Under the pieces are notes generated by a model that saw only the letters and a list, made by a program, of their open reading frames with translations, was not told where the DNA came from and ran no database searches. This document shows, piece by piece, positions 1 to 64,000 of a DNA stretch of 64,000 nt (position 1 is its first letter; each line of letters starts with the position of its first letter). A program made the translations under genes and the position numbers. The DNA comes from Folioceros fuciformis (lineage: Eukaryota): assembly GCA_049999805.1 (NCBI GenBank), contig JBNGIO010006314.1, positions 348,453 to 412,452 of the forward strand, read 5' to 3'.

Positions 1-3000
1 GATTTAGAGCCTCCAGGAAGGGAAGGTGTCCAAGAGTTGGACAACAGGTCTTCCAACATCTTCGACGTGCTCAAGAGCCCGTCCAAGGCAACTATCCCGA
101 CATTTTCTGAGCCACCTTCCCCTACTGCGCCTTCTGCTTTCGGGGCTGTGAATGGGGGCTTCTGTTTCCCCACCGCAGGCTTAACGCCCCCGACGTCTCC
201 ACCGCGTCCGCCTCTTATATCCACTTCGAGAACTCTTTCCAGGAAATGGAAAGAAGAAGGAGTGCATGGATTGAAAAAGGTAACCTTCACCCTGCATCTA
301 CATCAGTCCGACCCTTCCTGTCCATTGTGTCCTACCTGAACGTTTGTGCTTGCATGCATTTCACCTCCTCTCCGCCCACAATGCCTGCTGATTTCCTGGC
401 TGCTGCACACATTCAATGCCGTCTTTGTTTTTAAGCTGCTGCACACGCATATCCGAAGCATATCTTTCTCTTGTCACCTGCCGTCCTGTGTGTCAAGTCC
501 AAGTCGGCTGCGTTTACAATGGGACAGGTTTTCTGCTGCACTGCCTTCTTACTAGTCCAAAACATGCATTCCGTCGTGTGCACTGAACAAGTCGTGTACG
601 TTTGCAGAATTCACGAGTTTGGTGTCTTGGTCACGACCATCTGTGGTCCCTAGGGGCCATCGAATCAACTGTGGATGGTGAAACGCTGGTTCGGATGCCA
701 AGTGGACAAGTACGATCTCTCTCTTAGTCTGCAGGTTGCAGTCTCCGCGTGGATGCCAGGCTTCATTTTGCTCTAGCCCCCTTTTTCCCTTCTTTGATGC
801 AGATTATCAAAACTGCTACAGCGAACCTACAACCAGCAAATCCAGACATTCTCGAGGGCGTCGATGATCTCACCCAGCTCAGCTACCTGAATGAGCCTGC
901 GGTGCTGCACAACCTGCAATACAGATATGACCAGGACATGATATACGTGAGGGCATTGGTTGCAACCTTCAAGTCTGTCACTTGTGCATGTGATGGACTT
1001 CGACGATGCTGAATGTTGGTATCTTTTGCAGACCAGAGCTGGCCCTGTATTGATTGCTGTCAATCCCTTCAAGAGAGTACCCTTGTATTCAGCTGATTAT
1101 GTCCAAGCTTATCGTAAGAAGAATGGGGAAAATTTGAGTCCTCACGTTTACCTTGTGGCAGACAGTGCTTACAATGCAATGATTTCAGGTTAGTGCAGAA
1201 GACACTTGCATGTCATGTGCTTCGAAAGACTATGTGCTTTTGTCTAGGCGACATGAGAACCATCTTTCACCATGCTTGCCGGTCCTGAATTGTTTTGCAG
1301 ACGAGATTAATCAGTCCATTATCATCAGGTATCGGCTTAACACATATCGGAGATTAATGTATTCCATGTTCTAGATCCGAACCTGAGCATCAGTGCTGTG
1401 TGTGCGCAGTGGTGAAAGTGGAGCAGGAAAAACTGAAACCGCGAAAATTGCCATGCAATATCTTGCTGCTCTCGGAGGGGGTAGTGGTGTTGAGACTGAA
1501 ATATTGCAAACTAATCCAATTTTGGAGGCTTTTGGAAACGCCAAAACTCTTAGAAATGACAACTCTAGTCGTTTTGTGAGTATTTGTTCAGCACATCCTT
1601 TACTCAGCTGGCGTGCCGTCAAGATTCATAGCTTATCACATGGGTGTGGGGGGCCGCTGCGGGGTTTCTCTGCAGGGAAAGCTCATCGACATACATTTTG
1701 CCAGATCCGGCAAGATATGTGGTGCCAAGATTCAAACATGTAAGCGTGTCTTCTGGCTTGTACTAGCCTATATCCTTCGCGTACATGTGCAATTGTGCGG
1801 CAGCTGGTTCGTCTGACGGTTACCCCTTGGTTTTGGTTGCATGTCCCTGTCTGTTTCCTGGACCTTTACAGACTTGCTGGAGAAGGTAGCTCTCAGGAAC
1901 TCTGTGTGCCTGTCCACCTATTTGTCTCTCTAGCAGATGCTGATTCCGATCCTGGAGGAAAATGAATTCATCAGATGCTCAGCAGCAAAGACTGAGGCCG
2001 TGAATTTGACTGTTGGTGTGCTCTGGGATGCAGTCTCGAGTTGTTCAGCAGGCCAAAGGCGAGCGGAATTATCACATATTTTATCAGCTCTGTTCTGGGG
2101 CTGATGCGGCTCTTCGAGGTACTGCCAAAATTGGCCACCTGCAGAAATTATTAGGTTACCTGTGGAGTTCTCGTCTCCTTTGCATTGGGTATTCATAACT
2201 TTTCTTGAACTCTATGCAGAGAGATTGTGGCTCAGGCCAGCCGAGCATTATCGGTACTTGAATCAGAGTGATTGTATGCGGATCGAGAATATGAATGATG
2301 CAGACCAGTTTCATGCTGTTATGGTAAGTGATTGGTGTTTAAATGCTCGATGCATCTGCTGATGTCTCTTTGCTTCTTGCTCCCCTTGTTATCTGTTTGT
2401 CAGTCTTGTTCTCTAATGATGATTTGCGTTGTTCTCTGTTTCCAGGGTGCAATGAATGTTGTGCAGATCAGCAAAGAGGATCAAGAACTTGCGTTTGCTA
2501 TGATTTCAGCAGTGCTCTGGATTGGAAACATTTCCTTCCATGTGGTTGATAATGATGGTCATGTGAATGTGGTTGAGGATGAAGGTGAGTAGGGCCAGCG
2601 GATTCTCAAATTGGTTGGTGTGAGTCATCCGTCACAAGTTTCAGTCTCCTTTTTGGCTGAAGGGTATTCTGTCATCTCTCAGCCCTTGAAGCAGCTGCAC
2701 ATTTGTTGCAATGCAAAGCGCAAGAACTGACTTCAGCTCTGTGCTTAAGAAAGATGCGAGCTGGGTCTGATGACATAGTTCAAAATCTTAACCTCGCCCA
2801 GGTATGGTGTGTTCCGTTTGGCTTTTGTCCAGATAATGTTTCCGTGGCGAACTCTGTTTACCGCGTTCTCACCTTTTTGAAGCCTTCTGTGTTTCCAGGC
2901 TACCGACTCCAGAGATGCACTGGCAAAAGCTGTCTACGCAGGGCTGTTTGATTGGCTGGTGGAACGTGTCAACAAATCCCTGGAAGTGGGCAAGCGCAGG

Positions 3001-6000
3001 ACTGGCAGATCTATCAGTATTCTGGACATCTACGGGTTTGAGTCTTTCAAGGTATAATCTTGGTTGAAGCTCTTGGGAGAAATTGTTTTTCTACGCTTTA
3101 TCATGTCTTCGTGGGGAGCAAGTGTCTTGGAAGTAAAATTCCTTGTATGTCATGGGCAGAGGAACAGCTTTGAGCAGCTATGCATAAATTTTGCGAATGA
3201 AAGGTTGCAGCAGCATTTCAACAGACACTTGTTCAAACTCGAGCAAGAGGTGCCATATCGCTACCCCTTGTGCACTTTCTGTATGCAAAGTCTACTTGTC
3301 AACCTTAAATTGAACGATGTTTAGTTGGATTCGTAGTCATTCTGTTCAAGTTTCAGTACTGTACATAGCTGACTCATACCCATTTCAGGAGTACACGTCA
3401 GAGGGGATTGATTGGACCAAGGTTGATTTTGAAGATAATCAAGAATGTTTAGATCTCATAGAGAAGGTTGGTGTGATATAAAGTTCTATCCTTGATCAAG
3501 CAATTCATGGAATACAGCAGTTGAGGCAGTCACGAGTCACTAATGCCAATGCTTGGGTTTGCAGAGACCTCTTGGGTTGATCTCATTGCTGGATGAGGAG
3601 TGCACGTTTCCTCGGGCAACTGATGTCACACTGGCCCAGAAGCTGAATGAGCATTTAAAAACAAACGCTTGTTTCAAAGGTGAAAGAAGCAAAGCGTTCC
3701 GGATCTGCCACTATGCAGGGGATGTAAGTAAAAGCTTTCCTTTTGTCCCCTTGTCGTACTATACTAAAAGGGTGTTCAGTTAATGTGTGAAGGCCAGAGT
3801 CCTTCATGATTGATTAGCAGCTCGTTTCACTGCGTGCAGGTTGTGTATGACACAACAGGATTTTTGGAGAAGAACAGGGATCTGTTGCATGCCGACCTCC
3901 TAAATCTTCTTTTATCTTGCGAGTGCCCGCTGCCCCAGCTCTTTGCAGCTGAGATTTCTCAAAGTGTACAGAAATTGATCAGTCCAACAAGGAGAGGACT
4001 TGCATCCAATGAATCGCAGAAGCAGAGTGTGGCAACCAAATTCAAGGTACTAGGTTTTTACAAACAAGGTACACGGGGTGTTTGAATCTGATGTCTGAAG
4101 CAAGACGTGAACATGTGGCTTGTCTGAGTGCAGGGCCAGTTGTCGAAATTGATGCAAAGACTGGAGAGCACAGCGCCTCACTTCATTCGCTGCATTAAGC
4201 CAAACACTTCACAGCATCCAGGGGTGTATGAGCAAGAGCTGGTGTTGCAGCAACTGCAGTGTTGTGGTGTGCTGGAAGTGGTGCGAATTTCTCGATCAGG
4301 ATATCCTACACGACATCTGCATCAGAAGTTTGCAGAGAGGTTGCCCTTTCCTGCTGAATGCGTGAAAGTTTTACCCTCAACAGATTTGAGTAGTATGCTA
4401 CCCTGTTTATGACTGGTATTTGCTAGTCTTTTAATTTAATTTCCCGTACACTTATGTTTTGCAGGTATGGCTTTCTACTATTGAAGAATGTTGCTACCCA
4501 GCAGGATATTTTGAGTGTTTGTGTTGCTATTCTGCATCAATTTGGAATACATCCTGAAATGTATCAAGTCGGTCTGACCAAGTTGTTTTTCCGGGCTGGA
4601 CAGGTCTGCCTCTCTTTGGCCTCAATGACCTCTGAAATGATTTAGTTGCATGATTCTCTACAATGACGAATGCCAATTTTGACTGACAAGTTTCTCCAAC
4701 CAACTGCAGATAGGAAAGCTTGAGGACCTAAGATTGCGCACTCTGCAAGGAGTACTTGCAGTCCAAAAGGTTTTTCGTGGTTATAAAGACAGGCGAGAGT
4801 TTAAGCGGTTGCGGAATGCCACAATTCGTCTTCAGTCATGTAAGAATGTTAGCTGGTTGATGATTTATCAACTTTTGCTGTCCCTGTCCTGACAGCAGCA
4901 TGCACTACAGGGGCCAGAGGTGCAAAGGCGAGGAGGCTATATAAAGTAATGAAAGAAGAGCATATGGCAGCTGTGATGATCCAGAAACATGTTAGAAGGA
5001 AAGCCGCTGAGAGGGCTTATTTGCTGTTCCGTCAAACTGTCATTTCTGTCCAAAGAGGTGAGTATTTTATGAGTTGTCCTGCCGAATTGTTTTATTGGTC
5101 GTGAACAAGCAATGTGTGCGCTGCAAATAGAAGAATCTGACGGTGTGCGGATCGAATTTAGTTGCGCGCGTATGGCTAGCTAGGAGGGCATTGCAAGCTA
5201 GGCGAAAAGAGGTGGAAGAAGAGAGGCTTGCTGCAGACGTTGCTATGTCAAAGATTGTTGACGCTGAACCGATAGAGGAATTTTCTTTCAATGTTGATAA
5301 CCTTCATACAGAAGGCAGGCAGACAGATGCTGATGACCATGATCTCACCGTAAGATGCTCCACTTTTTATCCATCTTGTTTTTGTTTAGTCACATTTACT
5401 TGACAGAACGTTGGAGGGTACTGCGCAAAGTTGCTTTTCATGACAATATTCTGTTTGCCTGACGGTGTTGTTATGCTATTAGAGCTTATCGATATCACAA
5501 GCTGAAGAACTAAGGAAGGCAGAAGAACTGCTGAAGGTACAAGGGACAGAGCTACTGGAGTGGCAAAAGAGGGCCCTCGCTGCTGAGAAAGCTCTTCGGG
5601 AACAAGAAGAGGACAACGGTTTAATGCGTCAAAGGTTGCACCAATATGAAACCCGATGGTCAGAGTATGAGACCAAGATGACATCCATGGAGGCGGTGTG
5701 GCAGCAGCAAATGACCTCACTGCAGTTGAGTCTTGCGGCAGCAAAGAAAAGTCTTGCCAACGATGAATCTCAGCTACAACTGGCCAAGCACGAAGAAGCA
5801 GTAAATCTGAAGCTTACTGTTCCGCCCACTCCCACCAAGTTTCAACGGTCCACGAGGCACATACTGCCTCATGAAGAGGATGACTTCGATTGGGACGATG
5901 CAACTACTTTAGGCACTAAAACTCCCGAGACCAATGTCACTCCAAACAGGTATGGCGGACCTGTTTCGAGCAATGACTATAAGGCATCGAAGGAGCTGGA

Positions 6001-6289
6001 TGCTGGCAGGCCTGTCGTCAGCCATTTGGTGAAGGAATTTGATCATAGGACGCAGGTCTTCGACGATGATGCTGACTTTTTGGTTGAAGTAAAATCTGGA
6101 CTAGCAGATGCAAACCTGAATCCCGAGCATGAGCTCAGGAAATTGAAGCAGCGCTTTGATGTCTGGAAGAAGGACTTTAAGGCGAGACTGCGGGAAACAA
6201 AGGCAGTTCTCCAGAGGCTGGGCAATGGCAATGGAGATTCCGGGGACAAAAACAGGAAGAAATGGTGGGGCAAGCGAACCAATTTGTAG
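1..6289 (+). CDS. Myosin class VIII (multi-exon, 5' end outside window)
   Basis: Spliced GT-AG exons give the SH3-like N-terminus and motor motifs [19 protein letters not shown]-loop [12 protein letters not shown], switch I NDNSSRFG, switch [11 protein letters not shown] and [10 protein letters not shown]. These are followed by about four IQ motifs, a coiled coil and the class VIII tail ([28 protein letters not shown]...KKWWGKR), with TAG at 6287-6289. Confidence 0.97.
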
Positions 6290-7159
6290 ACACTCTTAGT
6301 CGTGCAACAGGGCTGACCCTTACACCCCTGTTGCACAGAGTTGAGGTGATCGTTGCTCTGATCTCCTTCGGGAGCGGCACCTGTATCAAGAAGCTTAGAG
6401 AATTGACTGATTATCTGGCTCCTAACCTTCCCTATTAGTTCCCTGTACATTGCAGGTGTGTAGAGGCTCAAGATTGAGGCCCAAGCTATGTCTGAGCTAC
6501 GCTCAATGTTGGGTCAACTCTACAGTGAGTTCCGTGTATTTACGCTTTTACACATAGTCCCTCACCCTAGGTGACGGTTGTATTTTCCTGTGCCGTTAGT
6601 CCCTGATCAGGTGGAGACTTTGTGAGATGGCGAAGTAAATGGCATTAGACAATAGAGGTAGGTTTGGCCTGATTCCTACCTACTTCCTCACCTAGTCTCG
6701 TGGTCAGATTTTAGACAACAAATGTAACATTGTTTGTTTCAAATAACATCTTGTTATCTATTACAATCTTGAACAACATTCCGAATTCCAGGTGGATAAG
6801 ACGCCTTTCTCTTGAATCTATGCATTTAACTAACTTCCCAGATGCGCCACAGGTGGAAAACAGTCTGAGACGTGCAGACTTCTAAAAATACAGAACTCTG
6901 CTCACATGTTGAGGCAACCAGTTTGAGCAACCAAGATTGAAATTGCACACCTCCGTCTTCCGAGATAAACATCTTAGCACCTCGTACAATATCAGCACCA
7001 GATGCTAACTGGCCATTACACATCTACTTGGCATCCAATTTGCAAATGATACATACTAAATCGGTCTAGTATGACTTGAACCCTGCATATTGTATTTCTC
7101 TTTCCCAGTGCTCTGTGGCATAGGACAGGTTGCAACAGTCAAGGGCATGTGCACTCGCC

Positions 7160-10100
7160 TTAACAAGTAGGAACAATCCACCTATCTATCAACAGATGTT
7201 TGTCTGCCCGCGTTGAGCCTTCGATCTTCATTTTGGAGAACACCTGGTTCAACCTTGCTTCACTCTTAGCATGCTTCCTATCTGCAACAGAAAAGCTATG
7301 CACCAGGCCATCTATGCCTGTCCACCAGGTCTGACCTGGCTGTTTCCATGCCTTAATTTGTATTCTCCTCATCTGCATCTCACGTGCCTGCTCCCACATC
7401 TGAGCACTGGTATATATGTTTGCCATCAACACATAAGCTGGAGCATCGCTCGTGTACCTCCACTGCTTGGTTGAATGCCTGGCATCCCACCTCCACGTTT
7501 CTCCATTTTTGACAGGAACGTAATAGGGTGTGCCAAACTGCAGAATTGGGCAGCATAGGCATTGTCGTTATCAGCACTAGTGCCTCGTCTAGGAGACCAG
7601 CACGGCCAAGAAGGTCCACCATGCATGTGTAGTGCTCCACTGTGGGAGTGATGTTGTATTGCCTGTTCATAGCTTCAAAATTCGGTCTACCCTTGCTCAC
7701 TAGACCTGCATGACTGCACACTGTCAGTACACTAACGAATGTAATACCTACTGGCTGTATGCCAACCTCTCTCATTCTTTCAACCAAGTCAAACACCATT
7801 TCACTCTTTCCTTGACAGGAGTAGGCCGCAATCAGTGCACTCCAGATAACAACGTCTTTTACAGGCAGCGCATCAAACACCTGCTGCGCATCAGCCACGC
7901 TCCCGGACTTCCCATACATGTTTATCAAACAACCCGCTACAAGCTCATCAGAATGGAGCCCTTGTTTTTCAATCTGTGCATGTAACTGTCTTCCCAGGTG
8001 CAAAGCTGCCACATTTGCACAAGCCTGCAGGAGGCACACAAAAGTCACTGAATTAGGTGCAGCTATGCCTTTTTGCATAGCGAAATAAAGACCAAGGGCT
8101 TCTTGGAGCATGCTCTGCTGGGAGTACCCTGCTATCAGTGCATTCCATGTCACCACATCTTTTTGAGTAAGACTATCAAACACATACAGAGCATCTTCTA
8201 GACTGCCACACTTTGCATACATGTTCAGCAAACTGTTAGCTACAAAGAGTTCAGCCTGATATCCTCTAGCTTTGATTTGCACATGAAGCTCCTTGCCTGT
8301 ACCTAAAGCCAGGGTACCCAAGCTTGCGCACGCCTGCAGGAGGCAGGAAAATGTTACAGAATCTGGCACAGCTTTGCCTTCTGCTTGCATAGCACCGTAA
8401 AGAGAGGGCTTCCTGGCCCATCCCCTGCTGTGAATACCCAGCTATTATTGCATTCCACGTTACCACATCTTTTTGACCAAGCTCATCAAACACTCGGCAA
8501 GCATCGTCTATGCTGCCACACTTTGCAAACATGTTTACCAAGCTGTTAGCTATAAACAGATCAGCTTGTTGCAGCCGACCTTTAATTTGCGCGTGAATCT
8601 GCTTTCCCGTCTCCAAAGACGATTTGCCCAGACTTGCACATGCCTGCAAGAGGCACACAAACGTCACAGAATCGGGTAAAGCTGCGCCTTCCTCTTCTTG
8701 CATAGCAGTGAACAGACCAAGGGCTTCATGGCCCATCCTCTGCTGGGAGTATCCCCCCATCATTGCATTCCACATCACCACATCTTTTTGGTTGATTCCC
8801 TCAAAGACACTTTGGGCGTCCTTCAAGCTGCCACATTTTGCATACGTATTCACCAAACTACTGGCTATGAACACATCTGCCTGAAGTCCTCGTTCTCTGA
8901 TTTGCTCATGAAGCTGCTTCCCCTCCTCAAAAGCTGAAGTGCCAACACATGCACATGCCTGAAGGAGGGACACAAATGTCGTGGAATCAGGTACAACCAT
9001 GCCTTTTTCTCGCATGTCACTGTAAAGAGAAAGGGCTTCCTGGCCCAGGCCCAGGTTGGAACACCCTGCTATCATGGCATTCCACACCACCACGCTTTTT
9101 GGATCAACTCCATCAAAGACAATCCGTGCATCTTTCAAGCTCCCACACTTTGCATACATGTTCACCAAACTGCTGGCTACATACACATCAGCTTGATGTC
9201 CCCATTCTCTGATTTGCGCATGCAGCTGCTTCCCCTTCTCCAAAGCTTGGGTTCCTACACTTACACATGCCTGCAGGAGGCACACAAATGTCACACGATT
9301 GGGTACAGATAAGCCCTCTTCTTGCATATCTGTGTGGAGACGAAGGGCTTTCTGGCCCATGCCCTGCTGGCCATAGCCTGCAATTAGAGCAGTCCATGTC
9401 ACAACATTTTTCTGGCTGAGTTCGTCAAACACTCTCTGTGCATCTTCCAAGCTACCACAATTAGTGTACATGTTCACCAAACTGTTGGCTACAAACAAAT
9501 CAGGGTGGAGTTTTTGTTCCCTCATCTGTGCATGAAGCAGCTTTCCCTTCTTCAAAGCCGATGAGCCTACACTTGCACAGGCCTATAAGAGGGACACAAA
9601 TGTCATGGAATTGGGTGAAACCATGCCTTCTTCTTCCATGACACTGTAGAGATGAAGAGCCCTCTGCCCCATACCCTGAAGAGAATACCCAGCAAACATG
9701 GAATTCCATGTTACCACATCTTTTCGATCCAGTTCATCAAACACAGATTGAGCGTCTTGCAAGTTACCACACTTAGCATACATGTTCACTAAAGTGCTGG
9801 CTACAAATACATCATCTTGGTGTCCTCCATTGTCAATTTGCGCATGGATCTGCTTCCCCGTTTCCAAAGCTGCGGTGCCCACACTGGCACACGCATGCAG
9901 GAGGCATGCAAATGTCACAGCATTGGGTACAGCCATGTCATCTTCTTGCATACTCTTGTAGAGACAAAGGGCTTCCTGGCCCATGCCGTGCTGGGAATAC
10001 CCTGCTATCATGGAATTCCACGTGACCACAGTTTTTCGACTCAGTTCGTCAAACACTTTTCGGGCATCTTCCAAGCTGCCACACTTTGAATACATGTTCA

Positions 10101-11819
10101 CCAAAGTATTTGCTACAAACACGTCAGTTTCCAACCCCTGCTCTCTAATTTGTGTGTGCAGCTGCTTGCCCTTCCCCAAAGCTGGAGTGCCCACACCTGC
10201 GCATGCCTGCAGGAGGCTCTTAAATGTGACAGAATCGGGTGCGACCTTGCCTTCTTCTTTCATAGCCCCGTCAAGCATCAGGGTCTCTTGGGCCATGCCG
10301 AGCTCAGAATACCCTGCTATCATTGCATTCCAAGCCACCACATCCTTCTGGGCAAGTGTTAAACACGCTTAGAGCATCTTCCAAGCTGCCACACTTTGAA
10401 AACATGTTGGCCAAACTGCTGGCTATGAACAAATCAGATTCGTCACCTCTTTCTCTTATCTTTTCATGAAGCTGTTTCCCTGTCTCTAACGCCAGGTTGC
10501 TCACACTTGCGCATGCCTGTAAGAGACAAACACAAAGCCACAGAATCGGGTACTGACATGCCTTCTACTAGCATGGCCCTGTAAAGACGTAAGGCTTCCT
10601 GGCCCAAGCCGTGCTTAGAATAGCCTGCTATCATAGCATTCCATGCCACTACATCTTTCTGGGTAAGTTCGTCAAACACTCTTTGAGCATCTTCCAAGCT
10701 GCCACACTTAACATATATATTCACCAAACTGCTGGCTACAAACGCATAAGCTCCATGTCCGTGTTTCCTTATTTGGAGATGAAGGCGCTTTCCCATCTCC
10801 AACCCTGGGGTGCCCACGGAGGCACAGGCCTGCAAAAGACACACAAACGTCACAGAATCCGGAACAACCAAGCCTTCTTCTTGCATAGCACTGCAGAGAC
10901 GTAGGGCTTGCTGACCAGTGCCTTCCTTGGAGTATCCTGCAATTAGAGCAGTCCACGTTACCAAATCTTTTCTTCGAAGTCCGTCGAACACTCTCTGAGC
11001 GTCTTGCAAGCTGCCACACTTTGCATACATATCCACCAAGCAACTAGAAACGAACAAATCAGGCTCCTCGCCACAAGCTAACACATCACTATGCACCTGC
11101 TGCCCAGTTTTCAAGTCTGACCCCCTTGGACAGGCCTGCAGGGCTGCAACAAATACGCGGCCGTCTGGCTTCACGCTTGTTTTGCGCATCCGTTCATACA
11201 GCTGTAAGGTCTGCTTGACTTGTCCATGTTTGACATGCGCAGAAATTATGGCGGACCACGTGAAAGAATCTGGTCTGGCAATTTCTTCGAACACATCCAT
11301 CGCATCTTGCAACCTGCCATGAGAAGCATACGTTCGCAGAATATGGTTGCACAGGAACGTATCAGACTCGTGTCCCGTTTTCACAGCAAAAGCATGGACA
11401 AGGCGACCCAAAACTAGATCCTTCTTGACTGCACAATTCTTCACGATAGTAATGAAGACAGATGAGGAAACACAACGGTCGGTTTGTACCAGAACTCCCA
11501 GAGCCTCAACAGCTTCAGCCAAATGGCCCTGATGACATAGATTGCACACGGTTTCAGCCGTCATGCTAATTTCGTATCCTGCAGGCTTGCACGGGCCGGG
11601 CTCATCCGGCCATTTGGATTTGGAGGCACGACGACCCATCAGCGAATCCTCTGACTCAACCTGGACATCTGCCTTGAACAAATGGATCGGCCCGACAAGC
11701 TCCTGGGAATGGTTATGCCGGCGCCGCAAAGGGCCATCGCAGCGAAATTCGTCGCCAACCCAACATCGCCTTGGACTGGCTGCCGTTCTTACGCGGCTGC
11801 TGGGCCTGGCGAGATCCAT
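7160..11819 (-). pseudogene. PLS-class PPR RNA-editing-factor gene (E domains, truncated DYW:WW-like end), disrupted
   Basis: About 12-13 PLS triplets (repeating MYAKCGSLEDA..VFD..KDVV.WNA.IAGY) are spread over consecutive ORFs. Frameshifts lie near 10530, 10355, 8400 and 7445, with an in-frame TAG at 9583-9585 (where other repeats have CAG/Gln). The C-terminus reads AWKQPGQTWWTGIDGLVHSF. Confidence 0.85.
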
Positions 11820-12317
11820 GTTTGCAAAATGCTTGGTTCCTTCAAATCAGGAGACCTTAGCTTGTCCTCGAATGCTCGTCAACCCCCCAGTTTGTCCAGT
11901 CCACGAAAACTGATTCCACGAGGGGTCCCGCTGGCCATAACAAACGCACAAGACAGCCATGGCATGTGCTGGAGAACGAACGCTCATGAGAAGACAGAAT
12001 TCGAATGAGCCGTACTTGGTGGGCAAACTGGGCTGCTTGGTTCACATTTCTCCCTTCTCGGGCTTAAAATACAACTCCGTAGCATTAGTTACGGACGTGG
12101 AATGTCGATCTATGTACTCTGCACCATGTTCCAACAAGTTTCTGAGGGGAGACTGATGACTACAAAGTCAGCCAGCGAAGTCCTGGACGAACAGGTCACT
12201 GGCACCTAGGCTGGGTTTCCATGGACCCGAACAAAAATGGCGGATGGCATCCGAGGCATCCTAAGCACCATCACGTGCTTTAAAACCTGGAAGAAGTGAG
12301 GGACCCATTGGGCGTCA

Positions 12318-14783
12318 TCACTCCCAGTCAATTTCCTCCTCTTCATCCTCCTCCATATCAGTGGTCTGCTGTGCCACTGGAGGAGTTTCACTAGGCACCG
12401 CGTTCAGATCAACCGCCGGCTCATCTGGCACAGGTGTAGAAGCATCTACCCCAGCAATTACAAGGATCAGCAAAAGCGTTTGGCAGACAGATTACACACA
12501 GCATAACCTGCTGGACATGTAACAAGTGACGTACCTTGGGGCTCCGCAGTCACTAGTTCAGATGCTTGATGCCGCCTTATCAATTCTGCATAATATGCCT
12601 TGATGTACTCCTCCTAGATAGAACCACAGGGCACAGCCATCAGAACGATAGGCACAACCTATACATACTCGGTTGTGCAGTAACAAACCATTCAGCAGGC
12701 CAAATGCCCCGAACTATCATTCACTTACCTGTATCTTTCTTTGTATAGCCTCCTTGTCATCTACAGGCTCACCAACCTGAGACGTAAACACTTCAGCACC
12801 CACTTCCTGCTTTGGCCCGTCTCCACGTTGCTCAGAGGTCAATGACATGCCTTGCCGTATCATCCACGGCGGAAGCACCTTCTGAGCAGCAGCTGCTGCT
12901 TCTTCCTTGGCACCTTTGTCCTTCGCATCCAGGTCCACAACGACCTGACCCACATGCAATTCCGGAAAAATCCCTTAGCCTCTTCACGAAGAAAATCTTG
13001 CAAAAAGATGAAGTGAGCAATTGTGGGACACTTACCGTGGTTTCACCCATATGTATAGAGGTGGCAGGCATCCCCATTCCATGAGATGGTTTCCGCACGA
13101 CACCATCTTCATCCATTGCTGCCCGTCCATGTGCAACTGCCCTACTTTCCCACTCTGCCAACGTTTTGAATTCTGGAGGGGCTACATCTTTCAACTTGGC
13201 AATTTGATCTAGCAAAGGTTTGAGGTTAACCTGATGTGGTGAAACACTAGGATTATTAGAAAAGTGAAAGCCATGGTGATCCGATAAGGAAAGACTCAGA
13301 GACGCACCTCCACTTTCTCGTAGAGCTCCTTGAGGGTCTCCCTCCTCCTTCGCCTGGCATTGTCCTCTCCTTCGCCACTGCGAACCTCTTCTCCAGCCAA
13401 TTTGTCACTCTCTGCCACCAGCTCACAATCGCAATTTTCACAGTGGAAATTCCCGTCGAAGGGGTTGACCAGCCTAAGTGCATCTAAAGCCGTATACCTG
13501 CAGACCACAAGCTTACTGGCGTCATTATCAATCTCGCCTGAAATGCAAGGTTTCCCTGTTACCACAAACAGCGGTAACCCAGATCAAATAGAGAAAGGAA
13601 AATGACATGCCTACGACCACAACCAGCACTTGGACAGATATACTCTTGAACAGTGTTGCGATCCTCTAGTTCATCCTTGATCTTCTTCTTAGCTCGGTGA
13701 ATTCGGTAACGAACAACATCATAAATCTGTAGATCCATCCGCAACGATCACTATCACATTTTGGATTACAAGAGTGACGAGAATCCAGTTTAAGAAAAGG
13801 TAGCTGAGGAGGAAGTACCCGAGCATAGTCCAGACAACAGTAGGAGTGTGTATGGACCTTCAACTTCTCCTCCGGCTGAGGTTCGCCGCCATTCTCACTC
13901 ACAGCAGCAACAGCAGCATTGAAGACCTTGGCAGCTTTGACATTCTGCGCTTCCATAGCACACCAAAATACGTCATTCCCCATCGTAACATTCAGAAGAC
14001 CTGGCAGTCAGACGTCCACACACGGACTACTACCTCTCGCCGATGCTCCCTAACCACTAGCCACTCCTGCTCTAAGACTCGCAGCGTCCGCCGAAGTTGC
14101 TTCGGATGCAACCCTAAGCGTTTGGCGAGATCCTCCTCTTTCACCCATTCCCGTCTGCACAGTCCGGAAATTCTGCCATGGGAACTCTGTGCCGTAACAA
14201 GAGTACGGGAAACACAAGCTGTCCATGACATGACATGGCTTGTCAGATCCAACGCCCCGCCCCACCTTGTGAGCGCATCCAGAATCACGACCGCTATCCC
14301 TCGATTGTCCGACTTGTCAGACTTGCTGCGATTAGTTCCCTTGGACGGAATCTCTTCATCGTAGAAAGCCCTAGCCACAAGCTTCACCAGCCTGGAACAC
14401 AATTGGCCATGAGCTCACAAGCCTTGGCAAAGGGACAGCCCAGCCAAGGAGGGAACCGTGTGCAGAATTGAGCATCCACCTCTTATACGAATTATAGCCA
14501 GCCATCTAAGCCTGAAGCGAGGCCAGCTCTTGCAAGTGGCAGAAGAGAAACCCCTTCTCTCAGGACAGCTTATGGAGCATCCCCAATCTGAGGAAAATTT
14601 GTCACGGTACGCCGGTACGGTGTTGGCTGCGACGGAGGAGACACCCGAGAACTCGACAAAGGTTACAGACGTGACCGCAGAAGCAGTGGGCCGATTTACG
14701 ACCACCTTGAATTGCACCTGATACTGTCAGTCCAGCTCGGGCATCGATGACAACCTACGCAAATCCTCCCTCTTGCTGCTCAT
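12318..14783 (-). CDS. General transcription factor IIE subunit alpha (multi-exon)
   Basis: Spliced reading: MSSKREDLRR|LVKLVARAFY, SDNRGIAVVILDAL, EWVKEEDLAKRL, HTHSYCCLDY, zinc ribbon (YICPSAGC...FHCENC), KVLPPWMI, EEYIKAYY, and an acidic end EEEIDWE*. The first exon was inferred from phase-compatible splice sites. Confidence 0.92.
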
Positions 14784-15881
14784 CGTCGGGTCGTGAACAG
14801 AGCAATGCTTGCTCGTGACACTTCTGCGACGAGGCGGGAGCCAAAACAATTCCTAGATTGATCGTCTGGGGATTATAGATGAGAAATGTCACAGATGAGA
14901 CGACGCTTGCCTTCCAGTTTCACGACATTCACGGTTCGGAAGGCAAGAGCCGCAGGCTGCCGAAAGCACCCGGAACCACTATGGAGGACTTTCTAGGGAC
15001 AGAGAGACTTTCAACAGGACTCTCAACGGCTTAAAACAGGTCTATACCAAAACGGAACGGAAACAGCCGAACGATAACAAATGGCATCCGACAAGGGGAA
15101 AGAATTTCCTTTGAAGTCCACTCACGGGATGCTAACCAACCCCAACTCATTCAGGTATCAAGCTGAGGTTAAAAAGTGTTCTCGTAAAAGTTACTGTAGG
15201 GCAAAATCTTTCTTACATGAATTATGTCCTATATAAATTTCCCTGCCTAATATGCAAAAGCTACCTTTCGTCAAGGGGGGGACATGGATACTTTACTGGA
15301 AAGAGAGATTGAAGAATTCAACTACTCCAAAGAGCAAACCAATTTCCCCAAAAACTAACAGCGCAAAAAGGACTAGCCCTAAGGCCAGGGAGAAGACCAG
15401 CACTAAGCCATGTACAGTAAGTAGCTTTAAACTAGCAACCTGCACCTTGCCACCGGACCGGACCCCGTGAGTGTCGACACAGAAGGAATGAGTGTGCGAA
15501 GTACATACGAAGGTATCCACCCTCTCCGTAGCCCAACTCCGAGGGTTGAGGATGNNNNNNNNNNNNNNNNNNNNNNNNNNNNNNNNNNNNNNNNNNNNNN
15601 NNNNNNNNNNNNNNNNNNNNNNNNNNNNNNNNNNNNNNNNNNNNNNNNNNNNNNGATTCTGATATGCTCGCAGACATAATACCGGATGGGATCCGTTACA
15701 TGCACGTCAACCACTGACTCCTGGTCCATGTGAAGGTGCTTACACGCACATAGGAGCCACGCTTCCAACCCTTAGCACTTCTGAGCCCAGGCGCCATTAC
15801 AACTAGAGGAATTCACTGTACACCGTAAAACGAGGTCGTTGCATTGATCTGATGCGTTCTCCATCACATCCGACGACTAAT

Positions 15882-16731
15882 TCAGTTGGTGTTATTGGAA
15901 ACGGCTGCTAATCGGGTATACATCAACGCCATGGATTTGTAGCCACGCTGATCTCCTGAGCGCAGCAAGTTCCCTGCATGTTCCAAGCCCGACGCCTATG
16001 AGCAACCAAAATACTGTCCTAAGCAAGGATCTAAAACAAAAAAAGGGCAGAGTAGCCAAAAACCACGAGAGTGTACCGCAATCACAATTGAGAGGACTGT
16101 CGGCCTCGGGATGGGCCAAAAGAGCGATAACGGCACGGCAGACAGACTGCAACGTCCAGGCAGGGCTCCAGGCGGTCTTGAGGATATCTAGGCAGATTTC
16201 CCCTGTCTGCAAGCCGAGGAAGAAGGATGGGAAAGGAAACATTAGGTCAATTTCTGATCATGGTGTCCAACGGAGTCATCCTGGTGAAGCCGATTCACAC
16301 CTTGAAGTGCACGTTGGGGTGGAAGATCTTGGTCACAAAACGCACTTGAGGTGGCACAAGAGGATACTGCTCTGGCACGTTAATGGCCAGCTGGAAAACT
16401 CCCTCCTGATATGGCGTATCTGCAGGCCCCTAGTTGTGACAATCCAGTCAGTCACCATGGCACAGCTTTTGCTTCACAGCTGTAACATTCTTAAGCCGAC
16501 CGAATTCGGAGCTGTATCCAAGGTTCCTCACCTTGATGTGCGCAATCCACCTGTAGATGTTGGTCTCGTTGCATAGCAGCTGAATGTCCGAGTCGTGCAG
16601 CTTGTTGTCTCTCTGCACTTCCTTGTACTCCTTGAACAGCCGTGCTCGTGACGCCTGGAACAATAAACGCTCTTCACCAAAACTCAGGGAGAGGAACACA
16701 GCCACAGTTCTGGGGGTAGGTAGCTTACCAT
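15882..16731 (-). CDS. PEX4: Peroxin-4 / ubiquitin-conjugating enzyme E2 (UBC21-type)
   Basis: ATG|GTAAGC initiator exon, then ASRARLFKEYKEVQ, KIFHPNVHFK, TGEICLDILK (active-site Cys), AWSPAWTLQSVCRA, GNLLRSGD; stop at 15882-15884. Confidence 0.93.
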
Positions 16732-17446
16732 AGAGCCAAATGCAGGGCGGAAGAAGTCGGGAAGTCTGCTCCTACCCAAGAGTGCCCTAACAAACGCGGG
16801 CAACCAGTCTAGAGAAAGGCCACACGGACGAAGAATTCTGCCGAAGTCCCCTCAGAACGGATTTCTTCGTAACGCTGGCTGGCACTTAGCGTCGTCGTGG
16901 GACTTGGTGGGAAGGCTCGAGAAAGTAGAGCTCTATAGATGGGAGTCAATAGAAGGCGATTAGTCCAGGGTGGGGTGGTTTCCGGTGTAAGATACATGCC
17001 TTTGTCAGTGGGGAACTTGTAAAAGTGAAGTTTGTGCCCTAAATCATGGAAAGAGATAAGCTGGATGTACATTCATACATAGATACATACACAGAACGAT
17101 CTGGGCTGAAATATCTAAGGCGAAGAAAACGGGTAAGTCGTTCAGAGTACGAACGAACCGTTGGGGTGTCTTTGTAGCTGAATTGGACCCCCTAACAATG
17201 TCAGATATATACAGACAGTAGACTGAAGTTCAAATTGTCCGGAGAACGAGATGGACGAGCGGAACAGTGAGGGGCAGGGTGAGGGAACAAGTATTGCATT
17301 AGAAAGAGCCGCAACAATTGTGCAGTCCACTTGCCAACCTTACCGCTCCTCCTCATGGGAACAAATCGTTACGCGATCCCAACAATTCTGTACATGCCCT
17401 CCACAATGGCCACACAACACGGATCAGTACAACACCGATCACGTTC

Positions 17447-18949
17447 TCATCGGAATTTCCTAATGGGCAAAGCCTTGCTAAACAGTTCTTCAATGTCCTT
17501 GGCCTCCATCTCGATCGTCTGCAGAAACAGCTTCTCCTCCTCTCCCAGCTGCGTCAAGAGAAACTCCTCTTCCTTCTTCAACTCCTCAAACCCCATCCCC
17601 AGCTTGGCCAGAAGTGGAGACAGCTGCCTCCGTCCGACCTCCTCGACCTCCTCAACAACCTCCTCCACTACCTCCTCCACCAACTGCACCTCCTTCACCA
17701 AAGCCTCCTCCCCTCGCTCCAGCGTCCTCTCCACCCGAGCCAGCAGGCTTGGCTCGGGCCCACAGGTGTTGTCGGTGCGCCTGAACTTGCCAAAATCGAG
17801 CCCGACCTTAGCCGCGGCCGACCGCAGCTCGGGCACGATGGTCTCGGGCAGGACCCGGCTGCGGGTGTACACTACAGCCCCGCCGTAGCCGTCCCAGGCG
17901 TCGTTCTGCCCCCGGTAGTAGACGAAGATGTAGTCGTCCGGCTGACCCTGAGTCCTGGCGGACAGGATGTACCAGTCGTCCTGGTAGTGCAGGAACTCGT
18001 TGCCATGGTTGTAGAGCACGCCGGGCTGGACAGGGTCCTGCACGAAGCGCTGCAAAGCGGTGCGGGTGAAGAAGCCGCCGTCCGGGGTGGTGATGCGCCA
18101 GGAAAGGTTGGCCGTGATGGCGTCCGGGGTGGCGGAAAACTTGTGCAGCTGGCAGTCGAAGGTGTCAAAGGTCGGATTGAGGCCGCTGCTGATGTACCAG
18201 TCCCCGGAGAAATCCACGATGTTGAAGGCGGGCACAAGGGCCTCCGGGGGTGGGACAGGGTATAGCCCCTCGTCCTGCTTCTGAGGGACGCAACCCTTCC
18301 TAGACACGGCGCAGTCGTTGAACTGATCCACCACCGCATTCTCGAACAGATCGCCGCACCCGATCTGGCAGTCCGTTTCGTCGGGCCGGTTGTTGCACGA
18401 CTGGAGGCAGGCCACATTAGCAGCGCAGAGCGGGTCGGCGATGCAGCGGGCCAGCTCCACTTTGCACTCCTTGAGCAGGCATGCGCATGTCTTGAGTGCA
18501 TCTGTGGCGTGAGCTGGCGGAGGCGCGCACAGGAGAGCTCCCGCTGTCATGGCTGTGGTAATCTGCACGGCCATAGTCTGCCATACCCCGCGCCATAGCC
18601 CTGACGGGGGGAGGTTCCTCCTCTCCACACCGTGCGTCTCGTAAACTGGCCCTGCACTCCACACCTGCTCCGAGGATTCGTTGCTCACCTTCTCTGCCGG
18701 AGCTCCCTTCCATCTCTTGAGATGCTCCCACCTCTCCGCCGCTTCCTTCTCCGCTGGCACCTGCTCTGCATTCCCGGCTCGCCCTGCCCGCTCCGATGCA
18801 CAAGCAGCAGCCGTTACCGCTCCCTTGCAAGAGCGGGAAGAGACGCACGCCGTGGAGCTGTAGCTGGCTTTCTCTTGCAAGCCGGACGATTCTGGTGCCC
18901 TAATTGACACCCATCGACAACCACACAGAGTGGACGTTGTGGCGGCCAT
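17447..18949 (-). CDS. VDE: Violaxanthin de-epoxidase, chloroplastic (single exon)
   Basis: 500-aa uninterrupted ORF: bipartite transit peptide ending AHA, Cys-rich domain ([13 protein letters not shown]), lipocalin core ([39 protein letters not shown]), Glu-rich tail and [11 protein letters not shown]. Confidence 0.97.
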
Positions 18950-19719
18950 AGCTCGCAGAGTTCTTTGCGCAAGAAATGGCCAGGCCCTGCCCGCAAGCTG
19001 GTCGACATCCCTTCACATTGTACACCCGACGACTGGGTAAAGCCAGCCAGCCACACAGCATCCATCCAAGCATTCTCTGTTCACAAGCCGGCTTTTGCCT
19101 TTTTCTCTGTCAGTTCCGAGCGTCGTACATACTTCCACAGTTTGCCTTATCCATTAAGTCCACAGCCTAGGGAACTCCCATCCGGTCTAACAGAAAGGCC
19201 GCCTCAAAAGAAAGAGTACGTTGCCCGGTATGAAGGACTGAGAAAACCAGAATCCAACAACCGGGGTTGCACGTGGCTGAGCCAACAAAAAAAATTTAAC
19301 CGCTTCAAAAACAATAGCTATTGGTTCGCTAAGTATGCGTAATAAGTCTGCCACTCTGTTCCAGAAGTGTCGGGGAGCACACTAGAAATACATAATGCAA
19401 CAGTCAATTAAGGGGGGGAGAACTGGCAGGGCAACTGTACAGCAATCAGTGACCTCTGAAATGCAGTTATAACCAACCCTGCCCGATCGAACAGTGCGCG
19501 AGAGATCTAAAGCAATGGATGACTTCCCAGCATCAGCTTCCTAAAGAAACTACCACCCTGAACCATGCAGCTGTGAAATGCACGCCCAATAATCAACTCC
19601 AGCCTGACCAGCTACGACACAGTGGCAACGACAGGGTCTTCCAACCCAAACGGCCCACAATGGTGTGTTCTCAGGGCAGATCAGGATTCAGGTGTCAGTA
19701 AGAAGAGAAAAAGGAAGAG

Positions 19720-21273
<1,554 letters not shown>

Positions 21274-21778
21274 GGTAGCGCACGTAGGGCCCCGCCCGCC
21301 CTCAGATCTGAAGCTGGTCAGGCGCTAGCAGAAGTGGTGAATAGCGAGCAGCGTTGAGTGCAAGCACAGAAATTGCGTGGGGGTCGGAGGAGCAGGGCGG
21401 GCGCGAGGAGGACACGGTAAGGCGCGCAGACAGGACAGATGGGACTGCGGAACCCAGCCGAGGACGCGACACGGCACAGGAGAGAGACTGGCAGAAGAGA
21501 AGCCAACAGCGAGAGCGCAAAACGAAGCCAGTGGCTGTAATAGGCAATTCCGTTAACCCCAAGAATTTATGTGTATGTACAATACTCTCAGCCCTAGACC
21601 AGACGTCTCCTCTCTAATGCACCACGCGCACGCGGTACATCACATCCAGTGGAGACCTCCATGTCTGGCTCTGGTCCAGTCAAGGATATCTCCTGCGAAT
21701 AATACCAAAGTCAAAAACTGGAGGAATGTGTTGTGTCGATGCATACACTTCCTTCCCGCAGCTACCGATGCAACAGAG

Positions 21779-23066
21779 CTATGCCATGCCAGGGCTGGCC
21801 TGGAATGATTTTCCCGAAGATGAAGGAAGGCGACGTTTTCTCCTGAAGCTTCCCACACGCCTTCTTCTCGCCATCCTCCGCCTCTTCTTCAAAATGCAAG
21901 CCGAAGGGACGCGCGAGACGACGTCGCAGCTCCCGTCAGTTTGCTTCCTTGCGAGCCTTGCCGGTGCCCCGTTTGGAGCGTTGAGACGCAGACGGGGCTG
22001 CGGCTTCCAAACGAGGGAGAGGCAAACGAGAAGGAAGGTAAGGCACAGGCATACGGAACGGGGCAGGGACTCCGACGGCAGGGAGTCTGGACAAACACAC
22101 AGGGGACACCAAGTTAGCAAACCAGCCTTCGGATACGAAGGCCTTAAGTGCACCTCGTCACAAGAGAGCACAGGCCTAGGAAGCAAACAAGAGGTCTGTA
22201 GATCCCGACCTCTTTCAAGCACTGCAGGCTCTGCCCCGACACACGCCGGGTCTTTTCGCTTCTTGGCACGTTCCAGTTCTTCCCGAAGAGCCAGATTCTC
22301 TATGGCCCCAAAGTTGATAGCTTGCTGAAGCTGGGTGCAGTGGACCTCAAGCATTCTACACTTCGCTTCCAGCTCTTTCACGTAGCATTTCTTCCTGGAC
22401 CTAGACTGGGATGCTGCCTCTCGGTTCTTCATGAGCCTGCCACGGAAAAGGCAGGCGCGAGGGTTAGGTTGAGCGAGGACGGACAAGCCACGGCTGTCCG
22501 TGATGTGTACTCAATCACTCTCACCTCAACTGCTTCTTGGCGTCAGCTTCGTCCACGCAGCTCTCGGCAGTGGTTGCCGCGCCCGGCTCTTCCCCGCTTC
22601 CAGTAGTTTGGGTTTCGGTGGCAGCATCCTGAAATCCAGCGCCGCCGTCCACATGATCGCTCCTACGGCGCTTCTGACCTTTCGAAACCCAGTCTTCTCC
22701 GGAGCCAGCAGCAGCGCACACCTGCTGCTCGGCATCGGCGTTGGCAAGGGCGTGGCCGGCATCGGCGTTGGCAAGGGCGTGGCCGGCATCCGGCTTCAGC
22801 CACACCTCTCTTGCTCCATCCACATAATTCCGCCAGCCCTCGCTGGCCTCACTCCCGTTGTCAGTGATGAGTGCATCCGAGCTGCCAAGCTGCTGCTGTG
22901 CAGCGGCAGGGATGGTGGTAGCAGCAGGAGGGTTGTGATCTGGGCACAAGAGCTCGGAAATCAGATCATCCAAATTCTCCAACTCTCCCTCCACTGCTGC
23001 AGCATCCCACAAGGGTGTGTGTGTATCCCCCCATAACCATCCGTCAGCATCACACTCGACTTCCAT
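21779..23066 (-). CDS. bZIP60: bZIP60-like ER-stress transcription factor. Exons 23066-22525, 22436-22210, 22086-21779 give a 358-aa membrane form; the IRE1-spliced form is 298 aa, stop at 21936-21938
   Basis: Basic region KKQLR|LMKNREAASQSRSRKKCYVKELE, leucine zipper, EPAVL motif, TM segment SVCLCLTFLLVCLSLVW, and an IRE1 twin stem-loop visible after conventional splicing. The start codon is the first in-frame ATG. Confidence 0.9.
22079..22224 (-). other. IRE1 unconventional 23-nt intron (22224-22210 + 22086-22079) split by a spliceosomal intron (22209-22087)
   Basis: Spliced mRNA reads GAGC-CUG^CAGU-GCUU GAAAGA GACUCC-CUG^CCGUC-GGAGUC: two stem-loops with CUGnnG loops whose cut sites are 23 nt apart. 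Confidence 0.88.
22730..22790. repeat. 27-bp tandem duplication inside bZIP60 exon 1 (DAGHALANA x2)
   Basis: Two perfect copies of ggcatcggcgttggcaagggcgtggcc plus a partial third. Confidence 0.95.
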
Positions 23067-24420
23067 GGGGCAGCCAGCGCCTGTTTCACTCCAGGTGCAA
23101 CCTCTCGGCAAACCCCATCAAGCGGCTCGAGTCGGGCAAAACGAATCACCATTCACTGCCTCACCACGAACGAACAGGCAACAACGCAATGAAATCTCAC
23201 AACCGTGGCTCCCCTGCATCTGCATCAACCACAGCCACGGCTCCCACCGAGCCCAGGAACCCTAGGGTGTTGGACGGAGAAGTTGCGAAGCAATGAAGAA
23301 ACGTGGTTATGGACTGCTTATCCTAAGTTAGCCCTCTGTACAGTATTAGGCAGTATGTTACCCTCCGTAACCAGTAGGAAATTTCCATGGGCGCCATTTC
23401 CAAGATATACTGTGCCTACTGGCTACTGCTCGCTGGTATCTGCTAACCCTGGACTATTTCTGTGCTGTAAGCGCGCTGACACTGTTACAACTAGGAGAGT
23501 AGGAATATCTCGTTAAGAGTTCCTTTCCTGTTGGTCGGCCTCTTCCTTCAAGCTGGGAGGGAGAATGCTGAGCAGCGGACGACACGGATTCAGGTGTGTA
23601 GAGAGCGAAGCCCACACTTCGAGAAAGAACACAACACCGTTTGGGCGTCTACTTCCGCACGACGCCTGAGCTCTCTAGATTTTTCACATAGCGCGTAACC
23701 AGATAGAAGTGATCCTAAACTACGGCGCGATCTTCCTCGTTGTCAAGTACTCTGCAGTTGCGCGAGTGAGAAAGAGCAGACCTGGAAGGCTGGGAGGTGT
23801 GGGAGGGTGACCACGAGACGTGATTTCGGAGGGGAAGGTTGTTCTGGATTAGTACATACTCCGAAGAACATTAGTGAGAATGAAAGTCACTTCGGCTTCC
23901 CCCCTACGATTATGCAACTTGCTTCCGGGAAGCAAAGCTGCAAGAGGCTGACACGCGGGCGGTAGAGAAGAAGCGCGGGCTTCAAAGCGCCGGATTAATG
24001 GAGCCCCCTGTCTGATTTTTGTAATGCGTGAGACGAAGTCTTTGAAATATTCGTAAGACGGAGTACAGTTGGGTGCACGGATACAGATAGAGGTGGCCCC
24101 GTTGCAGCTGCCTCCTGGTACACCAACAGCTATTAAGGAACTGTGTTCTCGAGAGCTCGTAAGACATCACACATAACGCCCGATCATGCTGGAAAACTCC
24201 GGTCTTGCAACAGTTGGCTGCCATGCATGTCCCGGCGAAGGCTTTGATCCGATCGTGTACATGTATAGAGATCCAAATTCGACAAGTTGCAACCATGCGA
24301 TGCTGGCGCCCTCCGCCTTGCAACCTCGTGGCCGCAACTACCACTCACACCCACAAAGCACTGTCCCTTGGTACTAGCAACCTCGGTGGTGAGAGAAGTG
24401 ACTGCTGATTGAAAGTGACG

Positions 24421-25777
24421 TCAAGTTTTGGGGGTTGTATGCTGGGGATCCCCACTAATCCTTTCCTGCACGACGCGTGAACTTGTACTTGTGTTGGATG
24501 TTGTGGCACCATCTTCCTCAAGGCCGCGATGAGCTTGTGATGAGATGGGAAATATCCAGGGCATGCCAGGGTAATGTTGCCACAGGGTTTGCAATGCTGT
24601 GACGCGCATGTCCTTGAGAGCTTGGCCAGAGTCCAGAGCTAGCACCCGTTCTTTCGGTCCCAGTAATTTGCGGTAGAGCTGAAGCTTTGTTCCCAAATTG
24701 TCGGGCAGATTCAGCAGCTGCTCGGTTCTGCATAACAGTAGGAGAGAGAGCGTAAGACTTTCCGGCGCTCTAAACCCACCACCCACAAACAAGTCGCATC
24801 TCAAATTCAGCGCGCAGGCGACTCACCGAGTGATCCTAGGAGTGAGGATTCCACGTTCACCGGATCGGGGGATCCGAAAAATTAGGAGTCCTCCAAACAG
24901 CAAGTTGAAAAGGATGAAGAGGAGCACAAGTCTCCTGGACTCTCTCCGGTTGAGCTGAAGATCCCTCTTGCTGACCCTGTGGAAGTTGATGTTGATAATC
25001 ACCTGCTATCCTCGAGCAAACAACCACAAAGAAAGATAAGGCAAGAGACGATCGAACGAGGGCAAATGCCTCCTTCATGCTACAATACCACTGAAACTGA
25101 AACATGGAACGAGGAGGAGGGAGAATGCGAAGTACCTCTTCCACTTCTGCCCTTATCGGTGCCGCATACAGGATCTTCCTGTGCTCCACCGCCCCATTCC
25201 CCACTGAAACCGGACTCCAAAACGCGAAAGGAGTTATGCTCTGAAGCACGGCACAAGTTCTCTTCTTGTCCACTGCCCCGCAATCCACCTCCTCGATCTC
25301 CGAACAAGCAGTATTTCGCACCCCGTCCCTCCACACCGTTCCGGCAGGAGCAAACGCAGTGTGTCTTCCCGGTGGAGAGGACACTGCACGAGTGCCACAC
25401 GACGTCGGCGCCTCAGGCGGATCGGCGGAGTCGGAGTCGAGGCAGAGCGCCCTGGGGTTCCCATTCTCAGAATCGAGCTCGGACAACACTTTCCCGGACA
25501 CCTGATCCACGCCGGAGACGAGCTTGTTGTGGCCGGGCTCGGGCGACAGCGGAGGCGGGGTCAAGGGGGGCTCGCTCAAACATCTCCGCAGGGGCGGCGA
25601 GGAGGAGTCGGTCCTCTTCGGAGGCCTGGGAGGCGGGTAAAGCCCGCGGAAGTCCGACTTGCTCTTGCTCTTGCTCTTCCTCTTCTTCTTCTCGAAGTCG
25701 AAGACAGACACCGGAGAGCCCGGCCCCTGCTTCGCCAGAGGGTTCGCAGGACGCGGAACGGCGATCGGCCGGTCCAT
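24421..25777 (-). CDS. Hypothetical protein, about 374 aa. Exons 25777-25136, 25002-24827, 24727-24421
   Basis: Canonical, phase-compatible splice sites (GAG|GTACTT, CAG|GTG, CG|GTGAGT, CAG|A) join three ORF pieces into one stop-free frame. Pro/Ser/Lys-rich N-terminus and one hydrophobic segment LVLLFILFNLLFGGLLIF. The family is not recognised. Confidence 0.65.
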
Positions 25778-28700
25778 GTCAGCCGCGGATCCGACGGACA
25801 CAAAATTTGGTCAATGTCCACAGCAGCGGCAGCGGCAGCGGCGAGAAGGAGTCGTGATCGGCGAGGTCACCACCTCGGTTCCACTATGGCAGCAGCAGAG
25901 TCGACAAGGCCCGGAAAGCTCCAACACAGGTATCCTCCCACATCTCCGAAACTGAGCTCAGTCTACAAGATGCGCGTGCAGAGCTGTTGGTGAGAAGCAG
26001 GGACGGGGAGGAAAGCAAGAATTAAGCCCTCCGCCAGCAGGAGATCAATCCGGCACGCAAGCCCGGTGTCAAGGGTCCGCGGCAAGGCAGAGGCCGCGGG
26101 CTGCAGGACCATGGCAAGCGGAGTCCGGAGGCTCCAATCCTGCGGCGGGGGACAAAGAAGCTTGGAAGGCAGGGGAGCGGGATGCCGGGAAGAGGCCGAG
26201 AGCAGTGGTGCGGGCGCGGGAATCGAGACAGCGCATTCAAGAGAGGAGAGCGCGTGGGAAGCGAGAAGCGCAGGGCAGGGCAGCGCAGCGCAGCGCATCA
26301 CAAAGGCACGGAGAAGGAGGAGAGGCGAATGAGCAGACGCCAGCAGCGTCGGGGCTAGTGTTGCATCTTGTGCAGCGGCTCGTGTTCCGGCATGGCTCTT
26401 CTCCGTCAAGACGTGATGGCGCCTTAACGGCCTTGGTGACCAGGTTGTACCTCCGAGCTCGGTAAGGCTGTACCCTGTACCAAGGCCAGAAAATAAAAGA
26501 GCAAGGCGAGCGCGCGTTACGCGGCTAGTGGAGGAGAGGTAGCCGCACACCGCGTCCTAATTTATACAACTCATGGGACTAACGCCTCTGCCTGCCTGCG
26601 GCTCGTGGGTTTGACATGCTTCACAGTCTTGAACCCTTGCAGCCCTAAAAAGTGATAGCCCTAGCTTGTAGCCCACTGTTTGTCGTTTCAGCAAGTCCGT
26701 GTGTCAGATCAGGACTCGTGCTCCGATTTTCTTCTTCGTCCCAGGCGTCCCAGTCCACCAAGAGCCAAGGCCTGGCCAGGCCTGCCATCACCACATAAGC
26801 CCAGCTAGCCACAAACCTCTCCAACCCAGACTGATCCTAGTCCTAATCCTCATCCGTACCACATCCAAATTCGTGCGCTCTTTCCCAAACTCTCATCGTT
26901 GCTCTCCGGGCGCAGTGCAAACACACTGCAGCAATCCTTGTACAGTGCAGTTTCAAGATCCAATTTACATAGATGCATAAGTGCGTGGATATTTCAATTT
27001 CAGGCTCCTCCCCTTCCTCTTTCAAACTTAGGTCCCTCTTCTTCTTCTTCTTCTGCGTCTTCCACCAAGAGAACGTATGTGCAGTGCAAGAGGGAATACT
27101 GTGGTGACAAGGGGCCACAGAACATGGCGGGGCCGGTGCAATGCACGCGACGAATGTAGTTATCCCAGCATCGGCCCAGGCTATTCAGGCTTGGGAGCGA
27201 CAGCTAAAGGGAGGGAACATGCTGGAGTGGAGACAGTGCCAGAGAGGTGGGGGCCAGTGAACGGAACAGAGCAGACCTGGACTGTAGCCGATGCCGACGC
27301 TGTCGTGTCGGCGCTAGTATGGCGCTGACAGCGTCTTGTTTGTGCAGAGGCCAGTCCAGGCCAAAAAGCCATGGCCAAGCCCAAAGTGCAAGCCCACGGG
27401 ATGCACGCTCTTGCACAAGCCGCGCCACAACACACTCGTCTGCGACCGAGGAGGAAGTTTTACACAAACGGAACGGGGCAGGGCCGTGCCGTGAACGAGA
27501 ACGATCCGTGGGCCTCTGCACCGCCAGCTGCAGCTGGCGGTAGCTGGATGAGATGTAAATCTTTTGACACAGCCACGTGAGCATCGACTGAATGACATGC
27601 CGCTATCTCGCCAATAAAGATCCTGCGAGTTGCATCTCGCAGCGCGTGCCTCTGCATGCCGCGGCCCTTCTCCTGCGGGCTGGGCTGCCCTGCCCCGGCT
27701 CGTCAGTCTTTATCAGGGAGTGTTCATTTCAAATCTTTCTGCCTGATTTTTTTGAAGTGTGAAGGGTCTTGCACAAGTTGAGATACTGGCCGGCTGCCAA
27801 GTCTGGGCAGGGGGGGCTCACTGGCAGATGACTTAATTCTGCGACTGTAGTAGCATGTGCTCGTAACACTCAGCCAACCGGGGATCACGTGCCGGGAACC
27901 ACGGCTCCCTCATTAGCAGCACAGTGACAGCAGACGGCCGTGCAGAACCTCTCTTCCCAGCTGCACCACGCCTGGACGCTGCATTGCCTTCCAGGGATAT
28001 GCCCGTTGCTCGTCCCTGAAACCATGACGACAAGACATGCTCTCTCCATTCTTTGCATCCAACTTGCGTGCTTCTCCAGTTCCTGGTGCTTCACATCATA
28101 GAATCCTGCTGCTGCAGTTACAGCAGCGGGAGAGCCTGTCTTCTCCCACCTGCACCATGCCCGGACGCTGCAGTCCTCCCAGCATATCCCTCTCGATCGT
28201 CTCCGAATTCATGACAAGACGACGTGCTCGCTGGCCTCTTTGCATGCATTCGCAATTGGACTCTTCTCCAGCTGCTGCTCGGCACTGCTGCTTCCTATAC
28301 CACAACACATGGCATTGCTCCTTTCATGCATGCGCACTGCCACGCTCCGCCAGTTTTGTTGCAGATGTTGAACAAGATTTCCGCACACCAGATGGACAAG
28401 ACGACACAACGATTCCTATGCAGGCTGACGACACGAGCCCAACTCACATGCTTTCGTTACCCCAGTTGTGTAGGTTCACTTACTCATATGAATCACTATC
28501 TTAACCTTGCTCACACAGACCTTGGCTGAAGCCTGGAATCCTCCGCCAGCACCCACTGCGACACCACCACGTAGTAGCTACTGAATTCCTGGAAGAGCCT
28601 AGTTAGCTACCCGTATGTTGGATGTAAAACAAGGACAAGGTAAGTCGGAACAGCCAACGCATAATATGCTGCCTGTTGTGAAAAAGCTGAATACATCGTT

Positions 28701-29487
28701 CGGGGCTCATCTGCGGATTGCACATGGCATCCACCACCTAACCCCACCTGGGGGGGGCTTCACTACCCTCCAGATCTCCCTCCAATAATTCCAACCTCCC
28801 AACCACAGGCTTGCCCGAGCCAGTTAAGTGGAGTGGTTGACGGTAAGCACATGTTGCCAACTGCAAGAGCACGCTTCGCTTCCTGCATAGCCGGAGTGAC
28901 ACAGGCACCTCATCGTGCTACAACACCGTACACAGACTTGCAGACTTTCTAATTGGCATTAAGCACATCTGTATGTGGCGCGTGGAGGCCAGCAGGAGAG
29001 GAGAGCTTTCCACTCACGTCAGCAATTTAGACTATGTCTCCTCGGATCCTCCGCCAATGGCTGGACACTTCGTCAAACACGCACTGGACAGGCAGTTAAG
29101 AAAACAGAGAAAACAGACCAGCTGATTCCTAGTTCTTGCGACCGGAGATTGGGCGAAGTTTCACAGGCTGACTTCCATTCCCTGTAACACACGTTAGACA
29201 CCGCCGACGAGAACTCAATTCCAGCCAATCCTGTGGTACAACACGAAGCATGTGTGCGCCTCTCGATGAGAGAATGAGAGCGGGCCCGCGGGGTGACGCC
29301 ACTGCGGCCGGACAGAAGTGAAACCCTAGAATCAGCTGAAGCAGAAGCTGTACAAGTCAATCCATTTGGAAACACGTTCTATTCATTTTCATTCTTCGCT
29401 TATGGCAACACAGGGCCTTCACGGCAGCAGCTATCCGACAGGAAGAGCCAGCCTCGGGCCCGGAATGTTCGTTCCCACCGACACGGG

Positions 29488-31008
29488 CTACAAGGGGCTG
29501 CCAGCCAGCCAACGCTGAAAGAGAGCCAGAGCCTCCTCCGGTTTGTATTCGGGGACAGTGTGGCCGGCGCCTTTGACCGTAGCGAAGGTGAGCGTGCCGT
29601 GCGCGTAGCCTCTGGTGTATCCCACAACCTGGCCCGACACATGCCACGGCCGCCAGTGATCGGAGACGGGGTAGCCCAGCGACCTGGTCCAAGCCTCAGA
29701 GCCGGTGTAAGGCACGCACATGTCGTGGTCCCCGCTGAAGATGAGCGCCCTGTAACCTTTCTCGATGAGACGGCGGTGGATGGGGAGCATGCTTCCGGCG
29801 TCGTGCCAGAAGAGGATCTGGTCCGTGCACAACACCCAGTTCCCGATCTCTTCGTGCGGCTGCGCGTGCAACGCTTCCCGGACGACCGGATCGTTCAGCC
29901 AGGCATTGGCCACCGTGTCGTCAGTGCACGGCACCTCGATGTCGCTCTGCAGTATGCCCCAGGTGGGAACCCTGCCCTCCGGAATGGAGCCGGAGCGCAG
30001 CGGCCACGCCCGCCCGAACATCCGCTTTCGCACCGGGTGCGTGCGCGGGTTGCTCTCCCCGAGCCGCCTGAAGCTGCGGGGTAGCCTCGTCCTGTCATTT
30101 TCGGAGGAACCGACCTGCTCGATGACGCTGCTGGGGGAGGTCGGGTGGTAGCAAGGCTCCAGGATGTCGTACACATTCACTTCGTCCACCGTGTTGTAGA
30201 TGTCCTCGATCTTGCGGATGCATTCCCGGGAGGAGGCGTTCCAGAAGCTCCCTCCGCAGGCCACGTTCGCATCAGTGTACAGGTCGATGGATATGAGCCC
30301 CATTCCGTACACGAACGGCACCAACGCGTCCCCGTCGAACTTCTCATCCGTGCACCCGTTCCCAACAATGTAGCCCTTGAGGTTGATGGCGGGCTTCTCG
30401 CCGGCGGCAATGCCTTCCGCCACCTTCCTGGCCAAGGTTGGGACATAGATCCCGGCGTACGACTCCCCGCTGATGAAGAAGGGGTTGGACTGGAATTCGG
30501 GGTAGGCCTGGAACCAGTCGAGGAGGAAGGTGTGGGAGTCTGCCGCCGTCTGCAAATCCCCTGTGAGATAGTCTGCCTTGTTCTTTGAGTAGGAGTAGCC
30601 GACCCCGGACGGGGAATCCAGGTAGATGATGTTGGCATTTTTGGCCCAGCTGTATGGGTTCTTCACCAGAGTTGGCAGCCCGTTAGGTTCCGAGGACGGC
30701 TCGAAGTTGAAGGGCCCGTGCTCGTAGATGAAGCCGTCGAAGCTGGAGCATCCAGGGCCGCCATTGAGCCACAAAACCACGGGATCGCTGGCAGGGTCCC
30801 CTTCCGATGTCACGAAGTAGTAGTACAGGCTGCGCTCATGCTCCGGGCTCACCGTGATGTACCCTGCATAGTGCTTGGAGGCGAACTCCCCCGAAAACCC
30901 TGGCAGCTTCTCCACCAATGCCCCATCCGGTGCCGCTTCCGCCCCAAACCGCTGCTGCGCCAGCACCGTAAAGAGCAGCAGCGTGCAAAATGCAACCGAA
31001 GTCTCCAT
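29488..31008 (-). CDS. Serine carboxypeptidase-like (S10, SCPL20-like), single exon
   Basis: Signal peptide after METSV, WLNGGPGCSS, GESYAG (catalytic Ser), RKRMFGRAWP linker, SGDHDMCVP (Asp), KGAGHTVPEY (His). An alternative ATG lies at 31065. Confidence 0.95.
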   Translation of the reverse strand: METSVAFCTLLLFTVLAQQRFGAEAAPDGALVEKLPGFSGEFASKHYAGYITVSPEHERSLYYYFVTSEGDPASDPVVLWLNGGPGCSSFDGFIYEHGPFNFEPSSEPNGLPTLVKNPYSWAKNANIIYLDSPSGVGYSYSKNKADYLTGDLQTAADSHTFLLDWFQAYPEFQSNPFFISGESYAGIYVPTLARKVAEGIAAGEKPAINLKGYIVGNGCTDEKFDGDALVPFVYGMGLISIDLYTDANVACGGSFWNASSRECIRKIEDIYNTVDEVNVYDILEPCYHPTSPSSVIEQVGSSENDRTRLPRSFRRLGESNPRTHPVRKRMFGRAWPLRSGSIPEGRVPTWGILQSDIEVPCTDDTVANAWLNDPVVREALHAQPHEEIGNWVLCTDQILFWHDAGSMLPIHRRLIEKGYRALIFSGDHDMCVPYTGSEAWTRSLGYPVSDHWRPWHVSGQVVGYTRGYAHGTLTFATVKGAGHTVPEYKPEEALALFQRWLAGSPL

Positions 31009-31344
31009 CTTTGCGAGCCGCACTTGCCCAAAAGACTTGCTCTGAACGCACCAAGAAACGGGCATCTTGGAGGAAGGAAGCCAACGCACATATGTACGTT
31101 ACGCTCACTAAAAATAGATTTCGTCCAGGCCGGAATGTATGGAAGCTAGGCTGCGGGTCATTCCGCGCCGTTCACTTGTTCCGCCAAAATTCAAGGCTTC
31201 AGTGTGTGGTGCGTAGTGTGGCATGGTAGGTAGGGACATGGGTGACGTAGCCAACTTGCCACACGGAGAAAGGAGGACAATTTCTCTCAGCGTCAGGTAA
31301 AGCTTTCAAGTTAAGGTAAGCGGTGACGGCACTGGCGTGTCTGC

Positions 31345-32832
31345 TTACAGTTTCTGAGACAGCAAAAAACGCTGCAACAAGACCAAGGCTTCTCTGGGCC
31401 TATACTCGGGGACGGTGTGGCCAGCCCCCTTGACGGTGGCGAATGTGAGGTCGTGCTCGAAGCTTCTTGTGAAGCCGGCGACCTGGTCGTTCACGTACCA
31501 TGGTCGCCAGTCGTCGGTGGTTTTGTAGCCCATGGAGCTTGTCCAGGCCTCTGATCCAGTGTAAGGGACACAGAAATCGTGGTCTCCGCTGTAGATGAGG
31601 GCTCTGTAGCCTGCCTCGGTGAGGTTACGGTGAATCGGGATCATGCTGCCGGCGTCGTGGTTGTAACTCAGTCGGTCAGTGCACAGTTGCCAGGTGCCCG
31701 GTTCCGGGCGAGCATGTATGGCGGACCTCACTCCTGCGTCATTCAGCCAGGAAAATGCGACACTGGGGTCTACACAAGGAACCATCACGCCACTGCTCTC
31801 GCTCAACGCAGTCCAGGTGGGCACAGGTCCATCTTTCAGCCCCAAACCCAAAGGCCAGGCTCGGCCAATCATGCGTTTCCTGATTGGGTAAGGACGCTCT
31901 GTTTGCCCCAGAGTGACGAAGCTTGGTGGAAGCTGACTGTTAGATGATCCTTTTGGGCTCGGGGGATGGTAGCATGGTTCTAAGATGTCGTAGATGTTGA
32001 GGTCTGCTGTAATGTCGAAAATCTTGTTGAGCTTCTCACCACACGCGTCGCTCGTCACCAGCCAGAAGGTCCCGTTGCAAGCCTTCACGGCCTCGAGGTA
32101 TAGGTCCGACGATATAAGCCCCATTCCATAAGCGAAGGGCACATAAGCATTGCCATCCGCCTCCTCATCTGTAACACCATTCCCAACAAGGTATCCCTTG
32201 AGGTTTATGGCTGGCGTTACTCCATCCTGGATACCTGCAACAATCTCTCTGACGAGAGTTGGGACATACACCCCAGCCCATGACTCGCCACTGACAAAGA
32301 AAGGATTCGACTGGAATTCTGAATAGATTGTGAACCACTTCAACAGAAATGCGTGTGTGTCTCGCGCAGTTTTGAGGTCACCCGTGCTGTAGTCGCTGGT
32401 GTCATTGGAGTACGAAAAACCAACTCCGGCTGGACTGTCCAAGTACAAAACGGATGCACTTTGAGCCCACGTGTAGTGATTCCTCGTCAGAGTAGGTAAA
32501 GCTCCAGCTTCCTTAGCTGGATGGAAAAGGAAAGGACCATGCTCATAGACGAATCCATCGAAACTGGAGCAGCCAGGACCTCCATTGAGCCACAGTACCA
32601 CTGGGTCCGACGTTGGATCCCCCTCCGAAGTGACAAAGTAGTAAAACAGAGACCGCCCAGTGGCTTCGTCAACAGTCACATATCCTGAATAGTGCTCGGA
32701 AGCAAAGGATCCAGCAAATCCTGGAAGGCCAATCACTAAGGCGTCCGAAGGAGCTCCATCTCCTACTTGGACCGTCAGCACCACACTAAGACACACAAGC
32801 CAGCAAGCTCGTCTGAAGCTATAAGGTGCCAT
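31345..32832 (-). CDS. Serine carboxypeptidase-like (S10, SCPL20-like), single exon, tandem paralog
   Basis: Signal peptide, WLNGGPGCSS, GESWAG, RKRMIGRAWP, SGDHDFCVP, KGAGHTVPEY. Confidence 0.95.
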   Translation of the reverse strand: MAPYSFRRACWLVCLSVVLTVQVGDGAPSDALVIGLPGFAGSFASEHYSGYVTVDEATGRSLFYYFVTSEGDPTSDPVVLWLNGGPGCSSFDGFVYEHGPFLFHPAKEAGALPTLTRNHYTWAQSASVLYLDSPAGVGFSYSNDTSDYSTGDLKTARDTHAFLLKWFTIYSEFQSNPFFVSGESWAGVYVPTLVREIVAGIQDGVTPAINLKGYLVGNGVTDEEADGNAYVPFAYGMGLISSDLYLEAVKACNGTFWLVTSDACGEKLNKIFDITADLNIYDILEPCYHPPSPKGSSNSQLPPSFVTLGQTERPYPIRKRMIGRAWPLGLGLKDGPVPTWTALSESSGVMVPCVDPSVAFSWLNDAGVRSAIHARPEPGTWQLCTDRLSYNHDAGSMIPIHRNLTEAGYRALIYSGDHDFCVPYTGSEAWTSSMGYKTTDDWRPWYVNDQVAGFTRSFEHDLTFATVKGAGHTVPEYRPREALVLLQRFLLSQKL

Positions 32833-34129
32833 CGAAACCGAGCTGGCCTCACCAGCACACTGCAATGCCACCTCCGGCTGACCACAGCTCGAGTTAATCT
32901 CGGCAGGGAGGGAGAGAATTCTCCTTCAGACAGGCGGTGCGCAGCACACTGCACATGCCAGAGCAGTGTGCGTGCTCTATCCTTCTCCCTCTTTTGCTGA
33001 CACCTGAGGAAGCACATTGGAGGCCGTTTCCTTAAGTAGGACTGATGCAAGATGCCTTGCAGGAAAATCCAACCGGCGCGAGCAAGTGCCCACAGCACTC
33101 GTCTTAGCGTTGATTCCAGAGGAAGGCGACCACAGGCAGGAGGAAACTGCACGACGTTGCTGCGACCTCTCCAGTGCCATCACCAACAGATGCTCTTCCC
33201 TGCAGCCAGCCGGCGTCCTTCTAGTGAGGACGGACCTCACCATCCAACAGCGATGCCTTGACCATTGGTTCCGTCAAAACCACCTGCTTTGAACAGAAAT
33301 AGAACAAGCTGGAGGGGGCATGCAGCCTGTCGACACCACGGTAAGTGCTCTCCACTGCCGGAGATAGCGGGAAAGCCTAGCCAAGTGGAGCACCGGGAAG
33401 AGATAAGACTGGAGAGGAGACCAGGACAAAGCAAACACTTTGGTGGCCACTCCACCTCTTCTCCGTAAACGAAACTGTCTCCATTCACAATGCTTCACTA
33501 CTCCGGAAGCTCCATTTCCTCTGTGCTCCACGCTGGGAGCATGGAAATGACCGCAACGCCGAATAGAACGCAAATCTTCCGTGCCTGCACGGCCCACACA
33601 CACGGTGGCCGGCTGGAGTAGGGTTCCTGGTCCCAGCAGTACCTGAGGGGCCACTCGCTGGATGGTGACATCGAAACCTCCGGACTGCAAGCATTGTATG
33701 CGTACTTACTTCTGAGAGCTCCCGGCCCAGGTGACTGCGAGGTTTCTCTCCTCGCGTACGATGCGTCCAGGAGTAAGCACTTCGCCATCTCCGTTATGGC
33801 ATTCCCCAGTCTCCTCATGTTACTCCCGGTTGTGTTGCGAATCAGTTTGAGAATGTAGAAGTTTTGTCACTGCGACCAGGCACGCAACGACAGGGTTGTT
33901 CTCTCATGACCACACAACGAGAACATAGAAAACGTCTACTGTAGAGCACATCTGCCGAGAAAAAAAATGTTTTAATTGCATGTGTCTCCCAAATTCGGGT
34001 CGCACCTAAGATAATGAGGAGCGACCCAGTAACAGCCTAAGACATTCTACGGATGATTAACATGCGGTGAACCTAGTCATGTAACTTGCGGTGAACCTAG
34101 TCATGATGATTCGACAGGTGCCTCGTGCA

Positions 34130-37100
34130 TCACACAGTCTTGCACAATTCCTTCATTTCTGAAAGCGAAGGGCTGAGAGGTACGCTCGGGTAGCATTTGG
34201 CCATCATGTTCTCCAGGCCCTCGTACTTGTCCAAGAAGCTTTCCTGCACCAGACACCTGCGTGGTCAGCACACCATGCCCAACACGCTTTCGTCCAACCC
34301 AAGCAACAGCAGTAGCTCCCACCTTGCATTTCTCCCAAAGCGAAGGAAGCAATTCCTCGGAGGTCAGATGCTTTTGCATGCGCCTGTACATCGTTTGGAG
34401 ACTTTTCTCCACCTACCCAATGGCATGCCAGATCTCTTGAGTCAGCTACCGCAGCAACCAAGGCCACCCAGATCCAGGCTAACACGAGAAACTACAACTG
34501 CTTACTCCTGGGAGAGTCGCTTTCAGAAGCTTGCGAAGGTCTGCGTTTGAGGTCCCCACTTGATAGTGATAGGCGACCTAGAAAAAGACCACCACTGGAT
34601 CGTCTGAAAACTCAACACAGAAAAACAGCAGCCAGCATTAAAGGGTTGAAGGGCAAGAAATACCTCTTCAGGAGTAACTGTGTACAGCAGGTTTTCCACT
34701 TTTTGTGTGAACTGGAAAAGTTTATCAAATTGCTGCCGCAAAAAACGATCGACAGTTGCAGGATACACTTCGTTCTCAAAATACTGTCAGAATGAAGTAC
34801 AAAGTTCCGAACTCACATAAATTGTAATCGAAGAGATGTAACTCACATAATTTATAATCGAAGTGATGTAGCGGGTGCACGCTTGTTCGTACGATTCACT
34901 GGCTTGCTGATAGTACTTGGCTAAAGTTGGGACTTTATTGGCCAACTCAAACATGCTACACCGCAACCAAGAATCTCATTATTCACTGTAATGCTCAAAG
35001 AGCCAGAATCTGCATTACATCTCTGAAAGGGAAATCAGACGATCAGGAGCAAAAAGGAATACAGGCAACCTGTCATTCACCTGTTCTGAAAAGCTGCGTA
35101 GTTTTCCAGAAGCAAGACATCGGAGTGCTTTGGATCAAGGCTTGCAATGTGTTCGAGTACATTGAACATTGTACCCACCTGGACAATGAACCGGACAGCT
35201 CAGCCAAAAAGGCCTTCCCGCAGCATGAAACTCATCGATTTTGTACATTACCAGCTTTGTGTAGGCAGTGTCAACCATGTCTCTTGAGTTTCCCTGAATG
35301 AGACTCTCCATTTTTGCAGCTAATGAAGCAAATCTGTTCATGATGGGACACAACACATGGTAAGTCAGTTCCTCCGTTAAAATCATGTCCATTAGCATGA
35401 CATAAGAGTGGGTTCAACAGTTTTCATTCACCTTGGGATGTAAGATATGACCCCCGCTTGCTTCACACTGCCATTCCTCTCAATGCTGTGCATGGATTCC
35501 TCTATAAACTGTGAGAGAAAAAAACTCTTTGAGCACTAACAGCCTGATGGACCAGCTGCATCCTCTCAAGCTCATTCTGACACTCCCAAGTGTTCATGAA
35601 AGGTGAAAAGGGGACAGCACAGTGAAGACAAACCTTGTTGAACTGGCTGCTTATTCTGGACTGGAGATCAGCCAGCAACTGTCGCACAAAACCAGCAGCA
35701 TCAGCTTTGTGACCAGAGAGGTACCGCTCTGTCACACCTTGCATAGCTATACACCGCAGGGGATCCAGTTTCGAGGCCCAATCAACCACTGCATAAAAAT
35801 CTTCCTGCAAACGTGAAGAGATCAGCGTCTGCCGACCTGCCACAGGAGTGCATTGATCACTATCATTCAAGATATTTGTCCTACCTGAATTCCATTAAGC
35901 AGCTTATGTAAAGCTTGATTCAGAGCCTCCAACTCCGCATTATTCTGCTCTCCTGCAAGTGAACGCCAGAAATTTCAATCATCTGCATTTTGACCTTAAC
36001 AGGAGCTTATCTGTAAAGCTTTCCACCGACGAGTGCACTGGTTATTGCTGTGCCACATGTTTGTCGTCACACCATTTGACCCTATTGGCGGCAGTGACGG
36101 GACGAAGTGTAGGAATTTACTTTGCTTTGAATCATTGCCATCCATGTGCAAAGGGCTTATATCACCATCGTCATCATCTTCATCCCTCTTGTCAGGAGGA
36201 GGACCACCAGGGGGTGCGAGAGGGAGAACTTCNNNNNNNNNNNNNNNNNNNNNNNNNNNNNNNNNNNNNNNNNNNNNNNNNNNNNNNNNNNNNNNNNNNN
36301 NNNNNNNNNNNNNNNNNNNNNNNNNNNNNNNNNNNNNNNNNNNNNNNNNNNNNNNNNNNNNNNNNNNNNNNNNNNNNNNNNNNNNNNNNNNNNNNNNNNN
36401 NNNNNNNNNNNNNNNNNNNNNNNNNNNNNNNNNNNNNNNNNNNNNNNNNNNNNNNNNNNNNNNNNNNNNNNNNNNNNNNNNNNNNNNNNNNNNNNNNNNN
36501 NNNNNNNNNNNNNNNNNNNNNNNNNNNNNNNNNNNNNNNNNNNNNNNNNNNNNNNNNNNNNNNNNNNNNNNNNNNNNNNNNNNNNNNNNNNNNNNNNNNN
36601 NNNNNNNNNNNNNNNNNNNNNNNNNNNNNNNNACGTGGATCACACACAAAGCTGAAGACTTACTTCTCGGCGCAGCAGAAAGTTAAGAGCATCACAATAT
36701 GCATCACGCAAATGTGCTAGGGAGTTCTTCTCCAGACCCTGCACATCTCAAAGATCTGTACCCTCACCTGCAAACAAGATGGATGATTCAAGACATTGAC
36801 ATGGGAGCTGACTGTCACAATACCTTGAGGTGTTGAAGCATCCGGGCATATGTTCGACACTTAAATCGGAGATCCGCATGATCTGGCCTTTTCAGCTGGC
36901 CTTTCTGCATTACAACACGGAGGTAGCTGTTGGAACACGTAATTAAAGCTGAAACGTGCTTTTCCAGAAAAAATAAGACCATTGACCATCCTTGAGTTGG
37001 CGTCAAGCGTGCCTGCGAGAAATGAGTTTTATCTTGGGCCATAAATTGAACCACGTTTGAGAAATAGTCCGCCAAAAACTCTGTTGCACGACGGACAAAT

Positions 37101-39515
37101 GTTACCTTCAACTTTTCCAACTCTAAACGCTTGTCTCTCACCTGCAAAGCACCACGAGATATCCTTCACTCTTAAGTCCGAAGGAAGAATGGCAACTACG
37201 CAAAACTTAAAGCCAACACTTACGGCTCGCATCCCAGCATAGCTAGGATCCAAAAATGGAGGTTCAAGATTACGTAAAGCTGTTGAGAGCCAGTCACAGG
37301 CCTCAACATTTTGTGGCATACGCGCTTCCTCAAACGATCCTTCTCTAAGGAGGGCTGCGTACTGGAAAGCAAGTCACTCCAACAGTTAGGCTTGAATATC
37401 TTGAGCAGCAAACCTGGAAGCATTAAGCATTGCACATACATGCATTGAAAACGTACCTCTGGTGGAATTCGCAACCGGTCCAGAAGTTTATTGAGCTCCT
37501 CCAAAAGTAAAGCATTATTCTGTGCTTGCACTTCAAGCCGATTGTTCCTGGCTTCAATCTGCAAATCAGAATCAGCTCCCTCTGGTGTTGCAACTGTACT
37601 GAGACCAGCTGTAGCTGCCAGTTGCTTTCTACTGAGGAGGCCAATCTGCACAACCCCTTGATGCACAACCACCCCTTGATGCACATACCGATTCAATGTC
37701 CTCCCGCATGTGCCTGAGCTTCACATTGAATATCCCAAGCCACTCATCCATGTCTTCAACGCTTGAAGTTGCCGAGTCAAGCTGCAGTAGCACCTAAGAA
37801 AAACATAGCTGCAACAGTATCATCACCAGGAGTACGCACAGAGGCCCTGAAACAATGTCAGCCAAACACTTCTCTGCTTACAACAGACATGTCCAGGAAT
37901 GCTTGGAGCAGGTATCTGATGAAGCAATGGCTAACAGCATCTGAACTAAGAATATTCAGTCTGACCACATACATACCTCTTCCACAAGCGGCTCACTTTC
38001 CAGAATAGCGTAGACATTTGCAGCTTCTAGAGCAGAAAGCTCCCTCTTTAATCGCTCGGAAAAGGCCTCAGCTTCATCAATTCCCATGACATATCTGTGG
38101 GTAAAGTTGCCAAAAGAGAGTTCAGCACAAGCTGATGAGACTGGGGCAAGTTGTATGAGGGGAAGGCAAAACATTTCCAGCAGGGACTGAGCTAAGATAC
38201 AAACGTGCCAAGCAGAGCCTCCATGTCTTCTTCTTCAGCCTTTGATACAAGATCCTTTTCTACAGTCACAGTATGGTCTTTCAGTGATGTCCCAGAATCT
38301 GCAAACTCTGCCAGATTTGGCCCCTCAATTGGCAACGCCTTTGCATTTGCCTGATAGTCACACAAAGAACCGGTAGCGGAAGCCAACAATCAAGACACAG
38401 AATCTGTGACATGAAGAAGCAAACCACGAAGGATAGCCAACATAGAAAAACTAGAATTATACAGGGCCAATCACCAAAACCCTGAATACCTGAGCCCATA
38501 AGGCCAAATCCACAACATCCATGCCCACAATTTTGGGCAGGCGCCCAAGGTTCTCTTTGCACAGTTTGAGGATGATCGTAAGGAACCGGTTTCTGCATAA
38601 ATAACGACACAGATAGCCAAGTTGACACGAAATTCCCCAAGTAATAACATCAGTGACATGTGCCAAAACACAAGTTTCAAATCCCTTCACCTTCACACGA
38701 ATGTCTGCTCCTACCTATCATCCACATTGCGCATGGTCCATTGAGGAGGTACAGTAGCATGACTCTTCAAGTTCTCAAATCCCTGAGGTCGCAAGCAGCA
38801 AACTCGGGTTACCACAGAGACATGAAAACACGTGACTTGATACGCTGCCACTACGACGAATCGACCCTTCAAAAGGATCTACGAAATGGAACAAAATTAG
38901 GATGTGTCACCAGCACGAAGGTGCAGCCAGACGGGTCGCTGGGAACGGACTCCACTCTGCCGAGGTGCTTCAGCTTGTAGACTTTGGAAATCTGCAAAAT
39001 GAGTACATGTGGAGTTCTGAGCCCTGATCTCGAGCACCTACGACGCCCCACAATGTTCAGCAGTCCAGCCTTGACTTAGCAAGCTAGACAAGCGCCAAGA
39101 CACGGCTCTGCCAACCTCTAGTCCAGTCGTCACTTGCTTGAGGATCTGTATCTTGACTTTAAACTTCTGCGTGGTCTTGGATCTCGTCGCTGGACGAGAA
39201 AGATTTCACGTTCCAAAACAATATCACAAATCAGCAGACGAGCTCATATCTCAAGAGCGTACGAAGACAATCACCGCAATCCCAATGCACCACCAGGAGT
39301 ACAGCCCTCGGTTAGCTACACTTCTGGAAGAACTGGATCTCACCAGTGAGCGACAAGATGCGAGGCTTGGAGGTAAGCCGATTTCTTCGCCCAGCCACGC
39401 TCCAAGCAGCTTCGCACTTGGTGACCTTGAAAGCCACCAGAACCGAGCTCTCATCGTCCCTGAAGAAGGCTTCCACGCTCTCAAGCAGCTCCGCATCCTC
39501 GACAGATTGGGCCAT
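34130..39515 (-). CDS. SEC3: Exocyst complex component SEC3 (multi-exon; part lies in an N gap)
   Basis: [29 protein letters not shown] (PH-like domain), [88 protein letters not shown]; stop at 34130-34132. Confidence 0.95.
36233..36632. other. Assembly gap (about 400 N) inside SEC3
   Basis: Run of N. Smaller gaps lie near 15555, 21052, 40963, 49342 and 52115. Confidence 0.99.
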
Positions 39516-39699
39516 TTCCTGGTTGTCGTGGAAATCCCAGGCCTGCCAGCAGGTGATTAGTCTTGTGTTCAGCAGGCTTCGGAACTAGCCCCCATGGCGT
39601 CTCCAGTACCCCTCCCGAGCAGAGAGGAAAGAAAGGAGCGAGTATTTGGTGGACCCTGAAATAAATTTAATACTAAATATTTCAAGAAATGCATATGTA

Positions 39700-39772
39700 T
39701 CCGTTGTAGTCTAGACGGTTAGGATACTCGGCTCTCACCCGAGCGACCCGGGTTCGAGTCCCGGCAACGGAA
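39700..39772 (+). tRNA. tRNA-Glu (anticodon CUC)
   Basis: Acceptor stem TCCGTTG/CAACGGA, anticodon arm CTCGG-CTCTCAC-CCGAG, T arm CCGGG-TTCGAGT-CCCGG, AT-rich upstream region and TTTT at about 39797. Confidence 0.98.
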
Positions 39773-41106
39773 CTAACATGATCACTCGGAAGCCGATTTT
39801 ATATGCATGTCATCGTAAGAGTTTTATAAATTCTGAGAAGCGTTACCACAATCTATAATGCGATGCTGGAAGCGTACCTCCCGTATAAGATACGATCTCC
39901 TTTTAGAGACTAAAAGGACAAGACATTAAGCTGATACTGTAAATTGCGATAGTCGGAGTAGTACCAGAAGATCAAAAAGCGGGCCTTGCAAGCTTCCGTA
40001 CAAGAGTACAAGAATACCCCATCCGGCCAGTTATCCGAGTCCAGAAATCGCTTGTAGAAATGACAGAACAGGAGCACAAAGCCGCTAGGATAGTGCATTT
40101 GTACACCTTATTAATTTTTTGTACGTATCCAGGTACGCAGGTATTTATGTCTAAGTGGGCATGAAAGGAGGACGGGCGGTCTGGTGAAGAAGATGCCGGT
40201 TGAAAAGGGGTCGCGGCCAGCGGCCAGCGGCCAACGGCCGTTACGAGGGTGTGCAAAGCGCCGCGCGGCCCTGGGTTTCGCCCGGGTCATACAGGTCGGT
40301 TTCGCCAGGGCCGTTACCCCCTGCCCGGTCCCGGGACACGACCGCCACTTTCTCCTTCCGCCAAAGTGACGGCACTTCCCCCATTCCATTCCCGTCAGCC
40401 CGCGCTCGCGCTTCCTCCACTGTTCTCTCTTAGCTTGGCGGCCCCGCTAAACGCCTCGCCTCGCCTCGCTTCCCTTTCCTTGCCTGGCCTGGGCTTCCCC
40501 TTCCTCTCCCCCTCGCCTCCGCCTCACGGGATTACTTCACAGTTGGGAGAGCAGGTGCGGGAGAGGAAGACGTTGGGGCACCTTCGTCCGGGAGAAGGGA
40601 AGCGCGCCGGCCAGCAGACCGAGGCGGTCGGGCGCACCTCAGCGCACCGCAGTGCAGTGCTGTGCTGTGCTGTGCGGACCGCAGCAGAGCACACCGTAGC
40701 AGAGCAGCCGAGAGCCGAAGTGAGCGCGCACTTGCGACGGCCTCGGCCCCGCCCCGCCCCCGGCTGGCTGGATCTCGTCCGGCTGCCCTCGAGGCCGGGG
40801 TAATTCCCGCCCTGCCGAGCCGGCTTTCTTCCGCGGCGCCACCATTTCCGATGCCGCCGAGCCATATCTTGATGAACGGGGCGGCGCCAGGTCGTGTGCC
40901 TGCTTGTGGCCTGGGCTGCTTCTGCTACGTCGGCTGAGGGACCGTGTGCTGCTGCTCTGAGATNNNNNNNNNNNNNNNNNNNNNNNNNNNNNNNNNNNNN
41001 NNNNNNNNNNNNNNNNNNNNNNNNNNNNNNNNNNNNNNNNNNNNNNNNNNNNNNNNNNNNNNNGTAGGAAGCAAGAAACTGGGGGATCACTGGGGGAGGG
41101 AAAGAA

Positions 41107-43257
41107 ATGGAGGCGGAAAAGAGGGCTCTTGGGATGAAGGGAGGGACAGGGACGGGGACTGGGACTGGGACTGCGGCAGCGGCAGCGGCAGCGGTGGGAG
41201 GCGACGACCGCATCAAGGGCCCCTGGTCGCCGGACGAGGACGCCATGCTCAATCAGCTGGTGGAGAAGGTCGGGCCGCGGAATTGGAGCCTTATAGCTAG
41301 AGGCATCCCTGGTCGGTCGGGGAAGTCTTGCCGGTTGAGGTGGTGCAACCAGCTGAATCCGGGAGTGAAGCGGAAGCCCTTCAGCGGTGAGTGCGGCAGG
41401 TGACTTGTATGTATGTGTGTATGTGTGTATGTGTGTGCGGCGCCTTGGCCTGCCTTGTGAGGATTGTGGTGTGCAGCGCTTGTGTGTGCTTGTCTGTCCT
41501 GTCGGTATCAAGAGGCTGGCGGCAGCAGCGGAGACACAGGTATGAGATTGCTTCACCTGCGCGGTGTGAATGGATCTAGGGTACTTGCAGTACAGTTAGG
41601 TAACGTTGTGTAGTGCCGGATGTTCTCATGGTATGTGTCTGGCTTTCTTTTGCGTGAGCAGATTTGAAATAAATACCAGTGCAATCAATCTGAGCTGTGC
41701 TTGACTCTAGCGGGAACCTTCTTGAAGCCGTGATACTTCTTCAGTGCATGTGAGACCTGGTTCATGTAAAGGTGGTTGCACGTTGGTGTGTGCCCCTCAT
41801 ATCTCGTGTGCACCATGTTCTACATTTTCGATTTACAGTCTGGCTCTAGTGTTATTACTTGGTTCAAGAGGGCAGGAGTGTGATGAGATGGGAGGGTTGG
41901 CAATCTGCACCTGGGGAAGGAAGTGGAGTGGTTTCCCTTTGTTTTACGTCGCTGTAGTGTCCGCAGTACAAGGATAGACCCGAACAGGGCTGTTACCTGC
42001 AGATAAGCTGATGGGTGTGGCCGGCCCTCGACTGTATCTTCTTTCTGTGGCTCCCTTGCGGCTGATTCGCATGTCATGTATTTGTGTTTGGCAGAAGAAG
42101 AAGATCGAGCTATCGTGGCAGCTCATTCCATTCATGGGAACAAGTGGGCCGCCATCGCTCGAATGCTCCCAGGGCGAACAGACAATGCAATCAAGAACCA
42201 CTGGAACTCCACCCTTCGCCGCAAATACATCGGGGATGACAGAGGTCAAAAGGAGGGTTCTTCAGATGGCTCAGATAGGTTGAAGGAGGAAATCAGTGAC
42301 ACGGATCGAAGCAAGTTGGGCAGGGATGACATGGATCTGGATGATGTTGGTGATGATTCTGGAAACAGGGATGGAGGTGACTATGAAGAAGACATGGCCA
42401 TCTCCTCGGAAACCCCGCGAAGTTCTTACTTCGAGTCAAAACTGAGGTCTGGGCTAAAAGGATCGAAACTAGGTGCAACGGACCAACTAGTAAAGCCAAG
42501 TGGTATGGAAGAAGCCACACATGCTACTCACATGACGGAAGCTCTTGTCCGACCTATACCTATACCCCGTGCCAGCGCATTCAGCAGTTACAGTGCCGTT
42601 GCAAGCAAACCTTCTTGCAATATGAAAGGCAATGAGTATGGCAGGGACGAGTTTGGGAATGGCTACAGTCCATCGCTGTCACTTTTCCTCCCGTCCTGTG
42701 TCAATTTTGAGGAAGACTGCTCTTTGTTTGCCCCCCGTAATGCAACCATGAGTCCCCACTGGCGCTGGAACACACCGGAGGTTCCGAGCCATTGTGGCAG
42801 GGGTTGTTGTCCTCCTCAGCTCTATGGAGCACAAGGGGAAAATTCCATCTCTCCTAAAGGTCCACTCATGGGTCCGGATTATGTGGAATTTGCAGAAGAC
42901 TATTTTCCTACTTCGAGTGGACTCTCAAATCTCTCTGTCTACAGTGACATGCTAGGTGTAGGTGGAGAAGGTGCAGGAGGTGGATGTGGATCGCCAGCTT
43001 CTGAGATGCTTGCTTCTGCTATCAACTCTGCTGTTGCACAGATGATGTTGCCAATGTTTCACGCACAGATGCAACAGCAGGAGCAGCAGGGGGGTGGAGA
43101 TAGCTGGCCTGGTGGCATAGACACAGGGGGTAATCAATCATGCAATAGCGACCTAGTCAGTTTGATGAGGGGCATTGTTGCGAGGCAGATAACTGTCTAC
43201 ACCTCAGCTGCTGTCATGGCCCAGGACAGTTCCGAGCAGAACGAAAACAAGCAGTGA
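41107..43257 (+). CDS. R2R3-MYB transcription factor (MYB1/MYB25/MYB109-like). Exons 41107-41386 and 42095-43257
   Basis: [12 protein letters not shown]...[75 protein letters not shown], with a phase-1 GT-AG intron. The N gap just upstream could hide an earlier start. Confidence 0.95.
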
Positions 43258-43944
43258 TCTATATCACCAGTTGACACTAAAGTGCCGTGCATGTGGTCTA
43301 TGGTTGGACACGAAGGAAAGAGGACTGTGGGCTCATGGCTGCTTTCGTATCTTCGGTATGATCCTCTCAATCGGAAGCTACTCCCGCGTTAGTACTGTGG
43401 TACCTCATAAACGTTAACCCTAAGGACATCCCTTCCCGTTCCTGTTGCTGGCCATTGAAATTTGCAGGGGCAGAAGACAAGGATGGAGTTTTTGAGGCAC
43501 TGGTAAACTCGGTGCAGTTCGTTCAGATGTAATCGCCAACCTTCAACCTTCGCGACATCTATTCACACTGTTGCTAGCCAATCCAAAATTTGCATGGCAG
43601 AAAGACCGGCTGTCTCACAGCACGCTAACTTGGCGATTAGGATTGTAACATACGACCTTCTGATATTTTGTGCAACTACTCCGTATGGCGCATCGTGTTG
43701 AGTCGTGTGGAGTCTCGTGCCTGTTTCCATGTATAGTTTATGAACGACATCCAGGATAATCTTTTGTCCGTTCTCAGAGAGGAATAACTTAAGCAAGTAT
43801 GAAATAGAACTACTTCTAAGCGTAAAACTACAAAATTAATTTGATTTGATTAATTTGGTTTGCATATCTCTACGCATGTGTCTCAAAATTAGGGTAAATT
43901 AGGGTTGTTGAGCAACAGCAAGTTTAACATACTAATTTCATAAG

Positions 43945-44800
43945 AGGATTCATGTACAATTCCTCCTCCATAAATCACAGACCCTTGTACATAGATTGCA
44001 CTTTGTTGGATCAATGTCAATTGTAAAAAAACACTTTAAGCAATATACAATACATATACAACCACACAATTTCTCTAATGCCTTTTCTGGTGCATAGTGA
44101 AGTTCATGCTCCCTAATTCAAGGGCAACTAAATTTGAAGATTGCATGAAAGTAGGAATTCCAATTTCAAAGGATATTCTTCTCCTACTTATACAATGGAG
44201 ACCACCCAACTTAGCCTCCAAACTTAAGGCACAAAAAGGAAAGAGAATAGAAGATTTGGTGAAAAGGTGTCTGCATGCTTGTGCCTTGCCCTAAATTTGA
44301 CTCCATAGTGTAACTCCCCTAACCCGCATGTAGGAGGAATGGGCAGCATAGCACCACATGTGCCCTACCCTAAAGGTGGTTCAACCCTGTTACGTCAAGC
44401 CACTAACTATGTTGCTCCACATGACAGTCCTTACAAGCTTGTCAAGAATCATAGAATCAAAGACAAAGGGCATGGAACCAAGAACAATCAGTGGATCTCC
44501 TTACCCATTTTCATTTCACCATTATGTGCAACACTTTTGCACAAACTAGGTTAGAATAAGCTTGTTCTTGTCCTATGTTTGAGATGACAATTTTCTAGAA
44601 CCCTAAATCGAGAAAAGCTCTCAAGATACACACTAAAGGAACATTGCTTTGCAAAAGAAACCAATGTGTATTTTCTGAGAATATAAGAAGAAGATCTTTC
44701 ATCCTGTTTAATCTCCTACTAAGTGAAAGGAGATTCTTTTCTATATTAGGGACATATAGAATAGACACATTAGGTAACACTCAGACATCGTGTGATAGAA
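43945..44800 (-). mobile_element. Heavily degraded Ty1/copia pol remnant
   Basis: NVSILYVPNIEKNLLSLS matches the copia L.NVLYVP.L..NLLS motif. Weaker downstream traces (IREHELHYAPE, integrase-like; EEELYMNP, RT-like) occur in the copia order. Many stops; AT-rich. Confidence 0.55.
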
Positions 44801-45692
44801 ACTTGTAGGTACTCTTATGTTTAGCAAATATTGACATTTTCACTTAGCTTGAACAAATTTAGTCTTGCCATGCTCTTCAATTCTACCGCAAAGTTGTCCC
44901 AATTTAAATAGCTTGTGAATTATCATTTGGCACTATTGGTAGTGGTAGGTAGGCCTTTTTGTTATTCTACATCATGATATTTTGGGAGTAGTAGGTAGTT
45001 TTTGAAAATAATTTACCTTATTTGCCTTTGACCCATGACCCAGCTCAGGTTGTTTCTCCAATCTTTAGAGTAGATAGAATTTCCATCTCTTTTTCAGCAA
45101 TATAAGATACTATATGATACTCAATACAAGGATATGTGTTTTTGACATGTATTCTCTTTTTATTTGTAAAAACATAAAATTCATGCTATACTAAATTGAA
45201 AAAGAAGAAGATTTATTCTATTATATCGATGAGCCAAATACCTAGTTTAATTTTAACTTATAATTTATATAAAAATGATCCTCAAGATATTTTACAAACA
45301 ATAAAGATTTATTAATAAAATTAGATTATTTTAATTTTAATTTAGATGAAGTATAAAATATCTTACTTATTTAGTTTGACCAGAACTCACATTCAGCAAC
45401 TGGTGTTTATGGCTACCTACCTTAGCTTGTCCTCCTTATGCGCACCACATATCATTCCCAAACCAGGGTATCTCTCCACTTTGTTTTTTTTTCCATTCCC
45501 ACCTTGAAACCCAAATGCATGACTCCAGATTTGGGATCGTTACTTCAGCGATCAGCACTTCCTCATAGAACTTCGTTAATTAAAACGTGCAGATATCAAA
45601 ATCACCTCACTGCGGGTTCCACCACTTAGGGCTACCGCGTTTTGCCCAACCAGAGCTGGTATTACCGTACATCTCGGGTATACCCTATAAAA

Positions 45693-48374
45693 TCATGGTT
45701 GGCTGACTCCACTGTTTTGCCTTGACGGCTGCCTTTCCAAGACGGCATTCAGCAGCAAGTCCACCACCATGCTCATGTGAGGGCGTTGCGAGGGCGATGG
45801 ATCTGTGCAGGTGAGCGCCACCTTCAGAACCGCAACCATTTGTTCGCGCACAGCTTCCGGGTCTGCCATCATGGAAGGGTCTAGAAGGTCGTCCGTCACA
45901 TCCCCTTTCGATGCAACGCTTCTCACCCAGCTCACAAGATCCGGATTGTCTCCGTAGGCTTCTTCTCTCAGAATCCTTCCAGTCACAATTTCCATCAGGA
46001 CCACTCCGTAGCTGTACACATTGCTCTTCTTGGTCACCTCCATGGTGAATACATATTCTGATCAATCGCTTATAAGGAGTCAGTAGGAACGAATTCGCGG
46101 TAAAGGGTTGAAGGATTTGGAATGGATACACTCGACCCTACCTGGAGCAAGATAGCCGACGGAGCCCGGAAGGGCTTTCATGCTACGGGCGTGCCCCTTG
46201 GAGGACTCCATCACGTCAAACAGCTCGCAGTCTCCAACCACGGCTTCATGCTCTTCACTGACAAAGATGTTGCTTGAGGTGATGTCCAAGTGAATGATGG
46301 AAGAGTCTGCTGCCTGGTCGTGAAGGTAGGCGATACCCTGAGCAGCGCCGAGAGCAATCTGATACCTGGCAGACCATTTCAGCTTGTTCTGGCTCAGCAA
46401 GAGTCGCAGGGTCCCGTTTCTGACCCTCCTGTAGACAATCATAACGGCCTCATCAGACACCAGGAATCCCACCGGCTGCATCAGATTTTTGTGCTTAAGG
46501 TAGTCCTTGCTCAAAGCGGTTTCCAGTTCTGTCATCCGCTCTTTGTAGTGCTCCAGCACATCTTTTTCCAGCATGACCTTCTTCACTACCAGATCCACCT
46601 TTCGGGCTCGGTACATTTTGCTGAACCTGTTGCTGCTTATGGGAGGAGGTCTCCCATTTACCGTGTTATCTACCAGTTCTTCTAGATCCACTCCCGGGAA
46701 GCTGTCCGTGAGGAAGCGACCTGCAGCTGGTAGCGAAGGATCCATCACGACGGCAGCCCGCCGGCGATACCTGTACCCCTTTCCTCGACACCGCAGCCAT
46801 GCCAGCAGCAAAATAGCACCGATCCCCAGGGCAGTGCCTGCCCCTACGATGCCCAGGCCAGGAATCAGCCATTCCTCGATCCTTTCCTTTTCCCCGCGCC
46901 TACAAGGAGCCAGCGGGGATCCGCACAGCCCAGGGTTACCTGCAAACGAAGTCCAGTTCAGGACGGATGCCGGGAGCGAAGGCAGCGAGCCTGTGAGCAA
47001 GTTGTTGGAGACGTTCAACACCTGCAAGCTCCGCATGTTCTCCATATTCGCAGGAATATGCCCGGACAGCCTGTTGTAGGACAGATCCATCACCCGGAGT
47101 TTCTGCAAATTGGCGACCCCGTCCGGAATGCCTCCAGTGAGCACACTAAAGCTGAGATCAAGCACTTCCAGATTCTCCAGGCTCCCAATCTCCACAGGAA
47201 TGCCCCCGCCGATAGCATTCCTCCCGATCTTGAGCTCCACCAGGTTCTTCAACCCTACAATCGTGCTGGGAATCACGCCAGACATCCGATTGTGTTGCAA
47301 AACCAGGTACTTCAAGCTGGTCATGTTCCCCACGTTGTCCGGAATGCCCCCGCCCAGTAGATTAACACTCAGATCAAGACTGACAAGGCCGGGCAAGCTG
47401 AGCAACGACGGCGGGATGCTGGTGGCCAGATAGTTGAAAGACAAATCCACACTCACCAGCGTCTCTATCTCTCCAAAGCCAGCGGGAATCGCTCCCGCCA
47501 GCTGGTTCCTCCGCAGATTGAGCAACTCCAAGTTCCCGCAGTTCCCGATCGCACCCGGGATCGGGCCATAGAGCCCGACCCCCTCCAGCTCCAGGACCGA
47601 AAGATTGCCCAACATCCCTATCTCCCCCGGCAGAACGCCTTCGAGAGAGTTCCAGCTCAGACGCAAACCTCTCAGGGCCTGGCACATGCCGATCTCGGTC
47701 GGAATCGCTCCCGCCAGATTGTTGTCCGACAGGTCGATCCATTGCAGCAAACTCCCGTTGCAAATTCCGTGCGGGACAGACCCGCTCAGAAAATTCCCCG
47801 ACAGATTCAAGGACACAAGCCCCGCGCACCACACGGGCACGCTCCCCGTGAGCTGGTTCCTGGAAAGATCCAGCTCCTCGAGGCCCAACGCGGAGGAGAA
47901 GGTGCCCGGCACGGTACCGTTGAGCTCGTTGTCCGCCAGCCGCAGCACCTTGAGGTCCGGTAGCTGCGCCAGCTGCGGCGGAATGGGACCGGTGAATGCA
48001 TTCTGGGAGAGGTCGAGGAAGGCGAGCTTGGTGGCGTTAGCGAGCTCGGGAGGGATCGGGCCGCGAAAAGAGTTGTTAGCGGCGCTCAGTGTAAGCAGGT
48101 CCGGGAGGGAGCCCAGCGCGGGGGAGAGCGGTCCTCGGAGATTGAGCGAGGAGAGGGCCAGGCCGGAGACGGAGCCGGAGTTGGAGCAGGCGACGCCAAG
48201 CCAGGAGCAGGGCTCCGTTCCCGCCCAGCTGCTGAGAACGGTGCTCCCGTTGTCGTCAAGCTCCTGCTTGAATCGCAGCAGGAGCTGCACATCGGGGGTG
48301 AGGCCCAGGCTCAGGCCCGGGCCGAGGAGGAGCAGGAGCAGGAGCAGCAGCAGCAGCAACTGCGGCCACACCAT
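45693..48374 (-). CDS. LRR receptor-like kinase, PXC3-like atypical kinase. Exons 48374-46142 and 46057-45693
   Basis: Poly-Leu signal peptide, LRRNT cap (W..C.W.GV.C), many plant LRRs, GNPGLCG cap, TM segment, kinase with IIHLDITSSNI, GDCEL and GSVGYLAP|EYVFTMEVTKKSNVYSYGVVLME. Confidence 0.93.
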
Positions 48375-48759
48375 GTCGCCTGCGAAATCAGGGTGTTTCC
48401 ATCTTCCAGCCTTGAGTTGCAATTGGTGTCCTGCTGTGATGAGTACGCGTCCCGACACACATTTTTGGTAGTCGGGCTCACGTCGCTCTCACTAATAGCC
48501 CAGGAGTGGTCCAAGAGGTGGCACCATGAACTGTTGAAGCTTCTTACGTACGTTTCTATCCTGAGAGATTCGTTTCCTGTGGGGTTTACGCTGACGTGCT
48601 AGCATCAGGCGTAGCTGGCTGGCCATGAGTTGTTGGAAGCCCCCTCACCTAGATTCCGTATTTTAAATAAATACGTTTGTATTTATACGTATAAAATACG
48701 TATAGATGGTAGTATGTAAAGAGGTGTTGGATTTTTATTTCTGGTTTTGGAGCACGAAA

Positions 48760-48960
48760 AGACAAGTAAAATTTTGGTAATCTTTGACAAAAGTGGGAAC
48801 AACTTCATAACCTACCCATACTATCTCTTATATCTTAAATCCAAAGTATCAAGGGATGGCCAAGAAATAGATGTAGCTATCATGTCAGGTCTACATATTG
48901 GATGCAATCATGGGTGCAGGATCCAAAAGAATCAAAAGCGAATTATTTGGATCAAGCCGG
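48760..48960 (+). mobile_element. Frameshifted hAT transposase fragment
   Basis: Joining frames gives IFDK/KWEQLHN...YLKSK...DVAIMSGL/VQDPKE, resembling the plant hAT segment DKRW.QLH.PLH.A.Y.LNP...D.E.M.GL. AT-rich context. Confidence 0.45.
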
Positions 48961-49254
48961 GGTGTCAAGCATGATTGTGTATTGTAACTTAGATGCATGC
49001 AAATAGGAATTAGTTAATAATTAAGTGCATGTAAATAGAAATTAATTAATAATTAAGTGATGTTAATAAATGATATTAATAATAATTAATAATTATTTAG
49101 TGAAAATGATTAGAAAATATAATCTAATATAAATTCAACTAAATAAACACAACTAGATGTGTGGATATGATTGCAGCAGGTCTCTAATAACAACCATAAA
49201 AGCCTAGCTCATTACCAGCAAGCATAAAAAGCTTAGCTCAGTAATGTCTGCTAC

Positions 49255-49440
49255 TGTAGCTGTATTCTCTTGCTTTCTGGAATAGGCTGTAGCTCTAAGC
49301 TTGTATGCTTTCTGGAATAGGCTGTAGCTCTAAGCTTGTATNNNNNNNNNNCTAAGCTTGTATGCTTTCTGGAATAGGCTGTAGCTCTAAGCTTGTATTC
49401 TCTTGCTTTCTGGCATAGGCTGTATTCTGGAATAGGCTTT
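49255..49440. repeat. 35-bp minisatellite spanning a 10-N gap
   Basis: Unit ctttctggaataggctgtagctctaagcttgtatg is repeated; the true copy number is unknown because of the gap. Confidence 0.9.
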
Positions 49441-50298
49441 CTTTTGAAGATTGAGGTGTGTGTGAAGCAAACGCTTCGCTCTTACAAGCTTACAACTCCT
49501 AGGCAGGCTCGTTGAAAGAATACGAGTTGATGTCAACTTTGCAAGCTTCTTGCAAGGCACAAGTTGCTGAAGATTTGAAGTGCTGGAGCTTTGAGGCCGC
49601 AAGGAAAAGCTTCGGCAAATCGGAAGAAAGAACATTAGCCTGATCGCCAAGAAGGGGCTGCCCTCAGTTCTGTCGAGGAGGTGGAGAGTAGGGCGCAGCT
49701 CAGTCGCGGGGCACGGCTACAGTTTGCCCACAGCCAACAGCGAGAGCAGGGGGACACGTGGGCGCAGCTCGGGCTCCGAGAGCGAGAAACGTGGGGCACC
49801 ACCCCGGCCAAAGCTCAAACGCGGTTCGGCTGACGTTGGCACACATATTCTGGAGCGGGATGCAATCCGACTCTGGAGAAGGATCCAATCCGGTTCTTAC
49901 TGGTCCCACTTCTCATTTGAACACACATATCCTAAAGGGTATGGAGAGCGGTAGTGCGCCCAGCCTATGGCTCCTCGGTCGAGTCACACCGGGGCTCAAA
50001 ACGCTGGGACAGTGTAGGCCGGGGGAATCGAGGAGCCGGTTTCGCGGGTGAAGCTTCGGAACATTGGGGCGTGTGTCGCACGAGTAGAAAAGTGGAAGTG
50101 GACTAAGCAATAAAGCTATAAGGCGTAGCCTCTCCATCAAAGCATTGTGTGAAACAGCGCTAGAGCGCTTCGCTCCTATTGCATTGAGCGCGTGGCTGGA
50201 AAGATTGGAGCACGTACCTGGAGCTTCCGCCTGCACACAATCTCGCCTGGAGGAGGCCTCCCTCAGCCATTGGCAAGCCATCAGTGCAGGTCCAGTCG

Positions 50299-50904
50299 AT
50301 GCAGCAATCAGTGGCGAGGCGGGGGCACTCTGATATGCTGACGCGGCGGGATGACACGAGCCCGGAGTCACTTCGGTTGTTCGCCGACGTTCAGCTTGAC
50401 AGCCAGCAGCAGAAGCTACTGACGTTGTGCACCCTGGTCATGGGGTGTTCATTCGCCGCGATGATGCAGCCTCCGGGGGGCGTGAATACGGACAATACTA
50501 ACTGTGACAAGGTGAAGTTGGGACAGGCGAATCTGTGGCCGAATTCGACGAATTTCTCTGTCTTCGTCGCCGCGAGTGGCTGCGCGATGGCGGTTGCTTA
50601 TTTCGCTGTCCTCATCTCGTTTGTGTTCCCGCCTAGGACGATTTGGTGGAGTGGGACAGCGCTCTGCTTTATTTCTGTCCAATGCCTCCTTGGTGCATTT
50701 TGCGCATCGCTGTCGATCGTCGTGGGCCAGGAGGGGAGCATTTTCATCATCGGTGCTTTCTTGCTGAATCTCTGCTTTATCCTGCTCTTCATCTGGTGCA
50801 GCGTGTGCGCCAGGTGCAAGAGAATCTGGGACTCTACTACGCGTCCAAGGGCAGACATCTTACCGTCACACGGAGCAAGCGAGCAACTACCTTCAAACTT
50901 CTGA
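50299..50904 (+). CDS. PGG-domain membrane protein without ankyrin repeats
   Basis: LLTLCTLVMGCSFAAMMQPPGG followed by three or four hydrophobic helices (FSVFVAASGCAM.., ALCFISVQCLLGAFCAS.., IFIIGAFLLNLCFILLFIW). First in-frame ATG at 50299. Confidence 0.72.
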   Translation: MQQSVARRGHSDMLTRRDDTSPESLRLFADVQLDSQQQKLLTLCTLVMGCSFAAMMQPPGGVNTDNTNCDKVKLGQANLWPNSTNFSVFVAASGCAMAVAYFAVLISFVFPPRTIWWSGTALCFISVQCLLGAFCASLSIVVGQEGSIFIIGAFLLNLCFILLFIWCSVCARCKRIWDSTTRPRADILPSHGASEQLPSNF

Positions 50905-51738
50905 AGGGGGTGGCTGTCTGTGACAATGGCAACGACACCGAGGGTTGTATCTGTGACCTGCGTACATGTTATACCTCCACTTTGACTGTGACCACCGTAA
51001 ATGTTGTACCTCTAATTGAGTTTATGACCTTTGTAAATAGTATATCTCTACAAATATTACGAGTTTGGATACAAGTTGGCTTTGGCTTTCACCGTATATG
51101 GTCCAAATTTTTGGACGTAACACATCCCTGTCATCCAGGTATCCCGATCGGGACACCTATATTGTGAGGTATCCCGATCGGGACACTTATATTGTGATAA
51201 TTTATCCCTCACATGTTTGGATCTGTCTCTCTCCACTCACTATCATTCACTTTCTTTTGTTGCAGTTAGGGCTTGTGGGTTCAGCATCCATGGTTTAGGA
51301 TCCATCCTCTAGATGCAAGGTTTACAGCAGACCTCAAAATTCACCGTGCTGTCAACTATGCATACATCTCTCTCGCCTTTATGCACAATTCACCGTGCTG
51401 TCAACTATGCATATGTCTCTCTCGCCTTCATGCACACCCCTAACCAGCCTCGATTTCATTTCTGAGTTTTCTCTACTCCAATCCAAAACCTGCTGAAGGG
51501 GACATCCCTTCTTGCTATATAAAGGAACCATGCTGCTAATGTAAGTGTGTTGGTCTAGACCTAAACCCCAAATCGTAAATGACCTCTCTCTCATGGTAGT
51601 GTCAATTGATGCATCTCTAAAACACTACCAAACCCTAAACCTTGCGAACCCCCAACATGTTTCATATGCGTAGTATATCTTGAAGCCATGATTTTATGAT
51701 GAGGATGCATGAATCCAAATAAAAAACATAGTACGTGT
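50830..51738 (+). repeat. Dispersed repeat, copy A (diverged direct copy at 54625-55636)
   Basis: Collinear shared blocks: gactctactacg.gtccaagggcagacatcttaccgtcacacggagc; cctgctgaaggggacatcccttcttgctatataaaggaaccatg; aacatagtacgtgt. Confidence 0.92.
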
Positions 51739-53033
51739 TATGTATACCAGAAAAAGAAAAACATTATATTATTTGTTATAAATATTACATGTTACTTGTT
51801 TTGTTTTAGGAAAATAAACACTCCCAAACACTACTATGGCACTGGAGAGAGGAGTCTGGCAGAAAACTTTTTCTAAAGAGTGAGTCTGTCTATGGCATAC
51901 CAAATCGAAGAGAGGGGCCTAGTAGAAAACTTTTTCTAAAAAGTAAGTCTGTCTATGCCATACCAAACCGAAGAGAGGGGGCCTGGTAGAAAACTTTTTC
52001 TAAAGAGTGAGTCTGTCTGGTTTGGGCTTGAGCACAAATGTTTATCTTAAGAAGAAAAAAATCCAAACCGGGCCATTCATATGTTCGGTTGAAATATTGT
52101 TTGGGGAATATCACNNNNNNNNNNNNNNNNNNNNNNNNNNNNNNNNNNNNNNNNNNNNNNNNNNNNNNNNNNNNNNNNNNNNNNNNNNNNNNNNNNNNNN
52201 NNNNNNNNNNNNNNCGATACAGCAGGCATCACACGTAGCGGCGATGCCTGATGTGACAAGCTCCTGCAGAAGAATGGTATAGTTTCCAGGACAAGTGTTG
52301 ATGTTGATCATGGTGCCATGAAGCGAGGCTCCTATGGGAGGGCATTTGTGCGTTGGGGGTTTGCAATTCCTTTAGCTAGTGATGATTGGTTCCAACTGAA
52401 TTTTCTGTTATGTGTGTGGAGTTAACCTTGTGACGTTTTGCACAGCAGTGCCAAGCTACAATGCTAGTGCCATCCCGCTGCACCCTAACCCCTAAACGAT
52501 CAAACCCTAACCCGTGGAAGCTCCATGGATGAATGTAAAATGACATTCATTGAATGTTTGAGAATTGTTTTTAAGAAAAAACTTTAGAGAGATTTGAGTG
52601 TCTAGTACTTTTAACAGTCTGTTTTGGGATGATGCCGAAAGCAGACATGCAAAACTAGCATCTTGGGGTATATTCCCTTACATACCCAATGTCAAAACAA
52701 AAAAATAGTACACCCTCTCCTCTATCCAGTTTAAGTATGCCAAACACTATAATCCAACTCTACTATTATAATATTCACAAGATAATATTCAAGTATTTGG
52801 AAGATTAATATGAACTTACTTGAACTTATATTTACTTTTAATTATATATTTAAAAATATAAAACTATATATATATTATGGTACATTAATATACTTAAATA
52901 CATTTTAAATTTTTATTCTCAAGACAAGGCGAATTCTCTAAGTATTAGGCTTCCCTAAATGTTACCCAATATCCTACTCCCAATAGGTGACATTTAGGGA
53001 GGGTAGACAGTCCTACCCTTGGACTGTCTAGCC

Positions 53034-53325
53034 TGCCTACCCTCAGTCCTGGACCAAGGAGGGATAGCGCCTTTTTGCCACCCTTGGTCACTAAATACAA
53101 TAAATATTAAGTAAATAATATATAAAGATAAAAATACAAATGTCTAGTATATTCCATCGTTAGTCGACTATACTATCTTAGTCCCTTAGACCGCCTCGCT
53201 TGCCTACCCTCGGTCCTGAACCAAGGAGGGACAGCACCCTTTTGCAACCCTTGGTCACTAAATATAATAAATATTAAGTGAATAATATAAAAATATAAAA
53301 ATACAAATACCTAGTATATTCTATC
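53034..53325. repeat. About 125-bp direct repeat pair (53034-53158 and 53201-53325) adjoining the hAT remnant
   Basis: tgcctaccctc.gtcctg.accaaggaggga.agc.cc.ttttgc.acccttggtcactaaata...ctagtatattc occurs twice. Confidence 0.9.
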
Positions 53326-54170
53326 TTCGGGGCTGGTCTTTCCAGGCTTTACAAGTACCATTCCGATCTATCGCCTTAACACACGAACCATTAATGGATA
53401 CACTCATCAATTCATCAAGGATTAGAATATTAAGATATGTTATTCATGACAAATCTTTTTTGAAAATCATGACAAATCTTTTTTGAAAAATCCCCCGCTC
53501 ACATATAGCATAGTAATATTACAAGGTATGACCGGACATAATTCCCAAAGACTTAACATAAAGGGGGTTCGTGCTTCTTACTCCTAAGTTGTTAAATATA
53601 TTTTGTAAGCTACTAACTTCAAGATGGACACAAATGTTAGCAGCTTAACACACCTCATCAACTACAAAAGGGTTGATAACATTAGTATTTGTACATGAAG
53701 AGTTAGTTCCAAACTTTTTCAACAATACTTCCAATAAACTATTAGTTAACTAGATACGCTCATGTGCATCTTAAGGATACAATTTGGGACTGAATAGATG
53801 ACAAACATGCAACACACAAAGATTAAGAACCTTATTATTCAATGCATCAACAATAGCTAAAGCATATTTGTTAGTACTAGCAATGCAAGAACTTAAATCG
53901 TAAGACCTAGCCCATGGATCCATGAGGTAAATGTCTTTTATTATGACCATACTAATTATAAGATGGATCTATGTGCTCACAATAATTATAAATCCTTCGA
54001 TATAAAACTAAATAATTTACTAGTTTTAAACCGAACGTTTTTTAACCTCAAGTCCCATGATTTTTCTAACACACATGGGGACTAGGACCAAGCTTGCCAA
54101 GGGATTAAAATGACACCATGAGTTGTGCAATTAGTTTTGGACTTTCAATTGGGTTAACTTATCATAGTTA
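53321..54170 (-). mobile_element. Degenerate hAT transposase C-terminal region
   Basis: Minus-strand translation gives IVDALNNK, LFSPKLYP, LEVLLKKFG, AICERGFF (dimerisation-domain CERxFS motif) and LDELMSVSING...AWKDQPRR*, interrupted by stops and a short internal duplication near 53446-53492. Confidence 0.75.
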
Positions 54171-54402
54171 AAACTATGGCTCAAGGTGCCGTTTGTCTTA
54201 CGAACGTCGCTATGAAGGAAATTGTGGCTGCAGTTTATTGTCAGCCAGTAGGACAGGCCAAGTCGGCGGCGCATGAAATGGGCCGGGTCCAAAGTTGGTA
54301 ATCTTCATTAATAAATTAATATTATTTTATAAACTATATAATTTCCTTGTCCATTGGCCAGACACTCATTTGTTGTTTCACTTTTTACAGGGTGTGATGT
54401 GT

Positions 54403-56251
54403 GTCTCTCTTTGCCCTTTGTGTGATGTGTCTCTATCTTCTATATTTGGGAGAGGAGTTTTGGAGTTTTTGTATATATTTAAATATTAATGGATCGATTA
54501 TTAATATATATATACATATATATTCACTACATTGTTACGGTCTTGGGATCATCCTTCATTTGGACTTGTCGTCAAACTTCTATTTTCATTTAGTTTTCTT
54601 ATTTGCCATGAGTGAGTTTGCCACGACTCTACTACGTGTCCAAGGGCAGACATCTTACCGTCACACGGAGCTATCGTGCAACTACCTTAAAACTTTTGAA
54701 GGGAGTGTCAGTCTGTTGACAATGGCAACGACACCAAGGGTTGTATGTCAGTGTGAACCGAGTCTGTGATCTGACCTGCGTAGATGTTATACCTCTACTT
54801 TGATTGTGACCTCCGTATATGTTATATCTCGACAAATGTTACGAGTTTGGATACTCCCCAAACATGGAACACTGATATGGTCATGCTGGCTTTCACCGTG
54901 TACGGTCCAAACTTTTGGACGTAACATATGCCCCCTTCGGCCATAGGGTGCCATCTAGGTGTCCACATTGGGATACCTTCAGTGTGATAATATTTTATCC
55001 CTCGCACGTTCGGATATGTCTTTCTTTCACTTTCTTTTTTTGTGAGGGTTAGGGCTTGTGGGTTCAGCATCTATCCTCTAGATGCAAGGTTTAGAGCATA
55101 CCTCAGCTTCACATTTAGAGGATACCTCAGCGTTCACCATGCTGTCATTTGTGCCACACATCTCTCTCGTCTCCATGCACACCCCTAACCAGCCTCAATT
55201 TCATTTCTAAGTTTTCGTCACTCCAATCTAGAACCTGCTGAAGGGGACATCCCTTCTTGCTATATAAAGGAACCATGTTGCTAATGTAAGTGTGTCGGTG
55301 TGCACGTCATGGACTAGACCTCAACCCAAAACCGTAAATGACCCTTCACAGCGGCGGCGTCAATCGGTGCATCTCTGAAACACTACCAACCCTTCACAAC
55401 CAACCCTTCATAGTGGCGGCGTCAATCGGCGCATCTCTGAAACACTACCAACCCTTCACAACCAACCCTTCACAGCGGCGGTGCCAATCGGTGCATCTCT
55501 AAAACACTAACAAACCCTAACCCCTGCGAATCTCCGACATGTTTCATATGTGTGTAGTGTATCTTAAAACACTATGTGGCATCTTGATGTTTTACGATGA
55601 CGATGCATGAACCCAAATAACAAACATAGTACGTGTCCGTATTGATGCACATGCCCGTTATGAGAGAAAAGTCACTCTACTCCGTATTGATGCACATGCC
55701 CGTTATGAGAGAACAGTCACTCTACTGTATACAGGTAGGTCCCGTGATGTGTCTGTGTTCAATATGGGAATTCGTAATACATTCTACTATATATTCCTAT
55801 ACAAAATACGTATACCAGAAAAAAAAATGTTCACTACGGAAATATGTAATACATTCCATTGTATATTCCTATACAAAATACATATGCCAGAAAAACAAAT
55901 TGGTGTGTCTAGGGTGTGTCCTAATCGGTATTCCATACCCAAAATCAGAAGTAAGGTTAAATAAACCCTAAACCCTAAACCCTTTTTCTATAATATTATA
56001 TGTTTCACCACTATGGCATATCAATATTGTTTGAAGAATATCACTGGACATGGGAGTCTCTCTTTGCCCTTTGTGTGATGTGTCTCTATCTTCTATATTT
56101 GGGAGAAGAGGTTTGGAGTTTTTGTATATTTTTATATATTAATGGATCAATTATTATATATATTTTTAACTATATTATTATGGTCTTGGGATCTTCATTC
56201 ACTTGTCGTCAAACTTCTATTTTCATTTAGTTTTCTTATTTGTCATGAGTG
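54403..56251 (+). repeat. Repeat copy B (54625-55636) flanked by about 200-bp direct repeats (54403-54614 and 56056-56251)
   Basis: gtctctctttgccctttgtgtgatgtgtctctatcttctatatttgggaga...ttttcttatttg.catgagtg is present at both ends. Telomere-like aaaccctaaaccctaaaccct near 55964. Confidence 0.85.
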
Positions 56252-56822
56252 GAGTTTTGGAAGAGTTATCATCTAAGAAGAAGATGAACAGAGATTCCTC
56301 AACAAATCACGTTATAGAGAGGAGAGATATTCATAAAAGTTTCTTTGACAAATCATACTATGGAGAGATATTTGTGGAAGTTTCCTTTGATTAATCATGA
56401 TATGGAGAGATATTTGTGGAAGTTTCCTCGACAAACCACATTATGGAGAGAGATTCCTGACAAATCACTTTATGTAGAGATATTCACACACAAGCACGAG
56501 AGTTCCCAGTTAAGGTCCAAATGCACACAAGAGCTCCCAGTTAAGGTCCAAATGCACACAAGTTGATGAACCGTTAGAAAGTTGATGTACCGGGTAACTG
56601 TGGTTGGAAGGGTCAGATCAGGGGCGCAGTAACTTTTGAGACAATATGTACCGGTCAGAGTAACAGAAAATTTCATGACTTAAGGAGGGGAAAAAGGGAA
56701 GGTTTCCTTCTACACTGAATTGGACCACCGAGGACATCTCCGACGGGTTCACCCATGCAAGGGAGCACCAACGCTACCCACACTACTTTGACTCCCTGTA
56801 CATACTACAGAAGCATAGTTGC

Positions 56823-59677
56823 TCAGAAACGCTCGCCTTCAGCTCTGCCATGGCTCTCTCGGACATCCAGCTCTACATGTGCCTGTGCCTGCGGCCCTGC
56901 TGCTGCTCTCTGCAACATTTCCACGACAGTTTCCATGTCGGGTCGTTGCAGTGGAGATGGATCGGTGCAACGTAGGGCCACTTTGAGCACCGTCAGCATT
57001 TGCTGTCTAACTGGGAATGACTCTGTGCTTACTGATGGATCCAGAATCTGCTCTGGAGTCTCTTCCCGCGCTGGAGCACCTCTGACCCAGCCCACAAGGT
57101 CCATACCATTTCCAAAGCAGTCGTCCGTGGGGTATTGGCCTGTCAGTATCTCAAGAAGGACTACTCCGTAGCTGTAAACATTGCTTTTCTTTGTCACCTG
57201 CATGGTATAGGCATACTCTGCAAGACAAAAGGCACAGATGACAAGCTCAGCTGTGTCAGTCGTAGCTCCTCGATGACTTAGAAGGAAAACGCAGGTACTA
57301 TGGTAATACACAAAGGACATCAGTGCCCATCACAAGGGACTCTTGGTTCAGGACGACGACAGCAAGCAAACGTTTGCTTTTAAGAAAGACCTCATGGAAT
57401 AGAGTATGCATTTTTACCTGGGGCAATGTAGCCTATAGAGCCAGCAACTGTGGTGATGCTCTTCACATGAGCCTTGGAAGGCTCTATCACTTCCACAAGT
57501 TCGCAGTCGCCAATAACAGCATCAAACGAAGAATTCAAGAAAATATTGCCGGAGGTTATGTCAAGATGAATCACTTGGTTCCGGGACCCATCGTGCACGT
57601 GTGCAAGTCCTTGAGCAACACCCACTGCAATGTTGTACCTCGTAGCCCATGTCATCTTGTCATACTTTGAAGACAACCTGTGCCTCAGAACCCCATTGGG
57701 CACATTCGCATGCATGATGTAAAGGGCATCCTCGTGCAAGATGTATCCCATAGGAGTCATGATGTTCTTATGGCCCAAGAACTCCCTTTGCAAAACTTTC
57801 TCCAGCTCTAGATTGCTCCTCCTGTAGTGCTCCACAATTGGTTTGTCCACCTTCACTTTCTTGACGGTAAGGTCTGGGAAGGGACCTTCTCGATTTGCAG
57901 CCCTGTAAAGAGTAGTGAATCGGTTCACGCTAATCAGCTGTGTTTTCACAAGAGAACTCTGGATCAACTCCTCAAAGTTCACGCCATCTCTATCATAGGC
58001 ATTGGTGAAGAAGCTCCCTGTAACTGGCACCACAGAGTCAGCAACTGAACTCCGCCAACTTCGGAGCGCACTTCTCCGTCGGTACAGCCAAACACATAAC
58101 AGAGCCGTGGCAACAACAAGAACAAGTCCTGTAATTCCATAGGCACGGTAATGGCCTAAAAAATGCCTACCTCCTTTGCTATCAGTCTTGTTAACATAGT
58201 TACAAGAGACAACCTCAGGATAATTCAGTGAATCTGGGGTACACAGATTCGGATTGTTAGAAAAGTTGCTTGCACGCAGAAGCCTCTGCGAAAACATGGG
58301 CAGCGGCCCACTAAGGTGGTTGTTGGAAACGTCAAGTTCAATCAGACTGAGCATACTGGTCAAAGCTGGAGGAATTGGACCCGATAGCTCATTATGAGCC
58401 ATGCTGAGGTTTATCAACTTGGTTAGCTGTCCCAAAGAGGCTGGAATTAATCCAGTCAGGTTGTTGAACTTAAGACTAAGCGTAATCTGAAGATTAAACA
58501 ATTTCCCAATGTCGTCGGGAATGCTTCCATTCAGGAAGTTGTTGTCGAAATTCGCTCCAAGTAGGCTGGAAAGGCTCCCGATAGCTTGTGGTATCTCCCC
58601 TGAAAGCTGGTTGTTATTCAGGTTCAAGATAGTCAATCTGGTCATAGCACTCACACTCGTTGGAATGCTACCAGTCAGTTGATTGTAGCTAAGATCAAGA
58701 ACGAGCAGCTGGCTATAACCACCAAAAAGGGAGAACGGAATGGAACCACTCAGCTCATTGCCCGATAGATTCAATTTCCCCAAATTCCCGAGGCTCTCCA
58801 ACTCTTCAGGAATAGAGCTGTTGAACTGGTTGCCTCCTAAGGCAAGCGTGGACAAATTGGTGCACTTGGCCAGCTCCTTCGGAATAGGTCCTTCAAAATC
58901 ATTCTCCCCGACGTCCAGATAGTCCAAAGCGATCAAATTACCCAACTCAGTAGGCAGGCTGCCATTGAACTGATTGTAACTCAAGTCCAACCTTTTAAGC
59001 TGGTTGCAAAAGGATATGTTGCCAGGGAGCAAGCCGGTTAACTGATTGTGAGACAGATCGATCCACAAGGTGCTGGTTTTACAGACATTGTCCCAAAAAC
59101 CGCCTTCGAAAAAGTTGAAGTTGAGCTTCAGCGACGTGAGATTCGGGATATTCCCAATCCACGCAGGTATAGGTCCCGTGAACAGGTTCTCTGACAGATC
59201 CACAACCGTGAGCCTCTGAAGCTTGCCCAGATCCTCCGGAACAGACCCGTTGAACCTGTTCTGCGAGAGCAAGAGCGAAGACAAGTTCGTCGCATCGCTG
59301 AGACCCACAGGAATGCTCCCAAAGAAGGCATTGCTGGACACGTCGAGGGTGTCCAAGCCCTGCAACAGTCCCAACGAGTCAAGGAGCTGTCCGCTCAGTC
59401 CCAGCGAGCTCAGTTCAAGCTTTGTTACACGCGCATTGACGCACGTAACCCCCTGCCACAAGCAAGGGTCTGAAGACTCGTTCCAGCTGTCCAGCACAGC
59501 GGTGCCATTAGCCACGGAGCCATTGGGCTTGAGCTGGTTCTTGAAGTCGATGAGCACCGTTACTTCCGCACTGAGGTCTGCCCAGACCTCTACTCCATAG
59601 AACAAGCAGAAAAGCACAGACAGCGGGACGACGCAGCTCCAGGAGCGAGTGCTCCAAACGCCTGCGCTCGACACCAT
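56823..59677 (-). CDS. LRR receptor-like kinase, PXC3-like atypical kinase. Exons 59677-57418 and 57217-56823
   Basis: Signal peptide, LRRNT, LRR array, NNPNLC cap, TM segment, kinase with VIHLDITSGNI, GDCEL and AGSIGYIAP|EYAYTMQVTKKSNVYSYGVVLLEILTG. Confidence 0.94.
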
Positions 59678-60562
59678 GGCTACGTTTCCGCCCACGCGTC
59701 ACCACGTCAATTACACCAACCGAGCCAGCTCGCCTGATACCACTGTCACTCCCACTCCCACGCCCTCCCTAGCTCCCTCAAGCCCCACACGGTCTCCCTT
59801 TGCCCATCCCAGGCTCCGTCCTTCCTTCCTGTGCCTCTTGTGCGGTTACCTTCCTTCCAGCTCGGGATAACGCGGCAGACAGCCGATAGAAAGAGGGCAG
59901 ACGGCGAAGGTCGGCTTCGTCGATCCCCCCCTCTTCCAAGGGGGCACGCAGCCACGACCGGAGCTTTCCCGACGTCAGCGTCCGGGCATCTTGCTCACTC
60001 TTCACACACCACTGGTGAGCGCGGTGTCCGTGGCTCCAGGAAAGCAGAATAATGGAGACGGGAGGATGAGCAGAGTCCTTGACAGGGGCAGCGGCGAGCG
60101 CAAGGGCAAGCGCAGGCGCAGGCCGCCATCGCCATCCCCATCATATCCTTCGCACGAGCGACCAGCAGCGGCAGCAGAGGGAATGCAGGCCATACCATGC
60201 CATGCCAGACCAGGCCCAGGCCCAGCAAGCGCTGCGCCAACGGGCCTGCTACTACTTTTACATGATGTACAGCGCCCTGACGTGCCTGCCCGTCCGGGAC
60301 CCATGCCCCAGGCCGGGCCCGGGTCACGGCCCGGGGGCACCAAGTGCACCCCGCCCAGGTCCGCTGGCCACGGCCCCTCGGAGGCCGCGCCAGGCGGTCA
60401 CTCGGTTTCCAGGGCTCAACTTCCACCACGGCAAACGATACAAAATGCACCCATTCAACTATCTCGTCTGCCCAGTCGGGGCCGACCCTCCCGGTCTCCC
60501 ACATTCTTGTCCTGCAAAGACCTGTGTTGACGGCCCGTAGGCCGTGACACACACACTATTTG

Positions 60563-63500
60563 TCACGACCCGACAGCACCGACAACGCCGGCGCTCACCT
60601 CCCGCACCATGGCCAGGACCTGCTCGATCTGAGGGTGCCGCTTCTCTCCCGCCGCGAACATGTGCACCCCATTCTCGACCTCAATCCAGCTCTGGCCCGG
60701 TCGCTTCCACGCGCCTGCATTCTGCCGCATCGTTTCCACCCACGCAGCCTGATCCGGCATCTGCTGCTGGGCATAAACGCCTGCCATGAGGAGGTACGCG
60801 GCCGCGTGCTGCGGCTCTGCCATCACGGCTGCTCGGAACGCCATCTCCCCGACCCGAACGTTCCCGTGGTTCCGACAAGCCACCAGCACGGAGAGCCAGA
60901 GGGCGAGGTCCGGCTGCACGTTGACGGGGAGCCCGGCCAGGAGGGCCATCGCCGTGTCCAGCCGGCCCGCGCGGCCGAGGAGGTCGACCAGGCTGGTGAA
61001 GTGCTGCAAGGACGGCGAGATGCCGTATTCGCTTCTCATGTCTTCCAGGAATCCTAACCCTGCGTCCACCATGCCGGCATGGCTGCATGCAGACAGGAGG
61101 TGGAGGAAGGTGACGCCGTTCGGCTTCGCTCCGCTGCCTTCCATCTTGCGAAATTGCTCTTGTGCTTTCACCCCGTCTCCCTGCCTCGCGTAGCCGGCGA
61201 TGAGAACGTTCCATGCCGCGATGTCGGGGTCCGGGAAGGTGTCGAATACGCGTTGAGCTTCCTCCATGCAGCTGCACTTCCCGTATGCGTGAATAAGAGA
61301 AGTTGCCACGCTCGTATTCCTCTCCACCCCGCTCTCCACCATATCCAGATGTAGCTGCCTGCACATGGCCAGGGCTCCAGTATTTCCGCACACTTTGAGC
61401 AGGGAGATGAAGGTTGCCTCGTTACCGCGCACTCTCGCCTCTTGCATTTCAGCATACAGGTGCAGAGCGGCCGCGCCGGCTTCAGCGTCGTCATGATGAG
61501 CGTAGCCTGCGATCATGCTATTCCAGGTCACCACATCCGCCCTCTCCACACTGTCAAACAGCCTTCTGGCGGCTTCCAAATCTCCGCATTTCGCATACAT
61601 GTCCACCAAGGCGGTGGACAGATACACATCCACTTCGTAGCCGCTCTTCTCTATTTCGTCGTGGATGCTCTTACCCCTCCGCAACGACTCCACTCTCAGC
61701 ACCTGTTGCCTACCCTTGTCAGTGAAACTCACAGTTTCTTTTTCCTTGCTTGCAAGGAGGCTACATGCTTTCAGAGCGCTCACATACGTCCAATTGTTAG
61801 GGCTCGTGCCTTCCTCAAGCATTTCCGAGTACAGTTGTAGGGCAGCTTCTCCCAGCTCATCCTGGACATAGCCAGCGATCATGGCAGTCCACGTCACAAC
61901 ATCCCGTTTCGACAGTGAATCGAACACGCGCCTCGCCTTCGCCACATCCCCACACTTCGCATACATGTGAACCAGGGCATTGGCCACAAGCACATGGGAT
62001 TCTAGACCAAGTTTGATGAGGTCCGCGTGGATCTCCTCCCCTACTTGTAACGACTGCCGCTTGCCTTCCTCAGAACCGGCCATGGAGCAGCATGCTTTGA
62101 GCAAGCTGCCAAAGGTCCAGCTATCTGGCCGTACACCCTCCCCCTTCATCCGACTGTAGAGTTGAACAGCCATGGCTCCCTCGTCTTGCGTGGCATATCC
62201 TGCCACCAGAGCGTTCCATGACACAACGTCTCGCTTCACCAGTCGGTCGAACACCTTTCTTGCATTCACCATGTCCCCACATTTAGAATAGGCGTCAACC
62301 AAACTGTTCCCAACAAAGATGTCGGATTCACAGTCCCTTCTTGCAACCTCTGCGTGAATATCCAGCACTACTTGCCAAGTCTTTGCTTTCATCTGCTGCC
62401 CATCCACCAAACTCTCTTTCTCCGCAGCTGACAGGCTACCACAGGCTTTGAGCACGCTGGGGAATGTGCGGTGGCTTGGCGTGAGACCACTTTGGAGCAT
62501 CTGAGAATATAATTGCAAAGCCTGCTCCCCTGAACCTTGGTGAGCGTACCCTCCGATCATCGCATTCCATGATACCACGTCCCGTTGAGGGAGTCTAGCA
62601 AATATGAGCTGAGCGTCCACCATACTTCCACACTTTGCATACATGTCCACCAAGCTTGTGCCCACGAATAAGTCCGTCTCCCAGCTCCATTGGACAGCCT
62701 TAGCATGTGCCTGCTTGCCTTCTTCCAGATCTGCTGTGCTTCCACAGGCTTTAAGTACGCTGACCAAAGTCAACCTATCAGGCTGTTTGCCTTCCTGTTG
62801 CATTCGACTGTACACTTTCAGGGCTTCTTGGGCCTGCCCGTTCATCGTGTACCCCGAGATTACCGCTGTCCATGAGGTCACTGTGCGCTCGGAGAGTTGG
62901 TTGAACAGCTCCACTGCATTCACAAGATCCCCGCACTTGACATACATGTTGACCATGGAGTTCCCCAAGCAGCTGTTCGATTTGAATGAACTTCTACGGA
63001 TGAGGGCATGCACTTGTCTTGCCTCTCTCAGAAGCTTCATGTTAGTGCAAGCCTGCAACAGACAGCCGAAAGTCTCCGCAGATGCAGCAATGCCCCCCTG
63101 CTCCATCATGTTAACGACATTCAAAGCCTCCTTAACTCGTCCCCGCTGACACAGAGCTTTCACATCATGGGCGGGGTAAGGACAGTCCACACATGTTTCT
63201 GGGGACCTGAACAAAAGCAGAACTGAAGGGTTACTAGAACACCAATGTGCAACAGCAGATACTGAACCCACTCTTTTCCAGTTCTAATTCATCGCACCTG
63301 CTGCTCCCCATCATTTCCCTTTTGTCCTTCCTCGGCAGCGGCAGCTCTTGCCCTTGTCTACTCATAGCCACTCGACCTCCGGACAAGCCCTCCATAACTT
63401 GGTGTCGCATGGACGAAGATGGTGGTGGCCAGAGTTGACAGGCAGAAGCTGCCTGCCAGCTCGGCTTCGATTTCAACCGAATCTTCTGCAAACACCACCA

Positions 63501-63659
63501 CGGATCAACTGATCAACGTTACCACAAACGTGTAAGACACGAGGAGCACAGGATGCGCAAGCACTTTACCTTCCTTGCCCTGTTCCTCCTCCATTCGGAA
63601 GGGATTGCAGAACAACCCAAGGAGGCTCTCCCAAATTGCCTTCGCTTAGATTCCATCAT
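60563..63659 (-). CDS. PLS-class PPR protein, E+ type (PG box, no complete DYW). Main exon 63206-60563; probable 5' exons 63659-63570 and 63485-63298
   Basis: Intact PLS array, E1/E2 motifs and AWKRPGQSWIEVENGVHMF followed by an early stop. Two upstream GT-AG introns are phase-compatible, but the 5' model is less certain. Confidence 0.9.
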
Positions 63660-64000
63660 CAGACCTTGGCACAGTTCTGAATACAGAAGCAAGTGCAAGT
63701 AAGCCCTACTCCTTGCTGAGGGCAAAAGTACCACCTCCAAGGGCAAGCCCAGGACTCCACCTCGTCAAATTTGAAAAGCACGGCCCGAATACTGCTTACA
63801 CCGGCCAGAACCCGCCAGACAAAAGTCCGGTCTGGTCACCCTTTTTTTGCTGCATCTGCTGCCGGTGTCACGCCCCTTGTTCAAACGTGGAAGAGACGTC
63901 CACCGTTTCGCTCCGTTTCGTTTCGTCCGTAGAGATTCATCATGTGACTCCCCTGATCTTCTGAACGCCGGCATCCGATATCAGTTCTGGACGCCTTACT

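Follow-up and report, generated by a model that had tools for sequence, protein, structure and literature searches.

The locus described here raises a simple question: how can an mRNA offer IRE1 a canonical twin-hairpin substrate when the DNA that encodes this substrate is interrupted by an ordinary nuclear intron? Arabidopsis is the plant from which the IRE1-bZIP60 switch is understood. For its bZIP60, Nagashima et al. described hairpins with loops of the 7-nt type, the second having 8 nt, that flank an intron of 23 nt, or of 20 nt in monocots (PMC3216516). The window, by which we mean the whole 64,000-nt stretch of DNA that was analysed, carries on its minus strand a bZIP60-like gene of three exons and two introns in which a corresponding 23-nt segment is divided between exons 2 and 3. 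The answer that we favor is that a spliceosomal intron is nested within the IRE1 intron, that splicing assembles the IRE1 substrate, and that this layout is common to mosses and many other plants; taken jointly with the assignment of the gene as a land-plant bZIP60 orthologue, we place its probability at about 0.85.

The features of the gene are collected in Table 1. Transcript contigs lie over 23295-21534, and the mature mRNA of 1322 nt encodes 358 amino acids. A bZIP DNA-binding domain is present (Pfam bZIP_1, E 2.1e-6), its 28.2 bits barely exceeding the cut-off of 27.6. The first intron falls inside the basic region of that domain, and an intron within the basic motif has been reported for group K bZIPs (PMC2492810). 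Two minor features of the minus strand belong to this part of the gene. In the N-terminal region of low conservation, a direct repeat in exon 1 (22740-22795) encodes the peptide DAGHALANA twice. Within intron 1 lies a hairpin of 8 perfect base pairs and a 7-nt CNGNNG loop (22479-22501), which has no partner within 18-30 nt and is probably a chance occurrence.

Table 1. Features of the bZIP60-like gene and its predicted IRE1 site (window coordinates)
Feature	Coordinates	Strand	Remarks
bZIP60-like coding region	21779..23066	minus	ATG at 23066; stop of unspliced frame 21781-21779
Exon 1, coding part	22525..23066	minus	180 aa, poorly conserved; lies under X1 records 1 and 5
Intron 1	22437..22524	minus	88 nt, GT..AG, inside bZIP basic region; skipped in X1 record 1
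Exon 2	22210..22436	minus	227 nt; bZIP domain, basal-stem 5′ arm, hairpin 1, linker, first G of hairpin 2
Basal stem, 5′ arm	22231..22238	minus	8 bp; 22-29 nt upstream of the exon junction
Hairpin 1	22217..22231	minus	4-bp stem, 7-nt loop CUGCAGU; predicted IRE1 cut 22225|22224
Nested spliceosomal intron 2	22087..22209	minus	123 nt, GT..AG, phase 1; exactly these nt omitted in X1 record 1
Exon 3	21779..22086	minus	coding part; exon begins at 22086, stop at 21781-21779
Hairpin 2	22068..22086 and G at 22210	minus	8-nt loop CUGCCGUC; predicted IRE1 cut 22079|22078
Basal stem, 3′ arm	22059..22066	minus	pairs with 22238-22231
Hydrophobic (predicted membrane-anchor) segment	22007..22057	minus	unspliced frame only
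Stop of shifted frame (23 nt removed)	21936..21938	minus	298-aa product, basic tail

That intron 2 is an intron can be read from a public sequencing run, X1, whose label as RNA is a guess and which alone gave contigs over the gene, two further runs, X2 and X3, yielding none. Among sampled words of the gene, 79% are present in this run. Its record 1 (1019 nt, depth 121.5) covers 22759-22524, 22435-22210 and 22086-21534; it joins 22210 exactly to 22086, the junction that the preliminary description of this DNA had predicted, and it also passes over exactly 88 nt at intron 1, with a joint at 22525|22436. Both skips end in GT..AG on the minus strand. Two exact skips, together with the lack of any intron-bearing contig, match the expectation for cDNA. 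The spliceosome removes the 123-nt intron from the bZIP60-like transcript, and the intron has the marks of the U2 type: GT..AG ends, a branch-like CTAAC at 22117-22113, 27 nt 5′ of the acceptor, and exact removal in RNA-like contigs.

If the 123 nt were retained, the reading frame would continue through them without a stop and yield a protein of 399 amino acids, and one might take the segment for a coding in-frame insert and not an intron at all. We give this notion next to no credence, since the RNA-like contig lacks exactly these nucleotides, GT..AG ends included, and the insert has no counterpart in full-length relatives. No contig in X1 represents the 399-aa form, and a homologous-protein search with the read-through of exons 2 and 3 returned no matches. 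The IRE1-spliced joint, a gap of 146 nt in genomic terms, is likewise absent from the X1 contigs, which drop rare variants. X1 also holds a second record of interest (293 nt, depth 3), a near-identical spliced IRE1 site in which two letters of the linker differ and the flanks are unrelated. It matches the window solely at 22234-22212 and 22086-22063 and resembles the moss-type contigs L004 and L006 discussed below; it could come from a second bZIP60 gene or from another organism in the sample.

Nucleotides 1-15 of the 23-nt segment lie before the nested intron and nucleotides 16-23 behind it, the break falling where hairpin 2 has its foot; the two CUG^ cut sites are 23 nt apart in the spliced mRNA versus 146 nt apart in the genome. 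What the preliminary description had said of the sequence itself, namely the form of hairpin 1, the bounds of the intron, its CTAAC motif and the positions of the cut sites, holds throughout. Its picture of a hairpin 2 split by the intron stands for a single nucleotide: the first G (22210) is contributed by exon 2, and all the rest of hairpin 2 lies in exon 3. In the pre-mRNA, the last G of intron 2 could take the place of that G.

It had been claimed, too, that the twin-hairpin site with its 23-nt spacing is present only in the spliced mRNA and that a genome-level search for twins would miss it, and both statements agree with a scan for hairpins with a stem of at least 4 pairs and a loop of 7 or 8 nt beginning CNGNNG, two such hairpins counting as a twin when their cuts are 18-30 nt apart. 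The 1322-nt mature mRNA contains exactly two hairpins of this kind, which together form the twin and whose loops of 7 and 8 nt both start with CNGNNG. The unspliced gene contains three single hairpins and no twin. On both strands of the window, the same scan finds 97 single hairpins and just one chance twin, which corresponds to about 0.01 chance twins expected per mRNA of this length (one in 128 kb of window sequence). That one contiguous chance twin, at 41370-41415 on the plus strand, has cuts 26 nt apart and 8-nt loops; the stretch around it is GC-rich and adjoins a run of N. An Rfam scan of 21500-23300 with E values up to 10 gave three chance-level matches, none of them to an IRE1-site family; in the DNA scanned, the element is in two parts.

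The preliminary description had proposed folding the spliced mRNA as a check. The predicted structure is a three-way junction in which an 8-bp basal stem closes off the two hairpins, themselves joined by a short linker; the basal stem is an addition to the earlier account. At -24.9 kcal/mol this canonical fold lies within 0.1 kcal/mol of the minimum free energy (MFE) of -25.0; an energy equally low or lower is reached by 16 of 1000 dinucleotide shuffles (z-score -2.49). Pair probabilities are 0.99-1.0 in hairpin 2 and, for the 5′ arm of the basal stem, 0.91-1.0 in mature mRNA and pre-mRNA alike. Three of the four pairs of hairpin 1 reach 0.75-0.84 in the mature mRNA. In the folded pre-mRNA, hairpin 2 and the basal stem persist and all four pairs of hairpin 1 have a probability of 0, because the intron is predicted, on thermodynamic grounds only, to pair with hairpin 1. 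Scan and fold thus support the view that the putative IRE1 substrate of this gene exists only after nuclear splicing.

The site falls precisely in the interval that separates the bZIP domain from the hydrophobic helix. In the unspliced frame, the 19-residue Kyte-Doolittle maximum begins 14 residues past the IRE1 site. In silico removal of the 23 nt (22224-22210 plus 22086-22079) shifts the frame and converts the protein of 358 amino acids into one of 298 that is without the hydrophobic helix and ends in a short basic C-terminal tail. Translation and hydropathy thereby bear out what had been proposed for the consequence of the cut, the 19-residue maximum being 2.16 in the unspliced frame versus 0.47 in the shifted one.

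A comparison of intron position among relatives, also proposed at the outset, was made with metagenome loci recovered by a 20-base exact pattern from hairpin 1. There are 14 such loci, 10 genomic and 4 transcript-like. Every one of the 10 genomic loci has a GT..AG intron, 274-312 nt long, at the identical nucleotide, and all four transcript-like loci (L004, L006, L008 and L014) are intron-less with the identical junction. L008 is 96-100% identical to L009, L010 and L001, aligning in three exon blocks on L009 and L010; L014 aligns in two blocks, at 94-99% identity, with L002, L003, L013 and L005. Wherever exon 1 is covered, the three-exon structure is that of the window, with an exon 2 of 236 nt versus 227 nt in the window.

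Over the 4 distinct site sequences that this comparison provides, and covariation can draw on no larger number, there are three double-sided compensatory changes. Two fall in the basal stem, and the third is the first pair of hairpin 2, which straddles the exon junction and is G-C in the window versus A-U in the loci. In all five sequences compared, the unshifted frame encodes a hydrophobic stretch, and the shifted frame is open for 49-60 codons that are Pro-rich and then basic. In the moss-type elements, the canonical fold lies 3.3-4.2 kcal/mol above the MFE, with pair probabilities of at most 0.15 in the thermodynamic ensemble.

These loci bear on the suggestion that IRE1 itself removes all 146 nt from an intron-retaining RNA, as it does the long intron of yeast HAC1, with the GT..AG splice dispensable. 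In the pre-mRNA, the basal stem and hairpin 2 both have predicted probabilities near 1, which brings the ends together; removal of 146 nt or of 23 nt produces the same frameshift; and in the window no stop interrupts the reading frame through a retained intron. Against this, the sole contig across the site is cleanly spliced at a depth of 121.5, none of the pairs that make up hairpin 1 is predicted in the pre-mRNA, and donor, branch motif and acceptor of the 123-nt intron are all normal. In the related genomic loci, moreover, the retained intron introduces in-frame stops in 10 of 10 cases and varies in length over the range given above. We regard removal by IRE1 of the entire 146 nt as extremely unlikely and prefer a nuclear splice that precedes any action of IRE1.

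How widely the gene is broken at this point can be gauged from the protein family. A HMMER search gave 97 matches, 19 of them with E at or below 1e-10, and the peptide motif of hairpin 1, E-P/S-A-x-L, is found in 91. Named relatives among them are P0007 from Ceratodon purpureus and P0026 from Physcomitrium patens. Contiguity across the site is seen in 54 of the 97, which are spliced models or transcripts and so are silent on the intron. A further 33 break off at the codon with which hairpin 2 starts; one, P0010, reads in frame through the intron of the P. patens paralogue P0026; six are missing the site motif and three are truncated or unclear. Most of the 33 breaking matches are short open reading frames (ORFs) that start at exon 2. 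The residue after the break is Gly in 30 and Ser in 3, all moss-type, and the next is Lys in 14 of the 33, the remainder being others expected from GT(A/G)…. Judged from these protein sequences, the break pattern is the signature of a phase-1 intron that has been read through.

The breaks occur in a bryophyte-like class, in which the moss genomic fragments P0005, P0043 and P0053 break at the same codon, and in two further classes. One of these has the Arabidopsis-type site peptide, to which the Arabidopsis 23 nt (PMC9302528) translate; in the other, the linker is shorter by one residue, in agreement with what has been published on monocots (PMC3369818). From site spacing, we infer that the two classes are probably dicot-like and monocot-like, respectively. 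The paralogue P0010/P0026 stands somewhat apart: its hairpin-1 peptide has diverged, its linker is one residue longer, and the intron that it carries at the shared codon can, like that of the window, be read through in frame. The gene may be decaying, or its regulation may differ.

The resemblance to Arabidopsis bZIP60 is close. Both proteins combine a bZIP domain with a C-terminal membrane anchor, predicted in our case, and both mRNAs have loops of 7 and 8 nt with conserved bases; in both, removal of 23 nt, again predicted here, causes a frameshift that drops the anchor (PMC3216516). The difference lies in the DNA. In Arabidopsis the 23 bp are uninterrupted, lying "within the second exon" (PMC4398384, Fig. 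4 legend), and genomic PCR across the hairpins gives a product of the unspliced size (PMC4393087). Here the 123-nt GT..AG intron splits the 23 nt, so that the substrate, unlike that of Arabidopsis, would be assembled by nuclear splicing.

The nearest experimental precedent is that of P. patens, whose PpbZIP60L mRNA loses 23 nt on heat, as seen in reads that were mapped to the mRNA (PMC11077094). One of the family members, P0104 (324 aa), fits the residue numbers published for PpbZIP60L (Ile-273, Arg-284, Arg-285, Arg-297/Arg-299 and Gly-300; PMC11077094), and its site peptide is identical to that of L004 and L006. The passages of that study that the search covered leave a nuclear intron at the site unmentioned, and the genomic comparison for this species is with the paralogue P0010/P0026.

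Because all the defining features of a plant site match, the shifted frame is conserved, and a moss site of the same class loses 23 nt, we infer by analogy that the bZIP60-like mRNA of this plant undergoes IRE1-dependent cutting. Another view would hold that the twin hairpin is vestigial or fortuitous and that the protein is freed from the membrane otherwise, for example by proteolysis. Hairpin 1 is admittedly weak, having just 3-4 pairs. Such a view is nonetheless difficult to reconcile with the chance expectation of about 0.01 twins per mRNA, with the exact placing of the site between domain and helix, with the conservation of the loop motifs and the shifted frame in distant relatives and with the removal demonstrated in moss (PMC11077094). 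We consider this view highly unlikely, and suppose that the twin hairpin serves as an IRE1 site.

The course of events would then be as follows. The spliceosome first removes the 123-nt intron from the pre-mRNA, leaving a spliced mRNA that both encodes the 358-aa bZIP protein with its predicted membrane anchor and displays the canonical twin-hairpin substrate. Upon ER stress, IRE1 would cut both CUG^ loops and a tRNA-type ligase would presumably join the ends; after ligation, the frame would be shifted and the anchor lost, giving a soluble factor of 298 amino acids with a basic tail.

The logic of two loop cuts followed by ligation is shared with yeast HAC1 and animal XBP1, whose introns are 252 nt and 26 nt, respectively (PMC3216516, PMC4398384). 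For the removal of those introns IRE1 and ligase suffice, and in the portions of these sources that were covered no inner spliceosomal intron is described; the resemblance of the long HAC1 intron to the 146-nt genomic distance seen here is superficial only.

In twintrons and in recursive splicing, it is the loss of an inner intron that provides a second removal step with its substrate. The present arrangement differs in that unrelated machineries would act in two compartments, the nuclear spliceosome and then, as we suppose for the second step, cytoplasmic IRE1 with a tRNA-type ligase.

The texts covered by the literature search make no mention of a nuclear intron inside an IRE1 intron. The pathway and the family are already known, and the nested layout is apparently an unremarked variant of them. 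Since annotated genomes already contain the exon junction, we regard it as an unremarked, apparently ancestral variant and no new system. To judge from the sequences compared, the split arrangement looks to be widespread in land plants and not special to the lineage of the window, with Arabidopsis as the exception; probably the split layout is ancestral and the intron was lost in Arabidopsis.

A conserved intron position need not be functional. One can speculate that the nested intron has been kept since it licenses the IRE1 substrate, by way of the exon-junction complex or of regulated retention, and we think this unlikely. An exon-junction complex deposited about 24 nt upstream of the junction would lie over 22238-22229, where the 5′ arm of the basal stem passes into hairpin 1, and the three-way structure could then not form until a first ribosome had cleared the complex away. 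Alternatively, regulated intron retention would gate the amount of cleavable mRNA at the ER; in the fold predicted for the window, thermodynamics has the intron sequestering hairpin 1. If either the licensing or the retention gate were real, the plant unfolded protein response would have a control point at nuclear splicing that Arabidopsis no longer possesses.

Whatever the reason for its persistence, the nested intron has practical consequences. The data suggest that the uninterrupted layout of Arabidopsis is the derived one; in the plant of the window, in mosses and in many others, the putative IRE1 substrate would be absent from the genome and created by the spliceosome. A search for twin hairpins in genomic DNA fails at the bZIP60-like locus. 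In RNA-seq mapped to the genome, the IRE1 product would appear as a non-GT-AG gap of 146 nt here and of about 300-335 nt at the moss loci, and odd gaps of this kind can easily be dropped or annotated wrongly. Primers and genomic-DNA controls that follow the logic of Arabidopsis will not transfer.

The remainder of the window has gene content of a land-plant type, including PLS-type pentatricopeptide repeat (PPR) arrays, a violaxanthin de-epoxidase, serine carboxypeptidase-like genes, LRR receptor kinases and MYB. Runs of N, which are scaffold gaps, lie at about 21100-21200, 36230-36640 and 40930-41030, and appear as stretches of X in the translated ORFs. Very long minus-strand ORFs at 7380-11846 and 60563-63283 encode tandem PLS-type repeats, adjacent ORFs totaling more than 1400 amino acids; arrays of this type are characteristic of plants that edit their organellar RNA heavily. 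Together with the short introns, the large PPR arrays suggest a hornwort, though as no more than a guess. Two serine carboxypeptidase-like genes, each a single long ORF, stand in tandem on the minus strand at 29488-31098 and 31345-32925. The violaxanthin de-epoxidase (17450-18949, minus strand) is a single uninterrupted ORF of 500 amino acids whose best match is 70% identical, and matches from a fern, liverworts, a conifer and a lycophyte, 56-69% identical, are listed before those from angiosperms.
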